This document shows positions 1 through 50,089 of a stretch of 50,089 nucleotides of DNA, one piece after another (positions within the stretch are counted from its first letter, which is position 1; every line of letters starts with the position of its first letter). The DNA comes from a virus (lineage: Duplodnaviria > Caudoviricetes). The position numbers and the translations under genes were made by a program. Under the pieces are notes generated by a model, which searched no databases, was not told the origin of the DNA, and saw nothing but the letters and a program-made list of their open reading frames with translations. Location: the IMG/VR virus record IMGVR_UViG_3300029183_000007, positions 1 to 50,089 of that record; one strand, written 5' to 3'.

Positions 1-17
1 GTTTCCCAGTCACGATC
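1..17 (+). other. Library primer GTTTCCCAGTCACGATC (random-amplification/SISPA-type tag); artefact
   Basis: M13-derived tag; its exact reverse complement is at 50073-50089, outside the genomic terminal repeat. Confidence 0.9.
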
Positions 18-21
18 GCCG

Positions 22-138
22 CGGTCGTCCCGGTTCCCTTGGCAATCGTGTTGATTTTGTTGACCAGGAGGGCTGGGAGTTTGACATTTTTCTTTTCAGG
101 CAATCTCGGCTTTTTGGTCTTGGCCATTGCGACCTCCT
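22..138 (+). repeat. Left copy of 117-bp terminal direct repeat (assembly overlap of a circular genome)
   Basis: cggtcgtccc...gcgacctcct is identical to 49955-50071 and cuts through the 49863-50060 gene. Confidence 0.95.
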
Positions 139-218
139 ATATAAGTGACACCATCAATCTACCACACACCAGGGAGAAAAGCCACAAAGATTTTTCATCT
201 TTTTTCTGGCAATACGTG

Positions 219-247
219 TTGACAATGTCCGATGATGGACTTATACT
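219..247 (+). promoter_or_regulatory. Sigma70-type rightward early promoter
   Basis: TTGACA (219-224), 17-nt spacer, TATACT (242-247), with an AT-rich upstream tract. Confidence 0.85.
226..241. promoter_or_regulatory. Putative operator TGTCC-N6-GGAC(T) in the promoter spacer
   Basis: The same palindrome recurs at 18001-18018 and 49579-49600. Confidence 0.6.
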
Positions 248-434
248 CTTCTACGTACAGAGACGCGTGTGTGTCAGGGACACAAGGGATTGTGGTTAGG
301 GGAAAGAATCTTCGCTCTGGCACACGTCTTTAACCAGGAGGACAGGACGGACGCATGAGAGACAGCTCGCCCCAGCGACAACCCAAGCCCACAACCGTAT
401 TTTCAGTAACCAAGAATTTTCAGGAGGCTATCAC

Positions 435-875
435 ATGACACAACTCAATCAACAACAACAACTCGACGTCGCAGCCACCAGCGCCATTGTAGTTAACGCA
501 CTCAAAGACGCTGTGGCCGAACAACTCCAAAACTTCGCGGAAGGCACACGACAAATAAATAGCCTGGCCGTGATGACTCAACGGTTCACCCAACAACAAG
601 TCTTTCTCCAAACAACGATGGATCTGTATCTGACACTCAAGCCGACCTACGACCAAGCGAAAGCACTGGACAACAAAGCGATGGTAAAAATGGTCAGCAA
701 CCAACTGAAGACGCTCGAACGTAAAGTCGTCGAAATCGTGGTTGCATCCGACCCCGACACCATGACCGAAGAAATCGCTTCAAGGAGTTTCAAAGAGTCT
801 GTGAAGATGATTGAAAGCAAATCCAAGCCAGTCAACCGCATCGAACCTCAACACGTCAACGGTACACTTTACTAA
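435..875 (+). CDS. Hypothetical early protein (helical)
   Basis: 146-aa ORF, AGGAGG RBS, first gene after the promoter. Confidence 0.8.
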   Translation: MTQLNQQQQLDVAATSAIVVNALKDAVAEQLQNFAEGTRQINSLAVMTQRFTQQQVFLQTTMDLYLTLKPTYDQAKALDNKAMVKMVSNQLKTLERKVVEIVVASDPDTMTEEIASRSFKESVKMIESKSKPVNRIEPQHVNGTLY

Positions 876-877
876 GA

Positions 878-991
878 CTCCTTTCGCCCGTCACTTCGTT
901 GGTGGCGGGCACCCCCTGGTCGATTTTCGTTCTAGCCGAGCGGACATCTGCATAGGATGGCCAGGGGATTTTTCCCTTCACCCCAAAGGAG
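878..991 (+). promoter_or_regulatory. Structured intergenic leader whose closing helix covers the next RBS
   Basis: CTCCTTT (878-884) complements AAAGGAG (985-991); internal stems gcccgtcac/gtggcgggc and cccctgg/ccagggg. Confidence 0.5.
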
Positions 992-997
992 ACACTA

Positions 998-1390
998 GTG
1001 AGTATCAAATCTCTCCAAAAAGACATTGACCGGCTCAAAGAAATTCTGGTGGAGTCCCTGGACTCATCGGAATTCAATGACAAGACTGTCGGTTTTCAAA
1101 TCTCCCTTCTGGAAAATATCGCGGCACTCAAACGAGAAATCGCCGAGCTGCAAGACAGCAAGACCAAGCCAATTCCCGAAACACCCACTCGGTTCGAGTA
1201 CCTCGGCTATCTGTGCGAACGAAAACGAGGAGATTTTTTTGGATGCCGTGGCCGCCCCCGAAGCAAATTTGGCTGGCTATTGACACACATCGAGTCTAGC
1301 AAGGAACATCGTCTCAAGCCCAATAGCAATGGCTCTGTACCCAAATCGTTCGCGAAGACGTATGTTGAAGCTCTTGCTGGGGTACAGTAA
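998..1390 (+). CDS. Hypothetical protein, N-terminal coiled coil
   Basis: 130-aa ORF, GTG start after AAGGAG. Confidence 0.75.
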   Translation: MSIKSLQKDIDRLKEILVESLDSSEFNDKTVGFQISLLENIAALKREIAELQDSKTKPIPETPTRFEYLGYLCERKRGDFFGCRGRPRSKFGWLLTHIESSKEHRLKPNSNGSVPKSFAKTYVEALAGVQ

Positions 1391-1395
1391 TCCAT

Positions 1396-1489
1396 AGGCG
1401 CGACCTCGGCGGTGGTGGAAGTGGTTTGACTGTCGATCTGGGAAGTCGTATTCGCTCCATTTCTGTCGGTTCAATTCCGACCGTGCCTA
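1396..1489 (+). ncRNA. tRNA-like element (acceptor stem plus T-arm; no canonical D or anticodon arms)
   Basis: AGGCGCG (1396-1402) pairs with CGTGCCT (1482-1488), directly after the T-arm GTCGG-TTCAATT-CCGAC (1465-1481). Confidence 0.55.
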
Positions 1490-1568
1490 ATCTCTCCTCC
1501 CAGCCCGTCTTTAACTAGCGATGAAGAAGGTAGTACCTTGGGGGGAGAGTCTTTTCTCAGGAGTGAAA

Positions 1569-1868
1569 ATGGATTTTTACTTAGCTGTTGCGGCCACGTC
1601 TGGTGTGATAGGCTTGGCTTGTTTCCTTCTCGGACGCATAACAGCATCGCCGAGAGAAAACCATCTTCAAGAAACCTTGGTCATTGCGACGAAGATAATT
1701 GAAGACTTTTCACCGTTACGAGAGTCCTGTCTTACTCTGGACGGACTCATTACCAAAATGGAGGAAGAATGTCAGAAATCGCAACCGTACCATCCCACCA
1801 GATGGAAAAGTGGGCAAGACAGCCCAGCATCAGCATCGACAGGCAAATCCATGAAAGCCTCTTGCTAG
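1569..1868 (+). CDS. Hypothetical membrane-anchored protein
   Basis: ATG at 1569 after AGGAG; N-terminal hydrophobic helix; 3' end overlaps recT. Confidence 0.6.
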   Translation: MDFYLAVAATSGVIGLACFLLGRITASPRENHLQETLVIATKIIEDFSPLRESCLTLDGLITKMEEECQKSQPYHPTRWKSGQDSPASASTGKSMKASC

Positions 1869-2596
1869 TGTCCGAGCAGTTCGGCAAGTCGAACATGTTC
1901 GGCAAGAACGCCCACCAGGTGTACACGTCCATGATGATCGGGTATGCCCTTGGGCTTGACCCGATCATGTGTGCTGGCAAGATCCACGTGTTCAGCGGCT
2001 CGTACCAAATCCATTACGTGCTGTTGGCCACGATGATCGAACGCAGCACCAAGTACCAGATTGATGAGGTGATCCGGACGGGAAACCAATGCCAAATCGA
2101 CATTTACAAGAACGAAACGAAAATCGCTAGCGTCGTGTGGGACATGGACAGAGCCTCACGAGCTGGCCTAGCAGGAAAGGACAACTGGAAAAAATACCCC
2201 GAAACGATGCTCTACGCACGAGCTGTGACCGAAGCCGTGAACGTCTACATGCCCGATTTGATCGGAACGCCGGTGTACACCGAAGCGGACAACATCGAAG
2301 TGAGCGTATCGCCTAGCACCAATGGCCAGGCCACCCCATCAACACCAAGCCCGAAGCCCACGGAAACGCCAGCAAGCCCACCCCAGGAAGTGCCGACCAA
2401 TCACCTTGACCGCGTCAAAGCGACTTGGATCAATTTCCGGGACACGTGCGGACTCAACGAATTTGACCGCAACAAGTTTTTCACAGACTTGTGTTCTGAG
2501 CATGAAGTAGGGGACGTCAACTCGATGACTCCGCAGCAAGCCGAAGCCATTATCAAGGCCATCGAAGAAAAGAAAAACGCCCTGGGAAATTCGTAA
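1769..2596 (+). CDS. recT: RecT/Red-beta-like single-strand annealing protein
   Basis: GYALGLDP, RAGLAGKDNWKKYPETMLYARA and PD motifs; Pro/Thr linker, then a small helical C-terminal domain. Confidence 0.8.
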   Translation: MSEIATVPSHQMEKWARQPSISIDRQIHESLLLVSEQFGKSNMFGKNAHQVYTSMMIGYALGLDPIMCAGKIHVFSGSYQIHYVLLATMIERSTKYQIDEVIRTGNQCQIDIYKNETKIASVVWDMDRASRAGLAGKDNWKKYPETMLYARAVTEAVNVYMPDLIGTPVYTEADNIEVSVSPSTNGQATPSTPSPKPTETPASPPQEVPTNHLDRVKATWINFRDTCGLNEFDRNKFFTDLCSEHEVGDVNSMTPQQAEAIIKAIEEKKNALGNS

Positions 2597-2754
2597 AGCC
2601 GTACAGACTAATAGCCCTGGTCGGTGCGACTCCCCTGGCAGAGCTGGACGAAGTCTGTCGGGAATTTTTGGGCTATCCGTTCGTGATGGTCACGGACGAA
2701 AATGAAATCGAAAAGATAATGAAAATTCACAAAAAACTCAATGAAAGCGAATAA
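2584..2754 (+). CDS. Predicted -1 frameshift extension of RecT (54 aa)
   Basis: In-frame slippery heptamer G GGA AAT (2584-2590) one codon before the stop; -1 frame open to TAA 2752-2754. Confidence 0.6.
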   Translation, partial: GKFVKPYRLIALVGATPLAELDEVCREFLGYPFVMVTDENEIEKIMKIHKKLNESE

Positions 2755-2756
2755 CA

Positions 2757-3263
2757 ATGACATTTTCCAAACTCAATGACATGAACCCCGAATCGATGGG
2801 TAAGAACCAACACGGTTTTGAGCGTGCCTCTGATGGTTGGCATTGGGCTACCATCCGTGAACACTCCATCAATGACAAAGGTACATTCGTACTAGTCATG
2901 GAAATCCGTGGCGATCACGACGACGATCAAGGTCTGGAGGTCAAATTCTACATGGCCTCGCCGGAAAACTCCAAAGCGAAAATGCAGGCTCTCAAGCGTA
3001 TCGCAACCTTTTCGATGCAGCTCGGTTGCTACGTCGAAATTGATGACGAAAATTTCGACGTCGATTTTAACAAGTGCGTCGGCAAAGACGTGATTGTCGA
3101 ACTCATTACCAACAACGATTTCCAGACCATCAAAGCTCACCATGCGTTCTTGCTTGACCCGTCGTCCGCTCCCAAAGCGAAACCGATGAGCAAAGAAGCG
3201 AAGCAGTACAAAGACAAATACAAAATCGCGTCCAAGCCGGTTCCCACGAACCCGTTTGAATAA
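2757..3263 (+). CDS. Phage single-stranded DNA-binding-like protein (DUF669-like)
   Basis: GWHWATI...DFNKCVGKDVIVEL pattern, NPFE C-terminus, position directly after recT. Confidence 0.55.
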   Translation: MTFSKLNDMNPESMGKNQHGFERASDGWHWATIREHSINDKGTFVLVMEIRGDHDDDQGLEVKFYMASPENSKAKMQALKRIATFSMQLGCYVEIDDENFDVDFNKCVGKDVIVELITNNDFQTIKAHHAFLLDPSSAPKAKPMSKEAKQYKDKYKIASKPVPTNPFE

Positions 3264-3281
3264 CTCGTTCTAACCTAGCCC

Positions 3282-3314
3282 AAGGGGAGCCAACGTTGGT
3301 TCCCCTTCTTTTTT
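3282..3314 (+). terminator. Intrinsic terminator
   Basis: aaggggagccaa/ttggttcccctt stem followed by a T-tract. Confidence 0.75.
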
Positions 3315-3331
3315 ATTCTCAGGAGGTATCC

Positions 3332-5638
3332 ATGAAAGTAATCGAAACCCTAGAGTCCGTGGTCGGTTCACCGCAGAAGGTGATCTACACAAACGAGTGT
3401 GTGGAGAATCCGTTCTCAATCATCGCCATCACCAAAGTGACTGGCCAGGAGTACATCGTCCGGGGGCCAGTCTACTACAACCCTCGCAGCCGGGACAATG
3501 AGTTCCAAATGGGAGTACCCTACGAATTCTTTGGCCGAAAAGAAAACACGCCAGGCTATGGTGAGCAACTCCATTTCCGGTTCCACGCAATGAGTCTCGG
3601 TAGTGATACCGACGCGGGGGCAGCGGTCTACCTGCAACGATTCGAGGGCTTGGGAGCTAAGACCGCGTCCCGACTGGTCAGCCACTACGGGGGACGCGAA
3701 GCTATCGAGCTACTCAAGAACGACCCAGAGAAAGTAATTCGAGACGGCCAGGCCACGCGAAAAGTAGCTGAGGCCACGTCCAAGCAGCTCAGGCTGAACG
3801 AAGAATACACGGACTCGATGCTCGACCTGACCGGGATGCTCGATGGCCACGGATTCCGCAAGGACACTGCCAGGCTATGCCATGAGGCTTGGGGGTCTGC
3901 CGCAGCCGCCCGCGTGCGAGAGAATCCCTTCGTCCTGATGATTGAGGCAATCCAGGGGGCAGGTTACAAGACGTGCGACTCGCTTCACAAATCCCTCAAG
4001 CTCAATCGCAAAGACAAAACCAGGTTGGCACTAGCCGGTTGGTATCACTTGCGGTCGAAGTCTCACGGCTCGGTCTGGCTACCCGCTGGCCAAGTGACCA
4101 AGGCATTTAAGGAAGCTGGCCTATACCAGACCACGGATTCCGTCCCAGCGAAAGACTTGTACCAATACGGCATGAAACACAACATCTTTGCGACGATCAT
4201 GCACAACGATCAGCCACTGGTGGCCGAATACAGTGCGGCTAAATACGAATCCTTGATTGCGGAAAAAATCAACACGATGTTGTCTTGCCAAGAGGACACT
4301 TACTGGCCAAACCCAGCGGACATTGGCGGGCTGTCCAAACACCAGGAGGTCACACTAGAAGAGGCTATGTCCGGACGCGTCGGGATACTCACTGGCACGC
4401 CAGGTACAGGCAAGACGTTCTGTACGGCTCGGCTGATCCAAACCGCTGTCCACCAAGGAATGGAGGTGATGGTGTGCAGTCCGACCGGACGAGCGGCTCA
4501 AAGGCTTAACGAAGCCCTCAAAGAGATTGGTTGCAGTCCGATTGCAAAAACGATTCATTCGTCCATGCGGTATATGTATGAACGCGTCGGTTTGAATCCC
4601 GCCATCCGGTTTGCTCACGACAATGAAAATCCACTCAGTGCGGAGCTGATCATCGTAGATGAGACCTCAATGGTCGAGTCTCAGCTCATGGCTCACCTGC
4701 TCAATGCCGTCCGGCCATCAGCTCACCTGCTGTTTGTCGGTGATGATCAGCAGCTACCACCAGTGGGTAACGGCCATCCGTTCCGGGACATGATACGGTC
4801 AGAACGAATCCCGCTCGGCCAGCTCACCGAGGTTCGCCGCAACTCCGGTGCAATCGTGGAATCGTGCCGACTGATCAGCGAGACCAAACCGCTTTCGCCG
4901 GTGTCAGTGAATGAGCTGCACGAGGAGGCGAACTACGCACACATTGAAATCCAACGACAGAATCAAATCCCAGAGGCCATCAACCAGGTACTCTACTGGT
5001 GTGAGTCTGCTGGGTTTGATCCGGTCGAAGACATGCAATTCATCACGTCGCAAAACAAAAACGGGGAGTTTCCCCGTGAGGCACTAAACAACCTGTTACA
5101 GGAGCGGCTGAACGGCAACAATCCGCACTTGGCCAAGACGGTTGGGTACAAGGTGGACGACAAGGCCATCTGCTTGCGGAATGGGGACTACACGGTCTGT
5201 GCGTACCGTGACGGGGAAGTGACCGACCCGGACAACTATGTCGAGTACAAGGATAAGTCTCGACTGGCAAACGGACAGATTGGATACGTCCGGGCGGTCA
5301 ACGACAAACACACGATCTTTGAATTCGATGGGACGCTTTACAAAGTGTCTAACTACGGGGAAAAGGGTGCGGACAGCCTGTTCTCCTTGGGGTGGGCTGT
5401 TACTGTCCACAAGTTCCAAGGCTCGGAAAGTCCAGTAGTGGTACTATTTCTTGACCCCAAGGCCAGGTTCACCCTGGACAAAAAAGCCCTCTACACAGGC
5501 TTCAGCCGCGGCAAGAAAGCACTCATCACAATCGGGCCACTGTCCGAAGCCCATGCGGCCATGATCCGCACGAGCAACGACAACCGTAAGACGCTGCTAG
5601 TCGAGAAACTGAAAGGAGAGGTGGGCTATGAACTTTAA
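3332..5638 (+). CDS. recD2: RecD2-like SF1B DNA helicase
   Basis: HhH (GLGAKTA), ENPF motif, Walker A GTPGTGKT, IVDETSM, VGDDQQLPPVG, TVHKFQGSE, LYTGFSRGK; AGGAGG RBS before ATG 3332. Confidence 0.92.
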   Translation: MKVIETLESVVGSPQKVIYTNECVENPFSIIAITKVTGQEYIVRGPVYYNPRSRDNEFQMGVPYEFFGRKENTPGYGEQLHFRFHAMSLGSDTDAGAAVYLQRFEGLGAKTASRLVSHYGGREAIELLKNDPEKVIRDGQATRKVAEATSKQLRLNEEYTDSMLDLTGMLDGHGFRKDTARLCHEAWGSAAAARVRENPFVLMIEAIQGAGYKTCDSLHKSLKLNRKDKTRLALAGWYHLRSKSHGSVWLPAGQVTKAFKEAGLYQTTDSVPAKDLYQYGMKHNIFATIMHNDQPLVAEYSAAKYESLIAEKINTMLSCQEDTYWPNPADIGGLSKHQEVTLEEAMSGRVGILTGTPGTGKTFCTARLIQTAVHQGMEVMVCSPTGRAAQRLNEALKEIGCSPIAKTIHSSMRYMYERVGLNPAIRFAHDNENPLSAELIIVDETSMVESQLMAHLLNAVRPSAHLLFVGDDQQLPPVGNGHPFRDMIRSERIPLGQLTEVRRNSGAIVESCRLISETKPLSPVSVNELHEEANYAHIEIQRQNQIPEAINQVLYWCESAGFDPVEDMQFITSQNKNGEFPREALNNLLQERLNGNNPHLAKTVGYKVDDKAICLRNGDYTVCAYRDGEVTDPDNYVEYKDKSRLANGQIGYVRAVNDKHTIFEFDGTLYKVSNYGEKGADSLFSLGWAVTVHKFQGSESPVVVLFLDPKARFTLDKKALYTGFSRGKKALITIGPLSEAHAAMIRTSNDNRKTLLVEKLKGEVGYEL

Positions 5639-6236
5639 GAAAACACCAGGCATGAAGCGGACGTCCAAGCCACGCACTAAGCCGATGCCAAACTCCTACG
5701 TCTCGCACCTGCATATTCTGATCGATTCGGACGAGAAGAGACCGCTCGATTTCCAAGGGCTGACTCAGCGAGTCCAGGGTGAAGACTATCCGCTCCTTGT
5801 GCCGACCACAACAAAGCACTTCGGGGACTTCCGGGGAGACTACGCACTGGCGGGCTACTTCGACCAGTTCCGAATTGAGAGAAAGAGTCTGGAGGACTTG
5901 TACGGTTCTCTCGCTGGTGGCCGCGAACGGCTTAAAAAGACCGTGGCCAATTTTGACCAATTGCCTTATGGTGGTGCGGTGGTCATCGAAGGGACGTTCG
6001 ATGACATCATAAACCACCCACCAGAAATGTCCGACCTAGCGGTCAAGTCGGCGCTACATACTCCCTTGAGCTGGCGGTTTCGTTACCCGTGCGTCCACTG
6101 GTATCACGTACCGACCTACTTTGTCCGCGATGGCGTCCGGGTAGAAGATAGGTCAACGGTCAACGCCGTGGTCTACGGCATCCTGGCCATGTTCCACAAG
6201 ACCTTTACCGATGATGAGAAAGCGAGAAAAAAATGA
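5628..6236 (+). CDS. ERCC4 (XPF/Mus81-type) domain nuclease
   Basis: IDSDE..., GDY..., IERKSLEDL (GDxnERKx3D) and VVIEG motifs. Confidence 0.88.
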   Translation: MNFKKTPGMKRTSKPRTKPMPNSYVSHLHILIDSDEKRPLDFQGLTQRVQGEDYPLLVPTTTKHFGDFRGDYALAGYFDQFRIERKSLEDLYGSLAGGRERLKKTVANFDQLPYGGAVVIEGTFDDIINHPPEMSDLAVKSALHTPLSWRFRYPCVHWYHVPTYFVRDGVRVEDRSTVNAVVYGILAMFHKTFTDDEKARKK

Positions 6237-6625
6237 TCGAAATGAAAGGGGACGTGTCTTTGGAATTAGAGCTGATCAAAGACCACAAACTCGGTCTGTA
6301 CGCAGGAGCAACCTTTGTTCTTAAAGCCAACAGAAAACTAGCAGTAGAGACCTGCATGAATCTACCTCAGTTATTCGCTTTCCAAAAGAGCCTGAATAAC
6401 CTTTGCAAGACTGTGGAGCAATACAATCTTGACATCCACAACGCCCCACTGTCCGACCTCTACTTTGCGTTAATGGAAGAGTATGGCGAACATCGGGACG
6501 ACATCGCGTACTACATGCGAATAGGGGAGCCTCAAAGCGAAGCGTTCGCAGACTTTCTAGAAACCGACCACGGCCAGCGAGCCTTGTCAATCATGCGAGC
6601 CTTGCGAGAGCGTGGCGGTTCCTAG
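6233..6625 (+). CDS. Hypothetical protein
   Basis: 130-aa ORF, ATGA-coupled to the upstream gene. Confidence 0.75.
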   Translation: MIEMKGDVSLELELIKDHKLGLYAGATFVLKANRKLAVETCMNLPQLFAFQKSLNNLCKTVEQYNLDIHNAPLSDLYFALMEEYGEHRDDIAYYMRIGEPQSEAFADFLETDHGQRALSIMRALRERGGS

Positions 6626-6709
6626 GCAGTCATCAAAGCTTCAGACCCAAACATTCTAACCAACTCCCCTGCATTTGGGGAGTACAAATTTTCTTACAGG
6701 GGGAACACC

Positions 6710-6883
6710 ATGTTCAAATTTCAAACACCAACACCGCTGGCTATGGTTATGCTTTTGACCGGCCTGGCTTTAATCTTTGGCTTTAAGGGGTGTGAGTTGA
6801 CCTACGACCATAGCCAGCTCAAGACCAAAGAAAAAGGCAGCTGGAAACTGCAACCTGTTTTTGATGGAAGGTGGTCAAAATGA
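6710..6883 (+). CDS. Small membrane or lipoprotein-like protein (57 aa, below the ORF-track cutoff)
   Basis: AGGGGG RBS; MFKFQTPTPLAMVMLLTGLALIFGFKGCELT...; stop is ATGA-coupled to the next gene. Confidence 0.7.
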   Translation: MFKFQTPTPLAMVMLLTGLALIFGFKGCELTYDHSQLKTKEKGSWKLQPVFDGRWSK

Positions 6884-7329
6884 GAATCCCAACATCACAA
6901 GATTACCCCGCAGAGATACAAGTCCAAGAACACCATATTGCCAAGTCGCTGTTCAAGATGACCAGGGAACACGATCTGCTTTGGGTGATTGCTCCGAAGA
7001 CGACTCTTGACGAGATAACCAATTACACACAAGTCGTATTCAAGGAAGATGGCTTCCTTATGGCTCGTCCGAGAATCAAGTATCTTGATGAAGAGCCCGT
7101 CCCCTGGGTGTGCCTGGCCAACGAAAAGAACTTGCTTGTGTTCGCTGAAAAGGACAATGTGTACATCCTGGTTTGGGGTGAGGTTTGCGGAAGGGATGGA
7201 CAGCCCGCCCCCGAAATGCAAAAAGACCTGCACAACCTGTATCATGCTGCTCGCCAAAGCATTGATGGCGTTCGTGTCCCGCTCTGGCGAGCGCTGACAA
7301 AGACGATGGCGGAGGTGAAAAACTGGTGA
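6880..7329 (+). CDS. Hypothetical protein
   Basis: Coupled overlaps at both ends (ATGA, GTGA). Confidence 0.75.
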   Translation: MRIPTSQDYPAEIQVQEHHIAKSLFKMTREHDLLWVIAPKTTLDEITNYTQVVFKEDGFLMARPRIKYLDEEPVPWVCLANEKNLLVFAEKDNVYILVWGEVCGRDGQPAPEMQKDLHNLYHAARQSIDGVRVPLWRALTKTMAEVKNW

Positions 7330-8084
7330 CGTTCGGTTCTCTCTTTTCAGGCATTGGGGCTATCGATCTTGGGCTAGTCCGGTGTGGCCTCAAGCCCCTG
7401 TTTCAGGTAGAATCCGATGCCTATTGTCAACTCGTTCTCGCGCGACACTGGCCACGCGTGAAGAGATTTAGTGACGTGCGAGACTTCACATCCAAGTCCA
7501 CCAAGCATAGGCCGGATATGCTCTGCGGTGGATTCCCCTGTCAGCCGGTCAGCCAAGCAGGGCAAAGGAAAGGGGCAGATGATGAACGCTGGCTCTGGCC
7601 TGAATTTGACAGAATCATTCGCGAGTTTCGACCGGGATTCGTCCTCTTGGAGAACGTGCCAGCTTTGCTTGGAGCTGATCACGGGAAACTCTTTGGAGGA
7701 GTTCTCCGGGACTTGGCCAGCAGCGGGTATCATGCTCAATGGGGCGTGCTTTCGGCAAGCCAATTTGGTCTACCCCACTTACGGAAACGGGTATTCGTTC
7801 TGGCCTACGCCAATGGCCAGCGATGGACGACGATTCTGGACAAAACCAGAATCATTACTCAACCGCAAGCGATTTCATCCGTGGCATGCCGCACCTGGTT
7901 CTGGAGACCTGGTGACACAAGTTCTGGCCGATCTCGATTGCTACCCCCGGCCAGCTTTCTGCGAAGCCGTGATGAACCTCCCTGCCCACTGGACAGAGAC
8001 CGAATCAAAGCCGTAGGCAATGCGGTGGTTCCTGATTGTGTGATACACATTGTTACAAACTTGAGGAGAGTAATTGATGGTTAG
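7326..8084 (+). CDS. DNA cytosine-5 methyltransferase, large (alpha-like) chain
   Basis: Motif I FSGIG, IV GFPCQ, VI ENV, VIII RKR, X GNAVV; short, with no clear motif IX. Confidence 0.92.
   Translation: MTFGSLFSGIGAIDLGLVRCGLKPLFQVESDAYCQLVLARHWPRVKRFSDVRDFTSKSTKHRPDMLCGGFPCQPVSQAGQRKGADDERWLWPEFDRIIREFRPGFVLLENVPALLGADHGKLFGGVLRDLASSGYHAQWGVLSASQFGLPHLRKRVFVLAYANGQRWTTILDKTRIITQPQAISSVACRTWFWRPGDTSSGRSRLLPPASFLRSRDEPPCPLDRDRIKAVGNAVVPDCVIHIVTNLRRVIDG
7471..8016 (+). CDS. Nested +1-frame ORF: putative small (beta-like) methyltransferase chain
   Basis: 181 codons open inside the MTase gene; WPTPMASDG and a motif IX-like PAFCEAVMNLPAHWT; start position uncertain. Confidence 0.7.
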   Translation: MTCETSHPSPPSIGRICSAVDSPVSRSAKQGKGKGQMMNAGSGLNLTESFASFDRDSSSWRTCQLCLELITGNSLEEFSGTWPAAGIMLNGACFRQANLVYPTYGNGYSFWPTPMASDGRRFWTKPESLLNRKRFHPWHAAPGSGDLVTQVLADLDCYPRPAFCEAVMNLPAHWTETESKP

Positions 8085-8478
8085 ACCGACCCCCAAGAGG
8101 CCGAAGAATGGACGAATCACTGGCGAGTTTTTGTACTCGTTCGTCGGTTCGCATGCGGGCTACGAGTGCGAGAAGTGCGGAGCCAAGGACGTCCGGCTTT
8201 ACCGGAAGATGAGGCACACAGACTTGCGGTGTCGCTGGTGTGTGGCTTCAGACATCGCTGAGGCAGGGATGGGGAACACGCGAGCGGTGACCCAGGAGAA
8301 CAACAACGACTACAAGATTTTGGGGAGCTACTTGGCCGCGATTCCGACCGAGGACGGAGTCCACTGTCTGACCGAGGGGGATATACGCCAGCTGGATGCG
8401 GCTGCTTTGATTTGGTGGCTGAGGTTTCCATACAAAACAGACAAACCACCCAAAGCGAGTGGTTCACCTGCTGACTGA
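8077..8478 (+). CDS. Zn-finger protein (CxxC...CxxC)
   Basis: CEKC and CRWC; AGGAG RBS. Confidence 0.7.
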   Translation: MVRPTPKRPKNGRITGEFLYSFVGSHAGYECEKCGAKDVRLYRKMRHTDLRCRWCVASDIAEAGMGNTRAVTQENNNDYKILGSYLAAIPTEDGVHCLTEGDIRQLDAAALIWWLRFPYKTDKPPKASGSPAD

Positions 8479-8547
8479 GTTTGCATCCCTCTACATAAGC
8501 TATACGTAGAAAAGAACCACTTTGGGACGGAAAAATACGATTTTTCC

Positions 8548-8579
8548 AAAAAAAAGCGGGGTGCGGGGTAGCACCCCGC
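8548..8579 (-). terminator. GC hairpin with an A-tract on its left (minus-strand terminator-like)
   Basis: A8, then gcggggtgc-ggggta-gcaccccgc. Confidence 0.45.
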
Positions 8580-8639
8580 CCATTTCGAGAACCGCTATCC
8601 CCAATAACGGCGGGGTCATCGTAACACGGAGAAGAAATT

Positions 8640-9833
8640 TTGCAATTCTTTTATGCCAGTTTGGGACAGCCCTGTCCGATCTGCTCGCGTGAGGATGAGT
8701 GTCGTTGGCAAAGTGAGGAACCGTACATTGTGTACTGCCATACACTACGCAACGGGGAGGTGGCCGAGGGGTACAAATTCCTTCGCATTTGGGGCAAATC
8801 TGGCGTACATGGGGTTTACAGACCTCATGCTCCGAATGAAACCGAGAACGTGCGTCCTGATCCATCCTCACGCCCGCAAACGCTACGTGACTTGTTGTCT
8901 GGAATAGAAGATGATGAGATTGAGCGGAGAGAGGCTAAGGCCAAAGCTGAAATAAAGCGTGCAAAACGCCTAAAGGCTCTAAGCCCTACAAACGATGTAG
9001 CTGGGTTCGATCTGTTTGAAGTGGGTAGGGAAAGGGACACAGATGAAGAAAAGTTGGTTCGCGCTCTTGACATTACCGAGCAAGACACGCATACTTTCCG
9101 AATCCGCTGTTCCAGGCAGTGTCCCGTAGGATCCAACCGGAACCAACTGTGCATTGTCCTGCCCGTCCATCGGTTGCACGAGGGGAAGACATTCTACCAG
9201 CTGCAATTCACCGACCGGACGAAGAAGAACGTGGGAGGCGATGGCCTCTTTGTGCCGCACATGCTGTTTGACGACGCTGGCAAAACACTCAATCTGGTTA
9301 GCCGCTTGGGTGTCTTCATCCCCGAAGGGTTCAGCGACACGAAAACGATTGTGAGGCATGGAGGGTTCGCCGTTGGAAGGCCATCAAACGTCGGTGGTCT
9401 TGAATCACTCGTAAAATTGGATCACATGCTGGCGGACATGGGGAGCAATCACCCGTTCTACCTGGTGGCCGACAACGACATTAGTGGGCCACTGAATCCC
9501 GGTTGGATGGGAGCCTACCAAACCGCTCTGGCACTGATTCATCGTATACAAAGGGCTGTTTTCGTACTGCACATCCCCGTCCAATACGAGGATGTCGATA
9601 GCTGGCGAAAGCAGGCAATGGACAACGCGTCAATCTCCTTTGGGATATGTCCACTGATGGCCATAGCCAAACGGGACTTTACATCTGTACATCACATGCA
9701 CTTCGCAAACCAAACCATTAACCGTGAGATCAGCAAGGGATTTGTCGTCCGTGCTACCATGCGTGGATGGTTCAAGGGCTTTTGCAAAGCTGCTGGATTG
9801 CTAGACGAAAGTTTAGTAGTGTACAAAGGTTAG
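8640..9833 (+). CDS. DnaG-type primase-like protein (Zn-binding domain plus Toprim)
   Basis: CPIC...C...CH at the N-terminus; Toprim motifs IPEGFSD, GRPS, LVADND, EDVDSW. Confidence 0.8.
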   Translation: MQFFYASLGQPCPICSREDECRWQSEEPYIVYCHTLRNGEVAEGYKFLRIWGKSGVHGVYRPHAPNETENVRPDPSSRPQTLRDLLSGIEDDEIERREAKAKAEIKRAKRLKALSPTNDVAGFDLFEVGRERDTDEEKLVRALDITEQDTHTFRIRCSRQCPVGSNRNQLCIVLPVHRLHEGKTFYQLQFTDRTKKNVGGDGLFVPHMLFDDAGKTLNLVSRLGVFIPEGFSDTKTIVRHGGFAVGRPSNVGGLESLVKLDHMLADMGSNHPFYLVADNDISGPLNPGWMGAYQTALALIHRIQRAVFVLHIPVQYEDVDSWRKQAMDNASISFGICPLMAIAKRDFTSVHHMHFANQTINREISKGFVVRATMRGWFKGFCKAAGLLDESLVVYKG

Positions 9834-9940
9834 CGTATTGATTATGTCACCGACCTGTAAAATCGGCGTTTGTAGCTGGTTTTTGAAGGGTTGAGACTGC
9901 AAGGACGTGGAGCTGAAGACAAAAAAATAGAGCCGTTAAG

Positions 9941-11233
9941 GTGCGACAACACCCGGCTCTAAATTTGTTTCGTTGGCACGAAAGCATGAAAGAAATGTTA
10001 CAGCCAAACCCAACCAAGTCAAGTTCAACTCTCGAAAATCTTTCCAATTATTCTCGCGGGACGTTCCTGTCATCCGACGAGTGGAACCACATCCGGTCGA
10101 TTGAGAAGGCCAGCTACTGCGGTCGCGTGGCCACCATGTTCCGCGAAGCCAAGGGCTCGCCACTGGCCGAAGCTGAGGCGCTCGAGGATTCGATGGTGGT
10201 CGGATACCTACGTTGCCGCGGTTGGCACTGTCCGCGTTGCCGTGAAATCAACAAGCGATACGCTAAGCATGATTTCGCGGTTGTGAGCGACAAGCTGCAA
10301 ACGCGGGACGAGCAACCAGTTACGCAGTTCTACTATGGCGTGGTCGATACCGGGTACGCCCACCAATGTGCCAACTCCATTGGCCGAAAAGGTGGCTCAT
10401 TTGCACGCGTGAGGATGACTCAGGGCTACGATGAGAGTGGCCTGAACCTCGCTGAACACCAGGTCTTTTTCCTCTCTGACAAGCCCATTCCACGCTGTGA
10501 TGGCACGCCCATCAGCCGCAAAGAAGCGGTCGAAAAGTACCACGGTGCCGTGGATCAGATCCAGTCTGGAGCCGAGGGGGAGGCACTCATAACTTTTTCC
10601 AAGAATTGGCAAAAAAACTTCCTCATCGAGCGCGAGAAAGAAGAGCGAGGACACGATTGCTTCGACGACGTGGAGCAAAACTACGAAGTATTCCATCTGA
10701 AGGGGCGTACACCATACGACATTGCTGAGATGGTCAACGTGTTGGGTGGTATCGATGGTATCGATGTGTCTGGTGAGCGAAAAAGCCGTCATCGCGGGGA
10801 CTATTACCACGTAGATGATAGTGAACAGATTGAGAGCCCCATTCTGAAATTCAAGGTGCGGGAACACCTCCGCGAGCGAACGAGCAAGGAGGACGTCCGC
10901 CAAATGCGGATGAACATCATGGGACACATCGACAACCTGCTGAACACGTGTGACCCCAGCATACTGCCCGAAGACGGTAAACTACACCTGCACAAACCCG
11001 CAGAACTGGACTTCACAGACACAATGTTCCGCCCCGTCGCTTACCGTACTGTTGAATATATTCAGCTCAAGGAGGATGAGGAGCAACAAGAGTACCTCGA
11101 CCACATGAAAAAGGTGCGTGAAGAGGTCATTGAACAGGGCATGAAACCCAAATCAGCCAAGCGGAAGGCATTCCAGGAGCGACTCAACAACGTCTTGAGG
11201 CAATTTCTTGACCCCAAACCCGCTCTTATCTAG
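9941..11233 (+). CDS. Zn-finger protein, possible replication initiator
   Basis: YCG...RCRGWHCPRC; lies directly after the primase; start uncertain. Confidence 0.5.
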   Translation: MRQHPALNLFRWHESMKEMLQPNPTKSSSTLENLSNYSRGTFLSSDEWNHIRSIEKASYCGRVATMFREAKGSPLAEAEALEDSMVVGYLRCRGWHCPRCREINKRYAKHDFAVVSDKLQTRDEQPVTQFYYGVVDTGYAHQCANSIGRKGGSFARVRMTQGYDESGLNLAEHQVFFLSDKPIPRCDGTPISRKEAVEKYHGAVDQIQSGAEGEALITFSKNWQKNFLIEREKEERGHDCFDDVEQNYEVFHLKGRTPYDIAEMVNVLGGIDGIDVSGERKSRHRGDYYHVDDSEQIESPILKFKVREHLRERTSKEDVRQMRMNIMGHIDNLLNTCDPSILPEDGKLHLHKPAELDFTDTMFRPVAYRTVEYIQLKEDEEQQEYLDHMKKVREEVIEQGMKPKSAKRKAFQERLNNVLRQFLDPKPALI

Positions 11234-11385
11234 CCATCCACGGACAAAAATGAGACACTAGCGCTCGAGGTACGCGCACTGATCGAGCATTGATAGCACA
11301 TGTACACCGAATCGCAACGAATCACACGTTGTTTCGACCTGGCGGTCTCACAACGTAAACCACTAGTTTCCTGGAGGAATCACAA

Positions 11386-11808
11386 ATGTACACTGCCACA
11401 ATGATTGCGTTCTGGATCGTCATGGCCATTGGCATCTTCAACTTCTTCTTTTCGATGATCTGGATTTACAATCTGTTCATCGTTCGCAACCACGCGTTCT
11501 ACAAGATGGCTACTGCAGAAGAGATTGACCAGATGGTGAGTCCAATCGAGTCTGGCGTGGAATCGATTCGAGCTGACCTGTCCGACGACTTGCGAGAGGC
11601 ACGTGCGACGGTTCAAAACCTGGTGGACGAACGCGCCGTCCTCAGGAGCGAGCTGAGGCAATCCCAGGATGAAGTCCAGCGGTTGCAGAAGATCATGTAC
11701 ACACCCAAGGGACTCGAAGGGTGGCGGTCGGGGGCGTTCGGGAGTGAGGCGAAGAACTTGGCCATACCGGACAGTCCGGACAGTCCGGACAAAGGGATAA
11801 AAAGCTAA
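11386..11808 (+). CDS. Membrane protein with coiled coil
   Basis: N-terminal TM helix, heptad pattern, GGAGG RBS. Confidence 0.75.
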   Translation: MYTATMIAFWIVMAIGIFNFFFSMIWIYNLFIVRNHAFYKMATAEEIDQMVSPIESGVESIRADLSDDLREARATVQNLVDERAVLRSELRQSQDEVQRLQKIMYTPKGLEGWRSGAFGSEAKNLAIPDSPDSPDKGIKS

Positions 11809-11816
11809 AAAGATAC

Positions 11817-11845
11817 TTGCACACCCAACCCAGGTGATGTAGAGT
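11817..11845 (+). promoter_or_regulatory. Sigma70-like promoter
   Basis: TTGCAC-17 nt-TAGAGT just upstream of an AAGGAGGT RBS. Confidence 0.5.
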
Positions 11846-11864
11846 AAATCGAAAGGAGGTGACC

Positions 11865-12971
11865 ATGAGTGACCGCGGACAGCAGGAAATCGACCGATTA
11901 CAAAAGCAGGTTTACAAACGAGTCATGGCCAATCGCAAGTACGATCCTGACCAAGAGCGTCGGCTGAGCTTCCTGAGAGAGACGCATCAAAACTACGTGT
12001 CTGACATGGGAGAGCAGGCTAAAGCTCCGTTTTGGGGTTTCTACCAGAATGCTCCCATCCCCTACCTGTTCGACTCTAAGGAAGATCGAGCCGAAGCCTA
12101 TGGGTCGTGGAGATTGTCTTACCTCAAGTGCATGGAACGGTTTGAAAGTGGCGTTTCCCCGCACTCGGTGGGTACGGGATCGAATCATTTCGGCCTGGGG
12201 TTTGACACCCAATGTCGAATTATGAGCTGTTTACTGCTAGCCCTGATGCGAGAGCTGGACTTCGTAGAGGATGAAGTGGCCAATATGATCAGTCGCAAGA
12301 TGGGTTTTCTGGATGCCGACCGCATCATGCAGGGAAGGCCGATAGCGGACTATTCTATGATCCACGTCCATCGGGCGAACGTGATGGAGAAGAAAGTTTA
12401 CACCCCTGATCAAGTTTACCCGACTTCGCGTGCGTCGGCTGTTGTCATTCCTGGGATCATCAAGTACGGCCAAGATTCCATCGTCTGTTACGTCCCCGTT
12501 GAGTCAGAATTGACCAAGAAAGAGGACGCTAGGCTTGCGAACCTCTTGACGGACATGACGATATTTGTGTGCCACGCTGGCTCGCGTATGACGTTCGATG
12601 TCATGCTTACCAGTCTAGCCAGCTTCACCTATGTCAACGTCCACGAATGCACTTACGCTGAGGAGATTATCCGCGCGACTGGTGGCAAGAGTCTGTTCAG
12701 CTACGTCTTGGACAGGATCATCGACAACAATGGGTTTTGGTCATACATGGGTGGTTCGGAGTTCCGCAAGCCGGTTTGCAACGAACGAACGATACCCTTA
12801 GCCAAGGCGATTTGGGACGGTGAGGACGACTGGTTCGCTCTGCACGATGCACTGGCCGAGGAGTCGGACAACGCTGTTCTCATGGCTTTAGCCGCTGGCC
12901 ACGTCAAGAGTCCACGAACAAGCTGGCTGATACGGGAACTGATCTTGGGAGATAGTGATGGGCAAGGTTAG
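11865..12971 (+). CDS. Hypothetical protein with a C-terminal Gemmataceae-type helical domain
   Basis: C-terminus LAKAIWDGEDDWFALHDALAEE...HVKSPRTSWLIRELILG, paralogous to the next gene. Confidence 0.75.
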   Translation: MSDRGQQEIDRLQKQVYKRVMANRKYDPDQERRLSFLRETHQNYVSDMGEQAKAPFWGFYQNAPIPYLFDSKEDRAEAYGSWRLSYLKCMERFESGVSPHSVGTGSNHFGLGFDTQCRIMSCLLLALMRELDFVEDEVANMISRKMGFLDADRIMQGRPIADYSMIHVHRANVMEKKVYTPDQVYPTSRASAVVIPGIIKYGQDSIVCYVPVESELTKKEDARLANLLTDMTIFVCHAGSRMTFDVMLTSLASFTYVNVHECTYAEEIIRATGGKSLFSYVLDRIIDNNGFWSYMGGSEFRKPVCNERTIPLAKAIWDGEDDWFALHDALAEESDNAVLMALAAGHVKSPRTSWLIRELILGDSDGQG

Positions 12972-14031
12972 CGTTGAAGAAATGCTGGGCAAGTTGGACT
13001 ATCTCAACCAGAAGAACCTGGAGAGAAAGTACGGCACGGACGCAGAAAAAGAGCAGGGGCTTTGTGAGTCGCTGTCCATGCTGGCCAATTTGGACGAGTG
13101 GATGAGCGAACGTTTCGAGACTGACCCCATACCCCATCTGACCAAGTGGATGCCTCATCCCTACTGGAGTCCGGCGAAGAAGAGCTACGTAGGCTACACC
13201 GAGTGGGCAGAGATGATCAGCATTTATCTGAATGGTCGTTGGGGAAATGGTCTTAGAAATCTTAGAAACATGGCAGATGATGGCTACTGTGGGACACTTC
13301 CACGGATGTTCCAGCTTACCGTGCCACAAGTTCAATTCGTGCTGGGTGAAACGCTCTGGCGCAACATGGACAAGTATGTGTGGTTCTCAGACTCTTGCGT
13401 CAGTCGCATCAGGCGATGGAATAAGAAGCGTGGCGTTACCCCTGACCGGACAGTCCCGCAATCGTTCAAGGTGAAATTCAAGTATCGAAATGACAGTATC
13501 GAGCAATTGCCCCATCTGGAGATGGACGAACACATTCTGGAATTCTCCCCGTGGACAATGCACGTTCCGGAGAGTTACGAACTAACCAAGCCGGGCTATA
13601 GTGCTTTAGCCACTTCCGGACTGATTAACATTTGGGCGGATGAGCGAAGGCCAACGACGATGGCCGAGGCTTGGGGCTATCTGTTCAATCGACGCATTCC
13701 GGAGGGTTCTTGGTCAAAGCTAGACGACGAATACCAAGAAACGCTCTGGACGGACTACAGTCAGAACCTTTGGCGCTATTTTGTGTCTGGTCTGTTGTGT
13801 GCGTCCAAGCATTGCCACCTTGGGGAAAACCAGTTTGACGAGAGTCTGCGAACGACGAACACAAAACACATCGCACGAGCCATCCTGAACGGACACAACG
13901 ACTGGTTCGCCTTGCATGATGCGCTGGCTGAAGAAACCGACGATGTACGCTACCTGAGCCACTGCCGGTCGGGTATGTTTCACTATCCCCAATCCTGCTG
14001 GCTGCTGTCAGCACTGACTATGGAGGACTGA
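12955..14031 (+). CDS. Hypothetical protein with a C-terminal Gemmataceae-type helical domain
   Basis: C-terminus IARAILNGHNDWFALHDALAEE...LSHCRSGMFHYPQSCWLLSAL. Confidence 0.75.
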   Translation: MMGKVSVEEMLGKLDYLNQKNLERKYGTDAEKEQGLCESLSMLANLDEWMSERFETDPIPHLTKWMPHPYWSPAKKSYVGYTEWAEMISIYLNGRWGNGLRNLRNMADDGYCGTLPRMFQLTVPQVQFVLGETLWRNMDKYVWFSDSCVSRIRRWNKKRGVTPDRTVPQSFKVKFKYRNDSIEQLPHLEMDEHILEFSPWTMHVPESYELTKPGYSALATSGLINIWADERRPTTMAEAWGYLFNRRIPEGSWSKLDDEYQETLWTDYSQNLWRYFVSGLLCASKHCHLGENQFDESLRTTNTKHIARAILNGHNDWFALHDALAEETDDVRYLSHCRSGMFHYPQSCWLLSALTMED

Positions 14032-14568
14032 ATGTCTGGAATCCGAGTGAAGCGGAAGATTGAGAACCCCGAAACGTTTCCTATCACTGATGCTGAGATG
14101 GAAGGGGACGACGTCCTTATCCCGATGGGCTGTTTGGCCATGCCTGGGAACATCATGTTCGAGCGGCCAGCTTGGACAACGAAGTGCTTCGGGATGCTCG
14201 AATTCGCACCGATCGAGGTGGAACGGATTTGGGGCGGATTGGGTGAGACGCCCGTTAAAACCGTCCAGGAAGAAGAGGATACGCCGGTCTTGATCGTCTC
14301 TGGCCTATCGCCCTACTTCGATCTCATTTCGATGTTCGAGGGCATGAGCGGGAAAATCAAGATTCCTTCCTACATTTTCCGGCCAAACAGGATGGAGGAA
14401 GAGTTAGCCTACGACCCGGACAGCTTCGACGACATCATTGTCTATCGCCAGGACGAAATGACCGACCAAGAACGAGAGCATTTTTCGTACCTTTCAACCA
14501 AGCAAAGTAAACACCTAGACAGGAGCAAGCCGAATGAGCGCCGTTTTAAGTCAAGAAGAAACCGTTGA
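14032..14568 (+). CDS. Hypothetical protein
   Basis: 178-aa ORF, GGAGG RBS, abuts the upstream stop. Confidence 0.75.
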   Translation: MSGIRVKRKIENPETFPITDAEMEGDDVLIPMGCLAMPGNIMFERPAWTTKCFGMLEFAPIEVERIWGGLGETPVKTVQEEEDTPVLIVSGLSPYFDLISMFEGMSGKIKIPSYIFRPNRMEEELAYDPDSFDDIIVYRQDEMTDQEREHFSYLSTKQSKHLDRSKPNERRFKSRRNR

Positions 14569-14842
14569 GCTGATCAGGCACATTGGCGAAAAACAAGAAC
14601 CAGTGTGGATTCAGCACGGACGTAAGGAATATCGGGTTATGTCCGCCGTGCCAGCTGGTGCAAAATTGCTGTGCAATTGCTGCGGGCGTTTATCTGACCA
14701 CACAAATGACGTACAATTTGTAGTGGTGGACGAACGCGACTTGCCACAAGACGACTGGCCGGACGATCTTGACGAGATGGCCATGAATGGGGACTGTGAG
14801 GTTTCTGAATTCGATTTGGGAGAGCTAGATGACATTGATTAA
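14534..14842 (+). CDS. Hypothetical acidic protein with CNCC motif
   Basis: 102-aa ORF, AGGAG RBS. Confidence 0.65.
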   Translation: MSAVLSQEETVELIRHIGEKQEPVWIQHGRKEYRVMSAVPAGAKLLCNCCGRLSDHTNDVQFVVVDERDLPQDDWPDDLDEMAMNGDCEVSEFDLGELDDID

Positions 14843-16271
14843 ACAGATGCAGACGTGGACAGAGCAACTGGACGGACTTGACCCCATAGTGAGGCTTATC
14901 TTGACCGTGACACCTTGGGTACTGTTCATTCTGATTGCCATTGGGGACATCCTGGGGCGAAGAAAGCTCAAGGCTCAGATTGACCATCAGCGGTCTTTAA
15001 GCGACGATCTGCGAAATGCGATGAGCCTCATGGGAGAGGAGAAACGCCAGGCAGTGGCTGCACTCAAGGAGCGGGATAAGGAAGTGAAGAACCTGGAGTC
15101 CGCTAGCGTGCAGGCAGGGGATGTTATCGCCGAACTCAAGGTGGAACGTGAGGTTTTGGCCAAAGAAAAGAGGGAGCTATCAGAGCAATTAGGCCATAGC
15201 CGTCGGCACGTGGATGACCGAGCCAGAATGGTTGACCGGCTGACATGCGACATCAGGGATTTGAAGAAAGACCTAGAACGTGAGCAGCGAAAGCAAGAGC
15301 AACTGGATTCACAACGGCCAGTAGGCGAACGTTCGGACGCTGGCGAAACTATCACAGAGCTGCAACGCCAGGTCAAATCGCTGGAAGATCAGTTGGCCGG
15401 AGCCAAGCATAACATCAAGACGCTTATGTCGGAGTTGGGCAACGTGGCCGAGCGAGCGAACAAGCTGGAGTCGGAAAAGAACACGTTCTCCAACAGTAGC
15501 AAGCATTGGCATGATCAGTTCCACACAGCAGACTCCGCGCGTCGCAACCTGGCCGAGGACAAGCGTATGCTGGAGAACAAGCTGAACGCATCTGAGAAAG
15601 GATACGACGAGCTGTGCGGCAAGTACAATTCAGCCATGCACGAGCTGACGCAGTTCAAAGAACAAGGTCAGGGCTGTCACAATTGCCCAAGGCTTGCAGG
15701 GGAGTCCAACAAATACTACGACCGACTCAAGAAAGCCGAAGCCCGCATCGAAGAGCTGGAGCAAGACATCAAGGCACACGAAGCCGATGGGGAGCGAGTG
15801 GGATGGCAAGCCGACAGAATTAGAGAGTACGAGAAGGTAGTAGAAGACCTTCGCCAGCAATGCGATAGTCTGCGGGCGTCTTGGTCTGAGGTCAAGAACG
15901 AAGCCTACAGGCGAGGAGAGAAAATTGAGGAGCTGGAGGAGGAACTTTCCAAAGAACGTGAGGAAAGGGCTAAAGCTGACCAGCTGTGGAGTCCGAAGAA
16001 AACCAATAGTGAGGAGATAACCTACTCCGGTGACTTCGCACTGCCAATCATGGACGAAATTCACCAGCGGAGCATCAAGGCGAAAGATGCGATTGACCGA
16101 CTAGCCAAAGCACAGGCCGAACGCGACGACCTCAAAAAACAAGTGGCCACCCTCAGCCAAGCTGTCAAAGACTGGAAGAGCAAATACGACAAAGTCAGCA
16201 CCAACTGGCAAACTGTGGTTGACGCGATGGACAATAATGGTTTTGACGTGACCCCCCGATGCGACTCCTGA
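14829..16271 (+). CDS. Membrane-anchored long coiled-coil protein
   Basis: N-terminal TM helix, then more than 400 aa of heptad-rich sequence with an internal CHNC. Confidence 0.8.
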   Translation: MTLIKQMQTWTEQLDGLDPIVRLILTVTPWVLFILIAIGDILGRRKLKAQIDHQRSLSDDLRNAMSLMGEEKRQAVAALKERDKEVKNLESASVQAGDVIAELKVEREVLAKEKRELSEQLGHSRRHVDDRARMVDRLTCDIRDLKKDLEREQRKQEQLDSQRPVGERSDAGETITELQRQVKSLEDQLAGAKHNIKTLMSELGNVAERANKLESEKNTFSNSSKHWHDQFHTADSARRNLAEDKRMLENKLNASEKGYDELCGKYNSAMHELTQFKEQGQGCHNCPRLAGESNKYYDRLKKAEARIEELEQDIKAHEADGERVGWQADRIREYEKVVEDLRQQCDSLRASWSEVKNEAYRRGEKIEELEEELSKEREERAKADQLWSPKKTNSEEITYSGDFALPIMDEIHQRSIKAKDAIDRLAKAQAERDDLKKQVATLSQAVKDWKSKYDKVSTNWQTVVDAMDNNGFDVTPRCDS

Positions 16272-16349
16272 GCCTGGAGTATAACTAGGCTCTAGACTCC
16301 TGTTTGAGTGGCTAGCCGGTTTGTGGTGGACTGGCTGCCTGTTGGCTAG

Positions 16350-16384
16350 CTCCGGTGGGCCTGTTTCCTCCCTCCGGAGTTTTT
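16350..16384 (+). terminator. Intrinsic terminator-like hairpin
   Basis: ctccgg...ccggag followed by TTTTT. Confidence 0.55.
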
Positions 16385-16505
16385 ATCCCTAGCGTGTATT
16401 GTGGCGTTACGCCATGAAGCGAATTTTGCCTGGCAAGAACAACTGCCAGCGAACACCCCGCGAGCAGGCTCGCTAATCGCTGATAGTAAGGAGCAGTAGG
16501 GATAA
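16383..16505 (+). promoter_or_regulatory. Structured leader closed by a 9-bp helix that reaches the start codon
   Basis: TTATCCCTA (16383-16391) is the perfect complement of TAGGGATAA (16497-16505); three internal hairpins. Confidence 0.5.
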
Positions 16506-16717
16506 TGCCGTATACGCACTCATCTGACAACAATGTTTACATCCCGAACATACAGGCAACCGAGGGAATAACTGTCAGCTTTATGAGACATTGGAGCTGG
16601 CATCAGTTCGCTAGGCTCTACGCTGGCCGCGGGCTGTCCTGGAAGAAGTTGTCGGAAGAGTACAAAGAGTATAGGGAGAACTTGGCCAAAGCAACCACTG
16701 TGAGTATTGATGACTAG
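16505..16717 (+). CDS. Small hypothetical protein
   Basis: 70-aa ORF with a purine-rich RBS. Confidence 0.65.
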   Translation: MPYTHSSDNNVYIPNIQATEGITVSFMRHWSWHQFARLYAGRGLSWKKLSEEYKEYRENLAKATTVSIDD

Positions 16718-16795
16718 ACTGGCCTGTTACGCCGCAGGTTGGTTAGGGAGTAGGTTGTTACTGGCCACCTACTCCCGCTTTCGCATGAGGGGAAT

Positions 16796-17146
16796 ATGTC
16801 ACACATCGACGAGAACAAGGCCAGTCCGCTACTGGACAGGCTCGGAACCATCGCGCTAGAATGGGATCAGATACGACGCTACCCGGATAACGCAGCCACC
16901 ATTCTAGCGATGATTCATTTTGTCCCTTTGGACATCCAAATCACCCAGGCCACCAAGGACAACCCGCAGCAAGTCTTGTACACTGGCTACAGCCCGGAAT
17001 TCGAGTTTCGCAAAGTAGATCGGGAAAAGGTTGTCACCTTCAACACCAAGACCGTCCCGTACTATATCCTCAACGTCTTCATGTCCGAGATTGGAACCGT
17101 AGACAAAGTCATCGTAGAAAGAGACAAGAGCCGAAATGCCTTTTGA
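16796..17146 (+). CDS. Hypothetical protein
   Basis: 116-aa ORF, GAGGGGG RBS. Confidence 0.75.
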   Translation: MSHIDENKASPLLDRLGTIALEWDQIRRYPDNAATILAMIHFVPLDIQITQATKDNPQQVLYTGYSPEFEFRKVDREKVVTFNTKTVPYYILNVFMSEIGTVDKVIVERDKSRNAF

Positions 17147-17393
17147 AAAACCCCAAGAATTTGACATCAACGAGCTGGACGACACCCCGATTATGTTCGG
17201 CCACCTCGCGGGAAAAACCTTTGGCCAGTGTTCTATGCGGGAGTTGGAACGCATGGCCGATGAGTTGCAGGGACTGAACCCGGACTTTAGGATGAAGCTG
17301 GAAGCGTATCTGTCAGACCGAGCCAATCAGAAAGAGTTAGAAAATGAACTTGAACGGGAAAGCGACGACACAGCTTGGTTCGCCGACGATTAA
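17136..17393 (+). CDS. Small protein resembling the DUF3820/QSregVF_b (FGKxxGK) domain
   Basis: PIMFGHLAGKTFGQC...L pattern. Confidence 0.5.
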   Translation: MPFEKPQEFDINELDDTPIMFGHLAGKTFGQCSMRELERMADELQGLNPDFRMKLEAYLSDRANQKELENELERESDDTAWFADD

Positions 17394-17397
17394 ACCG

Positions 17398-17751
17398 ATG
17401 GTAATCGGTGCGATGTGGATGGAAGAGGCCAAGATACAAATCATGTATTCGACGGGCGAGATTAAAGTCCTAGAAATTCCGTCAATTTTGTGGAACGATT
17501 TGGGCGAATACTACAATCAGATGGATGGCCTGGGGATTGACAAGGGGACGGCGGACACAATCCTAGCGTTTCAAAAACTGTTCGAGCAAGAGTCCAACCA
17601 ATACGCCGAAGCCTCGGACAAGTTCTCCGGGCAGTTAGACCAAATTGTCACGACCAAAAAGGTCGAACCGGAATCACTTAGCCCGCTGTCCATCGTGGGA
17701 TGGTCGATAGCGGCATTACTTTTCCTTATCTTACTGGCAGGAGTCCGATGA
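17398..17751 (+). CDS. Hypothetical protein with C-terminal TM helix
   Basis: Hydrophobic C-terminus; ATGA-coupled to the next gene; start uncertain (17344 possible). Confidence 0.65.
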   Translation: MVIGAMWMEEAKIQIMYSTGEIKVLEIPSILWNDLGEYYNQMDGLGIDKGTADTILAFQKLFEQESNQYAEASDKFSGQLDQIVTTKKVEPESLSPLSIVGWSIAALLFLILLAGVR

Positions 17752-17999
17752 AAATTACAGTCAGACACGAGAAAGACGAAATCCTGAACAAGACGGGATG
17801 CGATATTAAACTGAACGTCTACACCAATAGCTACGCACGCAAGACGGTCGAGCTGGGACAGACGTTCGAGACCGACTGCCAGGGCTTGCAGCTCCGGTTT
17901 GAGGTCGACGACGTTCATTGCGACATGAATTTCACCAGTGCCGAAGCAGAAGTCCTGCTGGACAAGATCGAAGAAGTTGTCCGACCCAATGTAGATTAA
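17748..17999 (+). CDS. Hypothetical protein
   Basis: AGGAG RBS, ATGA overlap. Confidence 0.7.
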   Translation: MKITVRHEKDEILNKTGCDIKLNVYTNSYARKTVELGQTFETDCQGLQLRFEVDDVHCDMNFTSAEAEVLLDKIEEVVRPNVD

Positions 18000-18000
18000 C

Positions 18001-18040
18001 CTGTCCGACCGTGGACAGTTCAACATAGATTTTCTATACT
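18001..18040 (+). promoter_or_regulatory. Promoter with an overlapping palindromic operator
   Basis: CTGTCC-N6-GGACAG (18001-18018) overlaps -35 TGGACA (18012-18017); 17-nt spacer; TATACT (18035-18040). Confidence 0.65.
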
Positions 18041-18058
18041 TTCACTTTGGAGGAGCGT

Positions 18059-18691
18059 ATGATAACGCACCGAACACTACCTTACCTTGTGCTGCTGGCG
18101 ATTGTCGCATTGTTTGTGACGTGCGGAAAAGCACAAGCCCAAGCAACGCAACTGGACGCACAAGACGCGGTCGACACGGCGAAGCTGAACTACGACGACC
18201 AAGAAGACCGGATCACGGACGACTTTCTCATTCTGGCAGACAAGCAAGACCGGCTTGACGATCTACGGGACATCATGGACTTGTTTATTTCCAAGAAGCA
18301 GGCTGATCAGCTTGTTGGACTGATCACACAGAAAGAGCTGGACAAGTGGACGAAATACTACAACGAATATGTCGAGCGGTTCGACGAAATCCAAGACTGG
18401 TTGGACAAAGCGGAAGCCCACTTGGGTGACGCCATCGACGAACAAGCCGCGAACCAGTTCTGGCTTGGCCACGCACAAAACGACCTGGGACTAGGAATCG
18501 TTCACGAAGGGATGGGCAACTTGCAAACGGCTGAGGACTACTACGGTTCGGCCATTCTCAGCTCCGGGTTTTGCAACGATGGTGTGGACATAACGATTGC
18601 CCACTGTGTTGACGCCATGTCGGACATGTTCATTGCGGAGCCGAAGCTCAATGACGTGGACTTGGACATGAAGCAAGAAGGATACAAGTGA
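18059..18691 (+). CDS. Exported acidic helical protein; stand-alone (moron-like) unit
   Basis: Signal peptide ending AQA; GGAGGA RBS; own promoter and terminator. Confidence 0.8.
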   Translation: MITHRTLPYLVLLAIVALFVTCGKAQAQATQLDAQDAVDTAKLNYDDQEDRITDDFLILADKQDRLDDLRDIMDLFISKKQADQLVGLITQKELDKWTKYYNEYVERFDEIQDWLDKAEAHLGDAIDEQAANQFWLGHAQNDLGLGIVHEGMGNLQTAEDYYGSAILSSGFCNDGVDITIAHCVDAMSDMFIAEPKLNDVDLDMKQEGYK

Positions 18692-18726
18692 GAGACCTAC
18701 TTGGTGTAGGGAAGTGATAAGGCTGG

Positions 18727-18763
18727 AGCCACAAGGGGCGCAGAGACTCTTGTGGCTTTTTTT
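18727..18763 (+). terminator. Intrinsic terminator
   Basis: agccacaag/cttgtggct stem plus T-tract. Confidence 0.8.
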
Positions 18764-18777
18764 ATTGGGAGGGGACT

Positions 18778-19530
18778 ATGGATTACAAGACATTCGAGAA
18801 AGCGATACGCGAGAATCCCAACGACCTGATGGCCAGGCAGGCTTATGGGGACTGGCTTGAAGAGCAGGACGGCGGAAAAGACGCTCTGTTTGCTGCGTAC
18901 ATCAAAGGCAACCATCGGCCACGTCGGGTAAAGAATCCGAAAACTATCCAGTTGCGGGGCGGACGGATTCCAATATCCAGGTACGCGGCGGCCAAAGAAA
19001 TGACCATCTACCACGGTTTTGTAGACGAAATCTGGATACCTGGCGGACGATGGGAGGCAGGATTCGGCTACTGGCAACGTCATGGCGCGGTGAGAACCGT
19101 TCACCTAACCACTAACCCCTCGGTAAGGCTTAACGCCACGTTTGATGGCACGCTGAAAATCGTGTATGGTAGACATTCGCTAAGCCTAACGGTGGCCGAC
19201 TTCCAGGAGGCTTTTGAGATGACGGACACGCACTCCGTGTTCGCAACCAAGGCTCTCTCGCGGATGTGGCCACAGATCACGTGGGATTTACCAGTCGACG
19301 ACAATATCCAAGAGTTGTTCTTTGAAGCGGTGCTGGCTCTGGCCAAGGAGTGGGAAAAGGCCAAGCGCGAGATGACTCAGGAAGAGTACGCGAGAGCCTT
19401 GGACGTCAAACGCCGGTCAATGCACCCCGCATCGTGGAACTTCCTTTCGACTCCGGAAATTGAGGCCATTCTATGCAAGACCCAGACGTCATCCGAGACC
19501 AACCCGGATACAACGCTGACAGCGCCATGA
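18778..19530 (+). CDS. TIGR02996 (repeat-companion) domain protein
   Basis: N-terminal FEKAIRENPNDLMARQAYGDWLEEQ...AAYI, later HGFVDEI. Confidence 0.85.
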   Translation: MDYKTFEKAIRENPNDLMARQAYGDWLEEQDGGKDALFAAYIKGNHRPRRVKNPKTIQLRGGRIPISRYAAAKEMTIYHGFVDEIWIPGGRWEAGFGYWQRHGAVRTVHLTTNPSVRLNATFDGTLKIVYGRHSLSLTVADFQEAFEMTDTHSVFATKALSRMWPQITWDLPVDDNIQELFFEAVLALAKEWEKAKREMTQEEYARALDVKRRSMHPASWNFLSTPEIEAILCKTQTSSETNPDTTLTAP

Positions 19531-19892
19531 GCGTTTACATGGATCAGATTCGCACAAACACAGGCATTCACGATTCGCCGGCGAACGGTGTTCCACCGAC
19601 TGGCGAGTCTCTCCAAGGTTTCCTGGAACCCGAAACCAGACCCCAAACCTTCGCAGCGGTGCAGCACGCGAACAACGTTCCCCCACCAGCCATGCACCCC
19701 AGCGAAACGGTTCGCGTCCAAATGATCGATGGCAAACTCACGCTGATCGGCCCCATCGATGGGGATTACGACCCGCAGCGAGTCCGCCAGGCACTTCTCA
19801 ACCACATCGCACAACACCCACAATCGGAACACGTCAGCCAAATTCTCGACATTGCGTATCGTCTCGGTCAAAAATCTCTTCCTTTTGTCTAG
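19527..19892 (+). CDS. Hypothetical protein
   Basis: ATGA-coupled to the TIGR02996 gene. Confidence 0.65.
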   Translation: MSVYMDQIRTNTGIHDSPANGVPPTGESLQGFLEPETRPQTFAAVQHANNVPPPAMHPSETVRVQMIDGKLTLIGPIDGDYDPQRVRQALLNHIAQHPQSEHVSQILDIAYRLGQKSLPFV

Positions 19893-19948
19893 TAATCAGC
19901 CGTTCACTGCCCTACAATGTCGAAAACTCAATCCAGTGAACGGCAACT

Positions 19949-20257
19949 ATGACACCAGAACAATTAGAAGATTCACGCTACAGGAAGTGGGTGTATCGAG
20001 AAGACAATCAGGGAATGGTGATACGGATACTTGAGTACCGTGGTGACGGCACGCTCCAAGACGCGTTCCATCCGGTGGCGTTCCACCGTGGGATGACGGA
20101 CGAGGACTTCCAAGCCGCTCGAAGGAATTACAAACTCGCAGTACAACTCCAGAACGAATATGAGTCACCCAAGAGACCCAGCAAGCGAAACGGAACCACT
20201 GTTTCCGAAACGGCTACCGACGCGAAAGACAATCAAGCGGATCAAGCTAACGCCTGA
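19949..20257 (+). CDS. Hypothetical protein
   Basis: 102-aa ORF upstream of the terminase genes. Confidence 0.6.
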   Translation: MTPEQLEDSRYRKWVYREDNQGMVIRILEYRGDGTLQDAFHPVAFHRGMTDEDFQAARRNYKLAVQLQNEYESPKRPSKRNGTTVSETATDAKDNQADQANA

Positions 20258-20771
20258 CATTGTCGCGGACGCTCGGATTCTGTTTCAGTCGTGCGCGTTT
20301 CCAGAAACGGCCATCGCCACGCTGGGAATTCCGCTCCCGGTCTGGAAAAAGTGGATGAAGCGGGCGCAAGAGGAGCTCCAACGGCTTGATGAAGTAGAGA
20401 CGTATTTCTCGCTCTATGGCAGATACCGTTCGCGAGCTGTCCACAATCAGCCCGATGTGCGGAAAGGCGAAGCGATCTACGTGGAGCTGTACCACGCGGC
20501 CACTGGTGGAGCGGCTAACTGTTGCAACACACTGGTGTCGTACATTGAAACGGCGGCTAAGGAAGATTGGCGGGCGGCGGCTTGGTTGGTGGAACGACGG
20601 TTCGAGGAATGGAACCCGGACATGAAACGGCTTAGGAAGCTGGAAAAACAGTTCGAGGAACTGGTAGAACAACAGCAGGCTAAAGCCGATGCAGAATTTA
20701 ATCGATCGAGTGGAAAGGCAAATCGACCAAATCGAACGATCGGGTTTGGTCAAGAAAAAACCGCTGGTTGA
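20160..20771 (+). CDS. terS: Terminase small subunit
   Basis: N-terminal HTH-like region, DWRAAAWLVERR motif, position before terL. Confidence 0.75.
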   Translation: MSHPRDPASETEPLFPKRLPTRKTIKRIKLTPDIVADARILFQSCAFPETAIATLGIPLPVWKKWMKRAQEELQRLDEVETYFSLYGRYRSRAVHNQPDVRKGEAIYVELYHAATGGAANCCNTLVSYIETAAKEDWRAAAWLVERRFEEWNPDMKRLRKLEKQFEELVEQQQAKADAEFNRSSGKANRPNRTIGFGQEKTAG

Positions 20772-22269
20772 GTACCAAGGCGATCCCGTCGGCTATATCG
20801 AGGACGTACTTGGTCATCGCCTTTGGCACAGACAACACGAAGTCTGCCAGGCACTTTACACCCCACCCTACAAAGCACTCGTTACGAGCTGTCACAAGAC
20901 CGGAAAAACCTTTCTGGCGGCGGCTCTCACTTCGTACTATCACGACTGTTACCCCAACTCGCTCGTCATCACCACTGGCCCATCTTCGGTGGCGGTCAAG
21001 GATCAACTCTGGCGTGAAGTTCGCGTCCAAAGGCGGGATGCTGGACTCGGCGGATTCACTGGCGAGAAGGCAACCGAGCTGTGGGTAGACCACGACTGGT
21101 GGGCCAAGGGATTCACCACGAAAGACGGTGAATCCATGCACGGACGTCACCAACGGCACATGTTCTTTGTTATCGACGAAGGGTGTGGCGTTCCCCCTTG
21201 GGTGTATTCCGTCTTCAAGTCGATGTTCCAACATACCGGACTGCATCACTGGCTCACCATTGGCAATCCGCTAGACACCACGTCGCAGATGTACCAAGAG
21301 GAATTCTTGCGCGACACGCAAGGCGAACTCTCTTGGAACATCATTCGCATGTCCGCCCTAGACCATCCGAACATCGACGCTGGGATGAGTGGCCGGGAAT
21401 TGCCGTTCCCCGCTGCGGTCGATCACAAGATGTTTGAGGCTTGGATTACCGACTACGGTTGCGATGAAATCCCGGTCGATGAAGTGACCGACATGGACTT
21501 CCAGTGGCCACCGAATTCGGGCAAGTGGTGGCGGCCATCGCCGGAATTCCAAGGCCGGGCGCTTGGCCAGTGGCCATCAGCAGGCACATTTGGCGTGTGG
21601 TCGGACTTGCTCTGGCGGCGGACACTCAAGCGTCAACCGATCCCGCAACCCGACGGTGAGTGGCTCCCGGAAGTCGGTTGCGACGTCGCTTCGCGCGGAT
21701 TCAATTGGACGGTCTTTCATGGCCGGATGGGGAATTGCTCGGTTTACCACGACCGCAAGAACGGTTGGAGCGGGCCACAAATCATAGGCAAGCTCAAGAA
21801 TTTGTGCCAAGAGTTGGCCGAACGGTACAACGCCAAACTACCCAAAAACGTGACCGGGATACGTCCAGAAGACATCCCATGCAAGGTGGACGAGAACGGC
21901 ATTGGGGAGAAAATCACTGAGTTTGCCGACGACTATAACTTTATCGGCGTTCGGTCAAGTTGGACTCACTGTTGCAATGTGGTACGCTATCCTAATGTGA
22001 GGTCAGAACTTTGGTTTGATACGGCAGAACAAGCCAGGGCTAATCAAGTCGACTTTTCCAGGATTCCAGCTCGCTACTTGTCAATGGTTCAACAGCAGGC
22101 TTTCGCACCGCAGTGGAAGTTTGACGGGAAAGGCAGGAAGCAAGTTGAGAAGAAGGAAGAAACTAGCAAACGGCTACATGGGCTGTCCCCTGACGACATG
22201 GACGCAGTGAATCTGTGTTACAGACGCGTAGGGACAAGCGATGTGGCTGAATTCGTCGAATCTGAGTAG
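20689..22269 (+). CDS. terL: Terminase large subunit
   Basis: Q motif (HRQHEV), Walker A SCHKTGKT, Walker B FVIDEG, IGNP; nuclease motifs GCDVA, VDENGIG, SPDDMDA. Confidence 0.93.
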   Translation: MQNLIDRVERQIDQIERSGLVKKKPLVEYQGDPVGYIEDVLGHRLWHRQHEVCQALYTPPYKALVTSCHKTGKTFLAAALTSYYHDCYPNSLVITTGPSSVAVKDQLWREVRVQRRDAGLGGFTGEKATELWVDHDWWAKGFTTKDGESMHGRHQRHMFFVIDEGCGVPPWVYSVFKSMFQHTGLHHWLTIGNPLDTTSQMYQEEFLRDTQGELSWNIIRMSALDHPNIDAGMSGRELPFPAAVDHKMFEAWITDYGCDEIPVDEVTDMDFQWPPNSGKWWRPSPEFQGRALGQWPSAGTFGVWSDLLWRRTLKRQPIPQPDGEWLPEVGCDVASRGFNWTVFHGRMGNCSVYHDRKNGWSGPQIIGKLKNLCQELAERYNAKLPKNVTGIRPEDIPCKVDENGIGEKITEFADDYNFIGVRSSWTHCCNVVRYPNVRSELWFDTAEQARANQVDFSRIPARYLSMVQQQAFAPQWKFDGKGRKQVEKKEETSKRLHGLSPDDMDAVNLCYRRVGTSDVAEFVESE

Positions 22270-22272
22270 CCA

Positions 22273-25200
22273 ATGGTAACGCAGCAATACTTCCAAAGTG
22301 GGCCACAACATCCTCCTGGCCTCATCCCGATTGCGAACTCGAACAACGTCAACGTGTACGAAGTTCCAGCGATTTTGGGGCCAGATGGCAAGCCGATCAT
22401 CAGACCGTATGACGGGTTTGCCGCTCCTCACGTCCTTGGATTCAACGCCATTCTCTCGTCTGGCCATTACGCCTACTATCATGGCCGATGGGACGAAGCC
22501 CGTCGAGACAGTATTGAAAACTCGTTGGCGATGGCGAACGATGCCCACCTGCAAGGCATCATGCAAGAGCGGAAATTGGCTGTTGCGTCCCTGCCGTGGC
22601 ATATCGACGTCCCGAACGAACGTGACCCGTACCAACGACACGTCCGCGACACACTCACCAAAATACTACGCCAGATACACCAGTTTCCCGCGATCCGCTG
22701 GGCATTACTCTCATCGATTTGGTACGGTCGCGCGGCGGTGCAGTTCCGCTACAAGTGGTCATACATCGACGGTCAAAGATGTCTCACGGTTCGCGATTGG
22801 CTCCCGATCAATGGGGACAAACTCGGCTTTACGCATGACCACCAACCCTACACGCTGATGCACTCGGCGGAAATTGATCGTTTAACTGGAGCCACGTACA
22901 TCACAACGACTGCTGGTGGACGTGGCCTAATGTGGATTGGAGATTGGCGTGATCGAATTACCATCAGCCAGCACTACGAACGCGATGACGTGGATTTTTG
23001 GAACCCCGAACAAGCCGGAGCGGTTCATGGTGTCGGAGTCCGATCTAAAATCTATTGGGTGGACTGGCTCCGAAACAATTGGCTCACAAAGGTTACAGAG
23101 TTTCTCGAACGCGCCGGAATGGGTTTGGAACTTTGGTACTACGCCAGCGGAGACACCAAGGCCAAGCAGAGAGTAACTGAAGCGGCGACCAAGAATCGGA
23201 CGCACAAAACACGCGTCATCGTTCCGTGGTTGGAGAGCCAGGGAGACCGTCCGTCAGTAGAAGTTGTGGACGTGCCGATGAACGGTGCGCAGATGCTTGT
23301 CCAACTCATGGAGTACATCGACCGAATCGAAGAGCGATATATCGTCGGCCAGCATATGTCGGCCTCGGCTCAAGCGACTGGTCTAGGCGATGACGGCCAA
23401 GCCGACTTCCAGCGAGACACCAAACAGCAAATTAGAAACGCCGACGCACACCAGCAAGACTCAGCTATCACGGGGACGGAGGAAGAACCGTCACTGCTTT
23501 ACATCCTTCAGAAATACACGTTTCCGGAGTCAGTCCCATCCGAGCAGAACCCAAAGGGATTTCATGCGACGTTCCACCACGATCTAGAAAAACTCGAAAG
23601 TCTCGAACGGTTGGAAGCGGCTCAAATCGTGGTTGGCATGGGCGCTCCGGTCAAACGCGACGATCTGTACGCGGCGTCCGGACTCACCCAGCCCGACGAC
23701 GGGGACGATGTGATTGGTTTTGAGATGGGAGCGGAGTACGCGCAACAGATGGCTCAAGGAGATCCAGGCCAGCAGCAACAGCCAGGCGAAGAAATGGGAC
23801 TTCCGCAAGTGGAAGATGAGGAAGAGTACGAAGAAGGCCAACAGCCGCAAGAGGGGGATTTCTCAGAAGACGACCTCTTGCAGATGTTCGAGCCAGACGA
23901 ATTGGAAGCATTGGGCATCGGTGGCCAGCAGCAACAAGCCGTCCCGTATCGCCAACCCGACCGGATGATTACCTACGATTCTGGCCGTTGGGTGACAATC
24001 GGTGCGAAAGAATCGGACGGGGAAAGCAAGGGCGGTTCGCGCGTGTTCATCAAGGACGGGGTAATCACCAAGGGACATCCCGACCTCACTGGCAAATCCA
24101 TCAACAACATGAAAGGCCAAGCGAAGGGCGAGGCTCCAGGTGTGGCCACCAGGCGAGACAAAGACCACGCGGTGGCCGTCATCCGTAAAGAGGCCAAACG
24201 CAAAGGGATCAATCCGAAAGAACTTGACCAACTGGCCAGCGAACTGATGGCACACGATGACGCTTATGGCAAAGACCGCAATCTCATGCTCAGTTCCGCT
24301 CGAACCATGTCGAAGGGCATGGGCTACGGCGATCTATCGACCATTGCTGCTAGGCACTCACGCGGGCAGATCGATCAAAGCCACGTGACCGGACTCGACG
24401 ACGTGGCGGCTCGGATGCAAGAAAGCTATCCGCACATGTTCCAAACCGAGGACGAACACACTCGCGAGCTGTTTGATATGCTCTTGGCCGGAAACTCTCA
24501 ACGGGCTGACCGGGCGAAAGTCTACGAACAAGCCCTAGAAATCATGGCCTCTGGTGGCGGTAGTCAAATCGAAGATGACGGTGACCCGTTCGGCGAAGTT
24601 CCGTTTTCTGGTGTTGGCCGGATGATCACTTACGAAGGAACGGCGCTCGGGACGGGTAGTAAAAAGACTGGCCTCATGCCATCGACTAGCCAGTCCTCAG
24701 CAAGCGACTTTCCACAGACAATGGAAGAATTCGCACAGCACAAACCCGGCGACAAGTGGCATCCAGTACAGACGAAACGCGGGACTTCAGCTTGGCAGAA
24801 TCCGTACTCCGGTCATGTCCACTATGGCTTGAATGCTCCGCAAGCTGACGCGCACGAACACGCCAGGAAGATGATCGAGAAGCGAAACGCTCCTCCGAAA
24901 TTCGAGCCAACCTACAGCTCTGAACGGTCAGAAGAAAAAACCGGATTCACTAACCAGTTCTTCCCAAAAGGCTCGCACGTGACCAGCTACGCCGAGCTTG
25001 TGGGCGCTCCGAAGGGTATGCAGGGTTATACGGTTCATGGGCGGCGAGTCCCGCATGAAATGCACATCGCGGCGGACGAAGACACACACCACCAGTTCCA
25101 CACGTTCGAGCGGACAGCTAAGATTCTTCCGTCTGGCGATCTGTCGATCTACTCGAATGAAAACCGCGTGCGGGGCAACCAACGAGGTACGGGAGCGGGA

Positions 25201-28089
25201 CTCAACGCGTTTTCTGATCAGGTGCAAAACTCGCACAAACATGGGGTGAAGAACATCACCAATCTGGGCGCGAGGGGGCAAAGCTACGTTGGCTACAAAG
25301 TCTGGCCAAAGTTGGGCTACGATGCTCCGCTCAAGATCGATCAAAAGTTGCAATTGCAGAACTCCAATCTTCCGCATCATGTCAAAATGGCTGAGACCGT
25401 TCTTGACCTCTACAAGTCCAAAGAGGGACAAGAGTGGTGGGCGAAGCATGGCACAGACATGCACTATACGTTCGACCTGCACCCAGACTCGAATTCGATG
25501 CGGACATTGAACGAGTATCGGCAACGCAAAGGACTCGAACCGATTGAAATGCACTCGAAGGAGGACTACGAAAAGCTGGGAGAAGAACACCGCCAACGGA
25601 ATCTGCCTTGGCTCCAAGATCAGTACAAACAGCTTCGCGGCGAAGGAATCGAGGGCATGCTTCCTTGGGACAACCAGATGAGCAGGCATCACAGGGAACG
25701 GCTTTCACACATCGCGGGACAGCACTACGACAACTGGACTCCCGAAGGCCAAGAAGATCACCCGTACAACCAGCACCGATTCTTTTCACGTCCTGGCCGG
25801 TTGCTCAATCGGCAGTACGAAGCAATGAAGTCTATCGTCAATCGGTTCATCGCGAAGGGCGTGCATGAATCGGGGCAATCCACATTTGAGCTGGACGAAA
25901 AAGCTTTGGCCGAATTCGAGAAGCTAGAGCAAGAGCATCTGGACACGCAGTATTTCAAGCCGACCAACGAAGAGATAGCATCGTTTTGGAAGTCGGCCTA
26001 CTGGCGTGCTGGCATAGAAATGCTTGGCACGGAAAAGATGATCGGCTTGATCGGCAAACAGGAAGAAGAATCTCCTCGCAACTACGCGGACGAACCGCAG
26101 CAAACACCAGCTCCAAAAACACTCGGCGGCCATGAGGAACAACCAGCGATTGGAAAAATGCGACACTTTCAGCCAGCAAATCACGAATTCGGCTCGCACG
26201 AACATCACAAAGATGTGGGAAGCGCGAGCAAGACGTACAAACAATTCTTCCCGCATCACAGCGGCCAAGGCTCCATCCAGCACTTTTTGGGCTTGCCGTC
26301 CGGCTCTAAGTCAAAGATGACTGGCCATACACCAGGCGGCGGATTCAATATCAAAGCGACCTCGGATGGTCACATGAGCAAGCATAAAATCCGCAGTGAC
26401 GAAGCGGGACGAATGCACTTGGACAACGTCGTCCACCACGGACGAAACACGCGGGAAGGCCAGCAACAGCTAGTCAACCAACACTTGCTCCAAGTGGTCA
26501 ACGCGCATCACGCGGGATTCCACGCAATCAACGCCCATGTCGGGAGGCAGGGACGGGCAAGCGGAGAGAGTGAATACAAGACACACACTGGCCATAAAGC
26601 ACTGGCTCAGCTTGGCTACGATGCTCCGCTCTCGGAAGAGATCAAGACCGAAGTGGCCGACCGCATGCGGGAGAATCGGTTCACTGACTTGGATTGGAAA
26701 GCCGACACGGTGCAAGACTTGATCAAGACCGATTTGGGTATGGAAATCTACGAGAAGATGGGACATACGCTTCCGCTGAAATTCGACCTGCACCCGGACA
26801 GCAACTCCATGCTGTTCTTCCGGGAATTCTTGCAAGGGCATGGTTTTGACGCGGATAAGCATCTGCCAACCTTGGACAGAGAGACTTACGAATCCCACAA
26901 AAAAGAGGGGATGGAGCGGAACAAGTCCTACGAACCCGACCCGGAAGAGCCGATCCAAAGCAAGTTCTTTTCTCCCTATGCGGCGGGCTATATGGAAGCG
27001 TTTTCTCACCAGAACGACCCGTTCGCCAAGCGAGACGAAAAGGACGAGGGTTACTTTGGGAATCTGCCCGAACAGGTCAGAACGGCCATCATGCAAGGGG
27101 TGGCGGAGAGAGAGCGGACAGGGGACAACTCAGAACTTCTGAACGCGTTTCGTGTCGCGTCGGACATGGCGGACGAAGAAGGCCACGACATCGATTCTCC
27201 GCTCAGGTCGTTCGGCGGCCTTACGTTCCGCGAAATGGTCGAACAGACTGGCCGGACTCGCGATCTTATCGGTGCGGAGAAGTTTGACAGCTCCGACGAC
27301 ATGGACACGTCGGTCTGGATGAATCGGCATGGTGAGGCTGCCCAGCACATGGCGGCGCTGCGGCCAAGTACCTATGAGAAATTTCAGGAAATGCCGCATT
27401 TCGAGGGACTGTCCAAGGACGAAATCTCGCAAGAGATTCTCAGGATGAGCGGTGATGAAGGTGGCCAGATTGAAGAAAACCTCTACGACAGTGACCCATC
27501 GTGGTATTACCACAATCCCAACACCCTCCAAGAACAGGGAGACGACTACAATGACGGTGAAGAATTCAGCATCACCGATTCCCACTCTCCTGGTGGCCGA
27601 CGAATTAAAAAGTTAGACGCGTTCCTCCAGAACGCCAACTATGCAAAAGAAGGGGTGGACGACCGATACTGGAAAGACCGGGTTACGTCGATTGAACACC
27701 ACGCGCGTCGGATGGGGATGAAGGAGATTGAATTCCGCAACATTGGCCCATTTGACGAGAACAGGCAGTTCCGAAAAACGGACAAGAACTTCATCGAAGC
27801 GATGGCGAACGCAGGCTATGACGGAGCGGTTGTCCCAAACATTCCGGCCATTGATGGCCATCCCATCAACATTCTGGAAGCGTTCCCGGACGTGTACAAG
27901 GATTACGATTGGTGGCCAGAAAATGCTCCGACGTTCCGCGACCTGACAAAAGACATAGGATTCTGGGACTGGTTTGAAGATGGCGGCCATGAGTGGCCAG
28001 GGTTTGCGTTCATTAGTTGGAGTAAGCGAGTCAAAGCGTTTCCCAAGCCCAGGGACGAAGAGGAGAGCGGCTTAGAGCCGTTGTGGTAG
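22273..28089 (+). CDS. Portal protein (DUF935/Mu gp29-like, ~aa 1-480) fused to a ~1450-aa cargo region with three GNAT-like repeats
   Basis: Position after terL; DAHLQGIMQERKLAV, SIWYGRA, WxxFLERAG, IVGQ, GLTQPDDGDDV; one continuous ORF; repeated GYDAPL and FDLHPDSNSM. Confidence 0.85.
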   Translation: MVTQQYFQSGPQHPPGLIPIANSNNVNVYEVPAILGPDGKPIIRPYDGFAAPHVLGFNAILSSGHYAYYHGRWDEARRDSIENSLAMANDAHLQGIMQERKLAVASLPWHIDVPNERDPYQRHVRDTLTKILRQIHQFPAIRWALLSSIWYGRAAVQFRYKWSYIDGQRCLTVRDWLPINGDKLGFTHDHQPYTLMHSAEIDRLTGATYITTTAGGRGLMWIGDWRDRITISQHYERDDVDFWNPEQAGAVHGVGVRSKIYWVDWLRNNWLTKVTEFLERAGMGLELWYYASGDTKAKQRVTEAATKNRTHKTRVIVPWLESQGDRPSVEVVDVPMNGAQMLVQLMEYIDRIEERYIVGQHMSASAQATGLGDDGQADFQRDTKQQIRNADAHQQDSAITGTEEEPSLLYILQKYTFPESVPSEQNPKGFHATFHHDLEKLESLERLEAAQIVVGMGAPVKRDDLYAASGLTQPDDGDDVIGFEMGAEYAQQMAQGDPGQQQQPGEEMGLPQVEDEEEYEEGQQPQEGDFSEDDLLQMFEPDELEALGIGGQQQQAVPYRQPDRMITYDSGRWVTIGAKESDGESKGGSRVFIKDGVITKGHPDLTGKSINNMKGQAKGEAPGVATRRDKDHAVAVIRKEAKRKGINPKELDQLASELMAHDDAYGKDRNLMLSSARTMSKGMGYGDLSTIAARHSRGQIDQSHVTGLDDVAARMQESYPHMFQTEDEHTRELFDMLLAGNSQRADRAKVYEQALEIMASGGGSQIEDDGDPFGEVPFSGVGRMITYEGTALGTGSKKTGLMPSTSQSSASDFPQTMEEFAQHKPGDKWHPVQTKRGTSAWQNPYSGHVHYGLNAPQADAHEHARKMIEKRNAPPKFEPTYSSERSEEKTGFTNQFFPKGSHVTSYAELVGAPKGMQGYTVHGRRVPHEMHIAADEDTHHQFHTFERTAKILPSGDLSIYSNENRVRGNQRGTGAGLNAFSDQVQNSHKHGVKNITNLGARGQSYVGYKVWPKLGYDAPLKIDQKLQLQNSNLPHHVKMAETVLDLYKSKEGQEWWAKHGTDMHYTFDLHPDSNSMRTLNEYRQRKGLEPIEMHSKEDYEKLGEEHRQRNLPWLQDQYKQLRGEGIEGMLPWDNQMSRHHRERLSHIAGQHYDNWTPEGQEDHPYNQHRFFSRPGRLLNRQYEAMKSIVNRFIAKGVHESGQSTFELDEKALAEFEKLEQEHLDTQYFKPTNEEIASFWKSAYWRAGIEMLGTEKMIGLIGKQEEESPRNYADEPQQTPAPKTLGGHEEQPAIGKMRHFQPANHEFGSHEHHKDVGSASKTYKQFFPHHSGQGSIQHFLGLPSGSKSKMTGHTPGGGFNIKATSDGHMSKHKIRSDEAGRMHLDNVVHHGRNTREGQQQLVNQHLLQVVNAHHAGFHAINAHVGRQGRASGESEYKTHTGHKALAQLGYDAPLSEEIKTEVADRMRENRFTDLDWKADTVQDLIKTDLGMEIYEKMGHTLPLKFDLHPDSNSMLFFREFLQGHGFDADKHLPTLDRETYESHKKEGMERNKSYEPDPEEPIQSKFFSPYAAGYMEAFSHQNDPFAKRDEKDEGYFGNLPEQVRTAIMQGVAERERTGDNSELLNAFRVASDMADEEGHDIDSPLRSFGGLTFREMVEQTGRTRDLIGAEKFDSSDDMDTSVWMNRHGEAAQHMAALRPSTYEKFQEMPHFEGLSKDEISQEILRMSGDEGGQIEENLYDSDPSWYYHNPNTLQEQGDDYNDGEEFSITDSHSPGGRRIKKLDAFLQNANYAKEGVDDRYWKDRVTSIEHHARRMGMKEIEFRNIGPFDENRQFRKTDKNFIEAMANAGYDGAVVPNIPAIDGHPINILEAFPDVYKDYDWWPENAPTFRDLTKDIGFWDWFEDGGHEWPGFAFISWSKRVKAFPKPRDEEESGLEPLW

Positions 28090-28587
28090 ATGGCCAGGAA
28101 CAAAGTCAAAATGTGGTCTCGGTCTCGTCCGTCGCGGAAGCTCCCCCACTTTCGTTACGGTGGACAGACCGGAGTGGCGAGCCAGGAAGATACCGCACGG
28201 TTTCTCGAAGGGCTGCCCTACGTGGTCGAATCGAGCTGGATTGAATCGATTCAGTATTTCGAGCGACGCGAAGGGCTGCTGATCGTTCTCAAGAGCGGGA
28301 CGGTTTCGAGTTACATTCCGGTCGGCTCTTGGGAAGCTCTCGACTTGGCCACGGCATCAAGTAAGGGAAAATGGATTTGGGATCACATCTACGTGCGTGG
28401 GAAGGGCAACGGAGAGCATAGGCAGAAAACAGTATTTCGGGGCAACGTGTTCACAGATGAGGACGTGGAACTACTCCGAGATGAAGACTTTGAGAACGAA
28501 CTTTTCAAGAGGTACTACTTCGATGACCCAACTCCTCCAAGCAAACCCGACCCAGGATTCTTTAAGCCGGTTTCACGACAAAACTAA
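28090..28587 (+). CDS. KTSC-domain protein
   Basis: VESSWIESIQY...L.I.LKSG...Y..V...L.TASSKGKWIWDHI. Confidence 0.8.
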   Translation: MARNKVKMWSRSRPSRKLPHFRYGGQTGVASQEDTARFLEGLPYVVESSWIESIQYFERREGLLIVLKSGTVSSYIPVGSWEALDLATASSKGKWIWDHIYVRGKGNGEHRQKTVFRGNVFTDEDVELLRDEDFENELFKRYYFDDPTPPSKPDPGFFKPVSRQN

Positions 28588-29896
28588 GTGGAATAGCGTT
28601 TGGGACGGTGTGTACGAAAACGTCCCGGTGTTCCTCGCGCACGAGCGGAAATTCGACGATGAGACGATTGTGGTCGATGAAAAACGTCTGAACAGAATTT
28701 TCGAGAACACGAAACGGATGGAAAACGACCGGGGCGTGATACCTCGCGGACTGCTTGGCTCGCACTCCAAAAAGGACGCGAAGCCAGAGGACAAGCCAAC
28801 GATTGGGAGCTACTACCAGTTCACCCATGTTGGAAATTACGGCAAGGACGAAGTACCATGTATTTTTGCGCGTCAATTCGTGTGCAAGGGGGCGATGGAT
28901 GAAGTAAAGAAATATCCGTTCCGATCATCGGAATACTACGACGGCTCGGACACAATCAAAGCTGTAGCACAACTCAGCGACGATCCCTATTTCGATATGG
29001 GGATGATGCTGTACGGCGATGATGACAACCAAGTCCGGGTTTACAAGCTCAGGTCAATCGGCGAATCCAAAGAGGGAGAGCCACGGCTCTACATGGCCGT
29101 AACGCCAAACACTCCGCCAGTGGCCGGAGAAGGGATTGGGATGGGAATGAGTGGGGCAATGTCCGACCCAACACTCCCACCACGAAACGCAGGGACGACA
29201 ACTTTGGATGAGGGCATCAAAGCTCAGATTGACGCGTACATGCTGCAATTCTTACCACAGCTGGCCGAACAACTTGGCCTGGGTGGGGCGTCGGGAATGG
29301 CGGCGATGGGATCAGCTCCGGGGAGTCCAGAAAGCTACATTCCAGGATTCCTTGGCGGTGACGAAGGAAAAGCAAACTTACCCTATTCTGGAGATCAACC
29401 TATGACTACTCCGAGGCAAGACGACCGAGCGATTGAGCATCAGCAGGAGCTAAATGCACTCAAAGCGCAGTTGGAAGAATCCAACAAAATCAACAGACAG
29501 CTTCTTTACCAATCGGACGAATCCGAAGCCCGACGCGAATTGACGCAGCTCAAAGCGGAAGGCAAATCCGTGTCTATCGAACAAATGCTTCCGCAAGTGA
29601 TGGCTCTTCCGAAAGAGCAACGAGCGGGTTTCTATCAAATGGTTCGCGACAACTTCAAAACCGACCCCGCCGCTCCGGTCACGTATGGCAACGATGGCCA
29701 GCCGGTTCACATGGTACAGACCGAACCGAACAAAGTTCCCGAACCTGGCCAAGGTCATTACTCTTCGCCAGTTGACCGGCTCACAGCGGAAGAATCGGAA
29801 AAATGCCGTAACTACGCACTTCGCCTGCAAGCCCAAGGAAAGATGGTCAGCTACGAAGAAGCGGCTCGCGAATTGTACCCAGCGAAAGTTTTGTAA
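28523..29896 (+). CDS. Prohead protease/scaffold (Mu gpI-like)
   Basis: VPVF.AH, GSH, YPFRSSEY, AVAQL..P, followed by a low-complexity and coiled-coil C-terminus; position before the capsid genes. Confidence 0.8.
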   Translation: MTQLLQANPTQDSLSRFHDKTKWNSVWDGVYENVPVFLAHERKFDDETIVVDEKRLNRIFENTKRMENDRGVIPRGLLGSHSKKDAKPEDKPTIGSYYQFTHVGNYGKDEVPCIFARQFVCKGAMDEVKKYPFRSSEYYDGSDTIKAVAQLSDDPYFDMGMMLYGDDDNQVRVYKLRSIGESKEGEPRLYMAVTPNTPPVAGEGIGMGMSGAMSDPTLPPRNAGTTTLDEGIKAQIDAYMLQFLPQLAEQLGLGGASGMAAMGSAPGSPESYIPGFLGGDEGKANLPYSGDQPMTTPRQDDRAIEHQQELNALKAQLEESNKINRQLLYQSDESEARRELTQLKAEGKSVSIEQMLPQVMALPKEQRAGFYQMVRDNFKTDPAAPVTYGNDGQPVHMVQTEPNKVPEPGQGHYSSPVDRLTAEESEKCRNYALRLQAQGKMVSYEEAARELYPAKVL

Positions 29897-29946
29897 ACTC
29901 TCACGGACGGTCTGACACACACGCAACACACACTTAGGAGAACATC

Positions 29947-30363
29947 ATGGCTCAAGGCTCAGCCGGTTCGATTATGAACCGACCATCCCTAGCAGCGGGT
30001 GGCCCAATTTTCCCGGCCAGGTTCATCAAGTTTCAAGCTGGCCAAACTCCTCGCGCTGTTCAGTGCGTGGCGGACGATGAGGCTTTTGGGATCAGTGCCG
30101 ATTTTCAGAAGGTGCTGCCGGAGTCGACGCAAGGTTCTGTTTCTGAACATGCGTTAGCCGGAGACATGCTTACTTATTACGGACGGCATGAAGTGACCAA
30201 GCTGGAGCTGGCTGCGGCTGTAACATTTGGCGCGAAACTGAAGCCTGATGCGAATGCGAAAGGCATCATCGCAGCTGCCACGGAAACTTACTCCGCCACA
30301 GCGCTTTCGGCAGGTGCGGTCGGCGATCTAATCGACGTGTACATTGAAAAAGGTACGGCATAA
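29947..30363 (+). CDS. Capsid cement/decoration protein (DUF2190-like)
   Basis: 138 aa, Ala/Gly-rich, GAKLKPDANAKG...AGAVGDLIDV; immediately before the MCP. Confidence 0.75.
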   Translation: MAQGSAGSIMNRPSLAAGGPIFPARFIKFQAGQTPRAVQCVADDEAFGISADFQKVLPESTQGSVSEHALAGDMLTYYGRHEVTKLELAAAVTFGAKLKPDANAKGIIAAATETYSATALSAGAVGDLIDVYIEKGTA

Positions 30364-30415
30364 CGCCACAGCCTTTCGCGTGTGAGGTCGCAGCTCAAAT
30401 TCCTTTAGAAAGGAG

Positions 30416-31474
30416 ATGGTTGTGGCCTACTCATACCCAGGTCAGAATAATGTATACATCCCGTCGCATGAGGCAACAAACAACCTCATCGTGGGATTCT
30501 CTCGCGCACCATCCACGTTTGCGATTAACCGATGGTGTCAAATCATTCCGGTTACTCACGAAGTAGGCCGGTTCATGCGAATCGCTCCCGAAAACGCGGG
30601 ACGTCGCACACTCCTGTCCGGTGAAGATCAGTTCTGGGCAGACGGCCACGCTCGGCCAACCAACCATACGGATATGGAAAAGTTTGAATTCGATGCGTAC
30701 CAAACTCGGCGGTACAACTTCGGATTCAACATTGGGGGGATTACCCAAGAGCAAGCCAGCTGGGACATCATCCAGTCGGAAACGGAAGATCACGCGCAAC
30801 AGGCGATGACTCTCCGTACCATCCTCGCGACAGCAGTGGCCACGGACGTCACCAACTACGTGAGCCAGAACACTGACACGGTAGCCAACATCCTTGGCAC
30901 AGCGGGAGCCGGGCTGAACCAAGCCACGGTTGCGAATGTGTATATCAAACGCACGCTTAACCACATGGCTAACCGCGTCCACCTCAACACCTGGGGTGTG
31001 GTCAAACCGCAACAGATGCGAATCGTGATGAATCCGAATTCGGCACAGCGATTAGCAGAAACTCAAGAAGTCCATAGCTACATCAAAGAATCTCGGTTCT
31101 CCGAGCCAGAACTCATTGGCGGGCGGATGACGACCAACAATTGGGGATTGCCTGCGAGCCTGTACGGGTTTGAAATCGTCATTGAAGATGCGGTCTACAA
31201 CGATACTCGCAAGACTGCTGGCGGCCAGGTCAATACGAACATGCAATACGTTTGGCCGGACAACGTCTTGGGATTCTTCAGCCGCATTGGTGGCGTGACG
31301 GGCAAACTCGGCAAAAACTTCTCTTCCGTAGCCTGCTTTATGAAAACGGAAATGAAGGTTGGGACTTGCTACGAATCCTGGAACGAGCGAACACTTGTCG
31401 CAGTGACCGAAAACTACGGATTTGAGATGATCAGTGAGCGTTCTTCTTTTCTCGCAACTTCGGCCTTTGTGTAA
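30416..31474 (+). CDS. Major capsid protein
   Basis: 352 aa, strong AAGGAG RBS, synteny, HK97-like RIVMNP...SLYGFEIVI. Confidence 0.85.
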   Translation: MVVAYSYPGQNNVYIPSHEATNNLIVGFSRAPSTFAINRWCQIIPVTHEVGRFMRIAPENAGRRTLLSGEDQFWADGHARPTNHTDMEKFEFDAYQTRRYNFGFNIGGITQEQASWDIIQSETEDHAQQAMTLRTILATAVATDVTNYVSQNTDTVANILGTAGAGLNQATVANVYIKRTLNHMANRVHLNTWGVVKPQQMRIVMNPNSAQRLAETQEVHSYIKESRFSEPELIGGRMTTNNWGLPASLYGFEIVIEDAVYNDTRKTAGGQVNTNMQYVWPDNVLGFFSRIGGVTGKLGKNFSSVACFMKTEMKVGTCYESWNERTLVAVTENYGFEMISERSSFLATSAFV

Positions 31475-31480
31475 AAAACA

Positions 31481-31993
31481 ATGTCAGAATCTACTATTTG
31501 TATTCCCGGTTCGCCTCTTTACGATTCGATGCAAACCGGGAGTTACCCAGCGATAGCAACGACGACTACGGAGCCGGCTGATGGGAATGGCGTAAGGAAC
31601 GTCATTAATGCTGGCTCTGGTAGTCAGTCATTCAACAACATCATTTTGTTCCCATTTGGCGTTGGCTCATCTGGACAGACTTTCGACATGCTGGTGGTAG
31701 GTTGGAAGCCCACACCAAAAGGGCTATGGCTTCCTTTCCCACTGGCCGAATACAACTGCACTCTCGGAACTGTTGTTGGACAGTCTGGTGATTATGAGGT
31801 AACGGACTCCGAAAACTTCGTTAGCATAATCTCGCTCGCAGAAGGGAACGAGAACATATCAAACGAATTGTTCTCTACGGTGACAGGAAGAGTCGGCCAC
31901 ACGATGGTCGACCTGAAAGGCTCTCACAAGTTCCAAGTGTTTTTTAACCTTGGGACAGCAACCTCGGCCAACACACTAGTGAATTATTTGTAA
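31481..31993 (+). CDS. Putative virion structural protein (beta-rich)
   Basis: 170-aa ORF between the MCP and the LamG protein. Confidence 0.65.
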   Translation: MSESTICIPGSPLYDSMQTGSYPAIATTTTEPADGNGVRNVINAGSGSQSFNNIILFPFGVGSSGQTFDMLVVGWKPTPKGLWLPFPLAEYNCTLGTVVGQSGDYEVTDSENFVSIISLAEGNENISNELFSTVTGRVGHTMVDLKGSHKFQVFFNLGTATSANTLVNYL

Positions 31994-31994
31994 A

Positions 31995-34900
31995 ATGCGA
32001 ACACGAAAACCGGTGTTAAGGCTGCGGGCTTCTGCCCGCCCGACGTTGTTTCAAGGGTGCGGGAGTCTTTCTGGACTCCCGACTCCCCCCATCATTTCCG
32101 ACACAGTTGGGCTTGATCATTACGTGCGAGCCGATTGGGGCTATCAAGACCAATCGATGCAAACGCTCGCTTCGTCCAGTGGCCACAATGTTGTCGCTCT
32201 CAAGGATTTCTCGGCTGGCGAAAATCATTTTGATGAAACTATCCCAGCAGGCAAAGAACCGACATACGAACCGAATGTCTTTAACACGCATCCTGCGATA
32301 GTGTTTGATGGCGCAAATGATTATTTGCGCAGTGTGTTTGGAGCGGATCAAGGTAGCCCACAGCACTACTTCATTACTTTCTCACTACAAGGAACGAATA
32401 TAGGGCAGACATTATTCGACGATTCAAACAATCTGAATAACAATCGCGTTTATGGGCAAAGTGGAGGTTCTACTAACACCGATCTCTCTATGTACGTTAC
32501 TGGCGGGCTAGCATTGCCTGAAACGGTCAGCAATGACATTACCACCACATGTGAATTCCTCTTTAATGGGGCAAGCTCGAAATGTCGGATTAATGGAAGT
32601 GACTATGCGGCGGGTGATGTGGGTGATATTGCTGATCTTCTCCAAGGGATTACTCTTGGTTCGCAAGGGGGCGGGGGCAGCACACACATGCAGATGAAAT
32701 TCGCGGAGTTTCGTCGATTCAATGTTGTGAAGTCGGACAGCGAAGCTGACGACATCATGTGTGAGATGATTCAGAGGTACAACGCCATCGTTCCTGTATC
32801 AAGCATTTCGCCAGTACAAACCAATCTTCTCGCCGAGTGGCGTAACGCGAGTGGGTCGATTCTCAATGATGAATGGTGTCGGATCATCGCCTTGGACGGA
32901 AAAGATGTCAGTTGTTGGCGAGACGCAAAGAATGATAAAGAAGCCAAGCAGCTCGTTTTCTCTCAAAAGCCGAGCTACGACGAGACTGATACCGCAGTCT
33001 TTTTCAGTGGCACAGACGAGAATTTAGTTGTCGAAGATGCTGCGGATTTAGATTTTGGCGATGGTGTCAATGATGAACCGTTTAGTGTTTCCGCACGGTT
33101 CAAGACTACGCAACCTTCGTCTGTTCACATGATGACATTGTCACGCGACAACATCGCGGACAACTCATACAGCGTGTGGTGTTCTGTGCCTGGGGGGACG
33201 GTAGACAGAATCAGATTCATCATTCGGGATTCTGGCGGCACGGTTACACTTCAGTGTGACTCGTCTGTCCTTGCTGTCAATGATGATGCGTTCCACACGG
33301 TAACGTACACCTACGATGGGTCTGGAGATGAGACGGGACTGGAAGTCTATCTTGATGGTGTCAATGTTGTTTCGTCTCGTCAAGAATTGGGAGGCACATA
33401 TTCTGCGACAGAATCCGGCACTCAGCGATTACGCATAGGCGGTTTAAAAAGTGGCTCTAATGTTGTCAATGAATTCACTGGAGAGATTTCCGGTGTCCAA
33501 GTTCACGAAGCCGTATTGACTGCACAGAATGCACTGGACATTCATTGTGGCTACGTGCAAGACGAGATTCCGGAAAACTCCACCACAAGTGATTCTCCCT
33601 CGGCGGCCAACGTTGTGGCTCATTGGCGAGCGACAAGCGGCGAAGTGTACAGTGGGCCATGTTGTCGCGTGACAGCGAACGATGCGGAAGCCGTTTATTG
33701 CTGGTGGGACATCTCCGGAAACCACCACGAAGCAAAACAGCCGACACTAGGCAGTCGGCCAGACTACTCGGCGTCGGACAACTCGCTCGCGTTCGACGGT
33801 GCGACGGCGTTTTTAGAAGTCGATGATCACGATGATTTCACTTTTTCCAATGGGTCGAACGATCTGCCTTTTTCGGTGGCGGTGAATTGGTCGAGCAACA
33901 ACACTGCGTCACCACAAGGCATTGCGGGCAAGGCAGATCACTTCCAAGATGAAAACTCTGAGTGGTATCTGATCTACATTTCAGGGCAGATTTATTTCCG
34001 AATCACCGACCAACTCAACTCTGCGTACATTGGGAAGCGGATAGCGATCACGCTCGACGGTACGTACCGATCCATCACAGTGACGTATGACGGTTCCGGC
34101 TTAGAATCGGGAATCAATATCTACTTCGACGGTGTGTTGCAGTCTGCCGTTAGTGCGAGTGGCGGCATCGGTTTTTCCAGAATGCGGAATTCCGACTCAA
34201 AATTTTACATTGGCCGCCGAGAAGCGTCCGGGGCGTTCCTCACCGGCAATCTCAAGGATGTTCAAGTTCTCAATAAGGAACTCACGTTAGCCGAAGTACA
34301 AGCCATCAGCGACTACCACAATCCAGGATACCCGGTTTCTGACTATGTGTTCCTCATGGATGACGAATCTGAAAACGTGTTCTCAGATACAGGATGCTCG
34401 ACGGAAATCACTGATCTAGGGGCGGTGGCATGCTGGCATGATGTTTCGGTGAACGGATTCGAGGCAACACAAATGGTGATGGCGAATCGTCCTCAATGGG
34501 ATGATGATGGGCCGTGGATTGAGTTCGATGCGGTGACAGACGTTCTTGAAATCGCCGATGACGACCTGCTTTCGTTTGGCGATGGCGCGACGGATGATCC
34601 GTTCTCGATTGCGGGGTGGGTTTATCCCGGTTCGGCATATATGGTCGACAAAGCTATCAACACCGTTGCGGGAGAATGGTTCGTTTATTTTCATGCTGGT
34701 GAAGTGTTTTTCGGTGTGATTGACAGATCGACTGGGGCGAGAGTGAGCATAAAGTCAGCTTCCGCCACTACAGCGACATGGGCGCACTACACGTTTACTT
34801 ATAATGGGAATGGTGCGGAATCAGGATTAAACATCTACCGAGACGGTTCGCTTCTAACACCTACGGGAAATTCTGGTGGCAGTTACGTGGCTATGGAGAA

Positions 34901-35039
34901 CGGCGTCGAGCCAGTGAATTTCGGAAGAACTTTGAACGCTGGTGCGAACTTACAACGTCTTCATCTCGTAGCGTTATTTGATCGTGTTCTAACGGGAACG
35001 GAAATCACGAACCTCGCTGCTTACGGCGATCCATCGTAG
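31995..35039 (+). CDS. Multi-LamG/concanavalin-like repeat virion protein
   Basis: Four ~250-aa units; V.CW.D, PFS.., TYDGSG.E.G..IY.DG recur. Confidence 0.8.
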   Translation: MRTRKPVLRLRASARPTLFQGCGSLSGLPTPPIISDTVGLDHYVRADWGYQDQSMQTLASSSGHNVVALKDFSAGENHFDETIPAGKEPTYEPNVFNTHPAIVFDGANDYLRSVFGADQGSPQHYFITFSLQGTNIGQTLFDDSNNLNNNRVYGQSGGSTNTDLSMYVTGGLALPETVSNDITTTCEFLFNGASSKCRINGSDYAAGDVGDIADLLQGITLGSQGGGGSTHMQMKFAEFRRFNVVKSDSEADDIMCEMIQRYNAIVPVSSISPVQTNLLAEWRNASGSILNDEWCRIIALDGKDVSCWRDAKNDKEAKQLVFSQKPSYDETDTAVFFSGTDENLVVEDAADLDFGDGVNDEPFSVSARFKTTQPSSVHMMTLSRDNIADNSYSVWCSVPGGTVDRIRFIIRDSGGTVTLQCDSSVLAVNDDAFHTVTYTYDGSGDETGLEVYLDGVNVVSSRQELGGTYSATESGTQRLRIGGLKSGSNVVNEFTGEISGVQVHEAVLTAQNALDIHCGYVQDEIPENSTTSDSPSAANVVAHWRATSGEVYSGPCCRVTANDAEAVYCWWDISGNHHEAKQPTLGSRPDYSASDNSLAFDGATAFLEVDDHDDFTFSNGSNDLPFSVAVNWSSNNTASPQGIAGKADHFQDENSEWYLIYISGQIYFRITDQLNSAYIGKRIAITLDGTYRSITVTYDGSGLESGINIYFDGVLQSAVSASGGIGFSRMRNSDSKFYIGRREASGAFLTGNLKDVQVLNKELTLAEVQAISDYHNPGYPVSDYVFLMDDESENVFSDTGCSTEITDLGAVACWHDVSVNGFEATQMVMANRPQWDDDGPWIEFDAVTDVLEIADDDLLSFGDGATDDPFSIAGWVYPGSAYMVDKAINTVAGEWFVYFHAGEVFFGVIDRSTGARVSIKSASATTATWAHYTFTYNGNGAESGLNIYRDGSLLTPTGNSGGSYVAMENGVEPVNFGRTLNAGANLQRLHLVALFDRVLTGTEITNLAAYGDPS

Positions 35040-35049
35040 AGGAAAAATC

Positions 35050-35481
35050 ATGCACAATTGGAAATTCCTTGCCATCGCTCCTAATTCTGTAGCGGAAGCG
35101 ATTTTCGCATCCATCGCCGAGAGGTTTGGGTCGGATCAGGCAGGGACATTCTCCGCGAGGCTATCGGCGAATGGAGAAGAACCACATACCCACATGCTCG
35201 CGAATTCGCATGTAGGTGATTCTCAACTATCAGTTATCATCGGGTTTATTTGCGATCAGTTAAGCCTTACTATGCCTTGGGACGAAGTGTCAAAGATGTC
35301 TTGGGGAGAGATGCACATTGACGAGAAACTAAGGTGGATTCGCATGCAGACGCCCACCATCGAAGCGGGTTTTGGAGGCGGAGTTTTGCGGTTCAAGTAC
35401 CTAGGGGTAATCGGAGACTACAACCTTGGCCATGAAATCACTGAGGCAGGTTTGCAAATAGTTTCACCTCAGGAAATTTGA
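35050..35481 (+). CDS. Hypothetical protein (possible fibre-associated chaperone)
   Basis: 143-aa ORF, GAGGA RBS; LSANGEEPHTH motif. Confidence 0.65.
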   Translation: MHNWKFLAIAPNSVAEAIFASIAERFGSDQAGTFSARLSANGEEPHTHMLANSHVGDSQLSVIIGFICDQLSLTMPWDEVSKMSWGEMHIDEKLRWIRMQTPTIEAGFGGGVLRFKYLGVIGDYNLGHEITEAGLQIVSPQEI

Positions 35482-35488
35482 GGAATAA

Positions 35489-36031
35489 ATGGCAACAATC
35501 ATCACGACAACGCAGAGTTACATTACCCCCGCGGAGTTCCTGTTGCGGTTCGATGCTCGTGCCATCGCTCGGTATTGCGCCGACGACGAAAACGCAGTCC
35601 CTCCTGCTGACCTGCCAACTAACGAAGTCTTACTTTGGGCTTTGAAGTCGGCTTCCGGGATGGTGCAAGCCTCGGCTGTCCGTGGGTGTCGTTACACTCC
35701 TCAGCAGCTGGAAGAACTGATAAACCAAGTTCCGCTCACGCTCTCCGGCGAGACGTTAAAAGACGTGACCGCGTGGCTCGCAATCACTAAGCTGCAAGAG
35801 CGACGACCACACGGCGGCGAACCACCCAACGAGTACCACTATGAACGTGCGATGGGTTTTCTTGAACGTCTCGCGGCAGGAGATCAGGTGTTAGCATTCG
35901 AGGAAACGGTCGACGCAGGACTTATCGACCTGGGCGAAACGGACTACGAAGATTTACAAGAGACGTGCGCGACGGTCTTTCGAGCCAATCGGCTTTTGGG
36001 GGATCACGCACGAGAAAGCAGAAAGTGTTAA
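35489..36031 (+). CDS. Head-tail adaptor (Mu gp36/DUF1320-like)
   Basis: YIT..EF..RFD, ALKSASGMV, RY, YERAMGFLERLAAG. Confidence 0.75.
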   Translation: MATIITTTQSYITPAEFLLRFDARAIARYCADDENAVPPADLPTNEVLLWALKSASGMVQASAVRGCRYTPQQLEELINQVPLTLSGETLKDVTAWLAITKLQERRPHGGEPPNEYHYERAMGFLERLAAGDQVLAFEETVDAGLIDLGETDYEDLQETCATVFRANRLLGDHARESRKC

Positions 36032-36652
36032 ATGCCTGTTCAGCACTACAGCACTGGGCCAGTGATGCTGTTCGTTCAGTTCCGCCAGGGGCAACTCAAC
36101 GGACAGCCAGCGTTTCTTGGTTGGGGCGAAACCGCTCCGGACATCGAGGAGCGACCGGAATGGGAACCTGTCATGTCCGACGACGTCGGCTCGAAGATTC
36201 CGTCCGACATCATCTGGCAGGGGAGCCATGCTTACGTCTCGGTCGACATGACCAAACGGGACGAGGAAATCATCCTGAACCTCAAAGCCCGCCCATATTT
36301 CCTGAACAGCGTACCTGGTCTAGATGTGTTCGGGGAACGTGGTTCGCTCCTGATTACGGAGAACCTCTCATTTATTTTCTACTGCCTGTTCACCTACAAT
36401 GGGAAACCAGTGTATGGACAGAACGGGCAGCCCGACGGGTACAGATTCCCGTACACTTGGGTCGAAGGACCGGACGTCCACGGCGTGGGGATGAAAGTCA
36501 ACAAGAGACACCTTGTGTTTCACTCCATCCAGGGGCCACAGTCCAAGGGGAATCCGTTCAACCACTTGGTGTACGATCACGACATGTCGGCTCTGGCTCC
36601 GTTTGTGCCAGGACTACAAGTGACCTCTTTAGCTGAGTTTCTAGCAGCATGA
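36032..36652 (+). CDS. Putative major tail tube protein
   Basis: 206 aa, FLGW...PDI, YRFP; precedes the frameshifted chaperone. Confidence 0.65.
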   Translation: MPVQHYSTGPVMLFVQFRQGQLNGQPAFLGWGETAPDIEERPEWEPVMSDDVGSKIPSDIIWQGSHAYVSVDMTKRDEEIILNLKARPYFLNSVPGLDVFGERGSLLITENLSFIFYCLFTYNGKPVYGQNGQPDGYRFPYTWVEGPDVHGVGMKVNKRHLVFHSIQGPQSKGNPFNHLVYDHDMSALAPFVPGLQVTSLAEFLAA

Positions 36653-37005
36653 TCGACGAACGCGGCATTTTTGTTACTGAGGTGAATAGCCTCACAGTCC
36701 GGTTCGACCCTGTCAGGGCGTACCGGATTTTTGTGTATGAGCTGGAGAACACGTTCGAGGAAACGGTCAACCAGCTTCAGTCGGACGAGCCGCTATTGGC
36801 TTTCAATGCGGCGGGCAAGCTGATTGCTCTCGCGTCGAAAGCCTTCTGCGTTCCGCTCTACAATCCGGAGCTGGACGTCGGGTTGACCGACCAGGACGTA
36901 CTCACGATTCTCTCGCGATACGTGGCCTACTTGCGTAAAAAAAAAGAAAGTCGCGAATCGATGCCGACCTCGCCAGCACCTACGGAAGCGGCGTTCTTGG
37001 GCTAG
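36649..37005 (+). CDS. Tail assembly chaperone (gpG-like)
   Basis: Follows the tail tube gene; KKK encoded by an A9 run near the 3' end. Confidence 0.75.
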   Translation: MIDERGIFVTEVNSLTVRFDPVRAYRIFVYELENTFEETVNQLQSDEPLLAFNAAGKLIALASKAFCVPLYNPELDVGLTDQDVLTILSRYVAYLRKKKESRESMPTSPAPTEAAFLG

Positions 37006-37238
37006 ATTGGGACACCAAGTACGGCCTCTGGCTCCAGTGTCCGAGGATTTGGCAACGCCAGGCACTACAGACGGCCATCGGCAACAGCATCGCACAGTCG
37101 ACTGGCCAGCTTGGTTGGGGACTGTTTGACTCAATGGAAATCATTCCGGAGACCACTGGTTACACACACTACGAAGCCAACAAGAAGCGAGCTAAGGCTC
37201 ACGCAAAGAGGAATCCACAATTCCCGACCATCCGATAA
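36939..37238 (+). CDS. -1 frameshift extension of the tail assembly chaperone (gpGT-like, 97 aa)
   Basis: A AAA AAA slippery site; -1 frame RKSRIDADLASTYG...PTIR open to TAA 37236-37238. Confidence 0.75.
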   Translation, partial: KKRKSRIDADLASTYGSGVLGLDWDTKYGLWLQCPRIWQRQALQTAIGNSIAQSTGQLGWGLFDSMEIIPETTGYTHYEANKKRAKAHAKRNPQFPTIR

Positions 37239-37246
37239 TCGAAGGC

Positions 37247-37945
37247 TTGCTTGAAGCCACTGAAATCATCGCCGATGCGAAAGAGGACATGATCCCGGAA
37301 ATCCAGTTGGAGACCGGACATAACACTCCCCTGGTTTCGTTGGGGGAGCTGTTCGCGCCGGAGGACGTGTTCCCGGACTTCAGCCTCAATCCGCTTGAAG
37401 CGAATCTACCTAAAGTGACCCAGCTCATGTCGTCCCCTACCACACAGTTGCAGCCGTCGGCTCCGACCACACAAGTTAAATTGACGGAACCGACCCAACT
37501 GGTGGTAGATGAGGACATTCCAACGGCGGACATCGACATGACGTCCGAGCCACTAGAGCCAGAGGAGTTTTACACCTACTCCCTGGACACTATCAACGAA
37601 GGGGGAGACGGACTCAGCCCGATCCAGCTATTCGGGATGGACGCAGAGCTGGCTCAGATAGCCCAGCTCGAAGCCTCTTCAACTGAGCTGATGCACCGAT
37701 CACAAACGATGGACGTCCCTACGCAACCCCTGGCAGGAGGGAGCTACTACGACCTTTCGCCAGAGGTGAGCCTAAACCCCTCACCACAGGGCTTGCAGAT
37801 GGAGTCCAACGACGAACTGGCTAACCTCCTACGGAAGCTAACCGATTCGATTCGGACGCAATCGGAAGAGATTAGAGAGCCTGCATTCATCGCTCCGGAG
37901 CTGAACACCATCGGGCCAATTCCGGGAGGCATCAATGAGGGTTGA
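37247..37945 (+). CDS. Short acidic protein in the tape-measure position
   Basis: 232 aa, P/E/T/S-rich, directly after the chaperone; start uncertain. Confidence 0.6.
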   Translation: MLEATEIIADAKEDMIPEIQLETGHNTPLVSLGELFAPEDVFPDFSLNPLEANLPKVTQLMSSPTTQLQPSAPTTQVKLTEPTQLVVDEDIPTADIDMTSEPLEPEEFYTYSLDTINEGGDGLSPIQLFGMDAELAQIAQLEASSTELMHRSQTMDVPTQPLAGGSYYDLSPEVSLNPSPQGLQMESNDELANLLRKLTDSIRTQSEEIREPAFIAPELNTIGPIPGGINEG

Positions 37946-39479
37946 TTATGGTGCGGTTGAATTCGCACTCAAGCGAATCCTTGGCTATCAGGCTGAGAAA
38001 ATTTACGATGAACACGGTACGTACCTCAACACCGAGACGACGTTCACACTGGAGTGTGTGTACAACTCTGAGACACACAGCTACACCCAACCAGCCCAGG
38101 TCAATGGCAATCCTGGACGCAACACAGGGAACTTGGCCGCACAGACCGAATCTGCTATCCGCCACCATTTCAGCCAACCACGAAAACTCTTTCGAGTCGT
38201 CGATCGAGCGGGGAACGTCCTGTTCAACACCCCGGACAATAACTTGCCATGCGATGCGAAAAACGGGCCACTGCCAACGCTCCACAGTGTCCAGAACAAC
38301 TTCAACGACAAGAGCTGGAAAGTCGTTTTTTCAATCAAGACTTGGCAGAACGAGTGCAACGGACGGAGCGTAACAAACCAGATCGGGACGTTCTCCATCT
38401 TCGATACTCCGCTCCTCTCTTACGAGTGGCGGGGCATGTGGGGCATGATGGAGAATTTCTGGCAGTACGCTGTCTTCTCCGGACGTGCGGTTTTCGATGC
38501 GGCTTGGCTACGGACGAACGCACTCAGCCCGGACGATTTCAAACACTTCCTGATTAACGAACTTCCGATACCTGGTTTCCGCCAAGGCAAGCTGGAGGTG
38601 GTGCAAGAGGCGGACGGCATTACTTACAGTTGGGTAGCGACCGAGAAACAGGTCAAGCTGGCCTGGGAGTCCAACCGAATCGTCAACATCGACGTACAGC
38701 ACACAGGTGGTTACTCGGTCACAGACCCCGTGGCTCCGATTCTCGCTACCGGAACCGTCCCACCAGCTAGCACGACGACCGAGACCATCGACCAAACAGG
38801 AAATCAGGTTTCCCGCACACGCACGACCCGTAGCACCATGACACAACTGTCGGCATCAGGCGGACAGACTCTCGCGGCTTGGGCGGGACGAGCGTTCCAA
38901 AGTCTGTTGCCGATCTTTCACAAGGCGATGTATGTTCGCGTGGAGGGACGGCCAGGTACGAACATCGCACACTTGAAAGACGTCGCGTGGCAGATTGCGG
39001 AGTTTCGGCTCCGGCTTGGGCAGATACTCACGAACCTGAACACCACGAATCATAAGTTCGAGTTCCGAATCAACCTTCCAGAGAATTACGTGGAGCTCCA
39101 TGTCTCGGTGGTTTCCGGCCTCTTGGCACGTGCGTTCAACTCACAGTTTTTGCGGGACGCACTCAATGGCGTTCTCCAGGGGAACATCAACCGAGCCTAC
39201 ACCGGAGCGGAGAACTTGACGTTTGCTTTGACGACCGACCGGGACGATGCCCATCCGACACATGGTGCGTCCATCTATGACCAGAATGAGAACCTGCTGG
39301 GCAACGCACAGGACGCAACACCGGCTCGGCAGATTGACGACAATGTCCGATTCAGCCTGCTCGAACCGGACTTGCAAGGGGACTGCGAAAAGCCTAAGTA
39401 TGAAGAACCATACAAGCGACGCAAGCCTGTTGACCTTCTGGAAATCCTTGACCCCAATGGTAGGGTGGACTTGTTCTGA
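37935..39479 (+). CDS. Putative tail tip/baseplate protein
   Basis: 514-aa ORF in the tail operon, GGAGG RBS. Confidence 0.6.
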   Translation: MRVDYGAVEFALKRILGYQAEKIYDEHGTYLNTETTFTLECVYNSETHSYTQPAQVNGNPGRNTGNLAAQTESAIRHHFSQPRKLFRVVDRAGNVLFNTPDNNLPCDAKNGPLPTLHSVQNNFNDKSWKVVFSIKTWQNECNGRSVTNQIGTFSIFDTPLLSYEWRGMWGMMENFWQYAVFSGRAVFDAAWLRTNALSPDDFKHFLINELPIPGFRQGKLEVVQEADGITYSWVATEKQVKLAWESNRIVNIDVQHTGGYSVTDPVAPILATGTVPPASTTTETIDQTGNQVSRTRTTRSTMTQLSASGGQTLAAWAGRAFQSLLPIFHKAMYVRVEGRPGTNIAHLKDVAWQIAEFRLRLGQILTNLNTTNHKFEFRINLPENYVELHVSVVSGLLARAFNSQFLRDALNGVLQGNINRAYTGAENLTFALTTDRDDAHPTHGASIYDQNENLLGNAQDATPARQIDDNVRFSLLEPDLQGDCEKPKYEEPYKRRKPVDLLEILDPNGRVDLF

Positions 39480-39964
39480 TGCCTATTGATCAGATGCCAG
39501 GTGGTCAGGGAGACTACCGGGAATACGTTGTTGACACGGAGTACATGACCGATCACGGCTGGGTACAGCTCCCAGCGGTGGACGGCGCAACGTCTCCGGT
39601 TTGCCGAGTTCACGAGGGCTACAGCCAAAGGCGAGTCTTGTTTAAGATCGTCAAAGCCGGGAACAAGCCCACAGACTTGCCGACCAAGCAGCCGATGGCG
39701 GGAGAGACGTTGCTCACAGAGAAGGTTATTGCTCGGTCAGCGACCACCAACGGACTAACGCCGGTATGGGAAGTGTCGGGGGAGTACGTGTTCGCGATGG
39801 GGCAGCCTCCAGAGCGGTACGTGTTCGGCAACTCGCCGGAGTTTACGGTGGACGAAGAATTGTACTATGATGACCAGGACATGTCTGGGGGGCCGACTGG
39901 TCAGCCAGGACTAACCAACACAAAATCTGGAAATACTGGGCCACTCGGTGGAGGAATTATCTAA
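39479..39964 (+). CDS. Putative tail protein
   Basis: 161 aa, TGATG-coupled. Confidence 0.6.
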   Translation: MPIDQMPGGQGDYREYVVDTEYMTDHGWVQLPAVDGATSPVCRVHEGYSQRRVLFKIVKAGNKPTDLPTKQPMAGETLLTEKVIARSATTNGLTPVWEVSGEYVFAMGQPPERYVFGNSPEFTVDEELYYDDQDMSGGPTGQPGLTNTKSGNTGPLGGGII

Positions 39965-41344
39965 ATGGCTGTCAACCCAACCAACGTTCTTACGCGTCTC
40001 GGCAAATTCTGGCGGGGCGTTCTGTCGATTCAGGAGTTCGCTCAAGCAGGTGACTTGACCGCAGCTGGCGGGCTCCGTTCACTCGGAGATATGGAAGAGC
40101 GGATTCACGACGAATACGCAATCCAGGACAAGGGACGGATAGAGGATGTCCACGCGGTGTTCGCGGGAATCAAGCAGACGGTAACAAGCCAAGCCGTGGC
40201 GATCACGAACATGATTAAAACCGACCTGGTGGGAGAGCTGAACCAAGATCAGCTCCTGCCCGACAACCAGGAAGAAACGGCGGTGCGTCAGTTCATCGCG
40301 GACATGATTGAAGTCGGAGCCACGGTTCAGCGCAGCACTTGCACAGTAACGCCGAATGTCGGAGCGGGTAACACCGGAACCGGAACAATCCTGGCCACAC
40401 TCACGCGAGGTGACGGCCTGGTGAGCGAGCAGGCACGGGCAGAAACGATTGAAATCACTTGCACCAGAGATCATGCGTCAAGCCAAACCGCAGTTCGCTC
40501 AGAAGTGTTCACCTTGCGGGGAGAGCAAAACGAAGCGGCCAACTCGCTTTCGTTCAACTATCCATCTGGTTCGGGTGCAACCGCAACGGTTTCGACAAGT
40601 ATTTTTTCCAGCTCGACGGTTCTGTCCAACACGGGTTTCGATTCGTTCAACGCGACAACGAATCTGTTTACCGGATGGACGATCAACAACGGCGTGGCGG
40701 GTACGGACATCGTCCAAGAGACCACGGTGAAAACTGGAGTCCACTCAACCAGCTCCGCAAAGTTCATCGACGGGACAACGGCCAGTCTCGAATTTCGAGT
40801 GCGAGACATTACCGTTACGAATAGCATCAACCTGATTCGGCCAGAGACCAACTACGCCGTGAGTTTTTGGGTAGACCGTGAGGCAGCACTCACAGCAGGG
40901 GAGTTGCGTTTCGAGATGGTCGACGGGACGGATACGGTCATCAACGATAACCTGGGCGCTCCCAATTCGATACCGGCTCTGTTGGCTCCCATCGTGGCGG
41001 GGACGTTCACACAGTTCACGGGCTGGTTTCGCACTCCTCGCGTCTTGCCAGAAATCGTTACGATTCGCTTTCGGCCAGAAACGGCTCCCACTGGTGGGGC
41101 GGCATTCGTCGATGATCTGGCGTTCGTTACGCCGACTGAAGCGTACCCAGGGGGGCCAGAATTGGCCATCTTCCCAGGGACAACGCCGTTCGTCCTGGCG
41201 GACAGCTTCACCCTGGATGTGACGAACGACCGTGCGGGAATCTTCCAGGACATGTTCCAAAGAATTTACCCCATGACGACTTGGGGCGTACAGCTTCCGT
41301 CCGCTTTGGCTCCGACCATCAATGACGCAACCCTAGTGGTGTAA
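39965..41344 (+). CDS. Putative tail/baseplate protein with a carbohydrate-binding-module-like domain
   Basis: NTGF...GW...Y.VSFWV...F..F.GWF..P...FVDDL jelly-roll pattern. Confidence 0.6.
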   Translation: MAVNPTNVLTRLGKFWRGVLSIQEFAQAGDLTAAGGLRSLGDMEERIHDEYAIQDKGRIEDVHAVFAGIKQTVTSQAVAITNMIKTDLVGELNQDQLLPDNQEETAVRQFIADMIEVGATVQRSTCTVTPNVGAGNTGTGTILATLTRGDGLVSEQARAETIEITCTRDHASSQTAVRSEVFTLRGEQNEAANSLSFNYPSGSGATATVSTSIFSSSTVLSNTGFDSFNATTNLFTGWTINNGVAGTDIVQETTVKTGVHSTSSAKFIDGTTASLEFRVRDITVTNSINLIRPETNYAVSFWVDREAALTAGELRFEMVDGTDTVINDNLGAPNSIPALLAPIVAGTFTQFTGWFRTPRVLPEIVTIRFRPETAPTGGAAFVDDLAFVTPTEAYPGGPELAIFPGTTPFVLADSFTLDVTNDRAGIFQDMFQRIYPMTTWGVQLPSALAPTINDATLVV

Positions 41345-41883
41345 TGAACCAAATTCCTGTCCCCCTAGAACCGATTCTGCATCAGATGCGGTTTCGGTTG
41401 ATCGATGTAGCGGAGATACCTGGTGATCTGGTTGGGATCACGATTCCCGGAGCTAGGTACAGCCAGACTACGCACTCAACGGGAGAACCGTTCGAGGTCA
41501 TGGGGGACAGGGACGTCATCATCACTCCGAACAATTTCCGCAGACTCTCTCCTGGCGGTGGAGCCTACGCCACCAAGATTTCCCAAGAAATCTTCGTTCG
41601 CTGTCGGCACAGGAACGAGCTAGACCAGCACGACCGGAAACCACTGTTGACAGGGAACCTGGACACACTCCGGCTCCTGGTGGCCGATGCACTGGACGGA
41701 TACCTGCCAGTAGATTTAGCCGACAATGTGTTGACAATCGAACCGCTTTACCTGGAGGGTGGTTTCTTCCGGGCTAGCCCGACCAAAGAGCATCACTTCT
41801 GGGGCGTAACACAATTGGTGTTTACGGCAGTTCACGAAATTCCACGTCCGATCGGGCGTTCCTACTGTTTGTGGACGGGCTAA
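41344..41883 (+). CDS. Putative tail completion/structural protein
   Basis: 179 aa, TAATG-coupled in the tail operon. Confidence 0.55.
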   Translation: MNQIPVPLEPILHQMRFRLIDVAEIPGDLVGITIPGARYSQTTHSTGEPFEVMGDRDVIITPNNFRRLSPGGGAYATKISQEIFVRCRHRNELDQHDRKPLLTGNLDTLRLLVADALDGYLPVDLADNVLTIEPLYLEGGFFRASPTKEHHFWGVTQLVFTAVHEIPRPIGRSYCLWTG

Positions 41884-42611
41884 TGATTACATTCGGTGGA
41901 CTCCCAACCTACCCGGCTCCCGCTCCATTGGCCGAGCGTATTTCACGTCTGATCCCTCCCAGCGACATCTACCAGTTTGAACATCATAGTCCCTTGTGGG
42001 CGTTTGATGGTTTCATTCCTTGGCAGCCGATCAAGCTCGGTGAACTACGCTGGCCGATTAGCGCGAGTCAGTGGGCTTCGTGTCATGTGCTGATGCGAGA
42101 GAACGACTTGGCACAGCTCCGACTGAAGATAAACAACCCGCACCAAACCCAGGAGTTAAGGCTCTATGACGAGACGACGACGATTTCTGCGCAGATGTGG
42201 GCGTTACCGGCGAGGCCACTTTTCCAGACAGATGCGGCAGGAGAAGACCTCTATCTGCTGTCACTTGTGGACGACCGTTATCGGTGGTGGAAGGTGGACT
42301 CCACGTTTTCGGTCGACCCGGCATCCTGGACTTGGGATACGCTCTATGAACGAATTGGAGAGGCGCTTGGGACTCCAATTGTCACGGGGGGAGTTGGCGG
42401 AAATTATGGAATTCCGTCAACAGCTCTCAGCTTCCAGTTCGACTGGCTCCCACCACTTCTTGACCTCGTGGCCAGGTCAACAGGACGAGTCATCGTCCGA
42501 GACCGCAATGGCACAGTGACCGCGATGACTCCGACCAACTCGAAGGCTATCCAGGACGGCCAGGACAGAGCCTTTCGGCGTATTGCGGGAGGGCAGTTTA
42601 AGCTACCATGA
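41883..42611 (+). CDS. Putative tail hub protein
   Basis: LSLVDDRYRW and LLDLVARSTGR..V.D..G.V resemble late-control/hub proteins. Confidence 0.55.
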   Translation: MITFGGLPTYPAPAPLAERISRLIPPSDIYQFEHHSPLWAFDGFIPWQPIKLGELRWPISASQWASCHVLMRENDLAQLRLKINNPHQTQELRLYDETTTISAQMWALPARPLFQTDAAGEDLYLLSLVDDRYRWWKVDSTFSVDPASWTWDTLYERIGEALGTPIVTGGVGGNYGIPSTALSFQFDWLPPLLDLVARSTGRVIVRDRNGTVTAMTPTNSKAIQDGQDRAFRRIAGGQFKLP

Positions 42612-44143
42612 TGCAGCACTCGTTAGACCACGATCTGTATTCGCTTCTTCCTGGCCGGGTGCTGGTGGCGTTCACCAAGGTTGCCGCTGGCGTTCCGGTA
42701 CGGGAACAATACGTCGTTACGGTCACTCTCGACTACACGCGGATACCTGGCCTGCCCATCGACTTTGCTGGCTCGCAAGACGCAAAGATTTTCCATTCGA
42801 CTGCCGTGGCCAATTTTACCCTAGCTACCGACACCACACCAACCAACAACGCCGAAATCTTGGCGATGGCTGACCAGCTAGCCTACGACTGGTGGACGTG
42901 GCAGCTTGGCCGACACGACATGGTTCTGTCGTGCCTGGCTCCCTACGCGCATGAGGGACACTCGGACATCTGCTGGTCAGACAATGAGGGAGGGATTTCT
43001 ACCAGGGTGATGCGTCAGACCTGGAACGACTATACGAACCGAGTCTACCAGTACAGCACCGCTGGGGAAATCATCATTTGTTGCGGCGGAGACATCGTTG
43101 TCTACAACGGAAGCGTATACGTGTTCATTGGTGGGGTGTATGTTTTAGTCGGTGGCGGGACGTTCAATCTCACGATCCAGGATGACGGAACGCCACAGGT
43201 TGTTCTGACTAATCGGAATCTGATTGAGTTCGACGAAACCTATTTTGGAGTCTCGGCAAAAGCTCCAGCAGGTGCGGCGGTCACTCTCAAGACGTCGATG
43301 ACCCAAACTGGAGATATTTGCGAGGGTCGACTTACTCCTAACGAATTCGACCCGATCCCAGTTGACCCCGTGACCAACCCAGGAGTGGGGATTGATGCCT
43401 TGTATGACATCCCCTTCATCGGAAACAAAGTCAAACTCTACAACACAACGCTGAATGACTGGGAAGTTCATGAGTACGACGCGTCCGGGGTGACACTTCT
43501 GCTTGCGCCTCTGAGCCTTTCGGCCAACACGCTTTACAACGTTTACCTTTACGACAATGCCGGTGTGCTGACTCTCGAAGTGTCCACGACTGGCTATGCT
43601 CTGGTCGATGGGATTCGAGTCAAGAGCGGCGAAAATCACAAGCGTTTTCGTGGTCGAATCCGCACGGACGCGAGTGGTGGCTACGAAGTTTCCTCTCAAC
43701 GATGGATGCTGGAAAACGACTGCAATCGACGTCCTCGCGCGATATGGGTGGGTGACAACTCGATCCACACTTACGGCGGAAGTTCGTGGCAAGTGTGGAA
43801 CAATGGCGTTACACCAACGGCTAACTCTCGCGTGGAGTGGATCAGTCTGAGAGACGAATCGATTAGTGTGCATCTGAATGGCTGTATTGATGGTAATTCA
43901 TTAATGACTGGCGTTGCCGCAACTCTTGGCTACGGAGTGAACGACTCGGCGACTGCTACATGGTGTCAAATCGGCCATGCAGGGACTAATTTGCATTACG
44001 GTTCAACCGGAGGAGAAACTCCGATCGATACACTTGTTGACGGCCTGAATTACATCCAAGTGATGGAAAACGGGGGTGGTCTGCCAAGTGGTCAGGAAGC
44101 CAGCTTTGAGGACTTCAAGATGTTTGTGAGGATACAGTCATAA
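42608..44143 (+). CDS. Putative tail fibre/receptor-binding protein
   Basis: Last large tail gene; GRLT, LSANTLYNVYLYD, RF.GRIRT and N..NR motifs. Confidence 0.65.
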   Translation: MMQHSLDHDLYSLLPGRVLVAFTKVAAGVPVREQYVVTVTLDYTRIPGLPIDFAGSQDAKIFHSTAVANFTLATDTTPTNNAEILAMADQLAYDWWTWQLGRHDMVLSCLAPYAHEGHSDICWSDNEGGISTRVMRQTWNDYTNRVYQYSTAGEIIICCGGDIVVYNGSVYVFIGGVYVLVGGGTFNLTIQDDGTPQVVLTNRNLIEFDETYFGVSAKAPAGAAVTLKTSMTQTGDICEGRLTPNEFDPIPVDPVTNPGVGIDALYDIPFIGNKVKLYNTTLNDWEVHEYDASGVTLLLAPLSLSANTLYNVYLYDNAGVLTLEVSTTGYALVDGIRVKSGENHKRFRGRIRTDASGGYEVSSQRWMLENDCNRRPRAIWVGDNSIHTYGGSSWQVWNNGVTPTANSRVEWISLRDESISVHLNGCIDGNSLMTGVAATLGYGVNDSATATWCQIGHAGTNLHYGSTGGETPIDTLVDGLNYIQVMENGGGLPSGQEASFEDFKMFVRIQS

Positions 44144-44180
44144 GAAAAAAGTAAATGTGCAGTAAAAAGAAGATGACTCA

Positions 44181-44576
44181 ATGTTTTTTGACAAAATAAA
44201 ATTTGGTATACTTGAGGATAGTAGGCCGGACTTGATTCTCTTTCTCTCTTCAGTTTCTGACGAAATAGACCAGGAGCTAATTTTCGTCGCGGAAAGGCTG
44301 TCTGAGATGAAAGACAATGTCGACTGTGTCGACATTGTCATCCTTGATTTGGGTGTCCCTGATGATTCACAAGATGGTGTCTTAGAGTTCGCAAGAGTAG
44401 TCGGCCAAACCAAACCTGTGATTATACGCAGTGGCAACTCTGACCCAAGAATCGCTGAACAATGTGGCGAAATTGGAGTGGGTTATCTTTCCAAGCATGG
44501 CGCGTCTGGGGTCGAAGTGAAGCTCCAGATGGCTCGTGCTAAGGGGCTTCTGAAATGGTTCAGGAATCGTTGGTAA
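44181..44576 (+). CDS. Stand-alone response-regulator receiver (CheY-like) protein
   Basis: GILED, DIVILDL (phosphoacceptor Asp), DG, PVIIRSG, GYLSK. Confidence 0.85.
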   Translation: MFFDKIKFGILEDSRPDLILFLSSVSDEIDQELIFVAERLSEMKDNVDCVDIVILDLGVPDDSQDGVLEFARVVGQTKPVIIRSGNSDPRIAEQCGEIGVGYLSKHGASGVEVKLQMARAKGLLKWFRNRW

Positions 44577-45100
44577 TGTTCGCGACTACTCAGACAGAAG
44601 TTGTTGGAGGAGTTGGCGCGGTTACAGGGTTGGGCTCGCTAGGCTTGATAGTCTGGGTAGTAAAAGCGGCTCTTGCTAGGGAGGACAAAAAAGCCAAGGA
44701 GAAAGAAGAATCCGACAACAGAAAAGCTAAGGAACACGCGACGATTGAAAGCAAGATCCGCGAAGAGTTCATGCAATCCCTGAGGGAAAGCCGAGAGGAC
44801 TTCAGAGGCTCTCTAAAAGAGGCCATTGGAGATTTGACGTCGGCTTTTCAGTCCCAACAGACCCAAGCTCACAACTTCTTCCGAGAGCAGTCGGACGCGT
44901 TTAAGGAAATCTTTAGAGACATCGGTGGTGAGATAAAATCTTTCCGATCTGAAATGAAAGATGTGAAGGAGGAATTGCGATCTGTAAAGGATATGATCGT
45001 CTACCACGATGCGAACGTGAGGCAACACAACCCAGAAATTCCGGGGTCAACACAAGGGATGGTGGATGGTTCAAAAAAAACAAATCAGGAGAAAAAATGA
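44576..45100 (+). CDS. Holin-like single-TM protein with coiled coil
   Basis: Gly-rich TM (GLGSLGLIVWVV), then a charged coiled coil; TAATG-coupled. Confidence 0.55.
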   Translation: MFATTQTEVVGGVGAVTGLGSLGLIVWVVKAALAREDKKAKEKEESDNRKAKEHATIESKIREEFMQSLRESREDFRGSLKEAIGDLTSAFQSQQTQAHNFFREQSDAFKEIFRDIGGEIKSFRSEMKDVKEELRSVKDMIVYHDANVRQHNPEIPGSTQGMVDGSKKTNQEKK

Positions 45101-45897
45101 ATCATTGGCGATTATCACTGATCATATTGTTTCTCGTCCACAGCCCGGCCACGACCCAGGAGCTAACATTCGATTACCCATCCTCGTCGCCTAGTCCGAC
45201 CTCGCGGACAATCTCACCCAATCCCGGAGAGAACTGGATTTCTCTACCCTCGGCCACCAAAGATGGAGCGATGATTGTCTATGTCCGTCTGGACGAGGGC
45301 TTGGCCACCATCAGCCCGAAGCTCACCAAGCTGCCAGGCAAGGTGACGTTCATGTCAACCGTCCCTGGCAGCTTCCTGGTACAAGCCACCGCGATCCATC
45401 GGGACAAGAAAACCAAGCGTGTCATTAAAGCTGGCTGTTGTTTTGTGCGTCTCAACTTCGGCGGCATGCCTCCACCAGTTCCACCGAAACCCAACCCCAA
45501 TCCTCCTGATCCGGGGCCAAAACCTGGGCCAGAACCGGAGCGGAAAGGGCTTGAAAAGACGCTCTACGAAGCGTGGAAAACCGACGGGAAAGACAAAGCC
45601 ATCAAGAAATTGGAGGGACTCTATATCCTCGCGGCGAAGGAAATCATCACTAGCGACTACCAGGACAACAAAACCGTCCAAAGTTTGATGAAGAAATTCG
45701 ACAAGCTCCGCGAGGGACTCATGGGAGAGAAGCTAAAGAACCTTCGCGGCACAATCGGCAAGCATCTCAAAGCGCTAGCCGACAAAGACGAGCTACCAAA
45801 GCTCACGAAAAAACTATCTTCGGACGGACGCGACCAAGGGGCATGGAAAGTAGCCTTTGAAGAAATCGCAACTGTTTTGAAGGCGGTGCAAAAGTAA
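45097..45897 (+). CDS. Exported protein with a Pro-rich linker and Lys-rich helical domain
   Basis: Signal peptide; PPPVPPKPNPNPPDPGPKPGPEP linker. Confidence 0.75.
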   Translation: MNHWRLSLIILFLVHSPATTQELTFDYPSSSPSPTSRTISPNPGENWISLPSATKDGAMIVYVRLDEGLATISPKLTKLPGKVTFMSTVPGSFLVQATAIHRDKKTKRVIKAGCCFVRLNFGGMPPPVPPKPNPNPPDPGPKPGPEPERKGLEKTLYEAWKTDGKDKAIKKLEGLYILAAKEIITSDYQDNKTVQSLMKKFDKLREGLMGEKLKNLRGTIGKHLKALADKDELPKLTKKLSSDGRDQGAWKVAFEEIATVLKAVQK

Positions 45898-46920
45898 ATG
45901 TTTCTGTATCATCTACCCTCCGATTACAAATGGATTGAGAATATCGGGACGAAGCAAGACCGGAACGGTGACACGCTCATTAATTTCGGTTGGAAGGACG
46001 AGATTGACCGCACGGATGAGGAGAACCACGCCAACTACCAGATGATTGCGGACATGGCGTCTTTTACCGCGCCCAGCATCAAGGACAAAACCCCGGCGAA
46101 GGTGGTTTTGACTGATGTTTGGGAAAAATTTATGGGGTCGATTTACGAAGTCTGGCTCCAAATCACGGGTGCGTGTGTGGGCTACGGCGGCGGACAGATG
46201 GGGACGCTGTCAGGCGCTATGGAACACATCATGCACGGTGACATCGACGTGCCAAAAATTCTGTCCCTCCTCATGCCCTATGGGATTGGCCGATTCCTCG
46301 GCGGCATGAAGGGAGAGGGGGAGGGCAGCTTCGGTTCTGTCCAAGCCCGTGCGATGACCGAGTATGGCATGTACGCTGTCGACGACAAGTCTGTCCCAAT
46401 GCCGCGTTGGTACAAACAGCGTGGCGGATGGACGTATGGGCGCAAGGAGGAACTTTGGTGGTCACATGGAGGCCGAACGAAGAAGGAACGGCCAGACGCT
46501 ATCGAACTGGGCAAGAAGCACTTGTTCGGCTCGGCCAACAAAATGACTTCGGTCGACGACCTCTGTCACTCATTACTGAAGGGTTGCGCGTGTACTATCG
46601 CGTCAAACCGTGGTTTTGAGATGACCAACAATCAAAACGATGGTCTGTTGTTGTTGGCTCCCAGGGGTGTCTGGCAGCACCAAATGGGGTTCATTGGGTA
46701 TTGGGAACACCCGACCCTGCGCAAGCGGCTTTTGGCAATCCTTAACAATTGGGGGCCAGATGCACACGGACGATCAAAATGCGGACTGTGTCCTGGCGCG
46801 TTTTGGTGTACAGAGGACGTGGCAGAGTATATGATTAGACAGAACGAATGCTTTTCGATAGCCCACCATCGCGGCTACCCCGGAAATCATGTGTTGAGTT
46901 ACTTAGACTACTCTTTTTAG
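45898..46920 (+). CDS. Papain-like (C1 family) cysteine peptidase
   Basis: Q..GACVG (Cys), WQHQMGFIGY (His), ILNNWG (Asn), GAFW. Confidence 0.85.
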   Translation: MFLYHLPSDYKWIENIGTKQDRNGDTLINFGWKDEIDRTDEENHANYQMIADMASFTAPSIKDKTPAKVVLTDVWEKFMGSIYEVWLQITGACVGYGGGQMGTLSGAMEHIMHGDIDVPKILSLLMPYGIGRFLGGMKGEGEGSFGSVQARAMTEYGMYAVDDKSVPMPRWYKQRGGWTYGRKEELWWSHGGRTKKERPDAIELGKKHLFGSANKMTSVDDLCHSLLKGCACTIASNRGFEMTNNQNDGLLLLAPRGVWQHQMGFIGYWEHPTLRKRLLAILNNWGPDAHGRSKCGLCPGAFWCTEDVAEYMIRQNECFSIAHHRGYPGNHVLSYLDYSF

Positions 46921-46928
46921 GAGAATCC

Positions 46929-47393
46929 ATGCCACTGACAGAATCGATTCAAGACCAAATCGGCGAACGACTGTTCGGCTCCGTCCTGGAATACTTGTGG
47001 AAACACAAAGCGGGCGAAGCGAAAGTTGCGTTTGAAAAATTTGTGGACGACGCAGCGGACGAAGTGAAATGCTGGGTGAAAAACAAATTCTTTCCATGCG
47101 ACGAAGCGCCACTGAAAGAAACAATTCAGATGACTACCACTAGCCCAGCGCTGTGCGAAGCCATCCAGAATTGTGACTGTGACCGAGTCGCGCAGCATTT
47201 GGAAGCGGAAGTCAAAGGTTCTGACCGCTGGCGGAAACGCCGAGACGAAATCATGGCCGAGCTAAAAGAGTCCGGTTGCTCCGATGAAGAATGTGAAAAA
47301 GAATGTAAACGCCGACTCTTTGGAGAAGCGAAAGGAATGGGGCTTGGATTCCTCAAATTCCTACCGATTATTTTGATGCTGTTTGGAAGCTAG
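46929..47393 (+). CDS. Cys-containing protein with a C-terminal hydrophobic anchor
   Basis: AGGAG RBS; ends FLKFLPIILMLFGS. Confidence 0.7.
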   Translation: MPLTESIQDQIGERLFGSVLEYLWKHKAGEAKVAFEKFVDDAADEVKCWVKNKFFPCDEAPLKETIQMTTTSPALCEAIQNCDCDRVAQHLEAEVKGSDRWRKRRDEIMAELKESGCSDEECEKECKRRLFGEAKGMGLGFLKFLPIILMLFGS

Positions 47394-47416
47394 CAGACCT
47401 TTTTCATGCAGGTCTT

Positions 47417-47452
47417 GAAGGTCGCGTGAGAGAAAAACGCGACCTTCTTTTT
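47417..47452 (+). terminator. Intrinsic terminator
   Basis: gaaggtcgcgt/acgcgaccttc 11-bp stem plus T-tract. Confidence 0.8.
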
Positions 47453-47469
47453 CACACTAGGAGACTACC

Positions 47470-48267
47470 ATGCGATACGTGTTTCTTTCTCTACTCATCG
47501 TCCTGATTCCGAAACTGGCCATCGGCCAAGAAGTGGACGCGGACGTTCAAGTCCTCTATCAGATAGCCAAACAATCCGAACAACCGCAAGTCGATGCGGA
47601 CGTGATGGCGGCCTACGCAAAAACCCTCAACCAAGAAGCGGCACGCGACACGACCGAAGCCCGCCGCGAACCAAAACCGCAAGCCAAAGCGATCTGCCAG
47701 TGTGCCACAACGGGAGTCTGTACCTGTCCCGCTGGCCAGTGCCAATGTGTCAATTGTCCGTGTTCGACCGTGGTGGCCAGCGAATATACGGTTTCTCCAC
47801 CAGTCGCGATGTATCAAGCGATGCCATACCATGTCAGCCAACCAGTAATTCACTACCCAAGTGGATTCAATCAGCCGATCGCGCAGACCACGAGCTATAG
47901 CATTCCGGCTCAGACGTACACGCAAGTCATTCCCTACGCTCAGCCAATGACAATCTCGCAGCCGGTTCAATATGCTCAGCCGGTTCAATATGCGAGGCCG
48001 ATGCACTCCTCTGTCCCGGTGCAACAAGTGGGCTATGCAGCCGCTCCGGTGATGACGAGCAACGGTTGCGGTGGCGGTGGCCAGATGATGAACACCGCTC
48101 CCGTGATGAACGCCGCTCCATCGATGGGGTGTGGTGGCACGCAACAGGCTCAGCCTGGATACCAGCAATACCAAATTTCCACCTCTCAGCCAGCGACGTC
48201 TGGCGGATTCTTTCAGAGAGGAGGTGGCGCTCCATTGCGTCGGCTTTTTCAACGGTGCTGCAAATAG
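47470..48267 (+). CDS. Exported Cys-rich, Gln/Pro/Tyr low-complexity protein
   Basis: Signal peptide; CQC...CTC...CQC..CPC cluster; ends PLRRLFQRCCK. Confidence 0.8.
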   Translation: MRYVFLSLLIVLIPKLAIGQEVDADVQVLYQIAKQSEQPQVDADVMAAYAKTLNQEAARDTTEARREPKPQAKAICQCATTGVCTCPAGQCQCVNCPCSTVVASEYTVSPPVAMYQAMPYHVSQPVIHYPSGFNQPIAQTTSYSIPAQTYTQVIPYAQPMTISQPVQYAQPVQYARPMHSSVPVQQVGYAAAPVMTSNGCGGGGQMMNTAPVMNAAPSMGCGGTQQAQPGYQQYQISTSQPATSGGFFQRGGGAPLRRLFQRCCK

Positions 48268-48289
48268 CCCGATATGACCGTAACTTTCT

Positions 48290-48748
48290 TTGTTCCGTGA
48301 GAACAGAATGCACTTAGCTATGAACGATAACAACATCATCCAACCGACGTTTCGCGTGGTCTCTCACTACGGGGGAGCCTACGGAAAATTCGAGGGATAC
48401 ATGCGGTTTGATTGGATTCACGACGGGACGACTCCCGACCGCGACATGAGGGTTGTGTCGGACTTGACGTTCACAAACGCAGCTGGGAACATGCGATTCG
48501 TCGCGCCAGCTGGCTCCATCGTGAACGGTGCGTCCATCCCTCGGTTTTTCTGGCGGTTCGTTGGGCCACCATTTGTCGGTCGGTATCGGCTCGCGAGCGT
48601 GGTTCACGACGTCTTGTGTATTGAGCAGAAACACCCACCAGAGCTAGTTCACGAGATGTTTTATTGGGGGTGTTTGGCTGGGGGATGTAGCAAACGACAT
48701 GCAGGCTGGCTCCGATGGGCTGTTGCCAAATTCGGGCCAAGATGGTAG
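48290..48748 (+). CDS. DUF1353 family protein
   Basis: PAG...NGASIPRFFW...G.Y..ASVVHD.L...AV..FG; start uncertain. Confidence 0.85.
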   Translation: MFRENRMHLAMNDNNIIQPTFRVVSHYGGAYGKFEGYMRFDWIHDGTTPDRDMRVVSDLTFTNAAGNMRFVAPAGSIVNGASIPRFFWRFVGPPFVGRYRLASVVHDVLCIEQKHPPELVHEMFYWGCLAGGCSKRHAGWLRWAVAKFGPRW

Positions 48749-48793
48749 AACACTTATGGGTTGTGCCAGCATTCCACAGCTGGCCGTAATCGC

Positions 48794-48838
48794 CGAGGCT
48801 GTTGGGTAATCTTCCGTGACCAGCAGCCTCGCTTTTTT
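48794..48838 (+). terminator. Intrinsic terminator ending the late operon
   Basis: cgaggctgttgg/ccagcagcctcg stem plus T-tract where + and - strand genes converge. Confidence 0.75.
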
Positions 48839-48941
48839 AGCACTTCTCTTGCACCAAGTAGCTGACGAACTCCATCGCCATCAGAGCTACGACCGGAACG
48901 GCAAAACCCCAAGACAGAGCTAGCAGAATGTTGATGAGCAT
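48837..48941 (-). CDS. Small single-TM protein (34 aa)
   Basis: MLINILLALSWGFAVPVVALMAMEFVSYLVQEKC with an AGGGG RBS on the minus strand. Confidence 0.55.
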   Translation of the reverse strand: MLINILLALSWGFAVPVVALMAMEFVSYLVQEKC

Positions 48942-49010
48942 GTTTGAAAATCCCCTTGACGATTGGTTAGGATGGTAGTTTGTCACTTGGAAAGTGGCCT
49001 CACACGCGTC

Positions 49011-49046
49011 ACCCGGAGCGATTAGCCGTAACCGCTCCGGGTTTTT
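49011..49046. terminator. Strong hairpin between the SWIM gene and the small TM gene
   Basis: acccggagcg/cgctccgggt 10-bp stem, T-tract on the + strand. Confidence 0.55.
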
Positions 49047-49051
49047 CATTT

Positions 49052-49519
49052 CTACTGTGCGTTGTAATACTTCTGGCTCGCGGTGATGTAAGCCCGTAGA
49101 CGTGGTTGGCCATTGGCTTGGCGTTCTTCGTCCAACTCGCTCAGCCGTTGGGTGGCTTGCTCATGGGTGTGGCCGACGATCAAGCCTTTGAGGTCGGAGT
49201 CGGTGGACTCGACGATCACCCACTGTCCGTCATTGGTGATGGGGTCATGCTTCAGTTGCACGCGGCATTTGTCGGTTTGGCGTTGGCTCCAGTGGTTGAT
49301 GAGGTCGACGTGTTTGCAGTGGCCGTGGTATTTGTAACCTTTGCATTTGCAACCACTTTTGCACGCGGTGTACTGATGGTCTTGGCCACCGTCGAAGAAG
49401 TAAAGGCCATTCTTGTAGGTGACACGGTACTTGCGGTCGGCTCCGCGTTGGTCGGTGATGACCAGGATGACTTGGCTGTCGTTGACGTGTTCGATGACTT
49501 GATAACTTCGCTTGCTCAT
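49052..49519 (-). CDS. SWIM zinc-finger protein
   Basis: CKCKGYKYHGHCKH (CxC-xn-CxH); GGAG RBS. Confidence 0.8.
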   Translation of the reverse strand: MSKRSYQVIEHVNDSQVILVITDQRGADRKYRVTYKNGLYFFDGGQDHQYTACKSGCKCKGYKYHGHCKHVDLINHWSQRQTDKCRVQLKHDPITNDGQWVIVESTDSDLKGLIVGHTHEQATQRLSELDEERQANGQPRLRAYITASQKYYNAQ

Positions 49520-49568
49520 GTCTCACTCCAAATCTAGAAAACTTAAAATCGTGTAAACTCATACCCAA

Positions 49569-49600
49569 AGTATAGCATGGGTGTCCACGGATGGACACCC
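49569..49600 (-). promoter_or_regulatory. Leftward extended -10 promoter with an 8-bp-arm palindromic operator
   Basis: Minus-strand TGcTATACT; GGGTGTCC-ACGGAT-GGACACCC at 49579-49600. Confidence 0.65.
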
Positions 49601-49609
49601 CAAAACAGG

Positions 49610-49873
49610 CTATTTTTTGTTTTTTTTGGGCTTTTCCTCGCACAGTTCGGCCAGCGAGAGATTGTAGGCTTTCGCATACGCCAGCAACTGCTTGTACTTC
49701 AATTCGGTTCCCACTTCATCAATCCGTCTCACGGTTGTCCGTGGAATCCCGGTTTTCTTTGCCAGTTCCGCATACGTCCACTTGGACTGCTTGAGGAGTT
49801 GGCGGAGTTTCTTGCACACCTTCAGAGACTCTTTCGAGATGTCCGGGGCGGCCACCACTTCTTTAGTCGGCAT
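49610..49873 (-). CDS. XRE-family helix-turn-helix transcriptional regulator
   Basis: LRQL...WTYAELAKKTGIPRTTVRRID...L...AKAYNLSLAEL. Confidence 0.9.
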   Translation of the reverse strand: MPTKEVVAAPDISKESLKVCKKLRQLLKQSKWTYAELAKKTGIPRTTVRRIDEVGTELKYKQLLAYAKAYNLSLAELCEEKPKKNKK

Positions 49874-50060
49874 TTGCTTCTCCTAACTGTCGAACGTAAT
49901 CGATAAACATTGTTTCTACCGGAGCTTCAAGAATTTTGGTAGTCAACTTTTCCACGGTCGTCCCGGTTCCCTTGGCAATCGTGTTGATTTTGTTGACCAG
50001 GAGGGCTGGGAGTTTGACATTTTTCTTTTCAGGCAATCTCGGCTTTTTGGTCTTGGCCAT
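49863..50060 (-). CDS. Ribbon-helix-helix-like small DNA-binding protein
   Basis: KNVKLP.LL.NKI..IA..TG.TV.KL...IL; AGGAGG RBS; its promoter region lies across the circular junction (~139-200). Confidence 0.6.
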   Translation of the reverse strand: MAKTKKPRLPEKKNVKLPALLVNKINTIAKGTGTTVEKLTTKILEAPVETMFIDYVRQLGEANAD

Positions 50061-50071
50061 TGCGACCTCCT
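49955..50071 (+). repeat. Right copy of 117-bp terminal direct repeat
   Basis: Identical to 22-138. Confidence 0.95.
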
Positions 50072-50072
50072 C

Positions 50073-50089
50073 GATCGTGACTGGGAAAC
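50073..50089 (-). other. Library primer, reverse complement; artefact
   Basis: gatcgtgactgggaaac is the reverse complement of 1-17. Confidence 0.9.

Follow-up and report, generated by a model that had tools for sequence, protein, structure and literature searches.

In the tail chaperone genes of phage lambda (gpG/gpGT), as described in the accessible part of PMC5009743, a phage gene carries an in-phase heptamer near its 3' end and a low-level shift adds a C-terminal domain that lacks an independent start. Likewise, T3/T7 gene 10, Lactobacillus phage A2 and Listeria phages A118/A500 make an abundant short form and a longer form with an extra domain. In dnaX, subunits of two lengths, tau and gamma, are made in a set ratio for an oligomer of DNA metabolism, and in a 'reversed' arrangement tau is the frameshift product and the zero-frame stop of gamma follows directly after the site (PMC5009743, accessible part). 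IS3-family elements combine a low-efficiency G GGA AAN motif with a structure 4-10 nt downstream (available sections of PMC4066793), and pseudoknots stimulate bacterial -1 shifts in some cases (same part of PMC5009743). Among annealases, lambda Red-beta and 80alpha Sak show an annealase core, a flexible linker and a Sak-like three-helix C-domain, an organisation which the protein reported here may share. In Red-beta, the sites at which the C-domain binds the exonuclease and the SSB of the host overlap and are probably exclusive (PMC11611040, available part). No frameshifted annealase was found in the full-text literature searched, which takes in few subscription papers. The words 'recombinase', 'frameshift' and 'recombin' do not occur in the accessible portions of PMC5009743, PMC11611040 and PMC10885494, respectively; the last reports, for joined genes in SEA-PHAGES, 2,397 tail chaperones out of 2,476, the rest being hypothetical.

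We analysed a phage genome of 50,089 bases, called here the window, in which a gene for a RecT-like protein ends on a candidate signal of this kind. We consider that the gene probably undergoes programmed -1 ribosomal frameshifting, which would yield a long form of 328 aa, and put the probability of this reading at about 0.7. Whereas lambda G/GT uses the motif G GGA AAG, the motif here is G GGA AAU, it lies in a recombination gene, and a three-stem pseudoknot is predicted behind it. Unlike the structural extensions, the add-on belongs to a DNA-metabolism gene, is not Ig-like and has no homologue. The differences from dnaX are a phage annealase, a probably weak motif in place of A AAA AAG, no visible SD stimulator and a predicted pseudoknot instead of a hairpin; those from the IS3 family are the lack of a transposase and of an Rfam match and an extra hairpin in loop 3. 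Compared with RecT and Red-beta, a second, predicted frameshift-encoded module stands behind the C-domain, and no exonuclease partner was recognised beside the gene. The recT site was rejected as a tail assembly chaperone site, since it does not lie between tail tube and tape measure genes. Elsewhere in the genome, a gene at 36649-37238, which follows a tail-tube-like ORF (36032-36652, role by position), contains nine A's at 36937-36945, where the -1 frame runs through 99 open codons, lacks a start and scores +16 bits, with no indel in the contigs of two sequencing runs (X1 and X2); by analogy this looks like the usual G/GT tail-chaperone -1 frameshift of the phage.

The RecT-like gene and its genomic setting

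The window is a single contig with a 117-base terminal repeat at 22-138 and 49955-50071 and an identical amplification tag at both ends (1-17 and 50073-50089), which we take to be a SISPA-type primer; because of the repeat and the tags, the genome is probably complete and circular. Matches to portal, scaffold, small terminase and adaptor proteins identified a tailed phage. One protein (18778-19530) passed TIGR02996 with 31.4 bits against a cut-off of 29.05, a family presumably typical of Gemmata-like planctomycetes, so that a planctomycete host is possible, as a lead only. We observed also that the neighbouring unknown proteins 11865-12971 and 12958-14031 have a common terminal motif, DxWFALHDALAEE, and that a C5 DNA methyltransferase ORF (7326-8084) encloses in another frame a 181-aa ORF (7471-8016) matching a different PHROG methyltransferase family (E 6.5e-19), which makes an overlapping gene pair. 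The portal-containing ORF 22273-28089 is very long (1,938 aa), its portal match being confined to residues 87-522. The following features make up the recombination module:

1769..2596, + strand: RecT/Red-beta-like single-strand annealing protein gene, 275 aa, with a strong SD (GGAGGA)
2390..2593, + strand: RecT C-terminal three-helix domain, 68 aa, complete upstream of the slippery site (AF2 model)
2757..3263, + strand: DUF669-like gene, without SD, starting 2 nt past the extension stop
3332..5638, + strand: RecD2-like helicase gene, context of the recombination module

The product of 1769-2596 is RecT-like at the family level, with matches to PHROG RecT-like families (E 3e-8 and 6e-7) and a profile match to Red-beta 7ujl (E 2.6e-4); the Pfam RecT match stayed below the cut-off (16.9 vs 24 bits). 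Forty-four phage records match the protein and many of them carry a RecT-like annotation. From the similarity of its annealing core we assign it to the RecT/Red-beta annealase superfamily, as a putative member, and by analogy with this family it would have annealing activity and oligomerise on DNA. The AF2 model of its C-domain showed three helices (pTM 0.65), and VIA-align placed the C-terminal part of 80alpha Sak at rank 2 (Z 7.2, rmsd 2.5 over 63 residues) and NinB at rank 8 (Z 5.8), values of a middling Z range that is common for helical bundles. Foldseek gave nothing significant for the C-domain, which has relatives among the tails of other RecTs. The zero-frame stop falls directly behind this complete, modelled domain.

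The candidate frameshift site sits in the recombination module, before the DUF669 gene, whose product we presume to have an SSB-like role in phages, and the RecD2 gene. No RecE/YqaJ-type exonuclease was recognised beside recT (435-3263), DUF669 and RecD2 coming next instead, and a match to ERCC4 at 5628 was weak (E 0.17). Many distant RecT relatives have, unlike here, a long overlapping ORF directly downstream.

Slippery heptamer and coding switch at the end of recT

The ORF 1769-2596 terminates with CTG GGA AAT TCG TAA, and the elements around this end are:

2584..2590, + strand: slippery heptamer G GGA AAT (Gly-Asn), in phase
2591..2596, + strand: 6-nt spacer holding the zero-frame stop TAA (2594-2596)
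2590..2754, + strand: -1 frame extension, 54 codons and TAA, coding-like, without usable start

An earlier note on this DNA had pointed to a phased X XXY YYZ heptamer at the end of recT, and G GGA AAT stands at 2584-2590, two codons before the TAA, in phase and inside the overlap of both frames. The -1 frame is free of stops from 2506 to the TAA at 2752-2754 and gives, counted from 2590, the 54 codons and the translation which the note had reported. Its first ATG, GTG or TTG is the TTG at 2668, codon 27 of 54, in agreement with the claim that no such start occurs until halfway. The extension fills, as described, the 160 nt (2597-2756) between the RecT stop and the next ATG, and stops 2 nt ahead of that ATG at 2757. 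The predicted long product has 328 aa and 36.9 kDa, against 275 aa and 30.7 kDa for the short form. In-phase XXXYYYZ heptamers (Y=A/T) occupy 26 of the 15,384 codon positions of the genome, and the chance of meeting an in-phase one is about 0.7% within the last 4 codons and 5% within the overlap of 29 codons. An SD-like 5' stimulator, optional in bacteria, was absent when read by eye (GGAG/GAGG/AGGA, 6-17 nt upstream of the heptamer, following the accessible part of PMC4066793). Transcriptional slippage was rejected, as the runs comprise just three G and three A residues. We discarded the A AAG tetramer further upstream (2569-2572) as an alternative site, with a slightly lower codon crossover score and too great a distance from the pseudoknot described below. 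Another in-phase heptamer, G GGA AAA at 28365, stands by the overlapping ORFs 28090-28587 and 28397-29896; its -1 frame closes after 18 codons, and the second ORF probably has its actual start near 28523.

The coding character of the -1 frame was scored with a codon model for which 37 other ORFs of this phage served as the training set. The region 2590-2751 reached +20.8 bits, exceeding all 595 stop-free off-frame windows and 89% of the 1,860 true-gene windows, and the part of the same frame upstream of the site (2506-2589) scored -10.1 bits; the best codon-score crossover between the frames was at 2585-2591. A second scoring, against base composition, gave +9.7 bits, a value attained by 0.8% of the off-frame windows and, on the minus strand, by 3.4% of 1,621 windows. 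When the bases were shuffled (n=20,000), a 54-codon open frame appeared in 3.2% of cases and no open shuffle matched the coding score. Each half of the extension was coding-like by itself, its score being reached by 121 of 10,732 and by 1 of 5,815 open shuffles, respectively. Among the 13 intergenic gaps of at least 75 nt, the gap of the extension had the highest score (+19.5; runners-up +12.0 and +11.9). The -1 frame is thus coding-like without a regular start of its own, a near-cognate GTA being available, and it is translated now or was so recently. A frameshift, a separate gene and a recent indel would look alike by the coding score alone.

The earlier note had asked for a read check for an indel. 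Contigs of runs X1 and X2 cross the site without substitution or gap, at a depth of 509 and 206, respectively; both runs come from one aquatic-metagenome study, possibly the source of the window, and are not independent of it. Over the 19.9 kb of 30,000-49,900 these contigs showed no indel. An assembly or amplification artefact, or mere chance, could be thought of for a random-amplified library in which the reverse complement of the tag has 8 bases in common with the site (2582-2589) and in which one X1 contig and the window disagree at 8 bases near 35103-35112. We regard it as extremely unlikely: the contigs of the two runs are identical to the window across the site, eight such 8-mer tag matches exist inside the genome, so that one is not rare, and an artefact would build neither the pseudoknot nor the coding score.

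Predicted pseudoknot and alternative origins of the -1 frame

Short-window folding gave a hairpin that begins 6-9 nt past the heptamer and whose loop of 7 nt (2611-2617) matches the reverse complement of 2670-2676 exactly. The resulting prediction is an H-type, three-stem pseudoknot in which two loops are 1 nt long each and loop 3 contains a third stem, separated from the heptamer by a spacer of 6 nt:

2597..2631, + strand: predicted pseudoknot stem 1, 11 pairs with two 1x1 mismatches
2611..2617, + strand: loop of stem 1, predicted 5' strand of stem 2, AUAGCCC
2634..2662, + strand: predicted stem 3 hairpin, 11 pairs, within loop 3, the centroid structure of the region
2670..2676, + strand: predicted 3' strand of stem 2, GGGCUAU, 7 Watson-Crick pairs to the loop

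The structure was evaluated with an ad hoc score (made up of the stacking in stems 1 and 2, the fold of loop 3 and a constant penalty), and this model was written after the structure had been seen, so that the frequencies that follow are optimistic and overstate certainty. No other position sampled on the plus strand (n=16,630) or on the minus strand (n=5,548) reached the score of the site, -36.1, and the score of stems 1 and 2 alone was reached at 30 and 10 of them, respectively. Upon synonymous resampling of the -1 frame the full score was reached in 0 of 3,000 cases and the core score in 3; in dinucleotide shuffles the counts were 1 of 3,000 and 10. The best score at the other 25 in-phase heptamers and the neighbouring A-run position 36941 was -15.9, and the G/GT-like site of the phage showed no comparable structure in the same model. 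The ViennaRNA nested minimum for the pseudoknot span was -28.4, on a scale that is not comparable with the ad hoc energies. Ordinary nested folding was unremarkable: the 90-nt fold had a z of -0.61 and other windows ranged from +0.46 to -2.46, so the stem singled out in the earlier note (agccctg...cagagct) was not notable in itself, a window with a similar stem giving +0.23. The Rfam search of the region returned 2 chance matches and no real family. The predicted pseudoknot would thus be a 3' RNA stimulator within 4-10 nt past the motif, under our ad hoc model. The second-best pseudoknot-like score of the genome (-34.1) was found at 16745-16825, over a gap, an SD and the ATG at 16796, with no slippery site seen near it; this modelled structure could be a translational control element.

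The extension may instead be a separate small gene of 53 aa (MKPYRLIALVG...), read from GTA 2593 as a near-cognate or recently mutated GTG start. This GTA overlaps the RecT stop as GTAA, six phage genes use a 4-nt ATGA/GTGA overlap, and a weak SD-like GGGA (-4.2 kcal/mol) lies upstream. AGA, CTA and ATA cluster in the first codons after it, and the phage genes use these codons somewhat more often among their first ten than elsewhere (15/500 vs 230/13,301). Such a gene would account equally for the coding score. However, GTA is not a normal start codon, the opening of the region around 2593 costs 14.8 kcal/mol, above 40 of 42 real starts even with the pseudoknot not yet counted, and neither the phased heptamer nor a pseudoknot 6 nt behind it is explained. 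We therefore judge a separate gene to be improbable.

A natural, recent loss of one base in the G/A runs may also have split a gene of 328 aa, the extension being its undecayed remnant with no purposeful shift. Short runs are indel-prone and resemble slippery sites, and this loss also predicts a coding switch at the heptamer. It could be tolerable, the short product retaining the whole C-domain; the population looks clonal in runs X1 and X2, and some RecT relatives have long, multi-domain tails. What this origin does not give is a reason for the best-scoring pseudoknot of the genome 6 nt past the site, a structure that synonymous resampling almost never recreates, and no in-frame long relative was found in the protein searches. 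We rate it as quite unlikely. A strong predicted structure, a phased heptamer and a coding switch at one point are hard to get together under the other explanations, and a programmed -1 shift would account for all of them. That part of the reading in the earlier note is supported by the heptamer, the coding switch at 2585-2591 and the predicted pseudoknot; its second part, a second C-domain resembling that of RecT, is not supported.

Predicted long form, relatives and possible function

Under the frameshift reading, GGA would occupy the P site and AAU the A site of a ribosome held up by the pseudoknot, which begins 6 nt further on; the two tRNAs, tRNA-Gly and tRNA-Asn, would re-pair on GGG and AAA, and translation would resume as ...ALGN-FVKPYR... 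until the TAA at 2752. The phage would then make mostly the 275-aa RecT and a minority of the 328-aa form with a C-terminal add-on of 54 residues. In the accessible part of PMC4066793, all but three of 64 heptamers (61) give more than background shifting when combined with the IS3 pseudoknot, and G_GG.A_AA.U is absent from the three named failing heptamers. According to the same text, ZZN codons mixing purine and pyrimidine such as AAU shift less than all-purine ones, IS elements commonly carry low-efficiency motifs such as G_GG.A_AA.C, and stimulators begin 4-10 nt past the motif. The AAU-based motif is therefore probably a weak one in bacteria, and we expect little shifting, probably a few percent at most, since AAU shifts poorly in E. 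coli.

The add-on was searched widely. It had no homologue among 1.84 billion representatives, no counterpart inside longer proteins (36 candidates), no family in Pfam, PHROG or NCBIfam, only matches under 0.9 in Atlas and nothing under E 0.2 among PDB sequences, and the fold searches gave no confident match (best Z 3.6). An AlphaFold2 model made without alignment, a weak one (pTM 0.43), showed two helices (16-27 and 37-53), against three in the modelled RecT C-domain. The earlier note had seen in the extension a likeness to the last domain of RecT, and BLASTP gave no alignment between them; on a profile of six RecT C-domain sequences the extension scored -1.3 bits, a value that 553 of 2,000 shuffles equalled. 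Because the extension aligns neither to the C-domain nor to the six-domain profile, the likeness is unsupported beyond a by-eye helix-loop-helix resemblance. The predicted long form retains the whole first C-domain and adds a module behind it, which is no swap of tails, and the 'different partner-binding tails' of the same note are something that we can only infer.

Close relatives were not available for comparison in these searches, which may leave out records very near the window. The nearest RecT relatives are 25-38% identical, over the core only; the RecT protein search gave 13 matches besides itself, 28-36% identical except for one short match at 53%, and the DUF669 protein search returned itself only. 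Scans of viral contigs with DUF669, the extension, RecD2 and a 526-aa ORF found no relatives. Three loci from a metagenome scan with the extension were rejected as short chance matches inside unrelated long ORFs. Two loci with an exact 18-base pattern and one with the heptamer-plus-stem-2 pattern were unrelated. A survey of distant RecT genes collected 87 loci, of which 4 run off the end, and merging of duplicates left 74 distinct ends. None of the 74 had a heptamer together with a start-less -1 frame of at least 25 codons, and a heptamer in the -1 overlap occurred in 2, where the frame continued just 9 and 20 codons past the stop. In genome searches within the phylum of locus L046, Pfam RecT was detected in 13 of 301 genomes and RecT alignment matches in 8 of 401, none of them close, and two small classes gave RecT relatives in 0 of 4 and 0 of 2 genomes. 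The heptamer was absent from the 13 Pfam-RecT loci of one phylum (0/13) and from the 4 new complete ends (0/4) among the 8 alignment-found loci, L147 and L151, which run off their loci, having been dropped and L146 and L152 being duplicates of L046 and L144. From these comparisons, the signal appears not to be general to this RecT subfamily. Because the tails and neighbours of those genes are unrelated, its absence from distant RecTs is weak evidence against a frameshift.

The shift could also be real and purely regulatory, delivering a fixed share of ribosomes to the SD-less DUF669 start, or acting on mRNA fate, with the 54 residues as a mere carrier. This explanation agrees with the best one on the frameshift itself and differs in purpose alone. 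The extension stop lies 2 nt before ATG 2757, whose SD score (-1.8 kcal/mol) is that of the coupled genes of the phage, and the extension lacks a homologue or a confident fold. Set against this are the gene-like codon use across both halves of the extension and the DUF669 start region, the most open among the 42 starts tested; we hold a regulatory purpose alone to be very improbable. Within the frameshift reading with a functional add-on, shifted ribosomes, stopping 2 nt before the DUF669 gene, may still help to start it; the coupling argument is weak, and coupling is not needed because this start is so open.

If the shift takes place, the proposal that long subunits carry an extra small protein-binding module is the reading that we prefer for the tail, a tentative one, drawn by analogy, to which we give slightly less than even odds. 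As annealases oligomerise on DNA, a few long subunits per oligomer would act as a set-ratio adaptor, like dnaX or gpG/gpGT. Since the partner sites of Red-beta overlap, a second module on minority subunits would make sense as a putative purpose. A broader and rather doubtful idea is that phage annealases form an overlooked, repeatedly evolved class of frameshift-recoded genes, in which, in this phage, a virus-style three-stem pseudoknot sets the share of long RecT with its homologue-free partner module, mixed oligomers solve the one-site hand-off of Red-beta and shifted ribosomes meter the SSB-like gene.

These proposals come from a single genome and are predicted from its sequence. Phage -1 shifts are so far known mostly from structural genes, and a recombinase case, if true, would carry recoding into DNA repair. 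A compact natural stimulator of the pseudoknot type would at the same time be gained for bacteria. If the reading is true, libraries of recombineering annealases whose clones end at the first stop codon may lack a native long form, and this form may affect partner or host specificity.

What the first reader, a model, noticed from the sequence alone, without database searches (positions are those of the whole stretch)
11865..14031. Tandem genes sharing only a C-terminal DWFALHDALAEE domain resembling an expanded Gemmataceae family
Seen: two adjacent ~360-aa proteins with no obvious N-terminal similarity end in the same ~60-aa module: A.AI..G..DWFALHDALAEE.D...L....G..(H).P...WL...L. They lie downstream of their own promoter. 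Known, from recall and unverified: Gemmata-group planctomycetes carry many paralogues ending in LA..MY..RDF..MPILADAL..AGC....L.HCR....H.RGCW..D..L, of unknown function. Inference: the phage captured a host adaptor/signalling domain and attached it to new N-termini, possibly as decoys or hijackers of an uncharacterised host defence or signalling network.
Basis: partly seen in the sequence, partly recalled or inferred. Interest (0 to 1): 0.8.

Follow-up and report, generated by a model that had tools for sequence, protein, structure and literature searches.

The report
Phage copies of Gemmatales immunity-protein tag
Two neighbouring genes of a 50-kb aquatic phage have unrelated front ends but finish in the same diverged helical module, which Gemmata-like bacteria carry in up to about 100 copies, mostly on proteins with a predicted toxin-immunity fold, so the phage likely uses it as a docking tag to reach or jam a host partner that has not been identified.

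Summary
Observation confirmed. The two ORFs (11865-12971, 12958-14031) share only a ~70-aa C-terminal module (38% identity, E 1e-12). Its 12-residue core differs by 7 synonymous and no amino-acid changes. The recalled family is real: it is in neither Pfam nor NCBIfam, and its motif occurs 0-114 times per Gemmatales genome. The phage modules are true, diverged homologues (profile-profile 97.5%; the top 17 hits in three Gemmataceae genomes are all family members).

New here: the usual host partner domain is predicted to have the fold of the toxin-immunity protein SsdAI (Imm5-like), and the module is also fused to SUKH, ankyrin and Sel1 domains. It has a likely metal site, partly kept in one phage copy and lost in the other. 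The phage also carries a TIGR02996 gene.

Against a special capture: the module is common in other viral records, up to about 13 places in one, and the direction of transfer is unrooted. Docking-tag or decoy function is inferred only; both N-termini remain unexplained. The scan noted related Gemmatales-phage expansions before on other DNA.

The parts
11865..12971 (+). Gene A (P0001, 368 aa): unexplained N-terminal ~290 aa plus C-terminal module
   Evidence: (no family hit)
12744..12953 (+). Module copy A (aa 294-363); keeps the LAKAIWDGEDDWFALHDALAEE helices, lacks the putative metal ligands
   Evidence: E 3.6e-5; E 2.4e-6
12958..14031 (+). Gene B (P0002, 357 aa): unexplained N-terminal ~285 aa plus C-terminal module; overlaps gene A by 14 nt
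13816..14028 (+). Module copy B (aa 287-357); predicted four helices; keeps His, His, Cys of the putative metal site
   Evidence: E 0.0046; E 7.2e-5; E 4.7e-8; pLDDT 89.3
11817..11845 (+). Possible sigma70-type promoter (TTGCAC-N17-TAGAGT); weak, not called by the consensus scan
   Evidence: negative
18778..19530 (+). TIGR02996-domain gene (250 aa): a second Gemmata-type helical domain in the same + strand gene block, not homologous to the module by profile comparison
   Evidence: 31.4 bits, cut-off 29.05

Best explanation
The two genes carry diverged, selection-maintained copies of an unnamed ~65-aa helical module of Gemmatales bacteria and their phages, which likely works as a constant docking tag that ties a variable front end to one shared partner protein in the host cell. 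Shown: the homology; placement in the ALHDAL subfamily; fusion of the module to unrelated domains (SUKH, ankyrin, Sel1, DUF6878) at either end of proteins; and conservation of a C/H-H-H-C pattern. Predicted: four helices, and an SsdAI/Imm5-like fold for the usual host front end. Inferred: (1) the C/H-H-H-C residues bind a metal, probably zinc; (2) host copies are a diversified set of toxin- or invader-binding proteins that hand their catch to a common partner through the tag; (3) the phage, probably of a Gemmatales host, expresses these genes in an accessory operon and uses the tag to bring its own front ends to that partner or to occupy it. The part kept identical between the two phage copies is the ALHDAL helix, while the metal site has decayed, which fits a preserved binding surface.
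For: Profile-profile A1 vs both subfamilies: 97.5%, E 7e-12; 40 column shuffles per pairing, against each subfamily separately, reached at most 2.6%. The window-only profile in three Gemmataceae genomes: the top 17 of 36 matches are all family members; 27 of 36 confirmed, 9 not checkable. A combined HMM ranks the two ORFs first and second of 1434 window segments (E 4.7e-8, 2.4e-6; next 0.33). Starred clade of the window modules with the ALHDAL subfamily, 99/99. 7 synonymous and 0 non-synonymous codon changes in the core. Residues 1-151 of a host-type model align with 7JTU_B (Z 11.3, rmsd 3.7, 138 aligned) and DUF416 (Z 9.5, 9.3). 7JTU is the SsdA-SsdAI complex and SsdAI is all-helical (PMC7901873, passages); that chain B is SsdAI is my inference from its length and fold. 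Weak Pfam Imm5, Imm5_like and DUF6931 hits in 2 of 34 family proteins. The best viral structure hits include a phage Imm5-like protein, E 0.077. Direct SUKH fusions in 3 of 20 SUKH loci. Ankyrin and Sel1 fusions. In the ALHDAL alignment the two ends are conserved (column identity 0.54 and 0.79) and the middle is variable (0.20). Ligand positions: H, H, C in 106 of 106 ALHDAL rows with His at the first position in 100; C-H-H-C in 91 cellular rows, where the first Cys was part of the search motif. TIGR02996 is present in this phage and in 4 of 5 other module-bearing viral records.
Against: No partner protein was identified and nothing is known of the two N-termini. The module is widespread in viral records: 67 proteins, 43 with the host-type front end, and about 13 places in one 193-kb record. 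It may therefore be an ordinary phage accessory module rather than a mimic. Viral and cellular rows intermix and the tree is unrooted. Host copies in 13 inspected regions lie singly or in short arrays among mixed genes, with no recurring enzyme or defence core seen in the ORF starts or the neighbour clustering (no PADLOC scan run). SUKH adjacency without fusion is 3 of 20, only marginal (p 0.05-0.18). Z 11.3 is below the ~13 that the tool gives as a safe bar for helical bundles. The canonical-subfamily HMM alone hits P0002 weakly (E 0.0046) and misses P0001. The library-wide search gave 6 non-self hits, and I judged only P0004 a true relative: 4 others are unrelated repeat proteins and P0008 was not read. 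The ALHDAL subfamily was found through the window profile, so tests using it are partly circular. The host is inferred from two domains only.
Confidence: 0.4

Rival explanations
1. The module is a phage-borne accessory domain that serves the phage's own protein interactions. Host expansions derive from repeated phage input, and the two genes are ordinary paralogues with swapped front ends, not mimics.
For: 70 viral loci match the motif. Viral copies are more varied in sequence, with inserted zinc ribbons and N-terminal placements. About 13 places in one record. Imm5-like folds occur in phages. Host copy number is erratic, 0-114.
Against: Host copies sit outside obvious prophages in the regions inspected. 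The domain is nearly confined to one bacterial order (2 of 200 other phylum genomes) and is absent from 50,697 GenBank phage records at the sensitivity used. The cellular sample was the best hits to one query, so its shallowness is biased. Some 'viral' records may be host DNA (L022 repeats the gene layout of chromosomal L136).
Confidence: 0.28
2. The module is a self-contained structural or fate-determining cap (metal-stabilised folding unit, turnover or localisation signal) rather than a signalling adaptor. The phage keeps it because the host machinery handles tagged proteins in a useful way.
For: The canonical C-terminus ends at a nearly fixed distance from the motif (38 residues in many rows). 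Conserved ligand pattern. Fusion to unrelated domains.
Against: The module is N-terminal in several proteins (L003, L018, L036, L044, L208, L304). Copy A has lost the ligands but kept the ALHDAL helix unchanged.
Confidence: 0.17
3. Both proteins are immunity proteins that protect the infected cell or lysogen against competitors' toxins, like a small polyimmunity cassette. The module marks this class of protein.
For: Host partners have immunity-type folds. Tandem arrays of 2-8 diverged copies resemble the polyimmunity loci described in PMC3482391 (passages). SUKH is expanded in Gemmata obscuriglobus, 21 paralogues (PMC3113570, passages).
Against: The phage N-termini match no immunity family and not the host-type N-domain. 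No integrase was recognised among the ORFs scanned. No cognate toxin gene recurred beside host copies.
Confidence: 0.1
4. The conserved 3' end serves mainly as a DNA recombination anchor for shuffling front ends, and the protein module matters little.
For: Constant ends and variable middles; tandem arrays.
Against: The two phage copies agree in protein but differ at 7 of 12 codons, and share only 75% over 53 nt. This points to selection on the protein, not the DNA.
Confidence: 0.05

Closest known systems
Unnamed Gemmatales paralogue family (some clusters auto-named 'SMI1/KNR4 family protein')
   Same: C-terminal four-helix module; LAxAI and DAL helices; partly kept His-His-Cys; terminal W-x-x-x-x-L helix; nests in the ALHDAL subfamily.
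   Different: Lacks the MTEAEW...RKLRLFA front end; unrelated ~290-aa N-termini; AGC/AGH lost; copy A lacks the ligands.
Imm5 / SsdAI-type and SUKH (SMI1/KNR4) immunity proteins of polymorphic toxin systems (PMC3482391, PMC3113570, PMC7901873; passages read)
   Same: These are the domains on which host copies of the module ride; tandem diverged arrays.
   Different: The window proteins hold neither domain, and no cognate toxin was found beside them or recurring beside host copies.
Effector-associated domains (EADs) of NTP-dependent conflict systems (PMC7159879, PMC8195603; passages read)
   Same: Small helical module on varied partners; sister copies in adjacent genes; planctomycete hosts.
   Different: No Pfam EAD or Death-like match; no MoxR-vWA or GTPase core seen nearby; EAD homotypic binding is itself a prediction in those papers.
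TIGR02996 (rpt_mate_G_obs) repeat-companion domain
   Same: Gemmata-type helical domain that co-occurs in the same phages and is also fused to SUKH.
   Different: No profile similarity to the module (0.7%); usually N-terminal.
F-box / SOCS-box adaptor tags and their viral copies such as poxvirus ankyrin-PRANC proteins (recalled; no call)
   Same: Logic only: a constant short helical tag on variable binding domains, reused by viruses.
   Different: No sequence or structural link was found; no ligase partner is known here.

Membership tests
Gemmatales C-terminal module (domain level) | Significant profile match over the length of the module | tested here: met
   the canonical-only HMM misses P0001
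Gemmatales C-terminal module (domain level) | Four predicted helices in the same order | tested here: met
   P0002 module H14-24, 30-40, 44-52, 62-68 (model driven by the family alignment); family model H166-176, 182-191, 195-203, 211-217. P0001 not modelled.
Gemmatales C-terminal module (domain level) | C/H-H-H-C putative metal ligands | tested here: inconclusive
   P0002 keeps 3 of 4; P0001 none in register; metal binding not tested
Gemmatales C-terminal module (domain level) | Falls inside the family tree | tested here: met
   starred 17-row clade with the ALHDAL subfamily, 99/99; 76 columns, long branches, bootstrap not settled
Canonical full-length Gemmatales family (Imm5-like front end + module) | MTEAEW...RKLRLFA N-terminal domain | tested here: not met
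   N-domain HMM has no hit under E 0.8 in 1434 window segments; the full-length HMM matches only the module part
SUKH / SMI1-KNR4 | Pfam SMI1_KNR4, SUKH_5 or SUKH_6 match | tested here: not met
   no Pfam family at E 0.05 for either protein
TIGR02996 | NCBIfam TIGR02996 match or profile similarity | tested here: not met
   (no family at E 10); hhalign 0.7% with a 6-sequence TIGR02996-like profile
Effector-associated domains (EADs) | Match to a described EAD / Death-like profile | tested here: not met
   31 family members scanned against Pfam, none; window proteins none
Effector-associated domains (EADs) | Death-like or other known adaptor fold | tested here: inconclusive
   best Z 5.1 among 48,161 chains, generic helical bundles
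Effector-associated domains (EADs) | Linked to an NTPase core and enzymatic effectors | tested here: inconclusive
   none recognised among the window ORFs scanned; host neighbourhoods only read by eye and clustered
Effector-associated domains (EADs) | Homotypic binding | not testable with these tools
   needs a binding assay

The most novel reading that the evidence does not exclude
Gemmatales run an undescribed adaptor system in which about 100 variable immunity-fold receptors share one metal-binding helical tag that docks on a common host machine (an F-box/SOCS-box-like logic in bacteria), with TIGR02996 as a second tag. Their phages graft the tag onto their own proteins to hijack or block that machine, and this phage does so twice.
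Probability: 0.2. Interest if true: 0.85.

Novelty: new variant of a known kind. Interest (0 to 1): 0.52.

Why it matters
One of the large unexplained gene expansions of Gemmata-like planctomycetes now has a defined, portable domain, a predicted immunity-type partner fold and phage copies under selection. The isolated 65-aa module is a simple bait: finding its binding partner would reveal what up to 1 gene in 70 or so of these genomes is for (a rough figure that assumes about 7,000 genes), and whether their phages exploit it. The two phage copies point to the surface likely to matter.

Tried and rejected
No close relatives of either whole protein or of the window module were found by:
- word-indexed protein searches: self hits only;
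- Viral-contig scans: none;
- GenBank phages by tblastn: none;
- phmmer of both N-termini against 11,699 fetched sequences: nothing at E 10.

Other negative or uninformative searches:
- ESM Atlas with the P0002 module gave no usable hit.
- The FALHDAL.E pattern in viral contigs gave 16 loci; the 5 in-frame matches were not the module.
- WFALHDAL in metagenome contigs gave 58 loci; 21 were in-frame and 1 (L304) is a true relative.
- PDB sequence searches found nothing significant.
- Foldseek against the PDB found no match at E 0.001.
- Module-only fold searches gave best Z 5.1 and best E 3.5; this is no evidence of a new fold.
- Complex prediction of the host-type module with the P0002 module: no answer, score 0.00 in two runs; no evidence either way.
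- No RNA holder was listed.

Ideas dropped:
- Homology of the module to TIGR02996, which I suspected from the look of the motifs, was rejected.
- A REP-like repeat downstream of host copies: 0 of 48 by my pattern, which was probably too strict.
- The codon count was out of frame and was redone.

Literature:
- 'TIGR02996' is in 0 papers.
- Six further searches (listings seen) showed no description of this family.
- Mahajan et al. 2020 (Mol Biol Evol), a likely place for a mention, is not held. No supplements were read, so the family may be tabulated there or in the supplements of PMC8567305, PMC3482391 or PMC7159879.

Full report
Setting. The window is the whole 50,089-bp contig. It has a 131-nt terminal direct repeat, which suggests a complete circularly permuted genome. 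It encodes a RecT-like protein, a RecD2-like helicase, a C5 methylase, a Mu-type portal and a head-tail adaptor, so it is a tailed phage. It is held by two aquatic-metagenome runs of one study, which may be its source. Their contigs cover 9500-20500 with no listed differences.

Observation. P0001 (11865-12971) and P0002 (12958-14031) overlap by 14 nt and are followed at once by the next ORF, so they sit in a translationally coupled block. They share only their last ~71 residues (38%, E 1e-12). The score is 129 against a shuffle maximum of 64, whereas the N-termini are at chance level. The core DWFALHDALAEE is identical while 7 of 12 codons differ, which indicates selection on the protein. The 'own promoter' is possible but not shown.

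The recalled family is real. A pattern for ADAL[EQ][ED]AGC (from the finding, partly recalled) found 70 viral loci, all but a few of which read as the module. An alignment of 31 of them (A2) matched an estimated 1,700 stretches in the species-genome collection. The best 80 were mostly titled Gemmataceae genera or unplaced planctomycetes, with three Isosphaeraceae, two 'Alcaligenaceae' bins and two unnamed. Three Gemmataceae genomes gave 90, 111 and 57 matches, each from 150 scored candidates, so these are lower bounds. The motif occurs in 56 of 101 Gemmatales genomes, 0-114 times each, with 0 for the reversed control. Of 200 other genomes drawn from the phylum, 2 had one match each (29 candidates at most scored per genome). 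None of the 31 members matched Pfam or NCBIfam significantly. ESM Atlas clusters are planctomycete, and one is auto-named 'SMI1/KNR4 family'.

Homology of the phage modules. A1 (window only) against A2 gave 89.9%, E 1.7e-6. In three Gemmataceae genomes A1 gave 36 matches at E 10 or better. The top 17 are all family members, 27 of 36 are confirmed, and 9 could not be checked. Against 1.84 billion representatives A1 gave 6 non-self hits; P0004 is a true relative, four are unrelated repeat proteins and one was not read. P0004 led to 132 proteins (120 listed) of a subfamily, 115 of 120 with ALHDAL; two are named as Planctomycetaceae or Gemmataceae. A strict motif for this subfamily occurs in 2 of 267 Gemmatales genomes. 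Its HMM hits both window ORFs (E 3.6e-5, 7.2e-5). A combined HMM gives 4.7e-8 and 2.4e-6, with the next of 1434 segments at 0.33. The canonical-only HMM hits P0002 at 0.0046 and misses P0001. Profile-profile with both subfamilies gives 97.5%; shuffled controls against each subfamily reached at most 2.6%. In a 53-row subsample tree (76 columns, long branches, bootstrap unsettled) the two modules are sisters (99/92) inside a starred ALHDAL clade (99/99). Viral and cellular rows intermix and there is no root (FastTree on 116 rows agrees).

What the module rides on. Of 176 distinct module proteins in the loci, 99 of 109 cellular and 43 of 67 viral ones have a conserved front end (MTEAEW...RKLRLFA). 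The window proteins do not. Some misses are truncated, and the cellular set was the best hits to one query. A model of a host-type protein (pLDDT 82.6) aligns over residues 1-151 with 7JTU_B (Z 11.3, rmsd 3.7, 138 residues) and two DUF416 proteins (Z 9.5, 9.3); the next row is at 6.0. This is under the tool's cautionary bar for helical bundles. It is supported by weak Pfam Imm5, Imm5_like and DUF6931 hits in 2 of 34 proteins and by a phage Imm5-like structure hit at E 0.077. 7JTU is the complex of the deaminase toxin SsdA with its all-helical immunity protein SsdAI (PMC7901873, passages). Of 35 SUKH matches in the three genomes, 20 were laid as loci: 3 are direct fusions with the module and 3 more have a family gene next door. 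All 6 together give p 1e-4 to 3e-3; adjacency alone is marginal. These fusions probably explain the automatic name. Other fusions are ankyrin and Sel1 and DUF6878. The module is N-terminal in L003, L018, L036, L044, L208 and L304. Host copies occur singly or in arrays of up to 8 among mixed genes.

The module itself. The P0002 copy, folded with an 80-row alignment, gives four helices at pLDDT 89.3, with no clear structural relative. Four positions are conserved: C-H-H-C in 91 cellular rows (first Cys fixed by the search motif) and H-H-H-C in the ALHDAL subfamily (100, 106, 106, 106 of 106). The Cys/His swap suggests metal binding (inference). Copy B keeps three of the four and copy A none in register, yet both keep the ALHDAL helix.

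Other phages. The module is common in viral records. One 193-kb provirus record has about 13 places. TIGR02996 passes its cut-off in 4 of 5 such records and lies directly downstream of a module gene in two of them; two more adjacent copies in a third record are below the cut-off. This phage also has a TIGR02996 gene at 18778-19530. The two domains are not detectably homologous, but both fuse to SUKH. Together they point to a Gemmatales-like host, which was not tested directly. Some IMG/VR records may be host DNA.

Mechanism. Best reading (0.4): a constant docking tag on variable immunity-type binders, reused by the phage on its own front ends. This resembles the EAD principle (PMC7159879 and PMC8195603, passages) and polyimmunity arrays (PMC3482391 and PMC3113570, passages), without meeting EAD membership. 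Rivals are a phage-borne accessory module (0.28), a structural or turnover cap (0.17), phage-encoded immunity (0.10) and a recombination anchor (0.05). The homology itself I put at about 0.95. No partner, activity or direction of transfer is shown.

Novelty. Seven literature searches found no description of the family. PMC8567305 (passages) reports massive paralogue gain in Gemmataceae without naming this family in the passages seen, and the key 2020 paper was not available. Earlier notes of this scan report Gemmatales phages with expanded TIGR02996 and a second host family, so the theme has been seen on other DNA. What is added here is the ALHDAL link, the immunity-fold partners, the putative metal site and the case of wholly foreign front ends. 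Verdict: a real, well-supported homology to an unnamed domain, with an inferred mechanism; new variant of a known kind, interest 0.52.

Noticed in passing
window 18778-19530 (+): TIGR02996-domain gene above the curated cut-off, with a short non-LRR-annotated body, in the same gene block just before the probable terminase.
   Followed up: partly
window 22273-28089 (+): Mu-type portal domain (aa 87-470) fused to about 1,400 further residues (1,938 aa in all). No internal protein repeat at E 1e-3, although short DNA repeats about 1,300 nt apart occur inside it.
   Followed up: partly
window 20689-22269 (+): Probable terminase large subunit (Walker-A-like HKTGKT seen; only phrog_5902 of unknown function matched).
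   Followed up: no
window 1-17 and 50073-50089; 8-138 / 49941-50071: A 17-nt primer-like sequence caps both ends (probably from random amplification, recalled), outside a terminal direct repeat.
   Followed up: no
window 14829-16271 (+): 480-aa protein with an N-terminal hydrophobic segment and a long coiled coil, two genes after the 178-aa ORF that follows the pair.
   Followed up: no
L195:1150-2919, L200:1165-1995, L201:1231-2190; L202, L207: SUKH domains fused to the module (L195, L200, L201); TIGR02996-like heads in SUKH loci (L202 fused). These probably explain the automatic 'SMI1/KNR4' name of the whole family.
   Followed up: partly
G468 (L046, L212, L215-L242): 193-kb provirus record with about 13 module places; many viral copies have CxxC zinc-ribbon inserts inside the module.
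   Followed up: partly
L104:359-6521: Array of 7-8 family genes in 6.6 kb of a planctomycete MAG contig.
   Followed up: no
L187:5264-12248: Three tandem family genes lie near a VgrG gene and an Hcp-like gene on the opposite strand in G002.
   Followed up: partly
L214:1772-2440: Phage gene with a TIGR02996 head on an Ala/Trp-rich, possibly Imm5-like body, directly after a module gene.
   Followed up: no

Follow-up and report, generated by a model that had tools for sequence, protein, structure and literature searches.

Effector domains fused to phage portals have been proposed from sequence, with no explanation of how a ring of 12 subunits, itself essential, could bear large passengers. A locus from an uncultured aquatic phage raises this question directly: in the window, by which we mean the whole 50,089-nucleotide stretch that was analysed (IMG/VR record IMGVR_UViG_3300029183_000007, linear and rated 41% complete), a Mu-type portal domain is followed in the same ORF by a C-terminal tail of about 1,450 aa. 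The portal sits between the terminase and head genes, and the order is the same in related loci.

20160..20771, + strand, terminase small subunit (phrog_4102, E 3e-10)
20689..22269, + strand, probable terminase large subunit (lies between small terminase and portal; P-loop-like motif)
22273..28089, + strand, portal-cargo fusion ORF (1,938 aa, 220 kDa; the portion from aa 569 onward is 156 kDa)
22531..23682, + strand, Mu-type portal domain, aa 87-470 (PF06074, E 1.3e-29; phrog_113)
28090..28587, + strand, KTSC-like gene (PF13619 at E 3e-5, slightly short of the cut-off)
30416..31474, + strand, probable major capsid protein (position; conserved neighbours in related loci)

The Portal_Mu match to the fusion ORF scores 104 bits against a curated Pfam cut-off of 23.9. 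The large terminase is named from its place and motif because its sole library match is an unnamed PHROG, and the capsid protein from its place because it has no family match in Pfam or PHROGs.

The fusion is real. The first-pass annotation had claimed that the ORF runs on past the portal, and translation gives a single uninterrupted frame across 22273-28089; the interval where it wished a missed stop to be excluded, 23700-24000, is spanned by contigs from two runs, X1 (contig 20000-25106, depth 488) and X2 (contig 20809-27067, depth 148), each with 0 differences and 0 gaps there. An assembly or sequencing artefact through a missed stop might still draw on the facts that these are contigs from amplified libraries rather than reads and that both runs are possibly the source samples, but with two runs spanning the junction without differences, and with the same architecture in dozens of independent relatives, we find it scarcely credible and largely refuted already. 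Contig branches at 26050, 27038 and 28096 were considered as module-swapped variants and rejected as uninterpretable: their depth is 5 to 19, they are partly out of frame, and the library behind them shows primer-like loose ends.

Long variable tails are common in the lineage. A portal length of about 500 aa, which the first-pass annotation gave for this family, is right for Mu (512 aa) but not here, where 19 of the 34 related portals that are complete and non-redundant extend more than 300 aa past the core and 11 extend 200 aa or less. Homologous portals with variable C-terminal cargo, which the first-pass annotation had proposed to look for, are therefore at hand: the tails of 14 long relatives include ADP-ribosyltransferase, topoisomerase IB, 2H, SNF2 and InPase domains. 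Relative P0022 carries GNAT, ART-PolyVal and kinase-like domains, and P0006 an ART with topoisomerase IB. At locus L013 the portal is short (68% identical to that of P0007), and the cargo occupies a separate ORF that is 46% identical to P0007's fused tail.

The tail of the present protein resolves into the following parts.

23740..23961, + strand, acidic Gln/Glu-rich linker (sequence composition; pI about 4)
23962..23979, + strand, boundary motif 1, RMITY-D (Tyr568), predicted protease site (same pattern as at boundary 2)
23977..24618, + strand, module A, mobile cassette made up of a start peptide of the WVTIG type and an uncharacterised domain (homology to relatives)
24619..24636, + strand, boundary motif 2, RMITY-E (Tyr787), predicted protease site (motif recurrence)
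24757..24831, + strand, module B start peptide, W..QTK.G..AW.NP type (homology to P0022)
24949..25554, + strand, unit 1, predicted GNAT-fold domain (AlphaFold2, Foldseek, VIA-align, family profile)
26074..26088, + strand, boundary motif 3, PRNY-A (Tyr1271), predicted protease site (matrix rank; RNYA recurrence)
26230..26850, + strand, unit 2, degenerate paralogue of unit 1 (family HMM; motif loss)
27640..28017, + strand, unit 3, possible remnant of the GNAT family's C-terminal half (forced half-profile alignment)

In relatives, too, the portal core is followed by linkers rich in D, E, Q, G and P. Module A, which has no match in Pfam, PHROG, NCBIfam or PADLOC, is found at four different positions; it is homologous to aa 799-1004 of P0005 (E 1e-46), and also to aa 525-743 of P0011, 1522-1736 of P0071 and 1425-1615 of P0102. 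Residues 796-881 of the present protein, at the start of module B, are shared with the portal fusion P0022 (E 5e-16); the module B start peptide lies 41 residues past its Tyr, and by eye look-alikes occur near the start of free-standing cargo ORFs at loci L012 and L013.

The first-pass annotation described three GNAT-like repeats, the first of them with an acetyl-CoA-binding motif A, and the motifs it quoted are all present where it placed them. Unit 1 bears the description out as a predicted GNAT fold that keeps motif A. Its AlphaFold2 model has a pLDDT of 89.5; Foldseek against the PDB returned acyl/acetyltransferases, the best being GCN5 (E 4e-4, TM 0.34); the best VIA-align Z was 8.4 (rmsd 4.9, 139 aligned); and the family profile matched a solved GNAT (E 6.5e-4). 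The structural match is limited to the GNAT core, with a TM of about 0.35. The acetyl-CoA motif A of GNATs reads R/Q-x-x-G-x-G/A; in unit 1 it is intact as R-x-x-G-x-G at aa 971-976, both glycines being 85% conserved across the family. Since the fold scores tie over many GNAT subfamilies, with TacT and AtaT at Z 7.1 to 7.6 and RimI (5isv) at 6.9 among many near-tied GNATs, they name no substrate. The unit 1 family comprises 2,141 clusters, mostly unannotated, and occurs on four portal families and on MuF; among its best 150 matches, 141 of which were scanned (the remaining 9 are 234 aa or shorter), 14 come with Portal_Mu, 6 with other portal families and 15 with MuF. In our view the portal serves as one interchangeable carrier among several rather than as the delivery device itself.

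Unit 2 also belongs to the family, although in decayed form, as the loss of its glycine motif had already implied. It aligns with unit 1 at 30% identity over 212 columns (E 1.7e-19; z = 24, with 0 of 300 shuffles as high) and matches a family HMM built without the fusion protein (E 4e-28), and the two share an identical 18-nt stretch, 25315-25332 and 26614-26631. Both motif A glycines, Tyr116, Trp119 and Trp159 are replaced, and of 228 domains it is the sole one that lacks all of them together. It is likely catalytically inactive and probably serves as a non-catalytic binder or a decoy, or is a decaying duplicate. Its closest match is unit 1 (31%), and a tree did not place its origin (support 0.24). 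Pfam recognised no catalytic domain in the region after unit 1 or in that after unit 2.

A third repeat is not established. Unit 3 reaches z 3.9 against unit 2 (2 of 300 shuffles as high), z 2.0 against unit 1 (12 of 300) and E 0.074 against the family HMM. Forced onto the C-terminal half of the family profile it scores 27.4 bits against 6.2 +/- 4.7, a value reached by 0 of 300 shuffles and 0 of 201 real windows, for a segment that had been picked for its resemblance; in the same alignment unit 1 scores 139 bits and unit 2 scores 72. Hhalign gave no match, none of 1,357 candidates with a comparable overall length proved homologous, a single-sequence model (pLDDT 43) matched no fold, and the ESM Atlas offered only leads below 0.9. 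We regard unit 3 as a weak candidate for a third GNAT copy. Its assignment as ART-PolyVal, which rests on GYDG (5.9 bits), was not adopted.

Searches with the portal or unit 1 against cultured and GenBank phages gave no match, nor did portal scans of genome contigs with a single protein or an alignment as query; the sole genome match is a 5-kb contig within a Saccharibacteria bin. The record holds a TIGR02996 gene, which we take to be associated with Planctomycetota and so to hint at the host. PADLOC and tRNA scans were blank.

What separates the modules may explain how the ring could carry them. In the 54 ORFs of the window (15,506 aa), the three boundary motifs of the tail recur only in the candidate protease/scaffold, and RNYA elsewhere only in the scaffold. 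Boundaries 1 and 2 have 16 of 18 nt in common, and a matrix trained on relatives ranks Tyr1271 1st, Tyr787 4th and Tyr568 9th among 68 tyrosines. In relatives a Tyr lies no more than 10 residues upstream of the module-start peptide in 29 of 42 cases, against a background of 23%, and in later-fetched, held-out loci in 7 of 11, against 20.5%; the patterns were defined after the sequences had been inspected and related proteins are not independent, so that the significance of such figures is overstated. Several of the start peptides with no near Tyr (13 of 42 and 4 of 11) have Phe or His instead. The same start peptides follow Lys on HK97-type portals (4 of 4 cases) and Phe-Ala on other Mu-type portals (4 of 4). 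The option that translation starts internally, at the Met of RMITY, was considered and set aside because the boundary motifs of most relatives have no Met. The Tyr motifs do not figure in the first-pass annotation.

28523..29896, + strand, candidate prohead protease plus scaffold (position; invariant His and Ser; weak Mu protease I match)
28763, + strand, His codon of the candidate protease
28925, + strand, Ser codon of the candidate protease
29012, + strand, Tyr at the end of the protease domain
29813, + strand, scaffold motif RNY-A
29852, + strand, scaffold motif KMVSY-E

Prohead proteases of the Mu protease I type use a catalytic His and Ser. In the candidate a His and a Ser are each invariant in 27 of 27 sequences and align with the conserved His and Ser of Mu. 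The co-linear profile match to Mu protease I is weak (E 0.03 across 104 columns, or 0.076 once more rows were added, where decoys gave 0.44 to 0.87; hhalign probability below 2%), and neither Pfam, PHROGs and PDB sequences nor the Mu protease I sequence by itself gave a match. Predictions of a complex between the candidate and a boundary peptide scored 0.31, 0.56 and 0.01 in separate runs, a spread that we count neither for nor against cutting. That the tail and this candidate protease/scaffold have Tyr motifs in common suggests that the tail is cut into modules and not delivered on the portal.

Mu gp29, of the same Pfam portal family, is present in the virion without its last 124 residues, a loss attributed to protease I (PMC11915804), and by eye an Ala-Leu-Ser-Ala-type motif occurs in Mu's portal tail and scaffold alike. 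Mu's tail, however, is a short one with no known cargo, and in Mu a separate gene encodes MuF; in the present phage the motif is Tyr-based and the portal's similarity to Mu is remote (E 3e-5). The SPN3US head protease cuts a short motif common to the portal and ejected proteins (PMC10052503). In T4, proteins fused to the C-terminus of the portal end up within the capsid, and at most about half of the 12 subunits can bear them; diverse counter-defence proteins are loaded by a targeting peptide (PMC3012670); the T4 and SPN3US cargoes are separate proteins with N-terminal propeptides, whereas here the modules are fused to the portal. The T4 limit argues that twelve 156-kDa tails are removed.

We suggest that the portal tethers a polyprotein which the head protease likely cuts into cargo that would be ejected, a reading to which we give a probability of roughly 55%. 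The tail of swappable modules would enter the prohead together with the portal, the predicted protease would free the modules by cutting after the Tyr motifs, the freed modules would be ejected along with the DNA, and unit 1 would acetylate a host target. The steps differ in strength. The tail very probably lies inside the prohead, and cleavage at the Tyr motifs is probable; ejection of the released modules we think somewhat likelier than not, and that unit 1 is an active acetyltransferase of a host protein, for example a defence or transcription component, we put forward tentatively, at a little under even odds.

The strongest competitor to this reading keeps the cutting and packaging but has the modules act in the particle or the producing cell, on phage protein or DNA or as filler, instead of as injected effectors. 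GNAT-fold Mom enzymes do modify phage DNA (PMC7824862), and no recognisable catalytic domain occurs in module A or in the regions after units 1 and 2. Portals of the same type, on the other hand, carry ADP-ribosyltransferases, 2H phosphoesterases, a kinase-like domain and InPase, cargo classes proposed as injected effectors in PMC5512222, and the fast turnover of cassettes is more in keeping with host conflict than with a structural function; we consider action in the particle unlikely, though worth keeping in mind. Somewhat less probable still is a tail that remains on the portal, its Tyr motifs being cassette recombination seams or binding tags rather than cut sites. Duplicated seams would show just such an identity as boundaries 1 and 2 do, the identity of the protease is weak, and about 80% of SPN3US head proteins are uncut (PMC10052503); against this, the motifs also occur in the scaffold and close the protease domain, two places free of cassette exchange, the residue preceding shared start peptides varies with portal class, and Mu virions are without the portal tail.

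The idea that unit 1 is a growth-arresting, tRNA-acetylating toxin delivered in the manner of MuF toxins, with unit 2 or a downstream gene as antidote, appears improbable to us. The fold matches to TacT and AtaT and the 15 MuF fusions among the best 150 family matches point that way, but acetyltransferases of proteins and of small molecules reach equal Z-scores, and most family members have no degenerate partner. A search for MuF (PF04233) found no match in the fusion ORF or in the rest of the record, itself rated 41% complete, in agreement with the first-pass annotation. The KTSC-like gene downstream is present whatever the cargo: homologues occur in 22 of 64 loci, only 1 of which has the GNAT family, and because the lineage keeps it regardless of cargo it is unlikely to be a cognate immunity gene and was rejected as an immunity partner.

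The notion of portal-fused effectors is already known. Iyer et al. (2017; PMC5512222), in the passages covered here, state portal fusions to PBECR, 2H, InPase, Nudix and ART, describe two GNAT families in phage polyvalent proteins and a RimI-like GNAT clade, and propose that such proteins are packaged and injected; polyvalent proteins and portal-fused effector domains are also treated in PMC9503650. The present protein resembles a polyvalent protein in being a large multi-domain chain within the head-gene block, here fused to the portal. A portal-fused GNAT and recurring protease-motif boundaries go unmentioned in those passages of PMC5512222, which have polyvalent proteins processed mainly by built-in metallopeptidases; none was detected in the fusion ORF. 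Polyvalent proteins are defined by at least two disparate activities; the parts recognised in the fusion ORF are GNAT copies and an uncharacterised module, and relatives P0022 and P0006 combine disparate activities. Marks of MuF polymorphic toxins are an N-terminal MuF domain, a cognate immunity gene downstream and a temperate lifestyle. In these toxins (Jamet et al. 2017, PMC5576092) the C-terminal cargo likewise varies and the carrier, associated with the head, is found beside the terminase, and the unit 1 family is present on MuF carriers too, although the word acetyltransferase is absent from the main text of that paper. The carrier here is instead the portal, with 12 copies as against 1 to 2, with several modules rather than one C-terminal toxin, no MuF domain and no evident immunity gene. 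Rac, a GNAT of phiKMV-like phages, is reported to disable host RNA polymerase, and the abstract of PMC7552054 does not describe it as a virion protein.

In a larger context, it is possible, if rather doubtful, that this lineage as a whole has converted the disposable C-terminal propeptide of a Mu-type portal into a 12-copy loader, by which modules placed behind a Tyr site and a start peptide would be packaged, released and ejected, the common payload being an uncharacterised, virion-delivered acetyltransferase family of more than 2,000 clusters that acts on a host target, here with a dead copy as decoy or regulator. The present case offers a testable account: it names candidate cut sites that also stand in the phage's scaffold, Mu supplies a precedent, and relatives with a fused tail, a split-off tail or none allow comparison. 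The large GNAT family, recurrent on portals and MuF alike, makes a good candidate for an anti-host enzyme that is injected. Should the start peptides turn out to be portable tags for loading or ejection, they could serve for packaging proteins into phage heads and for protein delivery.

The following features of the window bear on what follows.

3296-5638: RecD2-like helicase (Pfam), an ordinary phage gene
7326-8084: C5 cytosine methyltransferase (Pfam), an ordinary phage gene
18778-19530: TIGR02996-domain gene, above cut-off
upstream of the portal ORF: small terminase gene (PHROG) and probable large terminase gene
22273-28089: portal ORF with cargo tail; sole Pfam match Portal_Mu, amino acids 87-470
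23977-24618: module A of the tail
24949-25554, 26230-26850 and 27640-28017: GNAT-like units 1 and 2 and candidate unit 3 of the tail
28090-28587, + strand: KTSC-like gene
28523-29896, + strand: candidate prohead protease and scaffold
downstream of these: probable capsid gene
31995-35039: 1,014-aa protein with three LamG/concanavalin-like repeats (Pfam), just past the capsid genes and probably a head or neck fibre

The fusion of portal and cargo is real and lineage-wide. It is encoded by a single uninterrupted ORF of 1,938 amino acids in one frame, and the motifs described in the first-pass annotation all lie where they were placed, including an exact 18-nt repeat. That annotation had raised the chance of a missed stop; contigs from two public sequencing runs cross the stretch with 0 differences and 0 gaps, one over 20000-25106 (depth 488) and the other over 20809-27067 (depth 148). 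The stretch is present in three public runs, all of one study, and since the window may itself derive from these two, their contigs attest a clean assembly rather than an independent occurrence. We consider an assembly artefact extremely improbable. In agreement with the earlier reading, no MuF domain was detected in the ORF or in the record, whose completeness is rated at 41%.

A search restricted to long proteins recovered 14 further portals of 806-1,917 aa bearing diverse domains (ADP-ribosyltransferase, topoisomerase IB, 2H, SNF2 and InPase), so the variable C-terminal cargo anticipated from the sequence does exist. DNA scans made with no selection for length yielded 64 portal ORFs, of which thinning at 90% core identity left 39; five of these run off their contigs, and among the remaining 34 more than 300 aa follow the portal core in 19, 201-300 in four, and 200 or fewer in 11. 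The tail modules are mobile. Relatives have module A in four different places, our ORF and another portal fusion (P0022) share the approach to unit 1, and the cargo fused in a third (P0007) is a separate gene at a related locus (L013). Nor is the GNAT family confined to the Mu-type portal: among the best 150 hits, of which 141 were scanned by Pfam and the other nine are too short for a carrier, 14 are carried by Portal_Mu, six by three other portal families, and 15 by MuF. Two portals (P0006, P0010) are fused to the catalytic domain of a type IB topoisomerase, an unusual candidate virion cargo. One branch (L025, L030, L031, L044) has a near-absent portal tail of 13-43 aa and provides natural tail-less controls. 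At another locus (L011, 9205-15469), genes that by eye resemble glycosyltransferases and methyltransferases follow a short-tailed portal.

Of the three GNAT-like repeats first proposed, units 1 and 2 are clear paralogues (30% identity, E 1.7e-19, z = 24), and unit 3 is a weak candidate copy. The unit-1 family comprises 2,141 clusters (E <= 0.001, among 1.84 billion representatives), mostly long proteins, and two to four copies occur in 77 of 151 matching proteins. Its profile matches a solved GNAT across motifs A and B (E 6.5e-4). The AlphaFold2 model of unit 1 (pLDDT 89.5, 32 sequences in the alignment) matches acetyltransferases, as had been suggested, both by Foldseek (best match GCN5, E 4e-4, TM 0.34) and by VIA-align (best Z 8.4, rmsd 4.9, 139 residues aligned); all 50 VIA-align matches listed fall within 2 Z units, and far closer models belong to uncharacterised phage proteins, one of them annotated as a head-morphogenesis protein. 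The matches therefore indicate a GNAT core, which the model endows with its own C-terminal elaboration, and name no substrate.

Motif A is intact in unit 1 and lost from unit 2, as first described. Unit 2 matches a family HMM built without our protein (E 4e-28), but the two glycines of motif A are gone from it, as are three aromatic residues that the family conserves. These four features are all present in 196 of the 228 domains that cover the sites, and unit 2 alone has none, in a set whose selection by likeness to unit 1 under-samples decayed copies. Both units are rich in histidine (24949-26850; 7.4% in unit 1, 9.2% in unit 2). Unit 3 scores E 0.074 on the family HMM, gave no match by hhalign and no homologue in a search, and its predicted model is too poor to use. 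When its alignment to half of the profile is forced, unit 3 reaches 27.4 bits against 6.2 ± 4.7 and outscores all 300 shuffles and all 201 real windows, as well as six ART-PolyVal controls; the odds that unit 3 is a remnant of the fold seem to us about even.

Within the tail, RMITY precedes both module A and module B, with 16 of 18 nt identical between the two, and PRNY precedes the unit-2 module. Outside the tail, a scan of the 54 ORFs of the window (15,506 aa) with these patterns, which were written after the sequences were inspected, finds them in one gene only, 28523, which carries them where its N-terminal domain finishes and again within the scaffold portion. Across 32 related portals, 29 of 42 module-start peptides (five kinds counted) have a tyrosine within the 10 residues upstream, compared with 23% of background positions, and tyrosine is by a wide margin the most enriched of the 20 residues; identical patterns applied to loci fetched afterwards gave 7 of 11 against 20.5%. 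Where no tyrosine is near, Phe or His mostly stands there. In small samples, Lys precedes the same start peptides on HK97-type portals (4/4, two proteins) and Phe-Ala precedes them on other Mu-type portals (4/4, three proteins). The residue after a tyrosine is A, G, S or E for 66 of 112 tyrosines in scaffolds versus 56 of 237 in portal cores. Of 68 tyrosines scored with a matrix from relatives, the three boundary residues Tyr1271, Tyr787 and Tyr568 rank first, fourth and ninth; the latter two ranks, and the kinship of the relatives, which are not independent, count against reading the motifs as cut sites.

The 28523 gene took no family name from any profile or sequence library searched. It has a His and a Ser that are invariant in 27 of 27 sequences, and an alignment over 104 columns, at an E of only 0.03, places them opposite the His and Ser of Mu protease I. 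The protease domain of L025 and L030 terminates in a Leu-Ser-Lys motif instead of Tyr. At a further locus (L002, 15027-19448) the candidate protease bears an extension of about 1,300 aa interspersed with Tyr motifs and start peptides, and the scaffold has a gene of its own. The candidate protease, too, can apparently serve as a cargo carrier.

We suggest, with a probability of roughly 0.55, that the tail is carried into the prohead along with the portal and is cut there after the boundary tyrosines, which would yield fragments of about 24, 56 and 76 kDa. These would be ejected together with the DNA, whereupon unit 1, a predicted GNAT, would acetylate a host protein. The portal's C-terminus points into the capsid: in T4, C-terminal portal fusions sit within it and are tolerated on at most about half of the subunits (PMC3012670); each tail has a mass of 156 kDa, and twelve would place some 1.9 MDa above the DNA channel. 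Mu virions lack the last 124 portal residues, a loss that the authors credit to protease I (PMC11915804), and in SPN3US a single motif directs the head protease to both the portal and the ejection proteins (PMC10052503). The final step is drawn by analogy with Rac (PMC7552054; PMC7824862). It is possible, though we think it unlikely, that the modules act inside the particle or the producer cell. Somewhat less probable is a tail that stays uncut, its Tyr motifs being recombination seams between modules, and a toxin-antidote pair, with unit 1 as toxin and unit 2 or the downstream gene as antidote, seems improbable.

The TIGR02996 domain is typical of Gemmata-like Planctomycetota, and its presence hints at a host in that phylum. 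The only match among species genomes, a 5-kb contig binned as Saccharibacteria (L023, CAZWFX010000099.1), may be a misbinned phage fragment. A KTSC-like gene is retained close to the portal across the lineage, upstream or downstream of it, in 22 of 64 related loci.

In what was mainly the open literature, we found neither a description of GNAT-portal fusions nor one of portal polyproteins delimited by Tyr motifs; the architecture files that PMC5512222 provides online may include this family. That paper already describes portals fused to PBECR, 2H and InPase, as well as two GNAT families in polyvalent proteins; portal-fused Nudix and ART were added by PMC9503650, and MuF toxins are treated in PMC5576092. 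The portal fusion is not a MuF toxin. It would work in like manner to the polyvalent and MuF-type cargo systems and would resemble Mu in its style of portal trimming, and it is plausibly a member of the polyvalent proteins. The fusion is suggestive of mechanism, yet it extends a theme that has already been proposed.
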